A DNA stretch of 64,000 nt, from positions 61,669,835 through 61,733,834 of the forward strand of contig NC_057726.1 of assembly GCF_004010195.1 (NCBI RefSeq), read 5' to 3'. Shown here piece by piece: positions 1-64,000 of the stretch. Origin of the DNA: Chiloscyllium plagiosum (lineage: Eukaryota). The translations under genes were made by a program, and so were the position numbers. The notes beneath the pieces are model-generated. The model ran no database searches, was not told the origin of the DNA, and saw only the letters and a list, made by a program, of their open reading frames with translations. Each line of letters begins with the position of its first letter. Positions within the stretch are counted from its first letter, which is position 1.

Positions 1-319
1 TTATATCTGGCATACGCTGGGTGCCAGCCAGAAATTTAGAATCTGGATAGTCTTCATCAGAACAGATGACCGGATCATGTTAACTCTGTGTTCTCCCCAC
101 AGATGCTGCCAGACCCGCTGGGGGGTTGACAGCAATTTCTGTTTTTGTTACAATTCACCAAGTTCTTTATTTTATTTAATTAACTAGAACTGCTGTAAAT
201 ATGCATTATTTTTACAAACCTGCATTGAAGATGATGCATACAATTACATCGAAATGCATATTGTCTGTTACAACTTCTTGAGGTCAAGGGAGATCTGTAT
301 GTAGATCTTGAGTACCAAT

Positions 320-964
320 GTTAAAAAATGACTCAACACCAGGTTATAGTCAACAGGTTTATTTGGAAGCATTAGCTTTCGAGACGCTACCTCATCATCA
401 GGTGGTTGTGGAACATAACCTTACAAAACAGAATTTATAGCAAAAGGCTCACAGTGTCATGGAGTTGTAATGATATATTAAACAACTTTAGTTAAAAATC
501 ACACAACAACAGGTTATAATTTTGAAGCAATTTTCGATTAAGTCTTTCATCTTTTAGAATGGGATATGGTGGTTTAGGTTCTTTAATAGGTAAATACCAG
601 AATTATGTTCTCAAGGTGGCATCTTCTTATCTGATAATAGGTGTCATCTCAGCTCAGACAATGCATTAAATGTGTGAAGGTAAAGTCTATACCAATGTTG
701 AGACTTTTCTATTTCTAACATGGGGCTTACAGAATCTTACATGGATTTATGCAGTTTTTGAGCAAAATAACATGTCATTTGGAAATACAAATTCACGCCA
801 TAAACTTATGCGTGCATGCAGAAGAGACAGCGTGGGTGTATGGATGTGAGTGCATGTGCAAAAGTGTGCGCATGTGTGCGTGTAAGCTTGGTCAAGATAG
901 TGCGTCCAAATAAACCTGTTGGACTATAACCTGGCGTTGTGTAATTTTTAACTTTGTCCACCCC
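320..964. mobile_element. Element with inverted ends of the same Penelope-derived family
   Basis: Inverted ends caacaccaggttatagt...aacaggtttatttgga and tccaaataaacctgttggactataacctgg; a degenerate hammerhead at 370-404 on the minus strand. Confidence 0.7.
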
Positions 965-2494
965 AAATCTTGAGTAGAAAAGTTATAAAGGATCTGCTAA
1001 TATTGGAAATGATGGAAAATTGAATTTGCTTTGCACATGCAGTGAAAAACCTGGATTGGTTCGATCTTGTGTAATGCAGCGACACATTACAGGTCACTGA
1101 TTGTAACTTTGACAAAACACAAGAAGTGATAGGTGGCGCCTTCCACACTCTTATTCCTCTTATTGCTGTTGCCCACCCCTCACCCTTGCAAAGCACCCAC
1201 CCTGCTCGCCAAATAAGCTTACCAGCTTTGAAGCAGCAATTTGAGGGGTGAAGGAATTTCAAAATCAGTTGTCCCATCACTATCAAAATGTCCTATAATA
1301 TTGAGCCTGAACGACTTTTCACAATCCAACACTTTATTAGTGCCGATATACTGCTAGATAAAAGTCAATATAGACATTGGTCATACTTATGTCTTGTTCA
1401 TAACGGAAATCCAACGGTCCTCTGGTCAAACAAATTCTTGAACACAACGAAAGATTTTTAACTAGCTCTTTTCAAATTCCTCTCAGCTTTGTGAGGGATT
1501 GAACGTAGGCACGTACGATTTTCCTAAAGTCTTTTGAACATTTTCTGTTCCCAAAACGTCTATTAGGCTCGAAATAAATTGATTTACAACTCTGGAACCA
1601 TGCACGTGTCTTTATATTATGCTCTGTTTGGCGCATGTTACAACATCACAATGAAAGCTGCTCAACTCTGGGTGACAGTCAGACGGACATCAGCCAGTGC
1701 TCCTGTTGATAGAATTGGATCTCTGGGATTGGACTCTCACTGGGCCAGTCTTTTAGCATCAAGAACTAAATTGTTCCTGTCTTTCAGTAGGTTCTTTCTA
1801 TCCTGTTCTGTCCAACTCACTCAGCCTACTGCAGTATAGTTTGATTAAATAAAAAAGCCTCGCAGCCCAAATGCTATTTTCTACTTTGATTTTGAATACA
1901 ATGACATTCTATCTTGTTTACATTGGTGTAGTAGCTCGGTCTCTGGAACATTTAAGTAATGTTTTCGCCTTCAATGTAGAGGCTAATTATATCCCTGTGC
2001 TTGTTAGGTTTGGCTGTTCTTTTATTGAAAACGGCAGGCAATAAACTCAAATAACTAAAGCAAATTTGATTTCGGGACAAGTTGTGGAGTTTTGGATGCA
2101 GTGGCCTTCCTCCTGCCTACCGATCCCATGACATAGAAAACTATATATGTTTATATATAGAAGACCATGTTTACTGAATGATGACTTTCATTTCAAATAG
2201 TATCAGGTCTCCCAATGGTATTTAAAGATATTTGTGAAACTCAGCAAACTAACTCCAAAGGCAATCTCAATTTCGAAATGCACACACAAGTGTATGTTTA
2301 CAAACCAGAACACTTGGTTTGAACTTAGTTTTCAACTTGTGACACGTTGAAAATGGTTTTGGAAACTTTGCCCTCGGTGTGGACAACTCCTGACATTACG
2401 TGGGTTTTTTTTAATGGATTGGCCAACAATTTTTCCATGTAGCATTTCCCAATAGACACAGATATTCCAGATATTTAGTTCTTAGCCTAACTGT

Positions 2495-5400
2495 TGTTAT
2501 GGACTCAGCTGGAACACTCAAAACATCCTTAAATATTCAGCCCCAGACCATAAATTTGCAACTTGTTTCGGTAAGTGTACAGTGAAAATTACTCACAGTA
2601 AGTTAGCTAGGTTGACGACTAAATTCTAAAACAGACACAACTTTCTTCACAAAAGTACACAATGGAACACAAAGAACAGAATAAAAAACCCCTACAGAAC
2701 TCAGCCTATCTAACTAGACTTAATTATGCTTTTCTGGATATTTACAACAGTCTCAATAAGCAAACTGTCTTTAAAACCAGTATAATTCTAACACATGCTT
2801 ACAGATTGAAGGTGAAGGACAGAAAAGAGAGAGAGAGTTTTCACACAGCTTCCTGTTGAACTTCCAACTAGTTCAAGGCTGAACTAAAACTGCTCAGCTC
2901 AGTTACCTAGAGAGCTGACACTCCCCTTTCTTTACACAGGTCACTTCTCATCTGTTTTCATAGAAGCAAAAGGCCTCTCAAAATCCTTTTCATCTCTGTA
3001 CCAAACCAGACTGATTGGACCCCGGCCCAGTTTATTGATACTTTGAAAATAAAAATCAAGGACACAGTCTCCTTGAGCCAAGGAGCAGCTTTTAGGGAAA
3101 AAAAGGGGATCAGCTTTGTGACACCTCTCCCGTTAAAATAAAAAGAACCATCAATCCCAAAGAATGGCTTCATTTTTAACTCTTCAAAACGCAGTTCATA
3201 GACTAAACACACATATACACAATATTAACGGTAAACATGCAAACATGCACAACCACATGCAAATTCAGGCTGCGATGCACCGACCACCGAATGCCTCCAT
3301 ATCTCATTCGAATCTGGCAACGCATCAGCAATAATGTTTTCGTGACATCCCACATGCACAATTGTCAAATTGAATGGCTGCAACACCAGGCTCCATCTAA
3401 ACAGTCTGGCAATTTTGTCCTTAAATCTTTCCACAAATGCCAATGGGTTGTGTTCAGTGTGTTCGATTATCACAGATGCTTTACTGGTAATATAAACACT
3501 GAAAATGCCAACACCAGGCTTAAAGTCTCTTTCTCCACCATTGAATATTTCTGTTGATGAACATTCAACTTTCTGGAAAAATACCCGATGGGTCTTTATA
3601 TCCCTTCGTCATCCTCTTGCAGTAGCAACACACCAGCACCCACATCCCTGGCATTGAAAGGTCTCGTGTAATCTGGTGTAGCTAATACTGGGGCAGTGGT
3701 TAGGCTGTCAAATGCCTTTTGACAGTCCACTGTCCAATTAAACTTCTTGCCTTTTTTTAACAATTCGGTGAGTGGAACAGCTACACTGCTAAAGTTCAGT
3801 GCAAACTTTCGGTAAAATCCACTCAACTCCAGGAACTGTAATACTGCTTTTTTTGTCGACGGTGTGGCAAATACCCCAATTACTTTCGTTTTTGCATCTC
3901 AAATTACCATTTGTCCATGTTCAACAACATGACCCAGGAAAGTGACTTGGGCGTTCACAAATTCACTTTTAGCTAGGTTCACCACCAATGCCTTCCGAAG
4001 TCATTTGAATAAGTCTGATACATGCTGCACATGTTCTTTCCATAAGTAACTAAAAATCACCAGGTCACCAATATACACCACACAGTTAGGTAATCCGGCA
4101 ATGACCTTATTAATCAGTCTCTGAAATATGGCTGGAGCGTTTTCATACTAAATGGCATGACTTTAAACTGATATAGTCCATTTGGTGTTACGAAAAGCGA
4201 AATTGCCTTTACTGTCTCTGACAGAGGTACTTGCCAGTAGCTTCTGAGCAAGTCCAACTTAGAAATGTAAGTTGCTTGTCCCGCTTTTTCTACACAGTTC
4301 TCCACCCGTGGAATTGAATATGCATAAGTCTTTGTAATGGCATTGGCTTTGCGATAGTCCACACACAACCATTGGGTACAATCTGGCTTTGGCACCATGA
4401 CTGTCGGCGAGGTTCAGTCACTGCAAATCACTTCGATTATGCCAACTTGGAACATGCAATCTATCTCCTTCTGAACCTGTGCCAACTTTATAGGATTATG
4501 CCCATAAGGATGTTGCTTAATCAGTACAACATCTCCTTTATCTACATCATGCACAATTAGGTTAGTACTTCCCAGTTTATTTCTGTATATATCTCTACGT
4601 GATAGTAATAACTTTTTCAGGTCATTTCGATTTTCTTGTGGAAGGTAACTTAATAATTTATCCCAATTTTTGAAAACTTCCTCATTGTTCAATATGGTTT
4701 GAGGAATGTCCAATTCAGAATCCTCTGAACTTGGTTCTTCCTTCTGTGATGTGATCATTAACACCTTCTCCTCTTGCTTTCCTTCCCTTCAAAACACCTT
4801 TGCCCACATGACACTCTGTGAGATTTCTTCCTGTCTGGAGTTCTTATCTCAATTTCTTCTCAATTTGATATGGTCCACTAAAGCTTACTTTTAAAGACTC
4901 ACCTAAAACTGGAAGCAACACTAATACCTTATGCCCAATTGCAAAATAGTGAATTTGTGATTTACTTTTCGATTCCTTTTTTTTGTATGCTGTGATACTT
5001 TTAAATGCAGTCTATCCAACTCTCCAGCTCGACTTAATGATTCTCTAAAATTTGACACATAGTCCAAATGGGTAGTCTCTGAATTCTGACTTATTAATTT
5101 CTCCTTAATCAATATTAAAAGTCCTCTTACTTCATGCCCCCAAATTAATTCAAATGGACTGAATTTGGTCGAAGAATTCAGTGCACCTCTGATCACAAAA
5201 AGTACAAATGGAACTCCCTTATCCCAATCATCTGGATAATCCTGACCATAAACCCTCAACATGGTCTTTAGTGTTTGATGCCATTTCTCTAGTGCTCCTG
5301 TGATTCCGGTTAGATTAGATTAGATTACATTACAGCGTGGAAACAGGCCCTTCAGCCCAACAAGTCCACACCGACCCGCCGAAGCGCAACCCACCCATGC

Positions 5401-7732
5401 CCCTACATTTACCCTTTACCTAACACTACGGGCAATTTAGCATGGCCAATTCACCTGACCTGCACATCTTTGGGCTGTGGGAGGAAACCGGAGCACCCGG
5501 AGGAAACCCACGCAGACACGGGGAGAACGTGCAAAATCCACACAGTCAGTCGCCTGAGGCGGGAATTGAACCCGGGTCTCAGGCGCTGTGAGGCAGCAGT
5601 GCTAACCACTGTGCCACTGTGCCGCCCTCAAATCTATTGGTATGCAATGGATTTGAACTGCTTTATTCCCAATTTGTCTATAGCCTCCTTGAATCGTTTG
5701 GATGTGAAATTTGATTCTTGATCTGACTGGATCTCTATTGGTAGTCTGTATCTAGTAAAAAAAAAATAAGTAATTCTTCTGAAAACCTTTTAGCTGTGAT
5801 GTTGCATAATGGGATTGCCTCTGGAAATTTAGTCGATACATCCTCTATTGTTAGTAAATGCTTATTCCCACTTTTTGTTCGAGATAGGGGCCTTCACAAT
5901 TAATAATGACTCTTGTGAAAGGTTCCTCAAATGCGGGAATAATTATTAAAGGTGCAGGTTTTATTACTGCCTGTAGTTTTCCAATTAGCTGACATGTATG
6001 ACACGTCTGGCAAAATTCAGCTACATCCAGGCTAGTAAAAATGTCTTTGTATTTTAGCCTGTGTTTTCCTCACCCTTAAATGACATCCAAGTGGAAGTTC
6101 ATGCGCCACTGGCAGAACCTCCTTTCTATACCCTACTGGAAAAACAATTTTATGAATCCATGACCATCTCGCATTGCTTGGATATGTATTGGTCTCCATT
6201 CCCTCAATAAGAACATCATTTGTTAAGTAATAACACACTGGGATGCATTCACTTTGTTTCTCAGAAAATGTCTTTCAATATAACTGTTTTAACTCCTCAT
6301 CTTTCTGCTGGAATTCAATAAGCTTAGCAGATGCTTGCACATTTACTTATTTGCTCATCCTCTGTTCCACTTATCGGATAAAAAAAAAGTTTTGGATAAT
6401 GCTATGTCAGTATCCTTGTCTGTGCCTGTCGCTTCAACTTGTGCCTCTGCAATCTTGTGATCAAACAATTCGGGAAAAAAAACTTGGATAAACCTTCTCC
6501 ATATCTTCAGTTGCCTGCATCTCTACTGGCTTTTCACCTAGAGTAGGCAGCATGCCTACCGGTGAATTAACCATATCATTTGCAAGGAGTAATTGTATTC
6601 CTGGAGCTGAGAGTTTGTCCAGCACACCTACCACAAATTCTCCACTCTTCTCTGGATTCTCTAGCCTCACTTTACATAATTGAGCACTTTTTCCCTCACT
6701 TCTGCTTCTAATCACAAGTCAACCTGTTTCATTTCAGCAGCCCTTTCCTGATCTCTTGCCTCTAACTCAAGCTGCTTCATTTGCAATTGAATTCCTGCCA
6801 TCTCTATGGATTGTGATGGTTTCTCTAGGAAATTTAAATGCTGAGCTACTGCTGTAATTATCTCTCCTTTCCTCACAGAAGCAGGCAGTTTCATTTCCAG
6901 CATCTCTGCTAAGTCCTGCAGCTGGTCTCATTTACTTTTTGCAAAACTTCTACAGTCACCGCATCCACTTCCAGAAAACTTTTGACGACTGAAAGAGCCA
7001 TTACTTTGACTGAAAGAGACTTTAGCTTTGTCTACCCAATCAAACCAACACCAGAAATGTCGACAATAGCACCTCCCACTCACTGTTTAAAGTCCTGTAA
7101 AGAACCCACCATCTGTTATGACTAGGTCAGACCATAAGCAGGCAGCCCCAGACCATAAATTTGCAATTTGTTCTGGTACGTCTACAGTCAAATTGCCTGG
7201 AGTAAGTTAGCTAGGTTGACTACTAGATTTTAAAATAGAGAAAACGTTATTCACAAACTTACACAATGAAACACAAAGAACAGAGTAAAGGACTCCTACA
7301 GAACTCAACCTATCCAACTAGACTAAATTTTGCTGTTCCAAATATATGCAATAGTCCCTTAAAAACCAGTATAAATCGAACACGTGCTTACAGGTTGAGG
7401 TCGAAGGACAGAAAAGGGAGCAAGAGTTTCCACACAGCTCCCTGTAGAGTTTCCAACTAGTTCAAGACTGAACTAAAACTGCTCAGCTCAGCTAGAGTGC
7501 TGACCAACCCCCCTTTCTTTATACAGGTCACTTCTACAACGTGACCACTTTGGCCTGAAGTCTCATCTGTTTACATGGAAGCAAAAGGCCTCTCAAAATC
7601 CTTTTAAACTCTGCACAGAACCAAACTGATCAGAGCCCGGCCCAGTTTATTGCCCCTCTGAAAAATATCAAAGTCAGAGTCTCCTTGAGCCAAGGAACAA
7701 CTTTTGGGGAAAAATGAACTAGCTTCGTGACA
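2495..7732 (-). mobile_element. Degenerate Ty3/gypsy LTR retrotransposon, Gmr1-like domain order
   Basis: TG..CA LTRs at 2495-3123 and 7114-7732, a PPT (GGGAGAGG) next to 3124 and a TGG-starting PBS-like site next to 7113. Fragments: gag (6712-7000), integrase (4921-6238), RT (LCVDYRK, YIGD, about 3850-4500) and RNase H (3225-3826). Flanks are CTGT and TTGT. Confidence 0.9.
5310..5627 (-). mobile_element. Young tRNA-derived SINE (HE1-type) nested in the gypsy integrase
   Basis: A box GTGGCACAGTGG, B box GGTTCAATTCC, CR1-like 3' end and (TCTAA)n tail. Confidence 0.88.
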
Positions 7733-7851
7733 TTGTAATGCATGTTAATAGCAATTGGAGCATGTTTTCCAATGCATAACGAAATACAATGCACCAGCAT
7801 CCATTAGTATCTTCCATCTTCCCAATATATCTAGAGTCTCAGCTGCTCCGA

Positions 7852-7970
7852 TTACTTCATCACGTTTATTTCTGCATATTGTTCTGTTGTTTGGGTTTTG
7901 ATGCTCTCTTGGAATCAGTTATTTGCAGAGCAACATTAGTCAGATTTTTATCTCCTCTTCCTTCATTGGT
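7852..7970 (-). pseudogene. Gene B terminal cytoplasmic exon with decayed ITIM/ITSM-like motifs
   Basis: Acceptor ttttactttcacag|. Frame 0 reads TNEGRGDKNLTNVALQITDSKRASKPKQQNNMQK*, where LTNVAL corresponds to LxYxxL with Y>N. A shifted frame reads YAEINVMK*. The flanking intron aligns with 33260-33380. Confidence 0.75.
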
Positions 7971-8676
7971 CTGTGAAAGTAAAATTTAATATCGCCCGGT
8001 AGTCCATTGACGACTCATCCACAGAGACAGTCGAGGTTTTAGTAAAAAGGCTTCAGTGGAATTTCGTATCATCAGTTATCAACTTCAGATTGTAACGGGG
8101 TTTAGTATTACTTTCTATCTGCCATATCTCTTCATGCTACCGCCCTACCATAAATATTCTTGATATTCTGGTTTCAACGTCTTGCAAAATGAGTTAGGAT
8201 TTAAGGGAACCGGTTAGTACTTCAACTAAAGTTGCAAAGACATAAAGTGCTGGTGTGCTAAAAGTATTTGCAATGCTGACATTGCAATACCTCCCTTTCA
8301 AGGTCCAGTTTCTGAGCTGTGACAGCCAATAAAATCTATTCATCCAATGGAGAGGCCTCAAGTCACACTTTGCAACTGCCTTTACTACACCGCTTCTGAT
8401 TTTCCAAACCCTGGGACGCAAGGTGAATATGGCGAACTTTGGCTGAAATGTTCGGACCCAGTACAGCGAGGATGTTAAACCTGGACCTTTCAGTTCTCTA
8501 CAGTTTAGTGTAGGACCAAGTGACATTAAGTTATTACAGTAAGTGATAAATCTGTACGTGATCATAGACAGTACCCTCTTTTGCCTGCCCGGGTTTCTTA
8601 TTTTTGCTGGTGCTGGATTCGGCAGGGCAGGCATAAAACAGATTGATCTCAGATTGGCTATAAAATCGATACTTAC

Positions 8677-8730
8677 CACTTTCACCAGGTGAATTTCTTT
8701 TGTTATTGTTCAGGACCATTATTATTGCTG
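8677..8730 (-). pseudogene. Candidate short cytoplasmic exon of gene B
   Basis: Acceptor tttccttttctgaattag| and consensus donor GTG|GTAAGT, about 700 bp from the terminal exon. The 54-bp length does not give a clean phase 1 to 0 join. Confidence 0.45.
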
Positions 8731-9149
8731 CTAATTCAGAAAAGGAAACATGGATAATTTTGATTGTATTCCAGTCTAAAACTGATGTTAAAAGTCTATG
8801 CTTGTTTGATATTTGCCTTGATTTCTATTTCCGACGAAATCGGCAGGAAAGATGACAATTCCCAAACGCTGCCTTTATTTTGACTATTTTTGCAATGGCA
8901 TAAGGATGCCTGTGACAATTTCATGTTTTGCTGCCCATTGCTAATTAGCTTGAACTGATTGTCTTTCCAGGCCATTTCAAAGACTCGTTAAATATCAACC
9001 CTATGACTGAGTGTTATGTCGGCTAGGGCAAGTAAGAAACGTCAACTTCTGCAGCTCCTAATGCTGCGTGGCTTGCTGTGTTCTTCCAGCCTGCTGCCTA
9101 TCTGTTAAGTAAAAAAACAACCGCAGATTTCCTTCCCGAAATGACATTA

Positions 9150-10530
9150 CCAACATGCAAGCAAGGAATAAGAGTAAGCCACTCGACCTTTCAAGCCTGC
9201 GCCGTCATTCGATGAGGTCATGGCTGATCTGGCCGTTTAGTCACCTCTACATTCCTGCATAAATCCGATCATCTTTCATCCACTTGGTAGTTGAAAATTG
9301 ACTACCCCTGCCTTAAAAATATTTAATGCTTGTGCATCTCCTGCCTTTTTAAGAAGCGAATTCCAAAGACTCATAATCCTATGACAGAAACAAAAATACT
9401 CACCTCTGTTTTAAATAGGTGATCACTTATTTTCAAACTATGACCTCTAGTTTTAGATTATAGCACAAAGAGAAAGAATCTTTCAGCATCCATCTGGTCA
9501 AATCTGTTAGGATCTTACATGTTTCAACTGAGTCACCCCGACTCTTGTAAAGTCTAGAGGATACCTATCCTATAGACTATCAAGATGAAGAGAGAAACGA
9601 AAAATGAGGTGAAGCAAAAGAATAATGGGGAACCAGAAAATCGTGGAGGAGTTGAATGAATATTTTGCATCAGTCTTCACTGTAGAAGATACTAATAGCA
9701 TTCCAAATTACAAAATATTCAAGGGGAAAAGGAGGAGATGAAAGAAATATAATAAATATCACTGGAGAAAAAGTGTCAGGGAAACTAATGGGACTGAAGC
9801 CAAATAGATGGAAAGATAAAGGAGAAGTAGTGCATGTAGTATATTTGGAATTTCAGAAAGTATTTTCTAAGATACCACACACTAGATTACTTCATCAGAT
9901 AAAACCCATGGTGCTGGGATAGTACCTGAACATGGATAGAGGTTTGTCTAAGTCATAGAAGACTGAGAGTTGGGATGGAGGGAGGGCATTTTCAGAACAG
10001 AAATCTGGAACTCGTGGAATACCACAGTGATTAGTACTAGGGCCACAACCTTTCCAAATATATATATACATAATTAAAGACTTGGATGCAGAAAATAAAT
10101 GCACAATGGCCAGATTTGTGAATTATATTTAGGTTGGTGGGATACTGAGTGGTGTGAATGACACAAAAAGTTTGCAGAGGGATATAGCCAGGTTGTGTGA
10201 ATGCACCAAAATTTGGCAGATGGAGAATAATGTCGGAGAATGTGATGTGATGGATTTTGGCAGGAAGAATAGATGAGTTGAATATTATTTAAGCACAGAA
10301 AGACTGCAGAAAGCTGAGGAGTGGAGGGACTTGGGAGTCTTCATGCATGAATCATAAAAGGTTAGCACAGAATTTAAGTAGATAACAGAGAAGGCATATG
10401 GTTTCTTGGCCTTTATTTCAAAGAGAGTGGAATGTAAACGTCCGGCTGTTTGGCCAATACTATACCGGCACTAGTTGGACCACAGTTGAAATATTGTGAC
10501 CACGTTTCTTACCCCTATTTCAAATAAGAT
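9150..10530. mobile_element. Old CR1 fragments (minus-strand 3' end at about 9150-9570; plus-strand RT at about 9575-10530)
   Basis: Recognisable degenerate CR1 RT and 3' UTR sequence. Confidence 0.7.
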
Positions 10531-10714
10531 AAAAGAGACGGTTATTTGCTGTTAACGAGGGCAATATTTGGAATGGTTGCCAGGTTGGAACAAATGGTTG
10601 TCACAGACAAAACTATTAAACGCCAGACTAATACATGAGATATCACATGACTAATGCGGCGTATTGTATGTGGTTGTATTTCCCTGTGAGGTTGTGTTAG
10701 TCTGACGTCCCCTC

Positions 10715-10890
10715 TGGGGACGTCCCACAATCCAAAAATGTGCAGATTAGGTGAATTGGAAATGCTAAATTGGCCTTAGTGTTAGGTGAAGGGGTAAATG
10801 TAGGGGAATGGGTCTGGGTGGATTGTGCTTTGGCGGGTCGGTGTGGACTTGTTGGACCGAAGGGCCTGTTTCCACACTGTAAGCAATCTA
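10715..10890 (+). mobile_element. 5'-truncated SINE
   Basis: Matches the 3' half of the 5310-5627 SINE and is absent from the paralogous site near 53880. Confidence 0.75.
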
Positions 10891-10924
10891 AGGCTCCCTG
10901 CTGAAACGTTTCCATCTGAATATG

Positions 10925-13900
10925 AATGTAGAACATAGAACAGTATATCACAGTGCAGGCTTTTGATGTTGTGCTGGTCTTTTATCCTCCTCTAAGATTA
11001 GACTAGCCTACATACCCTTCATTCCACTATCTCCTGTGTGCCTAGCCAAGAGTCACTTAAATGTCCCTAATGTATCTGACTCAACTACGACTGCGGGCAG
11101 TGCTTTCCATGCACTCTCTGACATCTCCCCAAACCTTCCTTCAATTACCTTTAAATTATGCCATCCGGAAACAAGTATCTGGCTATCCACTCTAACTACG
11201 CCTCTCAACATCTTGTACACCTCTATCAAGTCTCCTCTCATTCTTTTTCACTCCAATGAGAAAAGCTTGAGCTCCCTCATAAGACACGCCATCCAATCCA
11301 AGCAGCATCTTGATAAATCTCCTATGCACCCACTCTAAAACGTCGACATCTTTCCTATAATGAGCGACCAGAACTGAACACAAAATTCCAAGTATGGTCT
11401 AACCAGGGTTCTATAGAGCTACTCTTAAACTCAATCACCAGCTCATCAAAGCCAACACACCATACACTCTTCTTAACAACCTTATCAATTTGGGTGGGAA
11501 CTTGGAGGGATCTATGGACATGGATTTCAAGATCCCTCTCTTCCTCCACACTGTCAAAAATACTTTAACCCTGTCTTCTGCATTCAGATTCGACTTCCCC
11601 AAGTGAATGACTTCCCACTTTTCCAGGTAGAAGTCCATCAACCACTTATCAGCCCAGTCTGCATCCTGTCAATATCCCATTGCAGCCTCCAACAGCCCTC
11701 CATACTATCCACAACTCCAGCAACCTTTGTGTCATCGGCCAATTTACAAACCAACTCTTCCACTTTCTTGTCCACATCATTTATAAACATCACGAAGACC
11801 AGATATCCTAGAACTAATCGCTGAAGAACACCACTTATCACTGAGCTCCATGCTGAATACTTTCCATCTACTACCAGTCTCTGTATTCTATAGGCCAGCC
11901 AATTCTGCATCCAGACAGCCAAATTTCCCCGTTTGGCATGCCTCCTTACTTTCCGAATGAATCTACCATGGAAAACCTTACCAAATACCTTGCTAAAATC
12001 CATGTAAACCACATCCATTGCTCTTCTTTCATCAACGTGTTTTGTCACATCCTCAAAGAATTCAGTAAAGTTTGTGAGGCATGATATGTCCCTTCACAAA
12101 GCCATGCTGACTATCTCTAATCAAACTGTGCTTTTCCAAGTATTCATAAATGTCATCTCTCAGAATCCTCTCCAATACTCTGCCCACCACTGATATGACT
12201 GACTGGTCGGTATTTCTCAGGAATGTCCTATTTCCTTTATTGAACAAAGGAATAACATTTGCCACCGTCCAATGATTTGGCAGTACTCCAGTGGAGACTG
12301 AGGACGCAAAGATCCTCACCAAATGTGCAGCAATCTCTTCCCTGTAGTAACCTAGGGTATATCCCATCTGCCCCTGGTGATTTATCTATCCTTATGTTTT
12401 TTAAAATATTCAGCATGGCCTCCTTCCTAACACAAATCTATTCTAGCATACCAGTCTGTTTCACACCGTCCTCAGAAACGTCAAGGTTCCTCTTAGTAGT
12501 GAACACTGAAACAAAGTATTCATTAAGGACCTCCCCTACTTCCTCTGACTCCATATACAAGTTCCCTCCACTATCTTGATCGGCTTACACTCACTCTGGC
12601 CATCTTCTTGTCCCTCACATAAGTGTGGAACGCCTTAGGATTTTCATTACTCTTATCCAATAATGCTTTTTCAAGCCCTTTCCAGCCCTCGTAAGTCCAT
12701 TCTTCAATTCCTTTCTGGCTACGTTGTAATCCTCTAAAGCCCTGTCCGATCATTGCCTCCTCAACCGTAAGCAAGCTTCCTTCTTCTTCTTGACCAGATG
12801 TTCCACATCCCTTGTCACCCAGGGTTCTTTAATCCTACCATCCCCCTTGTCTCAGTGAGATAAACCTGTCCAGCACTATCAGCAGTTTTTTCATGACCAA
12901 CCTCCAGATTCCTGTTGTGCATTTCCCTGAGAGCATCTTTTCCCAGTTGAGGCCTCTTGGTTCCTGCCTAATTGCATTGTAATCCCGCTTCCATCAATTA
13001 AATACTTTCCCATACCGTCTACTCCTTGCCCTCTCCATGAGTACAGTAAAGATCAGGGAGTTGTGATTACTATCACGGAAATGTTCTCGCGCCCAGAGAG
13101 CTCACACCTGGCATGGTTCAGTTCCAAGCACTAAATCAAAAATGGCTTCCACTCTTGTTGACCGATCTACATATTGCATCAGAAAACCTGCCTGTATGCA
13201 TCTGACAAAAACTGCTCCATCCAAAGTATTTGAACAAAGTAGGTTCCAGACAATATTAGGGAAGTTAAAGCCACTCATGAAAACAACCCTTCTACTTCTG
13301 CACTTTTCCAAAATCTGCCTCCCAATCTGTTCCTCCATTTCTCTGTTGCTATTAGGGGCCTGTAGAAATCTCCCAATACATTGACTGCTCCTTTCCTGTT
13401 TCTGACTGCCACCCATAATGACTCTGTATACTAACTCTCCTCGATGATGTCACTTTCTGCAGCTGTGATTATATCCCCCACCTCTTTTGTCTCCCCCAAT
13501 TTCTTTTGAAATATCTAAGCCTTGGAACATCCAACAACTATTTCTGCTCCAGTTTCATCCAAGTTTTCATAATGGCCACAACATCATATTTCCAAGTACT
13601 AATCCATGCTCAGCGTTCATCACCTTTATTCCTGATATTTGTTACATTAAAATAGACTGACTGCACCTTTGCACTATCAAGTGCCTGTCCGTCCTCAAAG
13701 ACTCCCTGCAGGCTGTATCTGACTCTTTCCTACTTACCCCATCATTGATCTGTAGCTCCGGTTACCAAACCCCTGCCAATCTAGTTTAAACCCTCATGAA
13801 GAGCTCTAGCAAGACTCCCTCCCAGATATTGGTGCTCCTCTAGTTCAGATGCAACCAGTCCTTCTTGTACAGGTCCCACCTTTCCCAAAAGGTATCCCAA

Positions 13901-14140
13901 TGATCCACAAAGCTGAAGCCCTCCCTCCTGCACCAGAACTGCAGCCACGTGTTCATCTGAATTCGCTCTCTATTCTTAGCCCCACTAGCACCTGGAACCA
14001 GTAGCATTCCTGAGATTACTACGGTACTTGTCCTGACCTCTAGCTTCCCATCTAAATCTGTACACTCTATTTTAGGCTGTCTTCCCTTTCCCTACCTCTG
14101 TCATTGGTGCCAATGTGTACCATGACTTCTGGCTGCTCTC
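10925..14140 (-). mobile_element. Degenerate CR1 LINE (ORF1 remnant, endonuclease, RT)
   Basis: ORF fragments with GFNFPNI, VYMDFSK and KLADDTK; short tandem-repeat 3' tail near 10930. Confidence 0.9.
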
Positions 14141-16564
14141 CGTCGTTAATAACCTTCAAATGGCTTTGTTTTATTTTGTTTTCAGTCACGACAGGGACAC
14201 TACTCTCCAAAGACGTCCCTTGTCAACAATTGCCTTTTATCGTTAGCTTAATGCCGTAAATACCTCTTCAGGCCGCAGTACTCCAGTTCCTTTATCAAAA
14301 CAATTCCTCTTCACATAAGCAACTTATTTATCGGCAGCTCAGAATTGCATGCCACTGTCATCGTTAACAACCTTCAAACATCAGAGTATCCACCAGCAAA
14401 GACGGGACTGACAATTAAATCCATTTAAATTTCTCTGTTTCAGACCTGATGAGGACAAATTGAGACTTATTTTAACCAGAGATAACGAAAAATATTCCAA
14501 ATCGTGTTCTGTTGGTGCTATACACAAGAAATGATCGCAACGTTGTTTTTGGTGATACCTGGATATGAACAGCGAGGAAAAAGAAACTTGGGCAATGCCG
14601 TTTAATTGATTGAAATGAGAAAGGAAAGTTTTGTGAAAGGAAGATCAGGTCTTATCGACTTTCAGTTTGTTGCAGGTGGCGGTTTACTGAATGAAATTAT
14701 TTGACCTGAATTAGTAGATGAAACGCATTCAGGAATTTGTCGTCAATGGAGTTGCATAAACATTTGGTCGTCTGCTGCAAGGGCTGGGCTGGAATTCATT
14801 ACTACTGTAAAATTCAAAAGCCTCTTAGTGTTTTAACAATCTGTTCAGTGACCGAATCTTCTGACAGAAAGTAATTTATCTTAAGTATTTTATGAAATCA
14901 AAACGACTATGGTAGCTTATATCATCAAAACGTTTCATCATCTTGAACATCGCGATCCTACTCGATGAAGGAGAATAATACCACATGTTATACATCACTG
15001 AAGTTTCTCAACCCTGACAACATTCCAAGAAATGTCTTGGCATCTTTCAGGATTGGGCATAATACTCCAGGCTGAGGCTAGTTCATGTTTAGCATAACTC
15101 ACTTGCCTTATGTTTTATGTCCCACTTGTCCTCCCACCTTGAAAATATTGTGAACACATCACAGACCTTTACTTTCAATTAAATAACCTTTCTCTTGGCA
15201 ATCACTAAAATGTGAATCATTCCTTTTGCTTGCTTTGCAAAAACAGCATTATGGGCATTAGGGCAAGGCAGGATTGTTGTCCATCCCTAATTATCTTTGA
15301 GGGAATCCTCATTATTGATGTTTATGTGGATTAGGAAAGCTAACAGTCTTGTGATTTTCTAATCAACGTATTTAGAGATGTTATAATATATGCCTGGAGC
15401 CTGTGTGATTTGGACTAGGATCTGTTGGCTCAGACGTAGGGACACAATCATTGCACGACAGGAACCCTTGAAGTGGCAGGTGTTGGCTGGAAATGCATGG
15501 CTACCCAACATTTTAACTAATTCGGGACAGAGTTCTGGAAATTATACTGATAATTGGTCCTTTATAAACACTAACCAAAGCTGTGAGGTATTTAATATTG
15601 CAATAGACAGGTAAAATTCCTCTTGCCTCCAACTTGATCTTTTGCTGTGATGTTCAGTTGGCAATTTGGTTGTTGAGTAATTGTTTCCCGTCATTAAAAC
15701 CCATTAACTGACAAATTTGCACATCTAATCATGACACTGTTATCCATGTGTCGCGTTGCAATAAAGATATGTTGAAGAAGTTAAAGACAAGTACCACTGG
15801 AGCAGAGATTAATCTTTGCACACAGGCGTAAATGAGTGTGCCAACTGTTTGTTGCGCTTCCCGCAATTATATTAAATATACTATACATTAATGCTTTCCA
15901 GAGATTTCAGATTCGACAGTTTTTTTCTAAGCTAAAGAACTGAGGACTGAAACGTTTTTAATATCATCATTAGGTTTTATTGGTATCATTGTATGAATGA
16001 ACAGATCAGCAATTAGCTCATTGAATGGTGGATTAGACTTGATCGGCTGAATGGCCTCGTCTTATATTGTCAATCGAATGGAAACGGCATAGAAAGAGAA
16101 TAGTCCGCTCATTAGATGGTGTGGGCTCTCCAGCTACACAGCCAGCCACTCACGCTTATGTTTTTTTTATCTCTACCCTGAAATAATTATAAAATTCCCA
16201 TTGGAATGCCGCAAATGCAACTGTCTCCAATGCACTCTCAATCAGTGTACTCCAGATCCTAACCAAACGTAAAATGCCACTGATTGGATACATAACTCTA
16301 GTGTTTCTGTCTCTTAAAATTTATTTGTAATGCCCATGATCCTTTAGGCCTTTCAACCATTGACTCAACGGACAGTGCATCTTTAATGATTTTGCGTATG
16401 TTTGCGCCCCTTTTAGAGCTCTGTACTTTCTTTACTTTTCCATTGTATTGTTTTTTCAAGCCAAAATACATTGCTTGACATTTATCTACCTAAGAGGAGA
16501 CAGTAGTGATTGATATTGTCACTGCATTCTGAACCCAGAGAACTGGATTAATATCAAATATTTA

Positions 16565-18250
16565 AAAAATCCAAGTATGACCTTTGCGGAGCCATTAAGA
16601 CAGCCAAAGGACCAATACCGATCCAAACTAGAGACCAAGACAGACACCCGGCGACGATGGAAAGGACTGAATGACATCACAGGTTCTAACAAGAGACAGT
16701 GCAAGATAGCAGACGATGACACATTCCTCCCAGGTCGACTTCTGTGCTCGCTTTCAACAGAGTTTTGGCGGAGAGGTAACACCTATTCCGACAAGTCCTG
16801 ACGAACCTATTCCAAGAGTCACTGCATCAGAGGTCAGATCAGTTTTTCTTCATGTGAATCCAAGGAAAGGATGGGACCAGACGGAGTATCAGGCCGTGCA
16901 CTCAGAGCATGCATAGATCAACTGGTAGAGGTCTTCTCGGACATATTCAACCGCTGCCTGTTTCAAGAGGGCCAACATCATCCCTGTGCCTCAGAAGGCT
17001 CATGCAGCATATCTCAATGACTATCGCCCAGTGGCTCTAACTTCGGTGGTCATGAAATGCTTTGAAAGGCTGGTCATGTCATTAATCAACTCCAGCCTCC
17101 CTACTACTCGTGACCCACTCCAATTGGCCAACAGATCCACTTCAGATGCCATATCACTTGCCCTTCACTCTTCCCGAGAACATCTTGACCCAAGAACAGC
17201 TCCGTAATAATCCTAATCATTGACTACAGTTCAGCCTTCAACACTATTATCCCCTGAAGACTGATTATTAAGCTTAGTGATCTCGGAAGAAGCCCCACTC
17301 TCTGCAACTGGATCCTTACCCAGAGGCCACAATCAGTGAAGATTGGGGACAATAGTTCATCCTCACTAACACTCAACACTGGAGCCCCTCAGGGGTGGTA
17401 CTCAGTCCCCTACTGTACTCACTGTATACCCATGACTGCAGCACCAAGTACCCGACTAATACCATTTACAAGCTCGCTGATGACACCACCATAGTCGGTC
17501 GAATCTCAGAAGGCGACGAAACACACGGCAGGTGGAAGTCCTGGAGAAATGGTGTACTGAGAACAACCCAGCTCTCAATGCCTGCAAAACCAAGGAACTC
17601 ATTATTGTATTTCAGCGGGATGTTAATCATGCCCCTACACATTAACAGCACAGAGGTGGAATGAGTTGAGAGTGTCAAGCTCCTGGCAGTGGTTATCCAC
17701 AACAAGCTTTCTTCGACTCTTCATTTGGAGGCACTGGTTACAAAGGCCCAACAACGTCTCTTCTTCCTCAGGCAGCTGTGGAAATTTGGCATGATGGCGA
17801 ATACACTTGCAAAATTTTTGTAGGTGCGTTATTGAGAGCATTCTGTCTGGATAAATCACCACCTGGTATGGTAACTGTACCGTTCAAGATCGGAGACGGT
17901 TACAGAGAATGGTGAACTCAGCTCTGACAATCACAAAAGCCAACTTCCCATCCGCAGAATCCATCTACCAGGCCCGCTATCAAAGAAAGGCTGCCAGCAT
18001 TCTCAAAGATCCATTCCACTCTGGCAGTGTTTTTCGACAACTTCTACCATCGAGAAAGTACAGAGGTCTGAACACGCACCAGCTGTTTTGTAACAGTTTT
18101 TACGCTACAGTTGCTAGAATACTGAATGGACTCACAAACTCTTAACATTCGCCTGTACCGTGTTGCTTAACTATGTGATCTGCCTGCCTGCATGACAAAA
18201 CTTTTCACTGTGCCTCGGTACACGTGACAATAGATTCAATTCAATTCAAT
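16565..18250 (+). mobile_element. Rex1/Babar-type LINE, degenerate
   Basis: [42 protein letters not shown] and ADDTT motifs; (TTCAA)n tail. Confidence 0.85.
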
Positions 18251-19111
18251 ATTTTCGCACAGCAGCTTGAACTCATGAGTGATAGCGCATTCAATTTAAC
18301 TTCGATCTGGAATTAAAAACAAGTCAAATGGATCCACGTCCACTTGTTCTAAACACGCATCTGCTTCATTATTCCCTTTTGGAAAGGAATGTCTCCCACC
18401 TTGGCCTGGCTTCCAATAATATTGTTGATTCTTAAATACCTTTTATTCGTTTTTGAAATGGCTTTGCAATTCACTCTCTTTTATCTCCAGTACAAATTCC
18501 GACAAATGGAAATAAATAGATGGACCAATCTGCATCAAGCGAGTTACTAAAACAACAAGACAATGACAACCTCAGCACTGTGCACCCACTACTATGTCCT
18601 CCTTAGATCGTATTTGAAACAAATTTTGGAGATATTGCCCACTGATTAGCCAAGCAACGTCCTGAAATACTCAGTCACTTGGAATCATATTTTATGGTGT
18701 TCCAGGCAGCACTCTATCCTATTTCTGTATCAGGCTTGCCTATGCAGAGATGTTTGCACAATGATATACATTTGAGAGACATTCCTCAGGATTGACACTG
18801 CACCCCATGAAGATTCATACTATCAGGTCACACGTAGATAAGGAAACATTGTGATGAGGTCGAACTTGCACCTGCCACTCCCGTCTGCAGTTAAATCAGT
18901 TGTTCTCCATTTTACATGCTATAAAGTGTGCGCACTGAGGCTGGCAGCGGCATAATCTACACTCTGCATAAAGGATTTCAATTTCTATCATCAATAGTGG
19001 TGTATCATAGCGCCTGCTAACTGAGCAGATGAAACCCTAAAGGTAAAGTTGCAATCGACTTACCAGGCCACATGGTTGACTTGTCAGTGCAGATGGATGA
19101 CTGGTGGTGGT

Positions 19112-19505
19112 TTAACTTGACAGTCCACACAGCTCAGGTGAGGAGGGAGATTGGGAAGGCAACTCTTCTATGGTAACCTCAGTTGATGTTTTCAGATGGA
19201 AACTTCTCAACCAACATTGAACCCACATGATGTTGGCATTACTACATCGCAAACTAAATAATGTTTGTTGGTTTGCTATTGTAAGTGAGGACGGTGTCCT
19301 AATCGCTTGGTTGGAAAACTTTATGAAGCTATAACCATGACCTGAGATATCAGATGAAGAGTATTGCGTCCCAAAAGTCTGAGAAATAGGAGATTCCCTG
19401 CTCGCTGTTGGTTGAGAAGTTTCCATCTGAAAACAATGCGTTTCTGACATAACTGTCATACTGCTTTCCAATAAATTATCAACTAGTTTCGAGCCTTATC
19501 TCGGT
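19112..19505 (-). pseudogene. Candidate terminal Ser/Thr-rich exon (TQYSSS, GYSFI) with an early in-frame stop; the distal part runs into an old repeat
   Basis: Acceptor gttattttcag| in phase 2 puts the exon in the frame of ORF 19112..19471. A TAA occurs at the third full codon. Confidence 0.3.
19187..19435. repeat. Perfect 30-bp inverted repeat (19187-19216 and 19406-19435)
   Basis: TGTTTTCAGATGGAAACTTCTCAACCAACA and its exact reverse complement. Confidence 0.92.
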
Positions 19506-19723
19506 CTGAAAATAACGATTTAGGTCAGAGGCATAACCATTTCGCTCTTATTGCGCGTATTCACCTATGTGCAGGACATTGAAAATATTTAGGTCTGGGA
19601 GCTTCAAGTCCACCACGACTTCGAGATCATTGAAAATCACTGGAACAGCAGTTAGGATTAATAATCCTGCTAATTTCCCTTCCTTCGCTCCAGGGCTATG
19701 TTGATAATATCATTTTTACTCAC

Positions 19724-19788
19724 GTAAGATGTGAAATACCAGACCCCCTATTCACATCGTTCACAGTTACAGCTATTAATTTAGCAGC
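19724..19788 (-). pseudogene. Candidate exon AAKLIAVTVNDVNRGSGISHL
   Basis: Acceptor cttgctgcttttcag| and donor AC|GTGAGT. Phase 0 to 2, which matches the next candidate exon at 19505. Confidence 0.35.
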
Positions 19789-21169
19789 CTGAAAAGCAGC
19801 AAGTATTATTCACCATGCTGTTTGTTGGCATTTCCAAATGGAAGCGCGAGGAGAAGCGAAATAAAGAGATCGTTATTTTGCTAATAAAATTAAAAGAAAA
19901 GGTAGTATTAGACGTGTAAAAAAAGACAATAATTGCTAGAGAAACTCAAACTGTGGCGACATCTGAAGGAATAAAGTAGATTTAACGGTTCGATTCCAGT
20001 GAATCTTCATCAGAACTCAACAAATAGAAATGGGAGTTTTGTTATTCATAGAATTCAGCTTCTTGTAGTTTCCAAATCTTCTGTGAGTTCTATTGGTTTT
20101 GTTCCAAACCTGTAAACGAATTTAATTCAGGATTTGGTTATTTACCACCGTCCATTTGAACCATGCACATTTTGAATATTGGCAACATAAGCGTAGGACT
20201 GGGTTGCACCCCAGTTCTTTTCAGTAGCCTCTAGATCTACTGTCAATTGCCTTTAGCCTTTGTTATTTGGTTTCTGACCCTTCTGTAGCTGGAAACAGTT
20301 TTCTTTAATTTGCATTTTACATCTGCTGCGAATTCTGACCTCCAGCATCAATTTGCCCAATCCTTTTCGATTGTGACGAGAAAACCCTTACCTTCTTCAG
20401 TCTCCCAACATAGCTGAATCCTTCAATCTCGCTTTCATTCTGGTAAATGCCTTCCCGGCGATATTTCCGTTTTCGTGGTGATACCCTCCCTGAACTATGG
20501 TGGCAGATTTGAACATAACACTCCAGCTGAGACATAAGTAGTCTTAACAAATGTTTAGTGCATCTTCCTTGCTTCATCCATCATCTCTCCATAAATAATC
20601 TCGAGAATCCGCGATGTCTATTAACCTTTTCCTTTGCCCACCCAACCTCAAAAAATGTACATATATGCGAGGAATGTGTCTATTGAAATTTCCTACCTTG
20701 TCGCAGTAGTAAAATTCCAGTAATTGCATTATTTCATTTTTTTTTTCTTCATAGTTTCGTCTTCAGGAATGTTAGTTCAGATTGCAGTTCTTTCGGAAGC
20801 ATAAATATAGAAGCCCTGATATCTGACCTAATTAACGACGCAGTGCTGCATGTCATAGAATTAAACTACGACCAGGGCTGTTCTTAGATTACAACATTCA
20901 TACATCTTCATGCTTTTTCGAGGTGTCTGATCATGGAATGAATTTGCAATTATTCTTTTCTGAGCAAGTGACTTTGCAGTGACAATTTGATCATGAAGAA
21001 TTATTATGTATCTCAAATAGCCCCGCCGCATTCCTTAATGACCCCCAGCAAATAGCCAGCAATGCGCCCTATTCACCTATTGATTATCGTCACTAGGACT
21101 TGTCATGAAAAATGAATCGAAACAGGCGCATGAGATTTAGCCCTGGAACAGAGCTTCTACGTCAAAATG

Positions 21170-22130
21170 CCGAGCTGTGATGCTGTTTGAGGGTACCCAG
21201 CCACAGCTGCTACAAAGATTATGGTGCTCGGGCCTGGCACCTCCTTATATTAACACGGAAGATATGTGTTCCTGAACGTGGTAGGATACGAGCCAAGCTG
21301 TTTCATCGCACAGACAAAAGTGGCGTATACCCCACAATTTGTAAGGTAGCCTGCTCAAATGCCCGGTTTGCAAACCGTGAAGGCGAAATTAAATATGGGC
21401 AATCAACGTTCCATCAGCCTACTTTTTATCTTCAGCGGAGAGCTGAAAGCTCTCATCGATATTGCTATCAGGCGAAGCTTGTACAACAATAATCTGCTCC
21501 AAAAGGTTTGACTTGAGTTTCATCAAATTTACTCGATCTTGGAGCACATGACAGTCTTGATTCAAGCATGGCCAAAGGGCCAGAGGTGAGACAAGAGTGA
21601 CTTCCCTTGATACGAAGGCAGCGATGGTCTCAACAAAACCTCGAAAATATTGTCAATGGGAATCAGACACGAGGGAGTGGGAGTTGAGGTATAAAACACT
21701 CACCAATGATTGGAGTTATATCTGGCGCAGGGAAGATTATTTTATTTTTGGATGTCAATCATTTCAGAGTCCAGACCATTACTGCAGGATAAAAGGAGGG
21801 CGATGTTCTGGGCCATCCATCTCACCTACTTCTTAGTGATTTTGTTGAAAGTGTAAGTGATTACTAACGATTCCGCAATCTTCATCACTGGTCGCAGCTC
21901 CTCAGAAATTGAATTACACATGTTGAAGTGCGGAATACCCATTTGGTATTGGGTAGGTGGCAAGTTACCTCGCCTGCACATCCATGGAGTTGATCTTCTA
22001 ACCAAGACAAAACAGAGTTTAGACCTCGGCCTTCTTAGATAGAGTTCTGCCACGTCGAGATCTCCTAGTGTTTGACCAACGTTTTTCAGGGCAAAATCAC
22101 CTACACATTTTTGGGACTTATGCCTCATTG
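21170..22130 (+). mobile_element. Ancient LINE RT fragment (CR1/L2 group)
   Basis: Degenerate AKLF...GVYPT and downstream RT-like sequence with many stops. Confidence 0.5.
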
Positions 22131-22551
22131 TTAATTGAGTGTGCTTTGTTTCAGTTCCACTTCTGCGACTTGTGATCACATTGATCTGACATCACTATAC
22201 ACAAATTGCAGGGCCGTGGAAGCCCGTCATGATTCACGGGGATATTGATAGTTACAGTTGCCTGCTTCCCTTTATCTGAAGTACCTACGTGAAGAAACAG
22301 AAGGGATGGGTTACTCGTAGAATGTTCCAGTAACAAATTGTTGTTGACCTAGTCATCTTTGAGTTCATCTTTCAACCGACTTCATGAAGAAAAATGCAAA
22401 TTACATAGCAGCGTCAAAAACTGTTGGAAAATCTCGGCAGATCTGGCAGCATGTGGGGAAAGAAAGCAGAGCTGACGCTCTGAAAAAGACCTGCTCAGTG
22501 TTTCCGGCCATTTCTGTTTTTGTTTCTCATTTATACGAAAGCTTTCAAAAG

Positions 22552-24660
22552 CTGGTTGGGTGCAGATGTTCACAGGTAAAGGGATGGCTGGAAAATGGGA
22601 AGCCTTCAGAAATGAGTTAATGAGTGTTCAGAGAAAGTATATTCCTATTAGGGTGAAAGGAAAGGCTGATAGGTACAAGGTATGCTGGATGATGAAAGAA
22701 ATTGAGGGATTGGTTAAGGAAAAAAGGAAGCAAATGTCAGGTATACAGGATAGTTTAAGTGAATCCTGAGAAGAGTATAAAGGCAGTAGGAGTATACTTA
22801 AGAGAGCGCAAAAAGGAGACATGAGGTAGCATTGGCAAATAGAGTTAAGGAGAATCCAAAGGGTTTTTGCAAATACACTAAACACAAAAGGGTAACGAGG
22901 GAGACAATAGGGCCCCTCAAAGATCAGAAAGGCAGCCTTTGTGTGGAGCTGCAGGAAATGGGACAGATAATAAACGAATATTTTGGCATCAGTATTTACG
23001 ATGGAAAAGGACATGGAAGGTAAAGAATGTCGTGAAATAGATGGTGACACCTTGTAGAATGTCCATATTACAGGGGAGGACGTACTCGATGGCTTGAAAT
23101 GCATAAAAGTGTATAAATCCCCAGGACCTGATCAGGTGCAACCTAGAACTCTGTGGTAAGCGAGGGAAGTGATTGCTGGGCCCCTTGCTGAGTTACTTGT
23201 ATCATCGATAGTCACAGGTGAGATGCCAGAAGACTGGAGGTTGACTAATGTAGTGCCACTGTTTAAGAAAGGTGATAAGGACAGGCCAGGGAACTATAGA
23301 CCAGTGAGCCTGACATCAGTGGTGGGAAAGTTGTTGGAGGAAATCCTGAGGGACAGGATGCACATGTATTTGGAACGGCAAGGACAAATTAGGGATAGTC
23401 AACATGGCTTTATGCGTGGGAAATCATGTCTCACAAACTCGATAGAGTTTTTTGAAGAATTAACAAGAGGATTGATGAGGGCATAGCAGTAGGTGTGATC
23501 TATATGGACTTCAGCAAGGCGTCCAGCAAGATTCCCTATGGCAGACTGGTTAGCAAGGTTAGATCTCATGGAATACAGGGAGAACTCACCATATGGATAC
23601 AGAACTGGCTCAAAGATAGAAGACAGGGGGTGGTGGTGGAGGGTTGTTTTTCAGACTGGAGGCCTGTGACCAGAGGAATGCCAAAAGGACCGGGGCTGGG
23701 TCCACTACTTTTCATCATAAATATAAATGATTTGGATAAGTGAACATAAGTGATATAGTTAGTAAGTTTGCTGATGACACAAAAATTGGAGGTATAGTGG
23801 ACAGCGAAGAAGGTTACCTCAGATTACAACGGGATCTTGATCAGATGGGCCAGTGGGCTGAGAAGTGGCAGATGGAGTTTAATTTAGATAAATGTGAGGT
23901 GCTGCATTTTGGGAAAGCAAATCTTAGCACGACTTAAACACTTAACGGTAAGGTCCTAAGGAGTGTTGCTAAACAAAGAGGCCTTGGAGTGTAGGTTCAT
24001 AGCTCCTTGAAAGTGGAGTCGCAGGTAGATAGGATAGTGAAGAAGGCGTTTGGTATGCTTTTCTTTATTGGTCAGAGTCTTGAGTACAAGAGTTAGGAGC
24101 TCATGTTGTGGCTGTACAGGACATTGGTTAGGGCACTTTTGAAATATTCCGTACAATTCTGGTCTCCTTCCTATCGGAAAGATGTTGTGAAACTTGAAAT
24201 GGTTCAGGGAAGATTTACAAGAATGTTGCCAGGGTTGGAGGATTTGAGCTATAGGGAGAGGTTGAATAGGCTAGGGCTGTTTTCCCTGAAGTGTCAGAGG
24301 CTGAGGGGTAACCATATAGAAGTTTATAAAATCATGAGGGGCATTGATAGGATAAACGGACAAAGTATTTTCCCTTGTGTGGGGGAGTCCAGAACTAGAG
24401 GGCATAAGTTTAGGGTGAGAGGGGAAAGATATAAAAGAGACCTAAGAGGCAACATTTTTCACTGAAAGAGTGTTACGTGTATGAAATGAGCTGCCAGAGG
24501 AAGTGGTGCAGGCTAATACAGTTGCAACATTTAAAATACATCTGGATGGCTTTGGAGGGATATGGGCCAGGTGCGACTAGATTGGTTTGGAATATCTGGT
24601 CAGCATGAACGAATTGGACCGAAGGGTCTGTTCCGTGCTATACATCTCTACGATACTATA
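22552..24660 (+). mobile_element. 5'-truncated CR1 LINE
   Basis: [29 protein letters not shown] and QFWSP fragments. Confidence 0.92.
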
Positions 24661-24689
24661 TTTACCCATGACTATGGGCAAATTATCAT

Positions 24690-24812
24690 GACTAATTCAC
24701 CTGACCAGCACATCTTTGAATTGCGGGAGTAAACGGAGCACCCGGAGGAAACCCACGTAGGCGCACACTCCACACAGATAGTCGCCCAAGACAGGAATCG
24801 AACCCAGGCCCC
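24690..24812 (-). mobile_element. SINE fragment
   Basis: cggagcacccggaggaaaccca and gaatcgaaccc match the SINE family. Confidence 0.7.
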
Positions 24813-25659
24813 GAGAAAATGGAAGTATAGGTAAACTTGAAACGGGCTCAACCTCTAACCACAAGTGTTCCCATTCTCTTCAACCAGAAGGCGCCTTTAT
24901 TTACAAATAAATATTTTGCAATCGTTCAAATTTGAGCAACGGCAATTGCGCATCCGAAACATAAATTGAAAATCGATGCCTCGATGATCAGAGCTCTCCA
25001 TCAACGTAGAATGCGTTACAAATAAAAGTAGCATTTATAAATGGAGCGAGTGAAAGCCGAGGCACTCACGCGCATTAGCAAAATCACAGAGACACGCGTG
25101 CACGACAAATCACGTTTATATTGCGCCAAGAACATAGTAAAATATTAAGGCATTTGGCAGCGAATATAACGGACTGGCAAAGCGATTTATTGGTGAAAAT
25201 AGCATTGGCAAAGAGACATGTTGTAAAAGGAGAGACAAAAACAGACTCAGTTCCGGATGAGCTTCCATAGATTTGGGAGCGTGCAGTTCAAACATGGCCG
25301 CCTATGGCGAAATACGGAAAATTGGAGTTGGAGTTGAACAAGAGGTCAGAATTGTAATAGAGATAATGTCCTGGATTGGAGGGATTTAAACGATAAAAAA
25401 AAGCCAAAAGAAAGATGTTGCAAAAAGAAGACAATGTGGCTCAGTGAATATGAAACAATGAATGAATTAGACTAAGGATGAGTGATATGCTAGAGCATAC
25501 ACTAAAAGTTAAACACATAAAAATGAGGATGCAGTCACAAAACCGGTGCACGCACAAGTTTAGACACACCTACAAATTAAAAGACTTGTGCTTATAAATA
25601 TTGAAGTCAAGTTGTTCCAAAGCACTTTAAAGCAAATCGGGTAAAATTTACATTCTTAC

Positions 25660-25791
25660 CAAGATCATTTGAGTTTTTGCCGTTCTGCTCCACGGGAGGT
25701 TTCTGTTCTCTGGAGCTCACCTTGATTTGAATGCCACCAGTTGATCAGATGGTAGCATACTACGCTTGATTGAGGAGAGGTTTGGCGAAAT
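25660..25791 (-). pseudogene. Orphan decayed cytoplasmic-type exon (YATI)
   Basis: Acceptor tctcgtcttgtag| and donor G|GTAAGA, 132 bp, phase 1-1. Reads FAKPLLNQA*YATI*STGGIQIKVSSREQKPPVEQNGKNSNDL. Confidence 0.45.
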
Positions 25792-26270
25792 CTACAAGAC
25801 GAGACCAGCACATATCTAGGTTAATATTCCAGTGCTGGACTGGGCAAATTCAGCAAGTGTTACTGTCTAAAGCATTGTTTTACAGATGCGATGTTAAACC
25901 AAATTCCCAATCATCTTCTTGGGTAAATTCCTGGGAGAATTTAATGGACCTGACGTCACTACTTTGAAGTACAGTTAAGAAGTTATCCCGAGTATCTTCA
26001 ATCTTTACCATTTACTTAGCATCACATGAGCAAAAGTTTACCTGGTCATTATCACATTGTTAATTTGGGAACGTTTCCTACGTCACAACTGGGACTACAC
26101 TTAGCAGTGTTCATTTTGAGAAGTCGAGTGAGTCTGAAAAGTGTGATACGACTTTTTTTTTGTTATGAAACATTAGCCCAAAGTCAAAGAGGTTGACATT
26201 TCTCTGTCAGTTAGTAAATTCGAAAATTGCCTTTGGTTGTCATGCCTTGTGAAATACCATGTTTACTTAC

Positions 26271-26460
26271 TGAAAACTAGAAAAACCTTTAAATGTCTTC
26301 ATTGAATGGTAAAATGGACTGTCCAGAAGAGGTCGCTATTTCCGTGTGAGATCGTGTTGGTCTGCGGATGTAACTGGCGCACATGTACGCGATCTTTTGC
26401 CTCATTCACCACTTCATAATGAATGTCATTATTTTCAAGTTGTGAATCGTGTTTTGTCTG
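26271..26460 (-). pseudogene. Orphan cytoplasmic-type exon with ITIM IHYEVV
   Basis: Acceptor ctactttag| and donor |GTAAGT, 190 bp, phase 0 to 1. Reads QTKHDSQLENNDIHYEVVNEAKDR... with one in-frame TGA. Confidence 0.45.
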
Positions 26461-27129
26461 CTAAAGTAGTTTCATTGATTTATTGCAAAACAATGATGTA
26501 TTGTGGTCATAATCGAGTGTCTAACCTTTAATAAATAAGCATTTTCAAAAACATGTTAAAAGCCAGCAAATGAAGTTGACATTGAATCTGAAGAGAAACT
26601 TGTCACAATTGGTAGATGTATTTCTCTCCACTGCGTAATGATAAGCGCTGGAAAACAGTTTCAAATTTTAATTTGCTTCCCGCACGCTGTTTAATAGAAT
26701 CCCAGTTCCAGTTTCCGTGTTATCCTTTACGCTGTCGAGGAGATTTGGCGAAATGGATGGACGGGACATTCCTGATGAAGGGCTTTTGCCCGATTTTCCT
26801 GCTCTCGGATGCTGCCTGACCTGCCGTGCTTTTCCCAGCACCACTCTAATCTAAACTCCAGCATCTGCAGTCCTCACTTTCGCCTTATTCATTCAATCAA
26901 GTCAATTCCCAGATAAATAGGTCAAAAAATGAAGGAAACAAAAACAGATTTTTTGGGGAAAAAACATAGCATATCTGGCAGTATTTGTGGAGAAAAAATG
27001 AATTAACAAGTCGTGTCCAGTGATCCTTCTTCAGAACTGAAATTATTTTATGATTGATATGCTTGTTATTATAGAAGATTGAGTGAAAAGATATTTAACC
27101 TTATTTGTGAAGATATCTTGAAAAATAAC

Positions 27130-27372
27130 GTAGCTGATTAATGTTTGGACTTGAATTTTATCGGATGTTTTGATATGTACAATAGTGATGTGCATACCAT
27201 TTGCAAAAAAAAAATCTGCAGACTATGAAACTTCAAATGTAAAGCAATAGTGTAGCTGATTAATGTTTGGACTTGAATTTTATCGGATGTTTTGATATGT
27301 ACAATAGTGATGTGCATACCATTTGCAAAAAAAAATCTGCAGACTATGAAACTTCAAATGTAAAGCAATAGT
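27130..27372. repeat. Tandem duplication of about 122 bp
   Basis: Two copies identical except for one A in a homopolymer. Confidence 0.9.
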
Positions 27373-28195
27373 AAATATGTACAACTTTACCTTGATTTTA
27401 TTGTGAAAATAAAGACAACTAATCAGACATATATAGAATTTGCAAGGGTAAAGTGGTTTTGATAATGGAAGTTGCAGAAAAAGTCTGAGAACATGAGGGA
27501 AATCATAACTAAACAAGAATTCCAAAACTGATTCCAGCACTTAAGACTGGTTTGGAAGTGCATCAAGTATCAGATGTCAGTGCGCTTGGTGTTAATTTTC
27601 TCGGCAAAAGTGATAGATGGAATTGCGCCATGATTAGATGTATGGAATCGCATGTATCACAGGTGATCAGTAAATTGAAGTGATACAGTGCCGATATAAA
27701 ACGAGTATGAAAATCAAAGTTTGTAGCAGTTTGAGATGTCCCTTTCATGTGAGAAAGTGTGTTTCATTTGTATGTTCATAAAGCTATTATGTGCCTCTGT
27801 CTGGTTAAGTCGGTATGATGAATAAAACACACCTCACAATTCAGCAGGAGAACTCAGTCCGACATAGTTCACGGCATGCAGTGTGTGGGAAACCTTGGGT
27901 GCTCCTGCCAAACTGAATGACTGCATCTGCAGGAAGTGCCACTGGTTTATTAGCTTGAGCACGAGGCTTTGGAGCTCGAGCATCAGCTGGAGACACAACA
28001 CCCACCCACAACATTGGGAGTTATACGGGTAGAAATGATCACACCACAGCTTAAAAACATGCAGTTAGGGAGGGAATGGATGATCTTCAGGCAGACGAAG
28101 GGTGGCAGATCAGGAAATCCCCAGCACGTATCTCAGTCAAGAGTGCATTTGCTCTGTTGAAAATGGTGAGAGTACAGTGAGAGCCCAGCTGCAGA

Positions 28196-28196
<1 letters not shown>

Positions 28197-28252
<56 letters not shown>
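28197..28252. repeat. (GA)n microsatellite
   Basis: Seen directly in the sequence. Confidence 0.95.
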
Positions 28253-28254
<2 letters not shown>

Positions 28255-28522
28255 ATGGCAGTAGGAGATTGATTCGTCAGATCTACAGTCAGGCAATTCT
28301 GCTACTATGGACGTGATTCTGAAATGATGTGTTGCCATCCTGGGGGCAGAGCCATGATTGTCACTTGTACTACAATAGCAGTCACATAATTACGGAGCAA
28401 TTTGCTGGTATGTTTAATGGGTGTTTGCACTAATTTGGTCGATAAATGGGATTTGGAGGTAGAGTGAGAGGATGTCCAGGCAAATATAGAACAATAATTA
28501 AATATAATCAAGTAAGGCACAT

Positions 28523-29169
28523 TGTTATGGACGAGGTCAAAGCACTCAAAACATTCTTAAGCAGGCAGCCCTAGACATAACTTTGCAATTTGTTTCGGTA
28601 AATGTAAAGTGAAAATTACCCGGAGTAAATAAGGTAGGTTGACCACTAGATTTTAAAACAGCCAAAAAAATTAATTTCAAAATTGCGCAATGAAACACAA
28701 AGAACAGAATAAAAATCCCCTAAATAACTAACCTATCCAGCTAGACTTAATTATGCTGTTCCGAATACAGACAGCAGTCCCAATAAGCAAACTCCCTTTT
28801 CAAACCCAGTATACATGCTTACAGATTGAAGTTAAAGGGCAGAAAACAGAGAGAGTTTCCACACAGCTCCCTGTGAACTTCCCTACTCAAGACTGACTAA
28901 AACTGCTCAGCTCAGGTCAGCTCAGCTAACTAAAGAGCTGTCAAGTCCTATCTCTTTATACAGGTCACTTATAAAGCATGACTACTTTGGCCTGTAGTCT
29001 CATCTGTTTACATATCAACAAAAGACCTGCTAAAACCCTTTTCATCTCTGTACCAAACCAGACTGATCGGAGTCTGGCCCAGTTTATTGCCCCTCTGAAA
29101 AAAATCTAGGACAGAGTTTCCTTGAGCTAAGGAGCAGCTTTTTGAAGAAAAGGGACGGGCTTTGTGACA
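28523..29169 (-). mobile_element. Solo LTR of the same gypsy family
   Basis: Aligns with 2495-3123 and 7114-7732, has TGTTAT...GTGACA ends and a perfect 4-bp TSD (ACAT). Confidence 0.9.
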
Positions 29170-31766
29170 ACATGGAAGTGTGGGAGGGCGGAATGCCATT
29201 TATTTTAATGCCATGAGTTTTGTGAGTAAGCTTCATTGTAGATTGAAGCACGAGAATATGGCATCATTGCTATATTGAATACATAGTTGAGAGAAAGATG
29301 GGGATGGCTATTCAATATTCTTTAAAGAATCTTTAAACAAGATAGAGGAAAGGGCTGCAAAGGAAGAGGTGGTATTGCAACATTGACCAAACAGTCACTT
29401 ACTGTAATAAGGAGGGTTGATGTCTTAGAACGGTCCTCAAATGTGTCCATGTCGCTAGTACTTAAAAAACCAAACAAACAGATGTTCATACAGGTGGTAC
29501 TTAAAGAAAAAAAGTAGACATCCGTTTGCCTGGGTGTACTATAGATCGTAATCAGTCAGGTAGAAGTAGAATATCAGATATGCAGGCAAATCTCAGAGAA
29601 TTGTCTAAATATTTTGAAAATAACAGGAGGGGATTTCAACTTACCCAACTGGCTTAGATAAAATATAAAAGGCTTAGAGTATGTGGATTTCTTAAAATGT
29701 GTTCATGAGTGCTTTTCTAGCCAACATGTAGAGAATTGGGATGGGGCAGCTGCTGGTGGCTTTTGGGAACAAAGCTAGGCAGTGGGGCAGCATTTTAGTA
29801 ATTGCGATCATAATTCAGTAAGATTGAAATAAATTATCGATAAGGATGGGGATGGACTGGAAATAAATGTCCTGAATTGGGAAAAGGATAATTTTAATTA
29901 CAAAGATATTCTTGAACAAATTAACCTTGAGAGGGAGAAGCCTTGAAAGCAGATAACCCCACAGGCTCAGATGCATCTAAAGATATTGTGGGCGACAAGG
30001 CGAGACATTTCAGTGGCTCCGACATTAATATTCAAACAACAAGGAGAACTAAGAACATTTACAGCCCAGGAACAGGTCCTTTGGCCCTCCAAACCTGAGT
30101 CGGTCCAAATGTACTGTCTAAACATGTCGGTCAATTCCTAAGCATCTGTATCCCTCTGCACCCCACTTACTCATGCATTTATCCACACACATCTGAAATG
30201 AATCTACCGTGCCTGTCTCTACCATCTCTGATGGCAACGCGTTCCAAACGCCCACCACCCTCTGTGTGAAGTACTTGCCGTGCGTATCTCACTTAAACTT
30301 TCCACCTCTCACTTTGAAAGCGTGACCTCTTATTGTTGAATCCTTCACCCTGGGAAAAAGCTTGTCTCTATCCACCCTGTCTATACCCTTCATGAAATCC
30401 TCTCTGCCAGCGCAAGCGTGTCAGTAGACAGCAGATAGCGTTATTCAAGAAGACCAATGGAATAAATCAGGAAACTTCAGACCAGACTAACGTGCGTTCA
30501 GTAAAGTATTGGGAAAACTTCTAAATGACAGAATTAAACTCAAATTACAGAGGCGAGAAGTATATAAGGATAGCCAGCATGGCTTTGCTTGGAGGAGGCC
30601 ACGTCTGGCAAATTTGATTCAGTTTTTCGAGGATGAGTCAGGTGTGCAAATGAGGATAAAGCAGATGCTGTGGTTTACATGCAGTTCAGCAAGGTGTTTG
30701 ACAGATCATACATGGAAGACTAGTTGAGAAACTAAGAGTCCATGGTTTTGCAGAGCAGTTAACATGTGATAAGGATAATAACATAAAGCATGAATGATAA
30801 TTAGAACAGATGTTTATTGAGGTTGATGAAAGAAATAGATAGAAAAATACCAGAAAGATTGGAGAATGAATCAGTGGATTTTTTGGCGAATCTTCTGAAT
30901 TTCAACTTTAAAAGTGGCAACGTTTACAAGATTTTGGAAGAAAAGGAATAACCTTAAGTGGATAACAATGTTTGATTATACTTGATAACGTAATGCCTGC
31001 ATTGATGACCGCACGAGTTTTAGCTTCTCTTAGTTATGATAAGCCAATCAAACTGGTTGTTCATACTGTCGATTCCATTTTATTTTCCTTTCACTTTATA
31101 TATGGGCCGATGGTAGATGGTAGGAAAGAGACTGAACCTAGTTTTGGCTCTATTACATTTGGAAATGTTTATTTCCAACTACACTGATTATTATTGGCAT
31201 GAGTTGTAAGTACTTGGCTTTTTATAATTGAATTTTATAATACAGAAATCGATGGTCTCTTAGCAGTTTGAGTTCTAAGGAAGAGTAATTCTCCTAGCAG
31301 AAAAGCAGTAATTTGTTTTGATGTTTTTCAGTCCAAACTGTCAGACCTGCAAATAAGTCTAAAAATGCTTTAAGTAAGCAGGACTTTTCTTAAAGTTCAG
31401 TCAGAAAACGTCAATAAAGCAACCAGCTTCTGTATATCTCATGCAGTGAATTAATGAGGAGAACCACAAAGAGAAATGCACTGGATTTCATCAGTTCGGT
31501 AAGAAACTTAGATACTAAGATTAGAATGATAGTTTTGGGTTTGCGTTTTTCTATATTAAGCGTGTGCTTTTTTTGTTAAAGGATTATTGGACATCTCATA
31601 TGTTCAGTGGTGAACACAATTATGAAACCTGAAATATAAAACTGAGGATCTATCAAGCCAAGTTTGATACTGAGATCTGAATTTTACAGTGTTACTGTCA
31701 GCTGTTATCATAACAGTAACCCAAACAAGTGCCCCAAGCCTAATGCTAGGCGTGAACCTAAACATG

Positions 31767-31853
31767 GGGAGAAAATGAGGTCTGCAGATGCTGGAGATCA
31801 GAGCTGAAAATGTATTGCTGGAAAAGCGCTTTTCCAGCAACACATTTTCAGCA
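31767..31853. mobile_element. Short hairpin insertion with a 15-bp TSD
   Basis: GTGAACCTAAACATG is duplicated on both sides; internal palindrome gctggaaaagcgcttttccagc. Confidence 0.8.
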
Positions 31854-33044
31854 GTGAACCTAAACATGCTTATTTTAATTATGTTAACTTAATCCTTATT
31901 ATAAGGCATCGTGCTAACCCTGTCTTTAAAACTAAAGCACGTGGTGTCATTGATGGCATACACAACAGGGTAAGTGTTAGGGGTCTTGGTATCCTCAAGG
32001 CATAAGTTGGACGGGGTCAATATTCATTCACAGAGGGCCAACCTCCTCTTTCAACTATTTTTCATCATTATATTGATAAAGGTTTGTGCAATCATAGCAT
32101 GATAGGATGTGGCATATGATTACTTTCCAACATAATATTTGGCAAATGCATTGTCACTGAAAGCAACGAATGATCATGAATCTGTATTTGCAAGAGCTTC
32201 TTACCATTGTGGTCTCTCCCATGCTACATGTGGGTAGACTAAATAGTTGAGATTACTTTTCATGTTGTCTTGACAACACCATTATGATGCAACCTTAAGG
32301 GCATTGCGAGGTGGACGAGGTGGACTTTAAGTTTTTTTTGCCAAGAAACCACCAAAGCTGCAGACAGAATGGAAGAATTTCACGTAGTAGTCAAACAGTG
32401 TGTAATTGGTTTCCCATATGTAGAAAATGCCACATTGTGTGCAGCAATTCAGAATAGCAATTGATAGAAATACAGATAAATCGCTATTTCACTAGCAGTC
32501 AGTCATACGTTTGCATCTCATACTAATGAAGAATATCAACACGTCTTTTGAATGGTTACAGATAGAAATGAAAAAAATACCATTTGATCTGGACATGAGC
32601 TATTGAGTTGAACTGACTTATGAAAATCATGGATCCCCAAGATAATAACCACAAAGACTTCTCGTTTTTATTTTATCCATTCTATTAGTGTAGGATATGG
32701 TTCACTAGATTTTGCAGAATGCTGGAAAAGAGTTGAATTCCTTCTTAACAAGAGATATGAGAAAGAATTATTTTTGCTTTATGAATGGGGTATAGGTAGT
32801 TTTATACCTATAGAACTCAGTATTCGTTATCCATCACAAGTCACCATTGCAGATTGTAATGGGCTGACTCTTGAATGTTTCAGTAACTCCCCCGTCCTCG
32901 TTCAGAGGAAGTTCAAGGATTTTGATCCAGGAACAAGTGAAAGATCTGTAATGCAGGATGGCGTGCAGCTGGTTTGAGTGGACATGAAGATGGTCTGAGA
33001 GTTACAGATCAGTAGGACACAATGAAACAGCGATAAGTATGAAT

Positions 33045-33050
33045 TTTATT
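33045..33050 (-). terminator. Probable polyadenylation signal of gene A
   Basis: AATAAA on the minus strand about 70 nt after the inferred ancestral stop at 33118. Confidence 0.5.
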
Positions 33051-33214
33051 GTATGTGATTGGATATCCTTGACTTCCATCCATAAATAATTCACAACTTC
33101 AGCATCCTTTTCTGGGTTCAGCTTCTCTCTTTCCTTGACAGCTTTAAATCTGTATATATCGCGGATTCTTCTTGGTATATAAGTTTTGATTTTTTATTTT
33201 GGAACTGGTAAACT

Positions 33215-33259
33215 TCAAGTTGCGTAAGCCAGCTTGTCATCTCCACTGCTTTGATAAGT
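33215..33259 (-). CDS. Gene A exon 6: terminal cytoplasmic exon TYQSSGDDKLAYAT* (truncated ITIM)
   Basis: Acceptor ttacttccatag|. The exon and its upstream intron align with the paralogous exon at 7852-7970. An out-of-frame continuation encodes SAIYTDLKLSRKERS* (stop 33118-33120). Confidence 0.72.
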   Translation of the reverse strand, partial: TYQSSGDDKLAYAT

Positions 33260-33529
33260 CTATGGAAGTAATGTTTAATTTCACCTGTTAGTCCATTGTC
33301 ACTTCCTGCTTAAGATAATCGAGGTTGGAAATAGAAGTTGTTATGAAATTTCTGCTCATTAGTTCTCAATTTGACAATATTTCCTAAAGTAATAATCTCT
33401 CCCAACTAGAAAGACTAGAGCAATGGATGGCTTGTGATGTCACCATTTCTGTACTAATATGAAATTGTACCACTCTCCTTTCATTGTTGCTGGTCAAAGT
33501 AATCAAGCCCCTTTCTCAATGGTATTATC

Positions 33530-33846
33530 TTAGAATCCCTATTGTGTAGGAACAAGGCCACACCAATTCTCCAAAGAGCATCCCATCCAGACTCACCCCA
33601 CTACCCCATCCCCATAACCCTGCATTGCCCATGGGTAATCCAGCTAATTTACGAATCCCTGGACACTATGGGCAACTTAGCATGGCCAATCCACCTAAAT
33701 TACAAATGTGAGAGGAAACGGGAGCACCATACAGACATGGGGAAATGAGCATGTTCCACGCTCTCAGTTGCCCAAGGCTTGGTTTGAACCCGGATCCCTG
33801 ACACAGTCAGGCAGCACTGCTAACTCATGAGCCACTGTGCCGCCCC
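33530..33846 (-). mobile_element. tRNA-derived SINE, older copy
   Basis: GGGCGGCACAGTGGCTCA head, GGTTCAAACC B box and a body shared with the 5310-5627 copy. Confidence 0.75.
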
Positions 33847-34519
33847 ACATGCACCAAGTCCACATGTACTGCAGTTGTTCAATAAGGCAACTCACCATCG
33901 CCTTCTGAAGATCAATCAGGATGAGCAAGAAGTGTTGGCCTTGTCAGTGATACCCACATGCCATGGGAAATAACTTTAAATTGGCACAATTTACAGATAC
34001 TAAAGGCAACATATATTCGATCAAATCTAAAGGCATTTCTTGAGGTAACTCACATTCAGTCCCAATTCCTAATTTAAACACTGTTGTCCTGCAGATTTAT
34101 TTTCAAGTGCCCATCCAATTTCGTTTTAAAATCATTGATGGTGTCTGCTTTCACTGCCCTAATGAGTTATATGTTCCAGGCCAATATCACTCACGTTAAA
34201 CAGTGCTTCCTTGCATTTCCTTTGTATTTCTGAGACCAAACCTTAAATCTGTGTTCCCTAGACTTTGCGTTTATTAATGGGAAACATTTCTCCTTGTCTA
34301 TCCTCTTTAAACCCACCATAATGTTGTATGCCTGTATTATGTCATACCCTCAATATGCTTTTGTCAAGGTCAACGCTCCCAGCATTCCAAGTATCATAGA
34401 TTTACCATTTCCAAGCTGAAGAACAATCCTCTTATATTTCACGTGAAGTCACTCAAGAGCCCACTTTTCCTAAATTTTGACGACCACAACTGCGTTTAGT
34501 ATTCAATTTGCTATCTAAG

Positions 34520-34727
34520 TCTAGATTAGAGTGGTGCTGGAAATGCACAGCAGTTCAGTCAGCATCCAAGGAGCAGTAAAATCGACGTTTCGGGCAAAAG
34601 CCCGAAATTGTGCCCAAAAAAATTGATTTTACTGCTCCTCGGATGCTGCCTGAACTGCTGTGCTTTTCCAGCACCACTCTAATCGAGACTCTGGTTTCCA
34701 GTGTCTGCAATAATTGTTTTTACCAAG
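34520..34727. mobile_element. Penelope-derived hairpin element (second family)
   Basis: Inverted arms gattagagtggtgctggaaa and tttccagcaccactctaatc, flanked by TATCTAAG repeats. Confidence 0.75.
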
Positions 34728-37700
34728 TTGTTATCTAAGCAAATCTATAAAGCTTCAACATTACTTCCTTACTTTAGTACACAGTGCCACCATTTATGAA
34801 TTTCGAGAAAACATATGGTGTGACAACTATACTTTTATTTTTTTGCCACATTAAATATTGATGAAGGAGCACCTTCAGCTCTCCTCCGTCTTGTACTCTC
34901 TTCAGAAAGTTATCAATCAGACTATGCTGTTTCTCCTTACCCATACTAGAAAATTCATTATCTTCACTTTGCTAAATTACACATGACTAACTAGTCCATA
35001 TCCTGTTACAATCCATTTTTCTATCATCGTGTGTTTGCTGCTGCTACTTTGGCTTCATCAGCAAATTTTGAAATTTGATTCTGTGATCCAATATTTACGT
35101 CTTTAAATAAAACAACAAAAATATGTTATTGACTGATTTATTTCACTGGTTTGGTTCCTGTCAGTGTTTCGATCTTCTACCTCTTTATATTGTGTTGTTG
35201 TTCTGGTTAAATCTTGATGTTAAAGGTATTTGTTTGTTATTGTAACCGATTAAAAGAAGCAGGCTAATGCTTAAATGAAAATAGCAAGCAGAAAAATGTC
35301 ATATAGCCGTTTAATTTCTTTACTTACCTGCAGCTAGTCTGTTCTGCTTACAGAATCGGTCATTCTCGGTAGAATATGTCTTTGTTGAGATTTTAAATGT
35401 GTTGCACTGCTTTTCATAATCTTTCCTTTTGAGATAACTTCCCAGTTCAACTTATCCAACCCTGTCTTTGCAATTTTGCAAGTGTCTTTTGGTTAAGTTT
35501 CAGACACAGATTTTAGATAGAAGATTCTCATTTTCAAACCAAATGTGAAAATTCTTTATGGTATGATCACTTTCTGTGGTGGTTCGTTTATTGCAACATC
35601 ATCAAACAACTTTTCTCATTCAATATTACGTGTACTAATTTAATCTGTTCCACAAAGTATTGTTCTTAGAAACTGTCATGAATACATCCCATGAACTGCT
35701 TCTGAAATCAAATAACCCCTCGTACTTTGCAATTTCAGACAAGAAAAATTAATTTACTCAGCCTCTCAATGGACACCCACTTCATCTCAGGGACAATTTA
35801 AGGTAGGCTTACCATGCAGTCTCCAATATGAATACACCTTACATTAAACCAAAAGCAAATAAATGTAGAGTCTGGAAACCTGAAACAAAAACAGAAATTG
35901 CTGCAGAAACTCAGCAGATCTGGCAGCATCTGTGGAGAGAAAGCGCAGTTAGCATTTGAGTCCAGTGACCCTTTTTCAGAAATGCTTCACCAGAAATTTC
36001 TGTTTTTCTTTCGTCCTTCTTTAAACTTTTAAAGCAAAGTGCACACAATTTCCAGGAGTTATGTCACCAAAACCTGGCTCAATTGGAGCAAGATTTCTTT
36101 ATTCCTTTTGCTACAAGCCTCTCAGAATAAAAATCACTGTGTCATTAATCTTCCTAATGAGTTACTCTACCTGCATACTGACTTTCTGTGTTGCTTGTGT
36201 AACTATACCCACACGGCTCTGAACATCAGATTTACACCTGCTAAATTAAGGTATCCATTTCAATTAACAGTAAAATCACCAACAACTATTGCAGCACTTT
36301 TTGTCCCATCCATGGTATTTCTTGACTTCTATGAAATTAGCTGCTGATCGGTGGACTATAAACTATGTCCACTTGTAATTTCTTCTCCTTGTTATTTCTT
36401 ATCTCATTCTCACAATTATTGCATATTTATATTCTCATCAAAAGTAATGTCGCATGATTGCAGTGATCAGTAATCTTTTAACAGAACCAATACATCTCCT
36501 GTCGCTTTGATTCTAATCCTATTGTAATGTCGCACACTCTTTAACATTCGATATCCAGTCTTGGTTACCTTGTAAATATGTCTCTGCATTGACTATCAAA
36601 TTATAGCCGTTTTCTTGCATTCATGTGATCAATTCATCAAGCCCGTTACAAACTCTGTCTACATTCAACTGAGGAGCCTTCAATCTGACTGTATGTTTTC
36701 ATCTCACTTTGCATAATCAGAAAATTGAAATATACACGTTCTGTCTTGAATTATTTGCATAGGTTTGAAATACGTCACGTTCTTGCATGCAGTAATATCA
36801 GTCTTCCAACCTTAAAAGATTTGGTTTGAGCACACTGTTTGCTTCGTATCTGTCAAACAATTCTCTATCAATGCTAATGTAATATTCTGAACGCAAGTTC
36901 TTGGCTGTCACGTGACCTTTTGGAATTCCATTTGGAAATGCCGACACACGATAATTTGTGATTTCCCTGTCTTCTTCTTTGCAACAGGAAACCTCCAGAC
37001 GCTTTAAAATATTTGTCAGACATGGTATTTCTTATGTCAAACTGTGCTGACTTATTCTAATCATACAACAAATTTCTAACTGATTTGTTTATACTTTAAT
37101 AATATATTCTGGAATTTTGATAAGAAACGAGGCTGATCTAAATGCCCTGCAATACCCTGTTTCCATTTTATTTTTCCTTGAATGTGAGATTGCACTCTTC
37201 ATTTCCCAATCTGATGTGAATGGTTTTGGAAATAAGGAATTTTGTTTGAAAATAGCTAGGATAGATTTCTTCATTGCTTGTGAAAATTTCTGCATCAGCA
37301 TTACCAATATTTACTTTAGCAAGTTCTTTTCTTTTTGTATACTTAATAACGCTCTTACGACCTATTTTTATATTTTTAGCTATTTTACTTTTATTTGTTT
37401 CCATTTTATCAACTTTTCGATGCTTCCCTCTTACTTATTGAGTCACCCCCACTTCTCAGTCGAGTTTCCATTCTTCGCAAAATACAAACCTCTTCAAAAA
37501 TTTTAAACCATATTTGTCTACCTGAGTGAGCCGTGGATAATATTTCTTGCTGAGTTTTTATTATTCCATTAACTGAATTTTATTTTTTTTAATTGTGATT
37601 TTGAATTATACCTACTATGCATAATATCAGCTTAATATTATTTAAATTATATAATCATCTATTTCCACCTCATTGTAACGTATTGATTTGGATGAAGTTT

Positions 37701-39774
37701 GTAATTCTTGTCCGTGGCTACAATTATGAATCCTACCATGGAATTCAATGGAATTTATTGACACTATTTCCCAGCAGACATTACAATGTTAGTGCTACTT
37801 AATGATTCCTCGTGAGACAACATTAAATCTATAATAACTTCATTCAGAGGCAGTTGTGTAAGTATTTCTGCCTGAAACTATCACAAAAATAAATTCTAGA
37901 AACTACTGTTCCAGATCATTCTGAGCAATTCAATTGACGCTGCTTATGTAAAGATTAAATTCACCCATGATAAATGCATTTCCTTTATGACAAGCTCAAA
38001 AGTGTTAGCTCAATGCTTGGTCCACAGTACACTTTCTCTTATGGGCCCGACAAACTGCTCCTGCTATCAATCGCTGACTCCTGATATTTCCATTTACCGT
38101 GGACAGTGAGTCTGTTTCGTGATTTTCTTACTTATTTTGTTACATTATCCTTTATGATTAGAGACACCCTCCTCTTTTACGACTCCGAACTCCTTTTAAA
38201 ATGTGTGTACCCTGGCATGTTTATTTCTCAATCTTCCTCACTTTGTAGTAATGTCTCAGTTGTAGTGCTCAAATCAATTCCATTTACAATACCTATATTT
38301 GTGTAAATAACATGCATATTTTCTTGAAGATGCATCATGCATTTAGAAGAAAAGAATCTTTAATTTCACTGTTTTACTTCTCATTCTTACATTGACTTTA
38401 TTCACAGATGAAGCACTAATTCTAAACCCATAGTCCCATAGAGCTTTTTTTTCTGCCTACACCACTGTATTGTTCTAATGTCTCAATATCTTATTCTATC
38501 TCTCTGGATTGCTAAAATCTTGCTTCACCGTATTCCTGTCACGTGTATACCTGATTATAGCTATCGTTACACCTTTATCCGGGGCACTAGTCCCACTAGT
38601 GTAAGTAGTGCCCACGGAAATTAAATTGTTTTGTGTTTGCCAAATAATCAACACCCTCCCTTGTTGCAACAGTATCATTTGAGCCATGTGTTGAAGTCTC
38701 TCGTCTGCTGTATCCTATGCCAACAGGCGTCTGGCTTAGGTGACAATTTCAGAGATTATAACTTGATACCTGTTCCATTTTTAATTGAGGCATTTACTTC
38801 TAAAACTCTTACAGCATAACATCATTCCTTGTTACACATGTGTCATTGGTTCCCATGGCAACTAGATTCTCCCCTCTCACTCCAGGTTCCTTCTCAGTCA
38901 TGAGGTGATGTCCTCAACCTTAGAACCAGGCAGATAGCATAGCATTTGGAACTCGAAGGGTCAACTGTTAATGGGGATAATTATTTCCCAGTTTGTTCTG
39001 TACAAGTATTTCAATTTAGCAACTTGGCACTTGCAAATATCTTATTTTTCAATGAATTTTAATTATGATGGTTCAGAATCAGAAGTTTCTCCTGTTTAGT
39101 TTATCTGACCGAAGGCGGGTCCAAGTTAATTACCAAAGCACAGCAAAATGCTGTGATTATTTATGAATCTATGGGCAAGGCAAAGAAGTTAATGTTGAGT
39201 TTACCCTATTCTAAATCCGTACACATGAAAAATGTAACAGCCAGAAAGAGTGCAGTGGTCATTTAGAATGGTGTCTGGGATGAAGACCTTCAGTCACTCT
39301 GGGTAGATTAGACAACTTTTGATTGTTTTCCACAGGGCAGTCACAGACAAGGGAAGATTTCTTAAAGTTGCTCACAATTATGAGACGTTTCAATAAAGTA
39401 AGTCAAATATGTTTCCAGTTGTGGGTCTGTCAGTACCCAGACGATACATTTATGATTGCTAATAGCATAAGCCTGGGAAGATGACGATTTATAGAGACTT
39501 CTACTCTAGTCTGAAATGCACTTCCTGAATATCTGATAGAAGCAGAGTCAATGGAAGATTTAAAAATGAAGTAGAGATTTCCTCATAAATACAGAAACAC
39601 AAGTTCAAGGACAAAATGTGAGGAACTGGGCTGATTGAATATTTGTTTTTAACGACTTAAAGAGCCGTAATAGCCCCCTTCAGTCTGTAAATGAATCAAC
39701 CTTCCCAGATTATTGCAATACATCTTGTTATTCCTTCTTAACTGGTTTTCTCTGAAGAAAGATTGTCACCCTAC

Positions 39775-39818
39775 CGGCTGTTGAGCTTCATCCTCTACCA
39801 CAGCATGTCTCCTAACAC
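39775..39818 (-). CDS. Gene A exon 5: short cytoplasmic exon GVRRHAVVEDEAQQP
   Basis: Strong polypyrimidine acceptor tcttttctttcctttag| and donor CCG|GTAGGG. Its 44 bp (phase 1 to 0) bridge the TM exon and the phase-0 last exon. Confidence 0.65.
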
Positions 39819-40349
39819 CTAAAGGAAAGAAAAGATCCCTAAGTTTAATTCAAATTACGAAAAAAAACCACAAATGTAACCACAAATATATACATATGTT
39901 GCCACTTATTCAGATGAGATTCACTCGATTGACACCTGGATTGAGTGGGTTGTCTTATGTGGATCAGTTGGATGGACAAGGCTTCTTTCCATTGGGGTTT
40001 GGAAGAAAGAGGCGTAACTTTATTGCATGTATCAAAGCGTGAAACATTTTGACAAGGTGAATGTAGGGAGCATGTTATCATATGAGTGAATCCTGAACCA
40101 TGGTATACAGTTTACGAATTAAAGGTTGTCCTTTGTGGACAGAAATATGGAGTCTTTTCTGTTGTCTTAGAAGATTGTACCAGTTTGGAACTCTCTGCTC
40201 CTGAATATGGTGGTGGTCACATGACTGAATATTTAAAGGCAAATTTACTGAGATTCTTGTTTGACAAGAGGAATGAAATTTTACTTGTGGATAGTTGGGA
40301 ATGTGGAATTACAAGCACTAACTGCTTTACCATAACTTTATTGAATGAT

Positions 40350-43300
40350 GGAACATAGAACATAGAACATAGAACAATACAGCACAGAACAGGTCCTTCG
40401 GCCCACGATGTTGTGCCGAACATTTGTCCTAGCTTAAGCACCTATCCATGTACCTATCCAATTGCTGCTTAAAAGTCACCAATGATTCAGATTCTGCCAC
40501 TCCCACAGCCAGCGCATTCCATGCCCCCACCACTCTCTGGGTAAAGAACCTACCCCTGACATCCCCCCTATACCTTCCACCCTTCACCTTAAATTTATGT
40601 CCCCTTGTAACACTCTGTTGTACCCAGGGAAAAAGTCTCTGCCTGTCTACTCTATCTATTCCCCTGATCATCTTATCAACCTCTATCAAGTCACTCCTCA
40701 TCCTTCGCCGTTCCAATGAGAAAAGGCCTAGCACTCTCAACCTATCCTCGTACGACCTATTCTCCATTCCAGGCAACATCCTGGTAAACCTCCTCTGCAT
40801 CCTCTCCAAAGCTTCCACATCTTTCCTAAAGTGAGGCGACCAGAACTGCACACAGTACTCCAAATGTGTCCTTACCCCAAGGTCCTGTATAGCTGCAACA
40901 TCACCTCACGACTCTTGAATTCAATCCCACTGCTAATGAACGCTAATACACCATAGGTCTTCTTACAAGCTCTATCCACCTGAGTGGCAACTTTCAAAGA
41001 GCTATGAACATAGACCCCAAGATCCCTCTGCTCCTCCCCCTTAGTAAGAACCCGACTGTTAATCCTGTATTCCGCATTTTTATTTGTCCTTCCAAAATGG
41101 AAAACCTCACACTTGACAGGGTTGAACTCCATCTGCTACTCCTCAGCCCAGCTCTGCATCATATCTAAGTCCCTTTGCAGCTGACAACAGCCCTCCTCAC
41201 TATCCACAACTCCACCAATCTTCGTATCGTCTGCAAATTTACTGACCCACACTTCGACTTCCTCTTCCAAGTCATTAATAAAAATTACAAACAGCAGAGG
41301 ACCCAGAACTGATCCCTGCGGAACTCCACCTGTAACTGGGCTCCAGGCTGAATATTTACCATTTACCACCAGTCTCTGACTTCGACTGGTTAGCCAGTTC
41401 TCTATCCAACTGGCCACATTTCCCACTATCCCATGCCTCCTGATTTTCTGCACAAGCCTACCATGGGGAAACTTAACAAATGCCTTACTAAAGTCCATGT
41501 ACACTACATCCACTGCTCTACCGTCATCCACATGCTTGGTCACCTCCTCAAAGAATTCAATAAGACTTGTAAGGCAAGACCTACCCCTCAAAAATCCATG
41601 CTGGCTGTCCCTAATCAAGCAGTGTCTTTCCAGATACTCATAAATCCTATCCCTCAGTACCCTTTCCACTACTTTGCCTACCACTGAAGTAAGACGAACT
41701 GGCCTGTAATTCCCGGGGTTATCCCTATTCCCTTTTTTGAACATGGGCACAGCATTCGCCACTCTCCAGTCCCCTGGCACCATCCCCGTTGACAGTGAAG
41801 ACGAAAAGATCGTTGCCAACGGCTCTGCAATTTCCTCTCTTGCTTTCCACATAATCCTAGGATATATCCCTTCAGGCCCGGGAGACTTGTCTATCCTCAA
41901 GTTTTTCAAAATGACCAACACATCTTCCTTCCTAACAAGTATCTCCTCTAGCTTACCAGTCCGTTTCATACTCTCCTCTTCAACAATACGGTCCCTCTCA
42001 TTTGTAAATACTGAAGAAAAGTACTCATTCAAGACCTCTCCTATCTCTTCCGACTCAATACACAGTCTCCCACTACTGTCCTTGATCGGACCTACCGTCG
42101 TTCTTGTCATTCTCATGTTTCTCACATAGGCATAAAAGGCCTGGAGGTTATCCTTGATCCTACCCGCCAAAGATTTTTCATGCCCTCTCTTAGCTCTCTT
42201 AATCCCTTTCTTCAGCTCCCTCCTGGATATCCTGTATCCCTCCAACGCTCTGTCTTCCTTCCCTGACAGCCTGTGCTCCCAACTTATGCTCCTCAGATCC
42301 TGTCTTACAGCATCGTATTTACCCTTCCCCCAATTGTAAAACCTACCCTGTTGCACGCACCAATCTCTCTCCATATCCAAGGTGAAGTCACAGAATTGTG
42401 GTCACCATTACCAAAATGCTCACCCACTAACAAGTCCATCACTGGTCCCGGTTCGTTACCAAGTACCAAATCCAATATGGCCTCCCCTCTGGTCGGACAA
42501 TCTACATACTGAGTTAGAAAAGCTTCCTGGACACATTGCACAACCACCGCCCCGTCCAATCTACTTGAACTAAAGAGCTTCCAATCAATATTTGGGAAGT
42601 TGAAATCGCCCATGACTACTACTACCCTGTGGCTTCTGCACCTTTGCAAAATCTGTTTCCCAATCTGTTTCTCCACATCTCTGCTGCTATTGGGGGGCCT
42701 ATAGTAAACACCCAACAAGGTGACTGCTCCTTTCCTATTTCTGACTTCAGCCCATACTACCTCCAAAGGCAGATCCTCCTCGAACTGCCTTTCTGCAGCC
42801 ATTATACCATTTCTACTTAGCAACGCCTCACCCCCTCCTTTTTAACCACCCTCCCTAATCTTACTGAAACATCTGTAACCAGGAATCTCCAACAACTATT
42901 CCTGTCCCTCTTCTATCCACGTTTCAGTGATGGCCACAACATCGTAGTCTCATCCACGCTTAAGTTCACCCACCTTATTTCTGATACTCCTTGCATTGAA
43001 GTATACACACTTGAACCCATCTCTGTGTCCGCAAGTATTCCCTGTCAGTGATACCTTCTCCACAGTCTCCCTACATTCTTGGACATCCTGAGAAACAGCT
43101 TGCCTACTTGCTGGACTACAAGTCCGGATCCCATCCCCCTGCCAAATTAGTTTAACCCCCCCGAAGAGTGCTAGCAAACCTACCTCCCAGGATATTGGTG
43201 CCCTTCTGGTTCAGGTGCAACCCGTCCGGCTTGTACAGGTCCCACCTTCCCCAGAATGCAGTCCAATTGTCCAAATACCTGAAGCCCTCCCTGCCACGTG

Positions 43301-43930
43301 TTCAACTGCACTCTCTCCTTATTCCTTGCCTCACTGTCACGTGTCACCGGCCACAACCCAGAGATGACGACTATGTCCGTCCGAGCTTTTAGCTTCCAGC
43401 CTAACTCCCTGAGCTCCTGAATGACCTCCCCACCCCTCTTCCTACCTATGTCGTTGTTGCCAATGTGCACCACGACTTCTGGCTGCACACCCTCCCCCTT
43501 AAGGATTCTGAAGACATGGTCAGAGACGTCTCGGACCTTCGCACCCGGGAGGCAACAAACCAACCGAGAGCCTCGCCCATGTCCACAGAACCGCCTGTCC
43601 GTCCCTCTAACTATAGAGTCTGCTATAACTAGCGCTCTCCTACTCTCCCCCTTTCCCTTCTGAGACTCAGAGCCGGACCTCGTGCCAGAGACCCGGTCAC
43701 TGCAGCTTACCTCTGCTACGCCGTCCCCCCCAACAGTATCCAAAGCGGTATACTTATTGTTGAGGGGAACGACCACAGGGGATCTTTGCACTGCCTGCTT
43801 CCTCCCCTTCCCACCTCTATCTGTTACCCAGCTACCTCTGTTCTCTGGCGTAACTATGTCCCTGTAGCTTCTATCTATCATCCTCTCAGCCTCTCGAATA
43901 ATTCTCAGTTCATCCAACTCCAGCTCCCTG
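40350..43930 (-). mobile_element. Relatively young CR1 LINE in intron 4 of gene A (ORF1 SGNH-esterase-like; ORF2 EN-RT with an internal deletion)
   Basis: ORFs 43180..43917, 42305..42823, 41136..42380 ([15 protein letters not shown]) and 40429..40863; (TATGTTC)n tail. Confidence 0.95.
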
Positions 43931-44507
43931 GAGTTGACGGGAGAGACGGGAAAGATTGAATGTTCTATTGTCCTTTTAATTCATATACTTGCTTGTGTGA
44001 GTAATTTACTAAGTGCTCAAGCTACACCAGTAGCCTGCATTACCAAGTGTTACACCTCAGTTAGGAGTATATTATTTTCACAAATCCGGTCTTGGTACTA
44101 CTCACAACAGAGCAGACCTTTCCTCTTCTCGGATTTTAATTTGACAATCTAGTTCACATTGCGAAATTACTTCAAATTTAGCACCTGGAAGTAAAGTAAA
44201 ACAGTTTGGATACTCCGATATCACTTCAAAATGAATACAATTACACTTCTGACTTTAGAATAGGAAGGTTACGTATAAATCGAGTGGACAGTTCGAATGA
44301 GGGGATGAAATAAATCCACTCTATATTGTCATGTCGTATGGCTAATCACATAACTATTTGTGATATCCGCTTCATCCTTCAAAGGTGTAGGAAAGTGTTC
44401 ACATTTCCTCTGCAGTTAATCACGACACACCTGCACTTTGCGACTTAAAACGAGGATGACTGGGCCTTGGAAATTAAAAATATTCAGTGAAATAACGAAC
44501 GTCTTAC

Positions 44508-44636
44508 CAGCTGATGCCTTTAACTCGAGTCTTGTCAAAATTATTATCAATAGTAAAATTGCCAGCGAGCCAACTGCCCATCTAGAGATCAGCAGATAAT
44601 CTTTCCCTACAGGATCAATAACATTTGAATAAGAAA
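44508..44636 (-). CDS. Gene A exon 4: stalk and transmembrane segment with Arg
   Basis: Acceptor tgctttgcag|, donor G|GTAAGA, 129 bp, phase 1-1, open frame VSYSNVIDPVGKDYLLISRWAVGSLAILLLIIILTRLELKASA. Confidence 0.82.
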
Positions 44637-45744
44637 CTGCAAAGCATCACAAGATTTAGACAATGAGAATCGAGGTTAGGCAGAAGACGAACTGCAAAGG
44701 ACTGTCCCAGAGGATCCCGTCCATACATGTGAATCGGGGCTGATCCCTTTTATTTCAACCGTGTGATATGTGTTCAAGGATTATACTGTGGATCACATGA
44801 AAAATCAGTAATACAATTTATGGAGGGAACAGTTCCACAGAGATTTGGCAATCTTCAATTTGGGTTGTTTCTTAAGAAGAAAACACATTTTATGAAACTC
44901 GTCAATTTATATCAGCACCTGCTGCAAAACTGTCAAATTCTTAACTTCATCAGATTTAATGCAGATTACCTCCTGTAACATTTGGCAATTAATACGTGCA
45001 TCTTGCAATTATGTAACTCCTTTAACATGACCAGGTGTCCAACGCATTCCAGAGGTCCGTTATCAATACAATCCAGCCACTTACAGCAGATTAGAACAAA
45101 TGGATCAGAAACATAAATTTCTGGAGAAAGTCAACTGGTCTGGCAGCATCTCGTGGCGAGCGAAACCGAGTTAACTTTTCGAGTCCAGTGATTTTTTTTT
45201 TTCAAACAGATAGCAGCGAGGAACAAAGTGGTATATATACTGAAGACAGAGTTTGGTACTGTGGGGAGTTTGGGTAGGGAAACGAGTGAGTGGATCGGCA
45301 GAGATGGAACCAAAAGAATGGAACAACATGTGCACAGACAAAGGGATATATGACAACATGCCAGGAAGAAAAGAATGCTGGCAATGTGGAATATAACTAG
45401 ATGCTAACGAGTTGACTGTCCTGAAAGCTGTTCATGTCCTTAGTAGGACTTCGAGTGTGGGAGTAGGCAAAGGCCATAGAAGAAGGTGTTCAGGCCCGAA
45501 AATTGTTGAATTCGACATCATGAGTCCTGAAGGGTACAAGGTCCCCAAGCAGCAAATGAGATTCGGTTCTTCTAGCTTGCTGGAAAGCTGCAGCAAGTCC
45601 GAGACAGAAATGTTGGCCAGGGAACATGGTACTGTCTTGTATTGACAGGCAACTGAAAGCTAGATGTCATTTTTGAGGACAGAATGAAGATTATTTGCGA
45701 AGGAATTGCCTAGTCTGTGTTTTCTGTCCCCAGTGCAGAAGATA

Positions 45745-46974
45745 CAGCATTGCCTCTACACCACTGAAGCCAGATGCCAACTCGAGGACACCACTTCCTA
45801 CCGCCCCCTCGACCATGACCTTACCCCATCACCAAACCACCATTTCCCAGACCATACAGAACCTCATTACCTCAGGAGATCTCCCACCCAGAGCTTCCAA
45901 CCTCATAGTCTGGGAACACCACACTGCCCGGTTCTACCTCCTTCCCAAGATCCACAAGCCTGGCCACCCTGGCTGACCCATTGTCTCAGCATGCTCCTGC
46001 CCCACTGAACTCATTTCTACCTACCTCAACACTGTCATATACCCCCAGTCCAGGAACTCCCCACATACGTTCGAGACACCACCCACGCCCTCCACCTCCT
46101 CCAAGACTTCCGTTTCCCCGGCCCCCAATGCCTCATCTTCACCATGGATATCCAGTTCCTCTACACCTCCATCTGCAATTACAAGGGCCTCCAAGCCCTC
46201 CGTTTCTTTCTCTCCCGAAGGCCCCAACAGTACCCTTCCACTGACACTCTCATTCGTTTGGCTGAACTTGTCCTCACCCTTAACAATTTCTCCTTTGAAT
46301 CCTCCCACTTCCTCCAGACCAAAGGGGTAGCCATGGGCACCCGTATGTGACCCAGCTATGCCTGTCTCTTTATTGGCTACGTAGAACAGTCCATCTTCCA
46401 TAATTACACCGCCACCACTCCCCACCTCTTCCTCTGCTACATTGATGACTGCATTGGCGCAACCTCGTTTTCCCGTGAGGAGGTTGAGCAATTCATCAAC
46501 TTCACCAACACATTCCACCTCGACCTTAAATTTACCTGGACCATCACTGACACCTCCCTCCCCTTCCTGGACCTCTCCATCTCCATTAATGACGACCGAC
46601 TTGACACTGACACTTTTTACAAACCCACCGACTCCCATAGCTACCTGGATTACACCTCGTCCCATCCTACCTCCTGCAAAAATGCCATCCCATATTCCCA
46701 ATTCCTCCGCCTCCGCCGTATCTGCTCCCAAGAGGACTAATTCCACCATAGAATACACCAGATGGCCTCCTTCTTTAGAGACCGCAATTTCCCTTCCCAT
46801 GTGGTTAAAGATGCCCTCCAACCTATCTCATCCACATCCCGCACCACCGCCCTCAGACCCCACCCCTTTAACCGCAACAAGGAAAGAACACCCCTGGTGC
46901 TCACCTTCCACCCTTCGCATAAACCAAATCATCCGTTGACATTTTTGCCACCTCCAAACAGACCCCACCACCAG
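45745..46974 (+). mobile_element. Penelope-like element RT fragment, with an inverted fragment at about 45390-45740
   Basis: FYLLPKIHKP, TMDIQFLYTSI, QTKGVAMGT, YIDD and LPFLDL motifs typical of PLE RT. Confidence 0.88.
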
Positions 46975-47483
46975 GGGTTATCTGGGAATGATTATCTGGG
47001 GAGGGATTAGACAGCCACGGCTGACAAAGGAAGTCAGGAAATGTATTAAAGAAAAAGAGAGATCATATAAAGTGGCCAAGAGCACTGGGAAATCAAAAGG
47101 TTGGGAAGTCTACAAAAACAAACAAAGGATAACAAAGAGAGAAATGAGGAAGGAGAGGATTAAATATGAAGGTAGGCTAGCCAGTAATATTAGAAATGAT
47201 AGTAAAAGTTTCTTTCAATACATAAGAAACAACGACAGGCAAAAGTAGATATTGGGCCACTTCAAACTGATGCTGGAAGCCTAGTGATGGGAGATAAGGA
47301 AATAGCAGGAGAACTTAATAAGTACTTTGCGTCAGTCTTCACAGTGGAAGACATGAGTAATATCCCAACAATTAAAGGGAGTCGGGGGCTGAGTTAAGTA
47401 TGGTTGCCATTACAAAAGAGAAAGTGCTAGTGGGCGACATCCTAAAGTTCTGAGGGAGGTGGCTGAGGAAATAGCGGAGGCGT
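46975..47483 (+). mobile_element. CR1 ORF2 fragment running into the gap
   Basis: SKSFFQYI and ELNKYFASVFT motifs. Confidence 0.8.
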
Positions 47484-48160
47484 NNNNNNNNNNNNNNNNN
47501 NNNNNNNNNNNNNNNNNNNNNNNNNNNNNNNNNNNNNNNNNNNNNNNNNNNNNNNNNNNNNNNNNNNNNNNNNNNNNNNNNNNNNNNNNNNNNNNNNNNN
47601 NNNNNNNNNNNNNNNNNNNNNNNNNNNNNNNNNNNNNNNNNNNNNNNNNNNNNNNNNNNNNNNNNNNNNNNNNNNNNNNNNNNNNNNNNNNNNNNNNNNN
47701 NNNNNNNNNNNNNNNNNNNNNNNNNNNNNNNNNNNNNNNNNNNNNNNNNNNNNNNNNNNNNNNNNNNNNNNNNNNNNNNNNNNNNNNNNNNNNNNNNNNN
47801 NNNNNNNNNNNNNNNNNNNNNNNNNNNNNNNNNNNNNNNNNNNNNNNNNNNNNNNNNNNNNNNNNNNNNNNNNNNNNNNNNNNNNNNNNNNNNNNNNNNN
47901 NNNNNNNNNNNNNNNNNNNNNNNNNNNNNNNNNNNNNNNNNNNNNNNNNNNNNNNNNNNNNNNNNNNNNNNNNNNNNNNNNNNNNNNNNNNNNNNNNNNN
48001 NNNNNNNNNNNNNNNNNNNNNNNNNNNNNNNNNNNNNNNNNNNNNNNNNNNNNNNNNNNNNNNNNNNNNNNNNNNNNNNNNNNNNNNNNNNNNNNNNNNN
48101 NNNNNNNNNNNNNNNNNNNNNNNNNNNNNNNNNNNNNNNNNNNNNNNNNNNNNNNNNNNN
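47484..48160. other. Assembly gap (677 N) in intron 3 of gene A
   Basis: Run of N. Confidence 1.
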
Positions 48161-48834
48161 TACTTCCAATGCTAAATAAATCGTTTTTCGCATTTTGTCT
48201 CTTTAATGTACGTACAGTGGATATTTCGTTCCATTCTGGATGCCATATAAATAAAAAGATTGACGCAAGAAATGAATAACTGAATCAGAAATCTATTGTC
48301 TACGATGTTAAGTGACGATTTGCTGAAACTGGAACCTGATTTACAAGCAATGTTTGCCAGTTCATCATATGGTTCTACGTAAAACATAACAATGATAACA
48401 GGATGAAACGACTTGAGGTGGTGAAGAATAAATCAATTGACTTTCTCCCCTTCAGTATCTCAGGGTCACACTGATTTGTTTTCGTTCCTCAGAGACCAGA
48501 GTCTCTTCTAAGATCACTGGATCGCCAGTGTGTTTGACAGCTGGAACATTGACCAGTGAATTCAGAATGCACAGGCGTAGACCTTTTAAAATAAATGTAA
48601 ACCTGTTGGGACATATGTACAGGAAGGGAAAGCAATGACCTTTATGCTGTGGAACTGGAAATTGTGTTAATGATGTGCATAGCTTCCTATTGAAAATATA
48701 AAGCGCCAATTGTGCACAAGCCAGGATGAAGATAAGCCCCATAATTCGTGCTCCCATTCTTTGCACTGCAGTGCCACCATTGTGTAAAGGGCTGTTAGCC
48801 CCATCTCACCTCTGGAATTCTGCCCTTTTCTCCA

Positions 48835-49310
48835 TGATTGCAATGGTAGGTCTAACATACGAGGAACGGCTGAGGATCCTGGGATTGTATTCATTGGAGT
48901 TTAGAAGATTAAGGGGAGATCTAATAGAAACTTACAAGATAATACATGGCTTGGAAAGGGTGGACGCTAGGAAATTGTTTCCGTTAGGTGATGTGACTAG
49001 GACCCGTGGACACAGCCTTAGAATTAGTGGGGGCAAATTCAGAACAGAAATGCGAAGACATTTCTTCAGCCAGAGAGTGATGGGCCTGTGAAATTCATTG
49101 CCACAGAGTGCAGTGGAGGCCGGGGCACTGAATGTCTTCAAGGCAGAGATTGATAAATTCTTGATATCACAAGGAATTAAGGGCTACGTGGAGAATGTGA
49201 GTAAGTGGAGTTGAAATGCACATCAGCCATGATTGAATGGCGGAGTGGACTCGATGGGCCGAATGGCCTTACTTCCACTCCTATGTCTTATGGTCTTATG
49301 GTCTTATGGC
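48835..49310 (+). mobile_element. CR1 3' end
   Basis: RRLRGDLIETYKI and TRTRGHSL motifs; (TTATGGTC)n tail. Confidence 0.88.
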
Positions 49311-49940
49311 TCTATAACATCATTTTCCAGCCTTCCCAGGCAACACCTACTGCAAACTTTAGTGCGTACAAAAAGAACAACTTGCAATTTCAATGCACTT
49401 TTAACTGGATTAAAATAATTCAAGATACTTCTCAGCATCATTATCGTGACATTAGGACAGAAAGTAGTAAGACTCAAGAAGCGTCTTAAAGAAGGAAAGA
49501 CACAGCAGGAAGTGGAGAGGTCAGAATTTTCCAAATATTGGAGGTAGGCAACTGAAAACGTTGTTGGCAGAGAGCAGCTGAGCAAGATAAACAATATACA
49601 TGTTCAGGTTGCATAAATCACTTGGGTGGAAAGGATCAATTTTATTTGTACGCTCATTTCATTTAGCAAAAATTAATTGCCGAGTTTTCAACTTTTGATT
49701 AGTTTTCACATGAACCTCCCGTTTCAGATCACTTCAAGGAGTTATTCCTCAACCTGCATCTCCAAGCTATCTTAGAATATTTTGCATTGTTTCCATTTCT
49801 GCGGCATTGAGAATAAACACGGGTCGCATTATAATAATATGCTCAAATTTGAACAGCTGCCCAACGACTTAAAAAGTCGCGTTTATGATCTTATTTCCAT
49901 CACACCTCCAACTCCCTACTGGGAAAATTTTCGATCTTAC

Positions 49941-50237
49941 CTCGATTAAAGGAGTAGCTGACACTGGTGGGCACCTTAAGACAAGCATGAGATACCAGGC
50001 AGGTATAAACTACACTGCTCCATCCAGGTTGTGCATCTTTCAACGAACTAGTAACCTCATAGAGCCCATCCACGGTCTTGCTTCTCACAGTTTCTATTCC
50101 AGCATGAAGCTTGAAACCATCTTTTAACCAGGAGATACCTAGATCCTTCGGGTAAAAGGCTGTCGTTTTGCACTCGAATTTCAAATAATTCCCTGAAATC
50201 TCTTCCACACGATCGATTTTCAGGAGGGTTGGGGGAA
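49941..50237 (-). CDS. Gene A exon 3: Ig C1-set domain
   Basis: Acceptor tttctgttatag|, donor G|GTAAGA, 297 bp, phase 1-1. Contains CKTTAFYPKDLGISWLKDG, YEVTSSL and the Ig/MHC signature YTCLVSH. Confidence 0.93.
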
Positions 50238-52913
50238 CTATAACAGAAAGTAAAACATTTGTAAAAAAAATACACTCTCTTTTGTACTCCCTCTCCACTC
50301 TCCCTCCTTGCCCACCCCACGTTATGCTATTCCATTCCTGCTGTGACAACAGTTTTCCTCGTTATCATATTTTAAACTTGGTCTTTGCATTTATTTTTAA
50401 AAATGCACGGTGAAATGCTGGGATGTTTAGCAAACGATGCTCAAAAAGGATGATTCTGGGTGGAAAATCTTTAATAAAGTGCAGTGCTAACATAATCCCA
50501 GGGTTTTCGCTCTACTATAAATGAATTTCGGTTTTTGGACTTTCTTTTTTCCTGGAGGAGATTCTGCCTGTAGGGAACTTACGAATTAGGATCTGAAGTA
50601 GGTCTATCCAATTAGTAGGTCATTCGACCCTTTGAGCCTGATCTAACAGTCAATAAAATCATGCCTGCGATTTTTGTTTTCCTGATTTGTATTCTTGTCT
50701 TGGCCTGAACTCCACCAACCGGCCACTTCCCCCCACGCCCCCCCCAAAAGATCAATTCTACATTAACCGTTTATTAAAATGAATGTATACGTAGCTGGAA
50801 GTAATGTCACTGGGTTTGCATTGTTCTGCTGTTGATTACAATCAATATCCTTAACCTCTGTTCTCTACATGTTTATGGTTCCTGAATTTTAATAACAGGG
50901 AATTATTAAATTAGTTATGTTTTTCTCTTCCAAATTTATGCGAGCTGTTATTGCCAGCAAAGACTGAAAATTCTTCCATTTACCCCACAGATCCGCTTTA
51001 GATATCACAGAGTTCCCGTGGACAGAGGAAATAGTATTATCTTGGTCTCCTGTCATAAGTCCATTTGCATCGAAATATAAATTAAAGCGCAGGAGCGCAG
51101 AAGTTTATACCTACGCTTAGTGCTTTCCTTCCTTCACTTTGCCTGTTGTGCCTACATCAGAGAAAGTCAAGTTGAAGGACTACAGAGGATCAAGCACAGG
51201 CAATGAGTAACTTCACTGTCCTGCAAGCTTTAGGTCTGGGGATAGCATCCAGCATTGAGTGCAAGAACAAAACTTGCCCTACGCCAGATAATGTGATTCA
51301 CTTGTTAAAAGAAAGAGATTGATGTTGAAAACATTTTCGTTTCAAGCATGCACAGCCAAAACGTTTGGTCATTCCACTGTTGACTTTCTTGCATGAATAT
51401 GGCGTGGAAGCAGAACATTCCACCCATCGAGTTCAGATCTCCACAACTTCCTCTGTATTTCACTTAGGTTGTGGTTGAACTGTATCGCAACTCTTTTTTC
51501 TGTTTTTATTCTGTTCCTTTGATCCCCAGGATTAATTCCCCTTGATATCCATCTCAACGTTTGAACAATTCGGCACAGAATAATTCGGTCGGAAATTTGC
51601 AAGTTGAAAAATTATCTAGTTTTTGTCGCATATACATGTTATCATTCACTTGAATTTACAATGAATGCAAATTGTCGGTGCCAATTAGTAAGTCTTTATA
51701 ATCTTGTATAAGAAATTGATATAGGAGGAGTTAGAATTGTTCGGATGGAAGATTATAATCTGAAACGCTTTTGATCAATAAGAAAATCCAAGGGTATCGG
51801 GGGTGGACAGGAAAGTGCAGTTGAGACCACTAACACACTATCCACAATTTTATTGAGTGGCTGAGTAAACTCGACGGACAATGGTCTACTCTTGCTTCTA
51901 ATTCTTCTGCTCGTATTATATCTGTAGATGCTCAGATACATTAGAAGTGATTTCTGTTAGAATTTCACATTTCAGTGACCCTAGCACTTCATTTTTGTGT
52001 TAAGGTTGTTTCCATTGTCGAAATTTAGCACCATTATTTTGAGGTAAACCGAGCATCTTACACCATGGCATAAAAATCAGATATTGCTGGAGAAACTCAG
52101 CAGGACTGGCAGCTTAAGAATATAACAAATAGGAGTAGACGTAGGCCATCTCACCCGTCGAGCCTCCTCCGCCATTCAATAAGATCATGGCTGATCTTTT
52201 CTTGGACTCAGCTCCATTTGCCCAGCCGCTCACCATAGCCCTTAATTTCTTTGCTGTTCAAAAATCTATTATTGCATGAAAAAAAAATTTAATGCGGCAA
52301 CCTCAACTGGTTTACTGGGCAGGGAATTCCACAAGTTCACAACCATTTGCGTGAAGAGTTTCCTCCTCAACTCAGTCCTAAATCTGTATCCCCTTATTTT
52401 GAAGCTATCTGCTAAGCGAAAAGAGAGTTAACCATTCCAGTCAAGTGACCTTAAAAACCGTACTGAAAAAGGATCGCTGAACTCTAAACGTTGGCTCACA
52501 CAGATGCTGTCAGACGTGTTGAACTTCTCTCGAAATTTCTATTTTAGTTTCTGATTTTCAACATCCACTGTTCTCTATTTTATCATATTTCATGAATTAA
52601 TTTCACTCCACAATTTAAACAGTTATCCTGTTCCACTATCTTGGCGCAATATATTGTTTCTGCACGAAAATGTCACTCACTACATTAACAGCACTGTGCA
52701 ATGTCATGATCACAATGAGCAGTGGAATGTATCTTGAGAAATGGCACAAAACGGGCGAAAGCGAATCAATGGCCGTCATACAGCGAGGTCAACGGAGAAG
52801 AAATTCCCACAGTTGTGTGAAGCCAATAAGCTGTCACTGGAGTTTCCTCAAATTATAAAAGTTCAGATCATGTAAGTCACACAAAACAGCTAAAGGGTTG
52901 TCTGCCCCGGCAC

Positions 52914-53092
52914 AATGTTGAAGAGTGTGGTGCCGGAAAAGCACAGACGGTTAGGCAGCATCCGAGGAGTAGTAGAGTCGATTTTTCTGGCGTAAGCCCT
53001 TCATTCTGTTCCTCGCATGCTGCCTGGCCGACTGTGCTTTTCCAGCATCACACTCTTCGACTCTGATCTCCAGCATCTGCAGTCCTCACTTT
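52914..53092. mobile_element. Penelope-derived hairpin element about 20 bp from the V-exon donor
   Basis: Inverted arms gaagagtgtggtgccggaaaagcacag and ctgtgcttttccagcatcacactcttc. Confidence 0.7.
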
Positions 53093-53114
53093 CGCCTGGT
53101 ACAATGTAACTTAC

Positions 53115-53423
53115 CGCACACTGTCAGCAACGAGCCACTTTCAGCTCCAATGATGCTTTGCTGATGACTTATTTTACAATGATACATTCCAGAGTCTGCA
53201 AAAGTGACATTGAGGACATGAAGCAAGCCTCTTCCTTTCTGGACGTGAAATCGCTTTCTGTTGTCCGGTTCCAGAAACAATTCCTCATTGTGTCTCCACC
53301 AAAATACTTCAGGAACATCTTCAAATATGGGAAATGTGCAGAACATGGAAACATTGTCACCTCTGGCCGCCTTTAAGACTTTGGGAAACTGGTGTACTTT
53401 GCTCGAAGTCATTTTAGTGACTA
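53115..53423 (-). CDS. Gene A exon 2: Ig V-type (VJ) domain
   Basis: Acceptor ttttttttttcag|, donor G|GTAAGT, 309 bp, phase 1-1. It has the B-strand Cys (SMFC), C-strand Trp (VFWW), DSGMYHC, a J-like GAESGSLLTV end, and sequons NVS and NVT. Overlaps ORF 53086..53508. Confidence 0.93.
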
Positions 53424-53633
53424 CTGAAAAAAAAACACGTAAAACCATGATGCTAGTTGGGAGACAGCTGACATGGAAAAACAATGGAGGAGTAAAATGC
53501 ACAAACAATTAAGAACAATCACGCGCATCCAATTGGAGAAGCAGAGCATCTAACTTTGAGATGCAAAGTTTTTCTGAGTGTGAAATACAATCTAAATTAT
53601 TCTAACAGGGTAGCGAGTAACATTTAAGAGTAC

Positions 53634-53688
53634 CTGGCCAAGCTATACCCAGAAGAGTCATGAACAGAATTGCTGCTCTCACCGACAT
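53634..53688 (-). CDS. Gene A exon 1: signal peptide MSVRAAILFMTLLGIAWP
   Basis: ATG at 53688 in an AAAATGT context, hydrophobic core, phase-1 donor CCAG|GTACTC, and a 210-bp intron to the V exon. This is a typical IgSF leader exon. Confidence 0.85.
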
Positions 53689-53699
53689 TTTGTAAATGC

Positions 53700-53860
53700 G
53701 ATAGCGCAGGCTTCTTGCTGCAAACGACAGCAGTATTCTGTGTTGGGGGTGGGGCTAAAAATGAGATTCATAAATAATAATATTAACTGTGAGGCCATGA
53801 CATGAGGTATCACATGACTAATGCGGCGTATTGGGTGCGGTTGTACTTCTCTGTGAGAGT
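53700..53860 (-). promoter_or_regulatory. Proximal promoter of gene A
   Basis: Lies directly upstream of the ATG. The block TATCACATGACTAATGCGGCGTATTG is identical in paralog B. It contains an E-box (CACATG), an AP-1-like TGACTAA, a RUNX TGCGGT and a GGGGTGGGG box. Confidence 0.55.
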
Positions 53861-54858
53861 TTGTGGCGTTCGTGGTTCCTTTCTAACTCCTTGTTGAAAC
53901 ATTTCCAAATGAAGAGTGACGGTTTTGTTTTCCAGTCTCCAGAGGGACATTGCATTCCAAAAACCTTCTTTGTCAGCATTTACGTTTTATCGTTAGCTCA
54001 ATGCTGAAAATATCTCTTCAGGCCGCAGTACTCCAACTCCGTTATCTCAGCGATTCCCCTTCTCGTAAGTAACTGTTTATCCTGGGAGCTCTGAGTTTCA
54101 TGCCGCCATTATCTTTCACAACATTTGAACGTCCGAAATTCCAGCAGGAACCACTGGATTGATAATTATATTCATCTCCATTTCTCTTTAACAGAGCCGA
54201 TGGGAACCGTTTGGTCTTTATTTTAGCCGGAGTTAAATGAAAAAAAAAACCTTATTTCCAAACTATTTTCTGTTGGAGCTGTTAGTCTACACAATAATCA
54301 AGAAATAGTCACGGCATTGTGTTTGGTAATAACTGGTGACGGAACCGCGAGGGAAGAAACAAGCCTGCACCATGCCCATTTAACCCATTGCAAAGAAATG
54401 CGTAATCTTGTGGAAGTTACACACGTTTTGTAGACTTTCAGCTTGTTGCAGATGGCAGCTTGCTGACTGGAATTATTTAACATAAATTAGCAGACGAAAC
54501 TTATTCAGGAAGCCCGATGCTAACCATCATCAGCGGAGCTACACGGACATTTAGTCCACAACAGGTACGACTAGGTAGAAACACATTGCCACTGCGAAAT
54601 TCAACAGCATCTGAGTCTTTTACTAATGTGTCCACGTTCCGGCTGGTCTGACAGAATGTCGTTTATCCAATGTAGTTTATGCAATCAAACCTTTTATGGT
54701 AATTTTTACCATGAAAACTTTTCATACTTTTGAACGCTGCTAATTATTTTGATCAAGCAGAATAGCACTACCTCTTCAACATCACTGAATTTCCAACCCG
54801 AATATCATTCCAATAAATATCTTCCAACATCCTCTCTAAGGCCTCGATATTCCTCATG

Positions 54859-55076
54859 ATTCGGAGATGCCGCTGTTAGACTGGGGTGTACAAAGTTAAA
54901 AATCACACAACACCAGGTTATAGTCCAACAGGTTTAATTGGAAGCACACTAGCTTTCGGAGCGACGCTCCTTCATCAGATGATTATCACCTGATGAAGGA
55001 GCGTCGCTCCGAAAGCGAGTGTCTTCCAATTAAATCTGTTGGACTATAACCTGGTGTTGTGTGATTTTTAACTTGG
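54859..55076. mobile_element. Penelope-derived palindromic element with two hammerhead-like motifs
   Basis: Near-perfect inverted repeat at 54893-55074 and an 11-bp TSD TATTCCTCATG (54848-54858 and 55077-55087). Confidence 0.85.
54947..54981 (-). ncRNA. Minimal type I hammerhead ribozyme motif
   Basis: CAU-CUGAUGA-A-GGAGC(GUC)GCUCC-GAAA-GCUA^GUG: intact core, hairpin II, palindromic AGCU in place of helix III and a short helix I. Confidence 0.6.
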
Positions 55077-55394
55077 TATTCCTCATGGTTGAGCATAAGT
55101 CTCCAGGTTGAGGCTATTTCATGTTTAGTACAATTTATTTGCCTTATGTTTTACGCCTCATTGGCCCTCTAGCTTCAAACTATTGCAAACACACTGCAGA
55201 ACTTTACTTTTCATTAAATCTTCCTTCTCTTGGCAAACACTAAACCGGGAATCATTGCCTCTGCTTGCTTTTTAAAACTAGTTTATGAGCATTGAGACAA
55301 GGCAGGATTGTTGTCCATCCCAATCACCCTTGACGGAATCCTCTTTGTTCACTGTTACGTGGAGTAAGAAGTATGGCAGGTCTTGTTAATTTCT

Positions 55395-58300
55395 AATAAC
55401 TGTATAAATGAAGATTACAGGAAAGAACCTAATAAAATGACACCATGTCATGTTGCTTGTGTATTGCTGAGTAGTCAATGAATTGCTTAATTGTTCACTA
55501 CCATTCATATCTGGGTGTGGCAGGACTGCAGAGCTTCGATCTGATCTGTTGGTTGTGGGACTGTGTAGTCCAGTCTATCACTTGCTACTTGTGCTATTTG
55601 GCATGCAGGTAGTCCTGTTAGCTTCACCACGTTGACACTATATTTTGAAGCGTTCGTGGTGCTGCTTCAGGCATGTGTTCCTATCCTCTCCATTGGACCA
55701 GTGTTAATCAATTAGCTTGATGTTAATGGCTGAGTGAGGGATGTGCTGCAGTACAATTCTGCTGTTGCTGGTGGCGCGCAACTCCCTACAAATACACAGT
55801 CTTAAGTCGGTCCCATTCTGTGCATTGATTGTGCCACACAACATGGTCGAGTGTATTCTCAATTTGAGTTAGAACATCTTCTCCTCAATGACTGTGCAGT
55901 CATCACTCTTGATGAAACTGTCAGCGACAGATACACGTACAATTGACAAATTAGTAAGGATGAGGTCAAGCATGCTATTTGCCTTCTTGTTGTTTCTCTA
56001 ATCACCTGCCACAGCCCCAGTCTACCAGCTATATCCTTTAGGACCCGACAAGCTTGATCAGTAGTGCTGCTGCAGAGCCACTCGTGGTGATGAACATTGT
56101 AACCCCCCCACCCGGAATACATTTTTTGCTCTTGCATCCTCAGTGCTTCCTCCAAGTATTGTTCAACATGTAGAACCACTAATTCATCCGTCAAGGGAGG
56201 ATAGTATGTGATAATTAACAGAAGGTTTCCTTGTCGATGTTTAACCTGAAGCCCTAAGACTTCATGGGGTCTGGAGTCGATGTTGAGGACTCACAATGCA
56301 ATTCCACACTGACTGCGTACCACAATGCCGCCACCTCAGGTGGGTCTCCCCTGCCAAAATATTCTACAAGTGTAGTCGCTATTGTCATGAGCTGTTAACA
56401 ATTTCTGTATGGTACAGACCCACAATTAATGCAGATAATTATCCTTTTTTTTAAAACAGTATTTGGACAAGAAATAATGGTGAGCTCAAATGCAGAGAAA
56501 ATCTTCTTCCTACTCATCCAAATGTTTTGTGAGATGTTTTCACCATCATTTTCTTATTGAATGAATAAACTGTGCAAAATCAAATGGTGTTTTTGTTACT
56601 AACATTCAAATTTCATTTCTTTAATATAGGAATTATTATTCATTTCGAGAATACAGCAAAGTCAAACATTATATTCTGGACTCGACAATTCCAGTAGATG
56701 GAGCAAATGTGAATGTATTAATCATGTACGCATGATTTCAAGCTGACAGTATCTAGAAATTCAATTCTGTACTTGATCTTCACAATGACCTCTCGGTGCT
56801 CGACATTTCACTGGGCTCCAATTAAGTTCATTGGTAGTTGCAGGAACAGCACCTTCTGTTCTGTTAGGAATTTTGCAGTTTTCTGGACTTAACACAGAGT
56901 TTAGCTATTCTTGAAAACAATCTTGCGTTTTATTACTGCTTTTTTTCCAGCGGCGTACCTGCTCAATGGTACATACTCTGTTCATTATTTGTTTTCGCCC
57001 ATCGCTACTCTCCTTGGCTGTGCACGAGTAAGTCTCCAATCTTTCCTCTTCTGTGTTCCACCTATCCTGGAGCTCCCTTTTCACTATTTTCCATTCTCTG
57101 CATCCAATTGTTACACTTCTAAACTTTACAAAGTTCGAGTCAAAGAGCCCAGTCCTTGCAACTCACTCGGACTTTTATTCCACATCAGACAACCTACATC
57201 CAGAACCTCAACCTGAGCTACAAATCTTCTCAAAACTCCCTATCCACACACATCTATTCCTTCCACTGCAACAATGCGCAGTGTGTGCTGTCGACAAGAT
57301 GCACTGCAGAATTGCATCAAAGATACTTAGACAGCACGTTTCAAACCCTTGATCACGTCCATCTCGAAGGACAAAGGCAGCACATCGATGCGAACACCTG
57401 CAAGTTCCCCTCCAAGCCACTCACCATCCTGACTTGATAAAATAACACCGTTCTTTCAACTGCCACTGGGTCAAAATGCTGGAATTCCGTTCCTAAGGGC
57501 GTTATGGATCACCGTACAGTACATGGATTGCAGCAGTTCAAGAAGGCAGTTCACCACCACTTTCTCAACGACATCTAGGGATGGGCAATAAATGCTGGCC
57601 AGGCAGCGATGCCCATGTCCCACGTCCTACGAGTTAACAAAAATATGTTGCATATTCACAGACGTCTTTTCTTTGAAATATGCCTTTCAGGCTCTCTATC
57701 GTTCACATGCTAAAAATAACATCTTCTGGTGTTCTCACCAACATAGTTCAGGAATTGTACTTATAGATTTTCTAATTGCTGGGCACGCCACTCATCAGAT
57801 TGCTACTTGTTTTCGTATTTCTTTACACTACAACTGTTGTCACAAATTCAAAAGTATTTCATGGTTGTGAAGACTTTGGAGAGTGTGGCATGTATATTTA
57901 AATCACTTATTTTATCGATTGCTGATAATAAGATTTTGCAATGAAGTGATCTGTTTCCGTGTTACTTCTGGCCCAATCAACGATATTTCAAAAGCGAGTC
58001 AATGAAGTGTTGCATGAGAATAAAACATACGTATTTCACCAATTTGATATACCAGACATATGTGAAATTGATTGGAATTTAGCATTTCCTGAGGACTCTT
58101 GCAAGTTACAGAACTCAATGCACATGAAACACATTATGATGAAGGGTTATTCATAAGACTATAGCATTAAGCTGCCAGTTTTTTCTCCCCATCGTCCCTA
58201 TTTCCCAAATCCAGAGCCAGGTTTTTAATGGAATTCAGAACATTCAGTGAGAATTCCACATCTGATTCTCGGTATTCCGGTGACCGAAATCACAAACTTG

Positions 58301-58466
58301 ACACAGTAGCCCCAGGTCTTTGGCAACCACCAAGGTTATTGGATGTATTAATAACGAGTGTCTATCTGTTTCCCTTTGCACAAAACAACTGTATAAATGA
58401 ATATGGCTGGCAAGAACCTAATAAAGTGACTCCATGTCATGTATTGCTTGTGTATTGCTGAGTAAT
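55395..58466. repeat. Diverged direct repeat of about 80 bp (55395-55475 and 58384-58466)
   Basis: Shared aactgtataaatgaa...aagaacctaataaa.tgac.ccatgtcatg...ttgcttgtgtattgctgagta. Confidence 0.75.
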
Positions 58467-60377
58467 GGGGATCGTGATGTATTTAGAGATAATTTAGCAT
58501 ACCAATGTCGTCTTGTGAAATTCAGAAAGATGTACATAAAAAAGATGTTTAACACAATACTTCATCACATTGGTTCTGTTCTGGCTAGCATTCATCTCTC
58601 AACCAACCTCACTGAAGTATATTATCTGCTCATTATAATGTTTTTGTCTGTGGAGTATTTTTATGAGTCGCATGAGTACCATGTTTCCAACATGACAAAT
58701 TTAGACCGATAAAGCTTGTCAAATTGGCTGTAGAGCACTTTGGTAGCTCAATGCACTGCATGAAATTAAGGTCACTGAGAAATCTTTGAACCATAATGTT
58801 ATTCTCCATTAAAAGTGGATGTAAGTGCCAATTTTTTTTTCTAAATATTTACTGGCTTGATGTAACTTAATAAAGAGAGCCATTTACATCCCTCGATGTA
58901 GTCAATTGCGAGTAATTACTTCAAAAGAAAAACATAAATTATTCTCTATTGGATGTTCCTACAGAAAGTATAACTTTTTTTTCTCTAAAGTGAGTTGGAT
59001 TTAACATTGATATTAAGCATTTCATCTGGTTAGCTTTTTTTCCCTTTAGTGGCCAGTGGCAAGCAACGCCTTTTTCAGAGGGCAATGCCAATCTCCCAGT
59101 TATTATTTTCTTTCCTTACCTCTGCACCACCACCTAACTGCTCTGGTGCTTATTTTCCCCAGCACCCATGCTGTATTATTTGTATTCCACCATCAGGAAA
59201 AAGGAAACACCCGAGTGGTCAGTGACGAACGATGCCCTTTGGGTAGCTTAATTGGAGGTATGGTTAAGGCATATTTAAACTATTGGTGTTTAATTTCAAT
59301 TCTTCCTTTGGTAGATTCGAAATCTGACTTCTGTTCCTATAAATGGAAGTGTAAGGCAACATGAAACACTACTGACAAGCCCTGTCAGGTAAACGACCCA
59401 GATTGAAGCATCAGTGGAAATTAAACTAAGGACAAACTCAGAATGACAACTATGATTGAGCTGATATCAGGGCAATGCCTTCACATATTGTCTTTCAGCT
59501 AATGGCTTCGCATATTGCACGCGGAGGAATCGCTAAACATAGACATTGCAGAACTTTTGGAGAAATGTTTGGTTGATATGTGCGAAATCAAAAATAAATT
59601 TCTTAAATTATACTTCTTCCGAACGTCAAAAAGGTAACATGAGTGCGGTTTTAACTCGCACATGCTGAGATGCACGCAATGTCTAACCATAAGTGTTTCC
59701 ATTACTGTATTGGTTGTGATGACGTTCTGTTCTCCAAGTGGTTGCAATGATTAGCTAAGTGAAAAAGAACCGAGCTAGAGTTCTGATGTATTTTAGAAGG
59801 TAATTTGCAAGAGTTCACATTTGATCTGCAATAATTACTTCATAGAAAAAGAATACTGAAAATAAATTCGTCTGCGGCCAAAACGTCTGAATAGATTAAG
59901 TAACATATGAGAAGAATTTAAAAGGAAAAGGACGAATTGAGGCGAGTAAACCATAAGTAAATAAAGACAACTACACATGTGCACACTCATGCATGTAACA
60001 GTAAAACGAAAATATAGCATATGTTGAAATTATCATCAGGCCTTTTATTATCATATTTTTATACCACTGAGCAACACCAGATGGTGCTGCTTGATCAAAT
60101 AACAGCCTTTAAAAGGAAGAGAGAGGCAGAGTTTTTTTTTGTATTGAATTCCAGAGCTTTGCAACTGTGCAGCTCACGCCATATCCACTAACGATGAAAA
60201 TTAGAGATGGGCAAGCGATCAGAATTAGAACCAGAACAAAATTTTAATGTGATTACAGAACAGAGATGACCATTATAAAATAAAACCATTGCACAGTCAT
60301 TAGTCAATATAGATAAACCAGCAAGGGGGTGATGACTGAATTGGGAATTAGTAGAGTTACTGGCACATGCATGCAGA

Positions 60378-60378
60378 T

Positions 60379-60425
<47 letters not shown>

Positions 60426-60436
60426 TGCACACACAG
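60378..60436. repeat. (TA)n(CA)n microsatellite
   Basis: Seen directly in the sequence. Confidence 0.95.
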
Positions 60437-61964
60437 ACATTAGCAGTCTTACACTTATTCACATACTGGTGTAAGTGTGCACATATCAAAATCCACACAG
60501 TCATAAATACCTATATACACAGAGAAGACCAAATACAATAAATTGATAATGGAATTGAAGATGAAATAATACTGGCAAAGACAGGACAAGAATTGAAAGG
60601 CTGATGTAATAAAATAGTGCTTAAGTGCTTTCTACTAGCCCTTAATTAGCAAACAGATGGCAAAACGTTTTGTGGCAGCCATTGGTGCAAATCAGCGATT
60701 TATACTCTGAGACACCATGCAAAACAAGAGAATGTAATGAATATTTTGACTGATGTTTATCAAAGTAGATGTTGCAAACCAAGCATATATAGAAGTGAAG
60801 AGATTGGAAGAAATAAATTGTGCAAAAATGTCTGATCAGGATGTATTGGAAATTCTATTTGCCCTCAGAGTGGATAGGTTGCTTGGTTAAGATGACTTGC
60901 TTCGTGGAGCATAAATAAAAGTGAGAGTGGACATAACAGAAGAGATTGGTATAATCTTTCAAACTTCCCAAGAAGAGGTGGGGGGTGCAGCAGCAACACA
61001 ATTGGATAACAACAACGTTCAGTCGCTTCCATCTCAACCCATGATCCACACCCAGTGCCATGTGCCACCACAAGCACACTCTCAACCTCTCGCTTCATTA
61101 GCATCACGTGTCACTCTCCTAATCCCCAGTTCCATTTTATTCTTCCTTTCAGGTATTAAGGAACACAAGCTCCAAAAGCTCACCGACACCATGCCCTTCT
61201 GGATTCTTCCGTCTACTCCTTTTCTTTGACCTTATTCCATTTTCCAATTCCACAACTTGCTCTGTATCCACTCTGCCCTCTGAGTATTATCTATACTAAC
61301 AATGGTCAGTTACCTTGAAAGGCTGATATGCACTGGAGAGTGGTGTCAAAATCGTGGGCTTAATTCCTGCATTGGGTGGGGTTACAATGAAGGATTGTCC
61401 TTCTCAACCTCTGCACTTGCCTGATGTGTGGAGACCCTCAGGTTGAAACCAGCGTCTGTCATCTCTGTCTAACGAGAGGGCAACCTGATATTCTGATAAA
61501 ACTAAGATGATTACGTTTTGCACACTCTGACTTTCCCTTCAGATGCCGAACAATCACTACTGAACAAAAAAATTTCATTTCTCACTTTAGGTCCCCTTAT
61601 CTCAATGAATTACAGGCAGGCCATGAGGTTGAACTCTGGGGAAGGAGTCCACATGATGTTCCATGGATTCTTTCACCCACATTCAAGCACCCCCTCCCCT
61701 CAGTCTCTTGGCTTGATTTCTTCATTGAGACTTGTCAATTTGACAGTGATTGCCTTATTTTCTCTACTTCCCTTATATACTCTAACCTGTGTCCCTCTGA
61801 ATTTGCTGCACTCAATTCTCTCAGTTCAAATCTGGAATTTGTTTTCAAATTTGCCAGTCAGGGTGGTGCTATTGTCACCTACCTGGTATCAGCTGAGCAC
61901 TAATTGTCAGACAGATCCTCTGATCCTGAATCACAGAGATCTCACCTCCACAATTCACAGTGGA

Positions 61965-62958
61965 AACTTGTAACTAGTGGAGCGTGATGGGGATCAGTGC
62001 TGTGGCCAGAATTCTTCACAATATATATCAATGATTTGGATGAGGAAAGTGAATCCTCGATATCCAAGATTACAGTTGGCACAATGAACAGTAGGGACGT
62101 CCAGTGGTGAGAATGGCACAGAATTTGAAGAGTAGTATAAACACGTTATAAGAGTGGGCAACAGCTTGACAAATGTGAAGCAATGCACTTTGCCAGAAAG
62201 AATAGAGGAGCTGGATCTTCTTTAAGTGGACAAAAACTGTAAAAAGCTATGAAATGGAGAGATTCATGTGTTCTTGTCGATGAACACAAAATGCTAGAAT
62301 CTGAGTTGAACAGTTAATTTGGAAGGCAAGTAGAATGTTACCCTTTGTTTCAAAGGAAATGGAGTATAGAAGTAGGGCGATCCTGCTAAAAGACTACAAG
62401 GCTCTATTCATACCATAGCTGGACATCTGTGAACAGTTTTATTCCTGTTATCTAAGGATACATATATTGGCATTGGAGGCAATCCAAAGAAGGTTCACTA
62501 GGCTGATATCAAGTATGGAGTGACTGTCTTATGAATACAGGTTGAGTAGCTTGAACTTTTAATCATTATATTCAGAGTGGGAAAGCAATCTTATGGAAAG
62601 ATAGAAGATTTGTTTGGGACATGATAGGTTTGATGCTGAAAAGCTGTTTCTCCCTTGTGAGAAAGTCTACCATAGAGGGCATAATATCAACATCAAGCAT
62701 TACACATTTAGGATAGAGATGCAAAGGAATTTCATCTCTTGGAGTGTAGTGAGTCTATGGAATTCCTCTCACAGAAAGTTGTAAAGGATGAATCTTTCAT
62801 GATATTCAAGGCTGAGACAGATATGTTTTTATATAGATAATGGAATCAATGAATATGGCGAAAAGGCAGGAAAGTGGAGATGAGGACTATTAGATAGACC
62901 ATAACATCATTGTAGGTGAAGCAGACTTATGGACTGAATGGCCTACGTCTGCTCCAGC
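61965..62958 (+). mobile_element. Old CR1 3' region
   Basis: Degenerate SVLWPE..YINDLD RT motif and CR1 3' UTR. Confidence 0.75.
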
Positions 62959-63011
62959 GTATGTAAAGGGCATATCTTTTATGTCTTTCAGTCTGAGCAC
63001 CCTCTTCCCCT

Positions 63012-63064
63012 TTCTCTCTTTGTCTCTCTGTCTCTCTCTCTCTCTCACACACACACACAAACAC
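63012..63064. repeat. (TC)n(CA)n microsatellite
   Basis: Seen directly in the sequence. Confidence 0.9.
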
Positions 63065-63329
63065 GTCATTGTCATAAAAAAATCAAAGAAGAGTCATACA
63101 GGACTCATAACATTAATACCGTTTCTCCTTCCACACAATCTGCCAGGTATGCTGTGTTTCTTCTATGATTTGTCAACTGTTAATCAAGTTATCTACCAGC
63201 CGTCACTGTTCTTGCTTCTTTTTCAGTTGACGTACAATCAGCAACTTCTTGTGTTCCGTGGCTGACCATCATGCTAGTCACACTGCAAAAATATAACCTA
63301 TGTTCTGTCTAGTCAGACTTAACTCTGAA

Positions 63330-64000
63330 ATCTGCTTTGTTCTGTATTGTAATCAGCTTGGATAAAAATGAAGTGTCGGTCACCTGGGGTAGAGTTCTGT
63401 TGAATTAAAAAGGGATCTGTGAATCATTAAAGAAACAAGCACGCAGAATTACTGCACATAGAAAGACCAGTTTTGAAATTTATTGCACAGACTGGAATGT
63501 CAAAATAGCTTTGACTGTTGTTCTGGGAGTAGAAAAACGTAATTGAAGATTGCTTGAAATCTTTGACTGGTACTGTACTGAGATTAAGCAAAAAGGCTGG
63601 AAGTAGAACATAAAATTGGAATCTATCATAAAAGTTGAAATGTTTAAAGATTTTACACAACAATTAGAACTAAATGAATGGAAAACTGCAATTGATATGT
63701 TATCATTGATTTAAAATTCAACTAGAAATTAAAAAAGAAAAAGAAATGAAAGCAGGAATTGAAAAGATGAGAATGCAGGAAAAAATGGAAAGGGAGAAAG
63801 GCAACAAAAAAGAAAATTAAATTGGATGGAGTAAAGGAAAAAATACAATGAGAAATGGACTTTAAAAATATTATCAATAAATAGACATCAGAATTTTAAA
63901 AATAGTATAGGACTTGGCTACAGAAAAGTTTAGTATAATTCAGGAAATAATATATAGGTGCTCAAAAGAGGATTATTTTCAATTAAGGGATTTGATTTAA
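63330..64000 (+). mobile_element. Old gypsy gag-like fragment
   Basis: Frameshifted translation resembles the gag N-terminus at 6712-7000 and is followed by a K/E-rich coiled-coil-like stretch. Confidence 0.4.

What the first reader, a model, noticed from the sequence alone, without database searches (positions are those of the whole stretch)
7852..15385. Hollowed-out paralog B: promoter and tail retained, ectodomain and TM missing
Seen: about 1.7 kb of gene A upstream sequence is duplicated at 10535-15385. Homology stops at the position equivalent to about 53705, just before the ATG, and abuts a CR1 fragment. Within about 2.6 kb come a candidate short exon and a clear paralog of the last exon. 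I found no leader, V, C1 or TM exon between them. Inference: an old tandem duplicate lost its middle by deletion, showing birth-and-death turnover of a multigene receptor cluster.
Basis: partly seen in the sequence, partly recalled or inferred. Interest (0 to 1): 0.7.

Follow-up and report, generated by a model that had tools for sequence, protein, structure and literature searches.

The report
Hollowed-out shark inhibitory receptor pseudogene
In a cluster of shark immune-receptor genes, one copy has its promoter joined directly to two frame-shifted tail exons, with the six exons in between missing; the join also occurs in related sharks, so it is likely an old, dead deletion scar of a kind common in such clusters.

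Summary
On the minus strand, a paralogous promoter and 5'UTR end at the start-codon position (10516-10530). They run straight into the middle of an old intronic CR1-type element that three intact paralogs (U1, D2, D3) carry at the same place. Six exons are missing: leader, V, C1, TM and two cytoplasmic exons, about 6.6-7.4 kb in those paralogs. Two tail exons remain (8657-8558 and from 7970); both are frameshifted and the ITIM tyrosine is lost. Contigs from three organism labels and four studies bridge the junction, so it is not a misassembly. Corrections: B belongs to the ITIM/ITSM-tailed subtype found outside the window, not to gene A's subtype. The CR1 was cut by the deletion, not inserted there. 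A SINE and a 3.2-kb LINE split the 'retained' promoter. Microhomology at the join is not above chance, and no excess conservation was seen. Verdict: an ordinary unprocessed deletion pseudogene in a paired V-C1 receptor cluster, comparable to the human LILRA3 deletion. One oddity: a second promoter remnant (about 19235-21900) also stops at its start codon. The scan noted similar scars in other shark clusters (unchecked).

The parts
14168..16553 (-). Mid and distal upstream region of gene B, paralogous to the promoters of A, U3, D2, D3 and of a promoter remnant B' 92 kb away
   Evidence: 15101-15371 is 86% to B', 84% to D2/D3, 77% to A
10935..14150 (-). Decayed LINE (CR1-type; label recalled) inserted about 225 nt upstream of the former ATG, ignoring the SINE
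   Evidence: 65-71% to the window element at 40.6-43.5 kb, whose ORF carries RVT_1; absent from U3, A and D2 promoters
10888..10934 (-). Promoter sliver between the two insertions
   Evidence: aligns to U3, A and D2 promoters, so there were two separate insertions
10712..10891 (.). Short high-copy element (SINE-like; label inferred) inserted about 190 nt upstream of the former ATG
   Evidence: up to 40 hits in 464 kb, 82-87% to the best copies
10516..10713 (-). Proximal promoter and 5'UTR of gene B, ending at the start-codon position; no usable ATG
   Evidence: 68-72% to U1, U3, D2; the only ATGs in 10400-10720 stop after 1-2 codons
10516..10530 (.). Deletion junction (breakpoint lies within this stretch)
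   Evidence: both homologies overlap here; bridged by contigs in X1, X9, X13, X16, X19
9264..10531 (+). Old intronic CR1-type fragment, cut by the deletion
   Evidence: 72% over about 700 bp to the same-position element in D2 and D3, 68-75% in U1, versus 57-66% to other copies; runs 300-380 bp further in D3 and U1
8558..8657 (-). Relic penultimate cytoplasmic exon: AG and GT intact, 100 nt versus 108 nt in D3, frameshifted, stop at codon 3
   Evidence: profile E 2e-27
7820..7970 (-). Relic last exon: ITIM LTYATL changed to LTNVAL; a 10-nt loss puts the second tyrosine motif out of frame
7734..9260 (-). Unique intron and 3' DNA colinear with U1, D2, D3
   Evidence: 69-75% identity
19235..21888 (-). 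Second promoter remnant ('Z') of the D1/D4/D5/D6 subtype, also ending at or within about 25 nt of the start codon, with no gene behind it
33215..53688 (-). Gene A (context): leader 53688-53634, V 53423-53115, C1 50237-49941, TM 44636-44508 with Arg, cytoplasmic exon 39818-39775, last exon from 33259 that stops after LAYAT

Best explanation
Gene B's promoter is joined at the start-codon position to the middle of a downstream intron and its two remaining tail exons are frameshifted, so it is likely the dead remnant of an inhibitory-type V-C1 receptor gene that lost about 7 kb in one old deletion. Shown: the join, the six missing exons, the broken tail exons, the two transposons in the promoter, and the same join in related organisms. 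Inferred: the ancestor had eight exons and an ITIM plus ITSM-like tail, as D3 has; one non-homologous deletion removed leader, V, C1, TM and two cytoplasmic exons; what is left decays without selection and makes no protein. The order of the deletion, the frameshifts and the insertions is not known.
For: Colinear paralogs on both sides of a sharp join. ATG-to-join distance is 7,379 bp in U1 and about 6.6 kb in D2. No exon relic between. The join is bridged by at least 31 letters on both sides in 5 of the 8 runs laid: X1 (organism A, possibly the source sample), X9 and X13 (organism B, two studies), X16 and X19 (organism C, one study). An organism C contig covers the last exon without gaps and another covers the short exon with its one gap outside it, so both frameshifts are shared. 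Distal promoter and tail both point to the D2/D3/U1 subtype. Divergence across organisms on the promoter side (5 of 159, 2 of 48) does not differ from the CR1 side (9 of 151, 9 of 109; Fisher p 0.28 and 0.51).
Against: No intact ortholog of B was found, so the ancestral gene is inferred from paralogs 25-30% diverged. B's tail is about equally far from U1, D2 and D3 (73-75%), and its proximal and mid promoter are not assignable to a subtype (67-74%). D2 and D3 are 95-99% tandem twins, so a deletion across two such copies would look the same. The conservation test is short and weak, and both counts lean towards a more conserved promoter. X5 and X18 showed no contig over the join, and X8's was too short on one side to count. 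Transcription was not tested.
Confidence: 0.7

Rival explanations
1. A longer deletion fused the promoter of one inhibitory-type copy to the tail of a later copy and removed one or more whole genes; the remnant is equally dead.
For: The cluster holds near-identical tandem pairs (D2/D3), chimeric genes (U1 is 89% U3-like up to C1 and D2/D3-like after it) and other orphan pieces.
Against: It needs an extra, unseen gene; distal promoter and tail are consistent with one lineage.
Confidence: 0.2
2. The gene body was lost but the promoter is kept as a working element (decoy promoter, enhancer or non-coding RNA start) that tunes expression of neighbouring receptors.
For: Two of three independent promoter remnants found in 864 kb stop within about 25 nt of the ATG (post hoc chance 0.0005-0.002). 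The join is fixed across three organism labels, and both relic exons keep their acceptor AG.
Against: 3.4 kb of transposon DNA splits the promoter about 190 nt from the ATG. No significant excess conservation. The chance figure uses a window chosen after seeing the data, and n is 3.
Confidence: 0.07
3. The hollow is an assembly error and the exons are missing only from this assembly.
For: The assembly has 101,977 contigs and many gaps in this cluster; D3's leader and V fall in such a gap.
Against: No N within 30 kb of the join. Independent contigs from organisms B and C cross it with their own substitutions. No second copy of B's promoter turned up off this contig. The relic exons are themselves broken.
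Confidence: 0.01

Closest known systems
Human LILRA3 6.7-kb deletion (PMC6760026, one passage seen)
   Same: A deletion of similar size in a tandem Ig-superfamily paired-receptor cluster removes the first six exons and all Ig domains, leaving the 3' end.
   Different: LILRA3 is a soluble receptor and the deletion is a human polymorphism; B had an inhibitory-type tail, and the join was found under all three organism labels. The families are not shown to be homologous beyond the Ig fold.
Cartilaginous-fish V-C1-TM receptors with automatic names 'tyrosine-protein phosphatase non-receptor type substrate 1-like', 'NCR3LG1-like', 'tapasin-related protein-like' (Heterodontus, Scyliorhinus, Mobula, Narcine, Heptranchias, Callorhinchus)
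   Same: B's relic last exon aligns best to the tails of these proteins; the neighbours have the same leader-V-C1-TM-tail layout.
   Different: B has no ectodomain, TM or open frame. The names are automatic; I found no paper on the family in the searches listed.
Paired opposing leukocyte receptor clusters (KLRC/NKG2, Ly49, PIR, KIR, LILR; PMC3210942 and PMC8562567, passages seen)
   Same: Inhibitory-type and likely activating-type members side by side, pseudogenes, unequal crossing-over, ectodomains shared between opposite tail types.
   Different: Signalling, ligands and expression are untested in the shark family.
UrIg/UrIg2 non-rearranging VJ-C1 genes of sharks (PMC12227049; abstract and parts 2-3 of 8 read)
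   Same: Single-exon V followed by C1-set domains in elasmobranchs.
   Different: UrIg2 has nine or more C1 domains and no such tandem family is described in the parts I read; the genes here have one C1 and tyrosine-motif tails.

Membership tests
Unprocessed (duplicated) pseudogene made by internal deletion | Colinear with intact paralogs, introns and promoter included | tested here: met
Unprocessed (duplicated) pseudogene made by internal deletion | Disabling lesions (no start codon, missing exons, frameshifts) | tested here: met
Unprocessed (duplicated) pseudogene made by internal deletion | Lesion is genomic, not an assembly fault | tested here: met
   junction bridged in 5 of 8 runs laid, three organism labels
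Unprocessed (duplicated) pseudogene made by internal deletion | Neutral evolution of the remnant | tested here: inconclusive
   promoter side versus CR1 side p 0.28 and 0.51 on 48-159 bases
Unprocessed (duplicated) pseudogene made by internal deletion | No functional transcript | not tested
Paired inhibitory/activating receptor cluster | Members with ITIM/ITSM-like tails and uncharged TM | tested here: met
   U1, D3, D6 have two motifs, D2 one; TM without Arg at the outer position (motif patterns recalled)
Paired inhibitory/activating receptor cluster | Members with a charged TM residue and no inhibitory motif | tested here: met
   A, U3, D1, D4 have Arg in the outer TM and no ITIM match; D4's TM exon appears frameshifted
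Paired inhibitory/activating receptor cluster | Opposite signalling through phosphatases and adaptor chains | not testable with these tools
   needs cell assays
SIRP family (V-C1-C1; definition recalled) | Two C1 domains after the V domain | tested here: not met
   one C1 exon per gene; the V-C1-C1 model P0001 joins D2's V and C1 to D3's C1 and tail
SIRP family (V-C1-C1; definition recalled) | Orthology by synteny or tree; CD47 binding | not tested
   no synteny or tree against SIRPs was run
UrIg/UrIg2 | Three or more C1 domains | tested here: not met

The most novel reading that the evidence does not exclude
Genes in this cluster are switched off by deletions anchored at the start codon, which leave the promoter behind as a working decoy or enhancer that sets how often neighbouring receptors are expressed; B and the second remnant Z would be two independent cases.
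Probability: 0.07. Interest if true: 0.6.

Novelty: new member of a known kind. Interest (0 to 1): 0.17.

Why it matters
It matters little on its own. It documents gene turnover in a little-described shark paired-receptor family and shows that an inhibitory-type member next to gene A was lost before three related organisms split. It also warns annotators that the 'SIRP-like' V-C1-C1 model of this locus fuses two genes. It would matter more only if the start-codon-anchored breakpoints proved to be a pattern or the orphan promoters proved active.

Tried and rejected
Microhomology-mediated joining: BLAST overlaps of about 15 nt suggested it, but 12 tests of paralog 5'UTR words against the junction-equivalent site gave a best chance of 0.08, the rest 0.53-0.83; not supported, though 25-30% drift could hide a short one. 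CR1 insertion or CR1-CR1 recombination as the cause: the element is ancestral and continues past the join in U1 and D3 (D2's copy ends about 40 nt earlier, its own break), and the promoter side has no CR1 at the join. Middle part moved elsewhere: orphan V pseudo-exons L005-L007 were compared; L006 keeps its own 5' region, only 52% like B's. My first guesses were wrong and were dropped: the TM at 48160-48360, the 54-nt 'short exon', and the idea that only the last exon remains (corrected). Search for an intact B ortholog: the tail search returned only P0001 among 9 candidates, and none of 92 proteins under 520 aa (of 152 held; 60 longer ones dropped) stood out as B-like; this is weak evidence. 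No RNA holder was listed; this is no evidence either way. Runs X5 and X18 had no cover over the join; a hole proves nothing. The control CR1 row may be off-register and was not used. Literature: seven searches found no paper on this gene family or locus; the library lacks most subscription journals, and no supplements were read. PMC10751288 (passages) only mentions VJ-C1 genes in general.

Full report
Setting. The window is G000:C17:61669835-61733834. Gene A lies on the minus strand: leader 53688-53634, V 53423-53115 (Pfam V-set), C1 50237-49941 (C1-set), TM 44636-44508, a 44-nt cytoplasmic exon and a last exon from 33259. A search with A's V exon gave 53 matches in the genome, eight of them on the minus strand between 61.51 and 61.82 Mb. 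I fetched 400 kb around the window and later 400 kb more. I name the neighbours U3 and U1 (upstream of A) and D1-D6 (downstream of B). Relatives in sharks, rays and chimaera carry automatic names such as 'tyrosine-protein phosphatase non-receptor type substrate 1-like'. Of 92 such proteins under 520 aa, 48 have an ITIM/ITSM-like pattern in the last 90 residues; no shuffle control was run.

Two subtypes. A, U3, D1 and D4 have an Arg in the outer TM and a tail with no ITIM match; A, D1 and D4 stop at LAYAT. U1, D2, D3 and D6 lack that Arg and keep one or two tyrosine motifs. I read these as likely activating and inhibitory types; an earlier unchecked note suggested this frame, and I checked the sequences myself. 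B's tail region matches U1, D2 and D3 along more than 1 kb, but A only over 72-148 bp. So B is an inhibitory-subtype gene, not a copy of A.

The 5' side. Window 10516-10713 aligns with the proximal promoters of U1, U3, D2 and A at 67-72% and reaches the ATG position. No ATG with more than two codons behind it remains. Upstream come a 180-bp high-copy element (10712-10891), a 45-bp promoter sliver, a 3.2-kb LINE, and then promoter homology again from 14168. The distal part is 86% like a promoter remnant B' at 61.78 Mb, 84% like D2/D3 and 77% like A. It belongs to a duplicated block (window 14.6-45 kb against 61776.6-61807 kb, about 80%).

The 3' side. Window 7734-10531 is colinear with the last introns of U1, D2 and D3, including the CR1-type fragment. 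That element runs 300-380 bp past the join in D3 and U1; D2's copy ends about 40 nt before it. The deletion therefore cut an element that was already there. In the paralogs the missing stretch holds leader, V, C1, TM, a 44-nt exon and a 111-nt exon and measures 7,379 bp in U1 and about 6.6 kb in D2. None of the six exons has a relic near B. Two exons remain. The one at 8657-8558 is 8 nt shorter than D3's open 108-nt exon and stops at codon 3; this exon is also broken in U1 and D2. The last exon has lost the ITIM tyrosine, and a 10-nt deletion removes the second motif from the frame.

Artefact test. No N lies in window 1-47483. Of 8 runs laid, 5 have a contig that bridges 10516-10530 by 31 or more letters on both sides: X1 (organism A, possibly the source), X9 (10290-10689, 16 differences), X13 (10380-10689, 14 differences), X16 and X19 (10422-10578, 11 differences). 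X8 crossed with too little on one side; X5 and X18 had no cover. The join is therefore older than the split from organism C, about 7% diverged here. Gap-free or nearly gap-free organism C contigs over both relic exons show that the frameshifts are as old.

Mechanism. The simplest account is one non-homologous deletion of about 7 kb, followed or preceded by decay. Microhomology was not above chance. A longer deletion across two tandem copies cannot be excluded, since D2 and D3 are 95-99% alike and U1 is a chimera. Divergence on the promoter side of the join is lower than on the CR1 side but not significantly so. RNA was not tested.

One oddity. Window 19235-21888 is the promoter of the D1/D4/D5/D6 subtype with no gene behind it. 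Its homology also ends at or within about 25 nt of the ATG, and the duplicated block has the same join. A survey of the upstream regions of 18 of 19 V exons in 864 kb found B, Z and Z's copy as promoter-without-V remnants, besides D3, whose V lies in a gap. B' ends about 690 nt before the ATG position and fell outside that survey's 400-nt limit. Two of three independent remnants ending at the start codon has a post hoc chance of 0.0005-0.002. It is a lead, not a finding.

Comparison. The human LILRA3 deletion is 6.7 kb and removes the first six of seven exons (PMC6760026, passage). Pseudogenes, unequal crossing-over and birth-and-death are described for KIR, LILR, KLRC and Ly49 clusters (PMC8562567 and PMC3210942, passages). 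The family is not SIRP by domain count (definition recalled) and not UrIg (PMC12227049, parts read). Seven paper searches found nothing on this family or locus. Earlier unchecked notes of this scan report similar deletion scars in other shark receptor clusters.

Verdict. Observation confirmed, interpretation supported with corrections. It is a real, old and ordinary deletion pseudogene: new member of a known kind, interest 0.17.

Noticed in passing
window 19235-21888 (-) and G000:C17:61781352-61783459: Second promoter remnant (D1/D4/D5/D6 subtype) ending at about the start codon, shared by the duplicated block, so a whole gene was lost there before that duplication.
   Followed up: partly
G000:C17:61745018-61749343 versus 61809021-61813293: U1 is a chimera: promoter to C1 is 89% like U3 (Arg-type gene), while TM and tail are of the ITIM type. 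A's V is closest to D2's (91%) while its 3' half follows U3 (about 80%).
   Followed up: partly
P0001; G000:C17:61598-61622 kb: The database V-C1-C1 'SIRP-like' model joins D2 and D3 across an assembly gap and skips the TM exon and D3's open 108-nt exon.
   Followed up: yes
G000:C17:61621694-61622354: D2 has a 520-bp tandem duplication of its proximal promoter and leader exon (97% alike).
   Followed up: no
G000:C17:61575845-61576003: Orphan A-type last exon with no leader, V, C1 or TM found upstream; two N gaps of 2-3 kb lie nearby, so it may be another truncated gene or an assembly loss.
   Followed up: no
window 33259-33215; D1, D4: A, D1 and D4 share a stop that cuts the first tyrosine motif at LAYAT; D2 stops right after its first ITIM; U3's cytoplasmic-exon acceptor reads GG.
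   Followed up: partly
L005, L006, L007 (C71337, C73742, C17:62098124): Three similar orphan V pseudo-exons with a TAA stop, 79% like A's V, whose homology to the cluster ends just after the V exon.
   Followed up: partly
window 10690-10715: Both organism B contigs that cross the join leave the window sequence at 10689, while an organism C contig matches 10673-10715, so organism B likely differs near the SINE.
   Followed up: no
window 2494-7732 and 28522-29169: A pair of ~600-bp direct repeats (2538-3102, 7143-7714; 78%) flanks decayed retrotransposon-like frames; a third solo copy lies at 28522-29169. Observed only.
   Followed up: no
G000:C17:61.89-62.29 Mb and 68.9-70.7 Mb: Eleven more V exons of the family, most paired with a C1 exon, lie at 61.89-62.29 Mb, and about two dozen more V matches at 68.9-70.7 Mb.
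   Followed up: no

Follow-up and report, generated by a model that had tools for sequence, protein, structure and literature searches.

A germline-joined V-C1 gene of Chiloscyllium plagiosum, best read as an activating-type or decaying member of a chondrichthyan paired receptor family

A gene in which an immunoglobulin V segment and a J-like segment stand already joined in the germline, followed by a single constant-type domain and a membrane anchor, raises the question of whether this Chiloscyllium plagiosum locus encodes a working receptor and to which known receptors it is related. In the window (the whole 64-kb stretch of DNA that was analysed) the gene lies on the minus strand and consists of six GT-AG exons with phases 1,1,1,1,0 (Table 1). 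The donors are, in order, CAG/GTACTC, GCG/GTAAGT, GAG/GTAAGA, CTG/GTAAGA and CCG/GTAGGG, and there is no stop among the split codons GTA, GTT, GTT (GGG with the short acceptor of exon 4) and GGT. The exons total 879 nt, that is 292 aa plus the stop, or 282 aa with the nearer in-frame TM acceptor, the 292-aa length being the arithmetic sum of exons that are each open in their own frame. The splice sites and open frames thus bear out the uninterrupted 292-aa frame proposed in the preliminary description. At the 3' end four self-consistent versions are found, giving 270, 282/292, 296 or 316 aa. Exon 5 has a second donor 5 nt past the first, and if its donor is left unused reading continues to an in-frame TGA at 39765-39763 (region to 39763), with a protein ending in ...QQPVG; the C-terminus of Scyliorhinus P0166 (271 aa), ...EEPVG, is like this read-through end.

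Table 1. Position and content of the gene features in the window
Feature	Position	Strand	Details
Exon 1 (leader)	53634..53688	-	55 nt; ATG and most of the signal peptide, 18 codons + 1 nt; donor phase 1
Exon 2 (V)	53115..53423	-	309 nt; end of the leader and V-type Ig domain with G strand
Exon 3 (C1)	49941..50237	-	297 nt; C1-set Ig domain
Assembly gap (N run)	47484..48160		inside intron 3, therefore crossed by no reading frame
Exon 4 (TM)	44508..44636	-	129 nt from the acceptor at 44636, or 99 nt (44606-44508) from a second in-frame acceptor at 44606; stalk and TM segment (LLISRWAVGSLAILLLIIILT)
LINE remnant in part of intron 4	40429..43917	-	endonuclease and reverse transcriptase ORFs; Pfam RVT_1 1.5e-26, Exo_endo_phos_2 6.2e-8
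Exon 5 (cyt1)	39775..39818	-	44 nt; phase 0 donor
Exon 6 (last)	33215..33259	-	42 nt + TGA; region of homology extends to 33118
AATAAA polyadenylation signal	33045..33050	-	33045 is the last base; second copy at 33198-33193

Exon 2 encodes a V-type domain (Pfam V-set, E = 4.3e-10; I-set, 8.8e-8) in which 54 residues separate the cysteines; two N-glycosylation sequons and, at the V-C1 hinge, an unpaired Cys are also encoded. The V domain and its G strand (IGAESGSLLTV) are encoded by this single exon, which ends at a GT donor. Relative to the family V, SIRP alpha d1 has an 11-residue insertion after strand C' in the alignment; being short and free of this insertion, the domain is not a typical antigen-receptor V. 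No heptamer-spacer-nonamer was present at the V end, and a 1.3-kb scan gave two loose heptamer/nonamer matches elsewhere, against 0.8 expected in shuffles. The arrangement of V and G strand in one exon and the lack of an RSS at the V end rule out a rearranging antigen receptor (Ig or TCR). The germline joining without RSS claimed earlier therefore stands on exon structure and RSS scan, with the reservation that this copy has a degenerate J-like motif, in which Glu takes the place of the initial Gly of GxG, a residue kept by 33 of 34 relatives. A second highly conserved ectodomain residue is also lost, Leu replacing a Pro found in 31/31 relatives.

Exon 3, the only C1 exon in the window, matches the Pfam C1-set with E = 2.8e-9, in agreement with the single C1-set domain described before. 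C1-set domains have been characterised by (F/Y)(F/Y/H)P opening the BC loop, 13 residues from the B-strand Cys to the C-strand Trp, and xVxH past the F-strand Cys (PMC2785349), and the exon shows all three: FYP, a Cys-Trp interval of 13 residues, and C-L-V-S-H at the F-strand Cys. Its matches in the PDB are Ig constant domains and UrIg2 (UrIg2 E = 4.1e-17). This copy keeps 10 of the 11 invariant columns of the family alignment, and the invariant Cys, Trp, Asp, Tyr and His are all retained.

Putative transcription of the locus was seen as one RNA contig that looks spliced at the V donor. This 179-nt contig, from run X1, lies on 53115-53287 with zero mismatches, and its match stops exactly at the donor with six letters over; its depth is 3.2, and the RNA label of the run is a guess. 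The C1 exon had zero depth in all four runs, and no exon junction was read across in the runs mapped.

Comparison with database proteins shows the gene to be one copy of a multigene leader-V-C1-TM-tail receptor family. Its leader, V, C1, TM and last exons are collinear with Heterodontus P0151, with tblastn identities of 58% for exon 1 (residues 1-19, E = 0.004), 60% for the V exon (E = 1.5e-38) and 58% for the C1 exon (E = 8.8e-33). Exon 4 matches the Heterodontus TM exon ungapped, with SRWAVG here for FGCAGG there, and the last exon also matches relatives without gaps. The relatives that we found, with V identities of 34-62%, all belong to sharks, rays and chimaera and represent 14 named species; from the best 150 of 939 representatives we took 21 short V-C1 proteins, the others being giant multi-Ig proteins. 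All 31 matches of P0151 are chondrichthyan, as are 43 of the 44 matches of a family profile at E <= 1e-8, the 44th being P0008, an unnamed ENA ORF. In the V tree the gene groups with P0008 and Scyliorhinus P0166/P0167 (support 95/96), at the end of a branch longer than the tree median (0.37 vs 0.29, and 0.53 vs 0.23 in the C1 tree). These long end branches may reflect merely that no close species was sampled. The suggestion that the family might be uncharacterised holds in part: its members are annotated in NCBI models of these species under inconsistent automatic names (SIRP-alpha-like, SIRP-beta-1-like, NCR3LG1-like, tapasin-related-like, Ig-lambda-like, and for many of them 'tyrosine-protein phosphatase non-receptor type substrate 1-like' or 'signal-regulatory protein beta-1-like'), and we found no published description of this chondrichthyan family in the literature.

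The tails of the relatives carry the motifs xAYATLNL, TVYAQTK, LTYAALQL and SAVYAEV, of which LTYAAL is of ITIM type. A survey of the 38 relatives out of 43 in which a script found a TM helix revealed two patterns. Among tails of at least 69 aa, one to four YxxL/V/I motifs are present in 23 of 24 members, P0188 having an acidic-flanked one only, and these long-tailed members have Arg or Lys flanking the TM and none in the TM core, as read from the script's charge column. Three proteins from Scyliorhinus, Pristis and Mobula (P0166, P0190 and P0191) combine an Arg in the outer TM with a tail of 12-64 aa free of YxxL/V/I. The present copy likewise has an Arg in the outer third of its TM. Its exon 6 is homologous to the ITIM-bearing last exon of the family; translated from the conserved phase-0 acceptor, it gives TYQSSGDDKLAYAT and then a stop (TGA 33217-33215), and its remainder (…NKKSK…SAIYTDLKLSRKERS, stop 33120-33118) matches relatives in the +1 frame only. 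The ITIM exon is thus frameshifted, so translation ends within the former ITIM, and the cytoplasmic tail described earlier fits the architecture and is in this copy a frameshifted remnant. The same strand bears an intact ITIM exon 6.7 kb farther downstream, and it is possible that, if this exon were spliced in, the tail would keep an ITIM. At 7887-7982 an adjoining paralogue fragment has lost both tail tyrosines.

Taken together, the locus is best interpreted as belonging to a paired receptor family, in which it would be a member of activating type or one in decay. The predicted product would begin with a signal peptide, followed by a short domain of V type, a single C1-set domain, a TM helix and a cytoplasmic tail that is also short. 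If SIRP alpha is taken as the model, the long-tailed ITIM members may recruit SH2 phosphatases and inhibit the cell, and the members with a basic TM residue and a short tail free of tyrosine motifs would be the usual activating form, presumably signalling with the help of an ITAM adaptor, for example DAP12 or FcR gamma. This copy would be of the second, activating kind, an Arg having replaced Gly in the outer helix and the ancestral ITIM exon having been frameshifted to a stop inside the former ITIM. We consider it likely that the gene is a real, non-rearranging type I membrane receptor gene of a chondrichthyan paired family and that this copy is activating-type; anything said of cell type, ligand, adaptor coupling and the continued working of the copy we infer.

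The same features may also be read as early decay, in which a formerly inhibitory receptor lost its ITIM tail by frameshift, is accruing damage in the ectodomain and carries an unselected TM Arg. The frameshift itself, the conserved Gly and Pro now Glu and Leu, the long end branches, the very low RNA depth and the nearby paralogue fragment without tail tyrosines are all compatible with a young pseudogene, as is the result of a tblastn search of 25000-39775 with the tails of six relatives, which gave no middle tail exon at E < 0.04 and only the last exon. Yet the five ectodomain and TM exon frames are all open with canonical splice sites, every invariant residue listed above is retained, and the RNA contig ends exactly at the V donor. 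Moreover, proteins of Scyliorhinus, Pristis and Mobula likewise combine an Arg in the outer TM with a tail lacking tyrosines, which suggests a subtype that is being maintained. We consider decay possible and less probable than the activating-type reading.

Rather unlikely is the proposal of true orthology between this gene and tetrapod SIRP (alpha/beta), the V-C1 form being ancestral and the second C1 of tetrapods a later duplication. Of the two options left by the preliminary description, a shark VJ-C1 or a SIRP-like leukocyte receptor, the SIRP-like one fits best, given the multi-tyrosine tails, the automatic names (many of the PTPNS1 type or SIRP-beta-1-like) and the Atlas, where SIRP alpha supplies the named clusters closest to P0151 (score 0.96, 205 of 256 features common). 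Apart from the J-like motif, degenerate in this copy, the layout is alike too: the SIRPs of tetrapods (alpha, beta and gamma) have an N-terminal V-type domain with a J-like G strand, then C1-set, a single TM and a tail. In addition, SIRP alpha d1-d2 aligns to the family profile as one continuous stretch (54.3 bits), and so does d3 with the VPPT linker (41.6 bits). Against orthology, SIRPs have two C1 domains, whereas there is one C1 exon in the window and the relatives are likewise V-C1-TM, and the family V, with the cysteine spacing given above, has no match for the 11-residue d1 stretch after strand C'. The basic residue also differs, being an Arg in the outer TM here and a mid-membrane Lys in SIRP beta. 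SIRP alpha scores no better with the family profile than Ig light chains, which exceed it at 60.5-66.2 bits, with UrIg2 at 49.3; since these scores are similar and the C1 domain is single where SIRPs have a pair, any SIRP orthology stays tentative. The profile search returned zero bony-vertebrate proteins at E <= 1e-8, a cut-off too strict for weaker SIRP matches. In SIRPs, inhibitory members are described as having ITIM tyrosines and activating members a basic TM residue with a short tail (PMC12975943, PMC2785349), and of these alternatives the present copy shows the TM Arg and a tail without canonical ITIM; the pairing of inhibitory and activating forms in the family, like that of SIRP alpha and beta (PMC12975943), also favours orthology.

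The N gap, about 1.8 kb past the C1 donor and 2.8 kb ahead of the TM acceptor, could conceal an exon or a misjoin of paralogues, and fragments of other family members occur in the same region, but an assembly chimaera, in which V and C1 would derive from a different tandem paralogue than TM and tail and the six-exon gene would not exist, is very improbable, as exon order, strand and phases all agree with the gene structure of the family, both halves are nearest to the same relatives (Heterodontus and Scyliorhinus), and no further family V, C1 or TM exon lies within the window. Relatives pass directly from the C1 to the TM exon with zero additional residues between.

Returning to the activating-type receptor, a broader and tentative proposal, which we hold to be rather unlikely, is that the family is the cartilaginous-fish form of SIRP, a membrane-anchored germline V(J)-C1 chain with an inhibitory tail that sharks, rays and chimaeras inherited from their common ancestor, and that this copy records a switch from inhibitory to activating. 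If this were true, the family would be a relative of the pre-RAG antigen-receptor chain, surviving in membrane-bound form alongside UrIg and UrIg2, and the copy would illustrate how an activating partner can be made from an inhibitory one through an ITIM-exon frameshift and a Gly-to-Arg change in the membrane.

Several other systems can be compared with the gene. Teleost NITR and NKp30/XMIV are receptors with germline-joined V domains in ITIM and charged-TM versions, and they are not known to have a C1-set domain. A TM and an ITIM-type tail are likewise features of PRARP. Described in 2019, it is a non-rearranging V(J)-C1 type discussed as kin of the antigen-receptor precursor (PMC10751288, PMC11599192), and on this description only it can be set beside the present gene as the same non-rearranging gene type; NITR and NKp30/XMIV are in turn listed among receptors with VJ-type domains (PMC11599192). 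Ig light chains and TCR resemble the gene in that C1 directly follows a V whose G strand carries GxG, and the profile aligns light chains over V-J-C (60-66 bits), but this gene has no RSS, keeps V and J unsplit, has a TM and a signalling tail, and its V is short.

UrIg and UrIg2 of elasmobranchs (PMC12227049, PDB 9dmx) are similarly non-rearranging, with a single-exon V and C1-type domains, and both the C1 exon and the family profile have UrIg2 domains among their best matches of solved structure. UrIg is described as having three C domains and being secreted by the liver, and UrIg2 as having nine or more C domains (PMC12227049). Membership of this group requires VJ and three or more C1-type domains, and with its one C1 exon the present gene was rejected as a member. 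It is set apart from both by its single C1, its TM, its signalling-type tail and its membership of a large multigene family.

Location of the exon borders confirmed the structure first read from the sequence for gene A, a minus-strand gene encoding a leader, a V and a C1 domain, a transmembrane (TM) segment and a cytoplasmic tail: six exons separated by GT-AG introns throughout, with phases 1,1,1,1,0, and an uninterrupted frame of 292 amino acids. The gene was searched exon by exon; the reading frame is open in each exon, the split codons are Val, Val, Val (or Gly) and Gly, and the exon lengths sum to 879 nt, from which the protein length was calculated (282 amino acids with the nearer TM acceptor). 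The AATAAA signal ends at the coordinate with which the interval of the preliminary description begins.

Features of gene A and other elements of the window
Feature	Position	Strand	Basis or remark
Leader exon	53688-53634	minus	sequence reading and border location
V exon	53423-53115	minus	sequence reading and border location
C1 exon	50237-49941	minus	sequence reading and border location
TM exon	44636-44508	minus	sequence reading and border location; second in-frame acceptor at 44606
First cytoplasmic exon (cyt1)	39818-39775	minus	sequence reading and border location
Last exon	33259-33215	minus	sequence reading and border location; TGA at end
AATAAA signal	ends at 33045
Unpaired Cys at end of V exon	53115-53120		LLTVC/V, right behind the G strand
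N run	47484-48160		inside intron 3
Tail-type exon with intact ITIM	26250-26460	minus	tandem TTTAG/CAG/ acceptor near 26457
Tail exon of another family member	7887-7982	minus
LINE copy	40429-43917	minus	intron 4
LINE copy	11167-14144
LINE copy	23224-24506
Short interspersed repeats	52900-53100; 52050-52250		just downstream of the V exon

Five exons of gene A match P0151, a relative from Heterodontus francisci, collinearly, with 58% identity in the leader, 60% in the V exon (E = 1.5e-38) and 58% in the C1 exon (E = 8.8e-33), and with ungapped TM and last exons. With the V exon as query, an exhaustive HMMER search returned 939 proteins at E <= 0.001, and the best 150 of these were mostly giant multi-Ig proteins; short, high-identity rows chosen by eye among these 150 gave 21 proteins of 34-62% identity, which look-ups and two further searches identified as V-C1-TM-tail proteins. 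All 31 matches to P0151 are chondrichthyan, as are 43 of the 44 proteins that the family profile matched under a cut-off of E <= 1e-8, which is too strict to show weaker matches to SIRP, PRARP or Ig chains. The remaining match, P0008, is an unnamed ENA open reading frame, and it was also the only protein found within the length window by a homologue search with the V exon alone. The V-C1-TM-tail proteins belong to 14 species: H. francisci, Scyliorhinus canicula, S. torazame, Heptranchias perlo, Mustelus asterias, Chiloscyllium punctatum, Pristis pectinata, Mobula birostris, M. hypostoma, Narcine bancroftii, Hypanus sabinus, Hemitrygon akajei, Leucoraja erinacea and Callorhinchus milii. In the V tree gene A groups with P0008 and the Scyliorhinus proteins P0166 and P0167 (support 95/96), and in the C1 tree it falls within a set of 13 shark and ray rows (95/83). 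One Callorhinchus entry, P0178 (489 amino acids), reads V-C1, then V, partial C1 and tail; the order suggests that two tandem family genes were fused in this NCBI model, which does not resemble a true multi-domain member.

The V exon matches the Pfam V-set (4.3e-10) slightly better than the I-set (8.8e-8), and a search of its end for an RSS found none, as the preliminary description of a non-rearranging gene had stated. The C1 exon matches the Pfam C1-set at 2.8e-9 and carries the three sequence features given for C1-set domains in the available part of PMC2785349, namely FYP, a Cys-to-Trp spacing of 13 residues, and xVxH past the second Cys, so that its original designation as C1-set holds. 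In the alignment of 27 family proteins the V domain ends in a near-invariant G strand, GxG(S/T)xLxV, followed by VPPTPLKI and then by C1. The Cys-Cys spacing of the gene A V domain is only 54 residues (54-60 in the relatives), and SIRP alpha d1, aligned by profile with the family, has an 11-residue insertion past strand C'; together these features indicate that the V domain is probably a short one that lacks the C'' strand. An unpaired Cys stands at the end of the V exon, in a column where, of 34 relatives, 6 have Cys, 8 Phe, 7 Tyr and 6 His, and it might form an interchain disulfide.

Of 43 relatives examined by script, 38 were assigned a TM helix, and those with tails of at least 69 amino acids have one to four YxxL/V/I sites and, as judged by eye on the helices so placed, a helix core free of basic residues. 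Four tyrosine sites recur in the long tails (xAYATLNL, TVYAQTK, LTYAALQL and SAVYAEV), LTYAAL being a canonical ITIM. Three relatives, P0166 (Scyliorhinus), P0190 (Pristis) and P0191 (Mobula), lack YxxL/V/I sites and carry an Arg in or beside the position of the gene A Arg. Five family members (P0167, P0020, P0168, P0177 and P0098) combine short tails with another type of TM, whose outer end has Arg and whose inner end has Asp-His (RLVLGFLVILGLLGIIVDHV). This distribution is that of paired inhibitory and activating receptors, such as PMC12975943 describes for SIRP alpha/beta.

The TM exon of gene A reads LLISRWAVG against LLIFGCAGG in Heterodontus, giving the 22-residue helix an Arg within its outer third. 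The last exon, entered through an acceptor at 33259 in phase 0, both conserved in the relatives, encodes TYQSSGDDKLAYAT followed by a stop; this segment pairs ungapped with TKQRSGENQLTYA in ten relatives, and seven of the ten alignments begin at the first residue of the exon. The remainder of the ancestral last exon (NKKSK through SAIYTDLKLSRKERS to a stop) matches the C-terminus of the relatives only in the +1 frame, which indicates that the tail was truncated by a frameshift inside the former ITIM. A search of the interval between cyt1 and the last exon found no convincing middle tail exons. Other endings are also encoded: read-through of the cyt1 donor gives QQPVG and a stop, an ending like that of the 271-amino-acid P0166; the acceptor at 33204, also in phase 0, gives 296 amino acids; and a second, phase-2 donor 5 nt past that of cyt1, joined to 33259, gives 316. 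The last two models were dropped because the acceptor conserved in the relatives is 33259 in phase 0, the one originally proposed.

We consider it reasonably probable, and likelier than the other readings, that gene A is an activating-type member of the family derived from an inhibitory ancestor. On this reading the V domain would bind a presumed ligand from a C1 stalk, in a presumed cell type, the TM Arg would couple to an ITAM adaptor, and the activating form would have arisen from the inhibitory one through truncation of the tail. The main rival, early pseudogenisation, appears rather unlikely to us; in its favour are the frameshifted last exon, the thin RNA evidence and the loss of two conserved ectodomain residues: the first Gly of GxG is Glu in gene A (Gly in 33 and Ser in one of 34 relatives), and the Pro of PPTPL is Leu (Pro in all 31 relatives). 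Gene A retains every invariant Cys, Trp, Asp, Tyr and His.

Four sequencing runs were compared with the leader-V-C1 stretch, including the single-cell runs X8 and X9 and the run X1, which is only guessed to be RNA; among the runs surveyed, none was both recorded as RNA and found to contain the V exon. X1 yielded one 179-nt contig (depth 3.2) that lies on 53115-53287 with zero mismatches, and its match ends exactly at the predicted V donor, leaving six letters unlike the intron. This is as expected of a spliced transcript, but it is a single thin contig. Nothing from X8 or X9 fell on the exons, the C1 exon had zero depth in all four runs, and no exon-exon joint was reported in them. Most matching records represent copies of repeats, in the intervals 52.0-52.5 kb and 52.9-53.1 kb, and the short interspersed repeats beside the V exon draw thousands of contigs and reads from all compared runs.

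The relatives pass from the end of C1 directly into the TM exon with no added residues, so that the N run would not be expected to contain an exon; we consider a hidden exon or a misjoin of two paralogues there very improbable. The run lies about 1.8 kb past the C1 donor and 2.8 kb ahead of the TM acceptor, within an intron, so that the reading frames never enter it and the question of their continuity over the gap is moot.

Introns filled with repeats account for much of the 20.6 kb that gene A covers, and the LINE copies in the window, at 66-71% identity, belong to a single family encoding endonuclease and reverse transcriptase. A blastn comparison of gene A with the rest of the window found repeats only, and its exons, used as tblastn queries, matched no additional V, C1 or TM exon within the 64 kb. 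A tail-type exon on the same strand, 6.7 kb past the gene A polyadenylation signal, carries an intact ITIM (TKHDSQLENNDIHYEVVNEAK, DIHYEVV) and begins like the family last exon (T-K-x). This may be an alternative 3' exon or what is left of another copy; if it were spliced to cyt1, the gene A receptor would regain an ITIM. A further tail exon (LLSQTNEGRGDKNLTNVALQITDSKRASKPKQ) is 50% identical to the TVYAQTK to LTYAALQL stretch of the relatives (E = 1.4e-4), with both tyrosines replaced, and no V, C1 or TM exon belonging to it was found in the window.

A full-text literature search for shark or cartilaginous-fish SIRP, ITIM, C1 or nonrearranging genes, with subscription papers and supplements outside its scope, found no paper describing the family, and gene tables in the supplements of PMC12227049 and PMC10751288 may list its genes. 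Public gene models already contain the family, under automatic names that mislead and conflict with one another (SIRP-alpha-like or PTPNS1-like, SIRP-beta-1-like, NCR3LG1-like, tapasin-related-like, Ig lambda-like, TCR beta-like and uncharacterized), and the value of the result is in recognising and naming the family rather than in finding an unseen gene. Two features, the C1-set domain and the joined V-J domain, are marks of the antigen-receptor lineage. A large family of V-C1-TM receptors whose signalling tails resemble those of SIRP, spread across sharks, rays and chimaera, would date the SIRP-type plan to the base of the jawed vertebrates; according to PMC2785349, SIRP genes were not known from organisms that predate adaptive immunity. 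What gene A contributes by itself is chiefly an illustration of a transition, from an inhibitory to an activating form or into decay.

The preliminary description had proposed a VJ-C1 or SIRP-like receptor. Searching the PDB with the V exon as a single sequence was uninformative for family assignment, as it returned mostly multi-domain I-set proteins (DCC, titin, contactins) with scores summed over domains. Scored per stretch, the family profile gave 66.2 bits with the lambda-type light chain in 2rcj, 60.5 with the light chain in 7t62, 54.3 with SIRP alpha d1-d2, 41.6 with SIRP alpha d3 and 49.3 with UrIg2 V-C1, and a second profile run was similar; the ectodomain is thus about equally distant from antigen-receptor chains, UrIg2 and SIRP. 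An Atlas feature search with P0151 placed SIRP alpha clusters first, with a score of 0.96. According to the available text of PMC12227049, UrIg has three C domains and UrIg2 nine or more, both with other expression, whereas gene A has one C1. PRARP, which the preliminary description named and which PMC10751288 and PMC11599192 mention, is by description of the same V-C1 type as gene A. In its tail and its inhibitory/activating pairing the family resembles SIRP, but it has one C1 domain where SIRP has two, and we therefore describe gene A as SIRP-like in plan rather than assigning it to SIRP.
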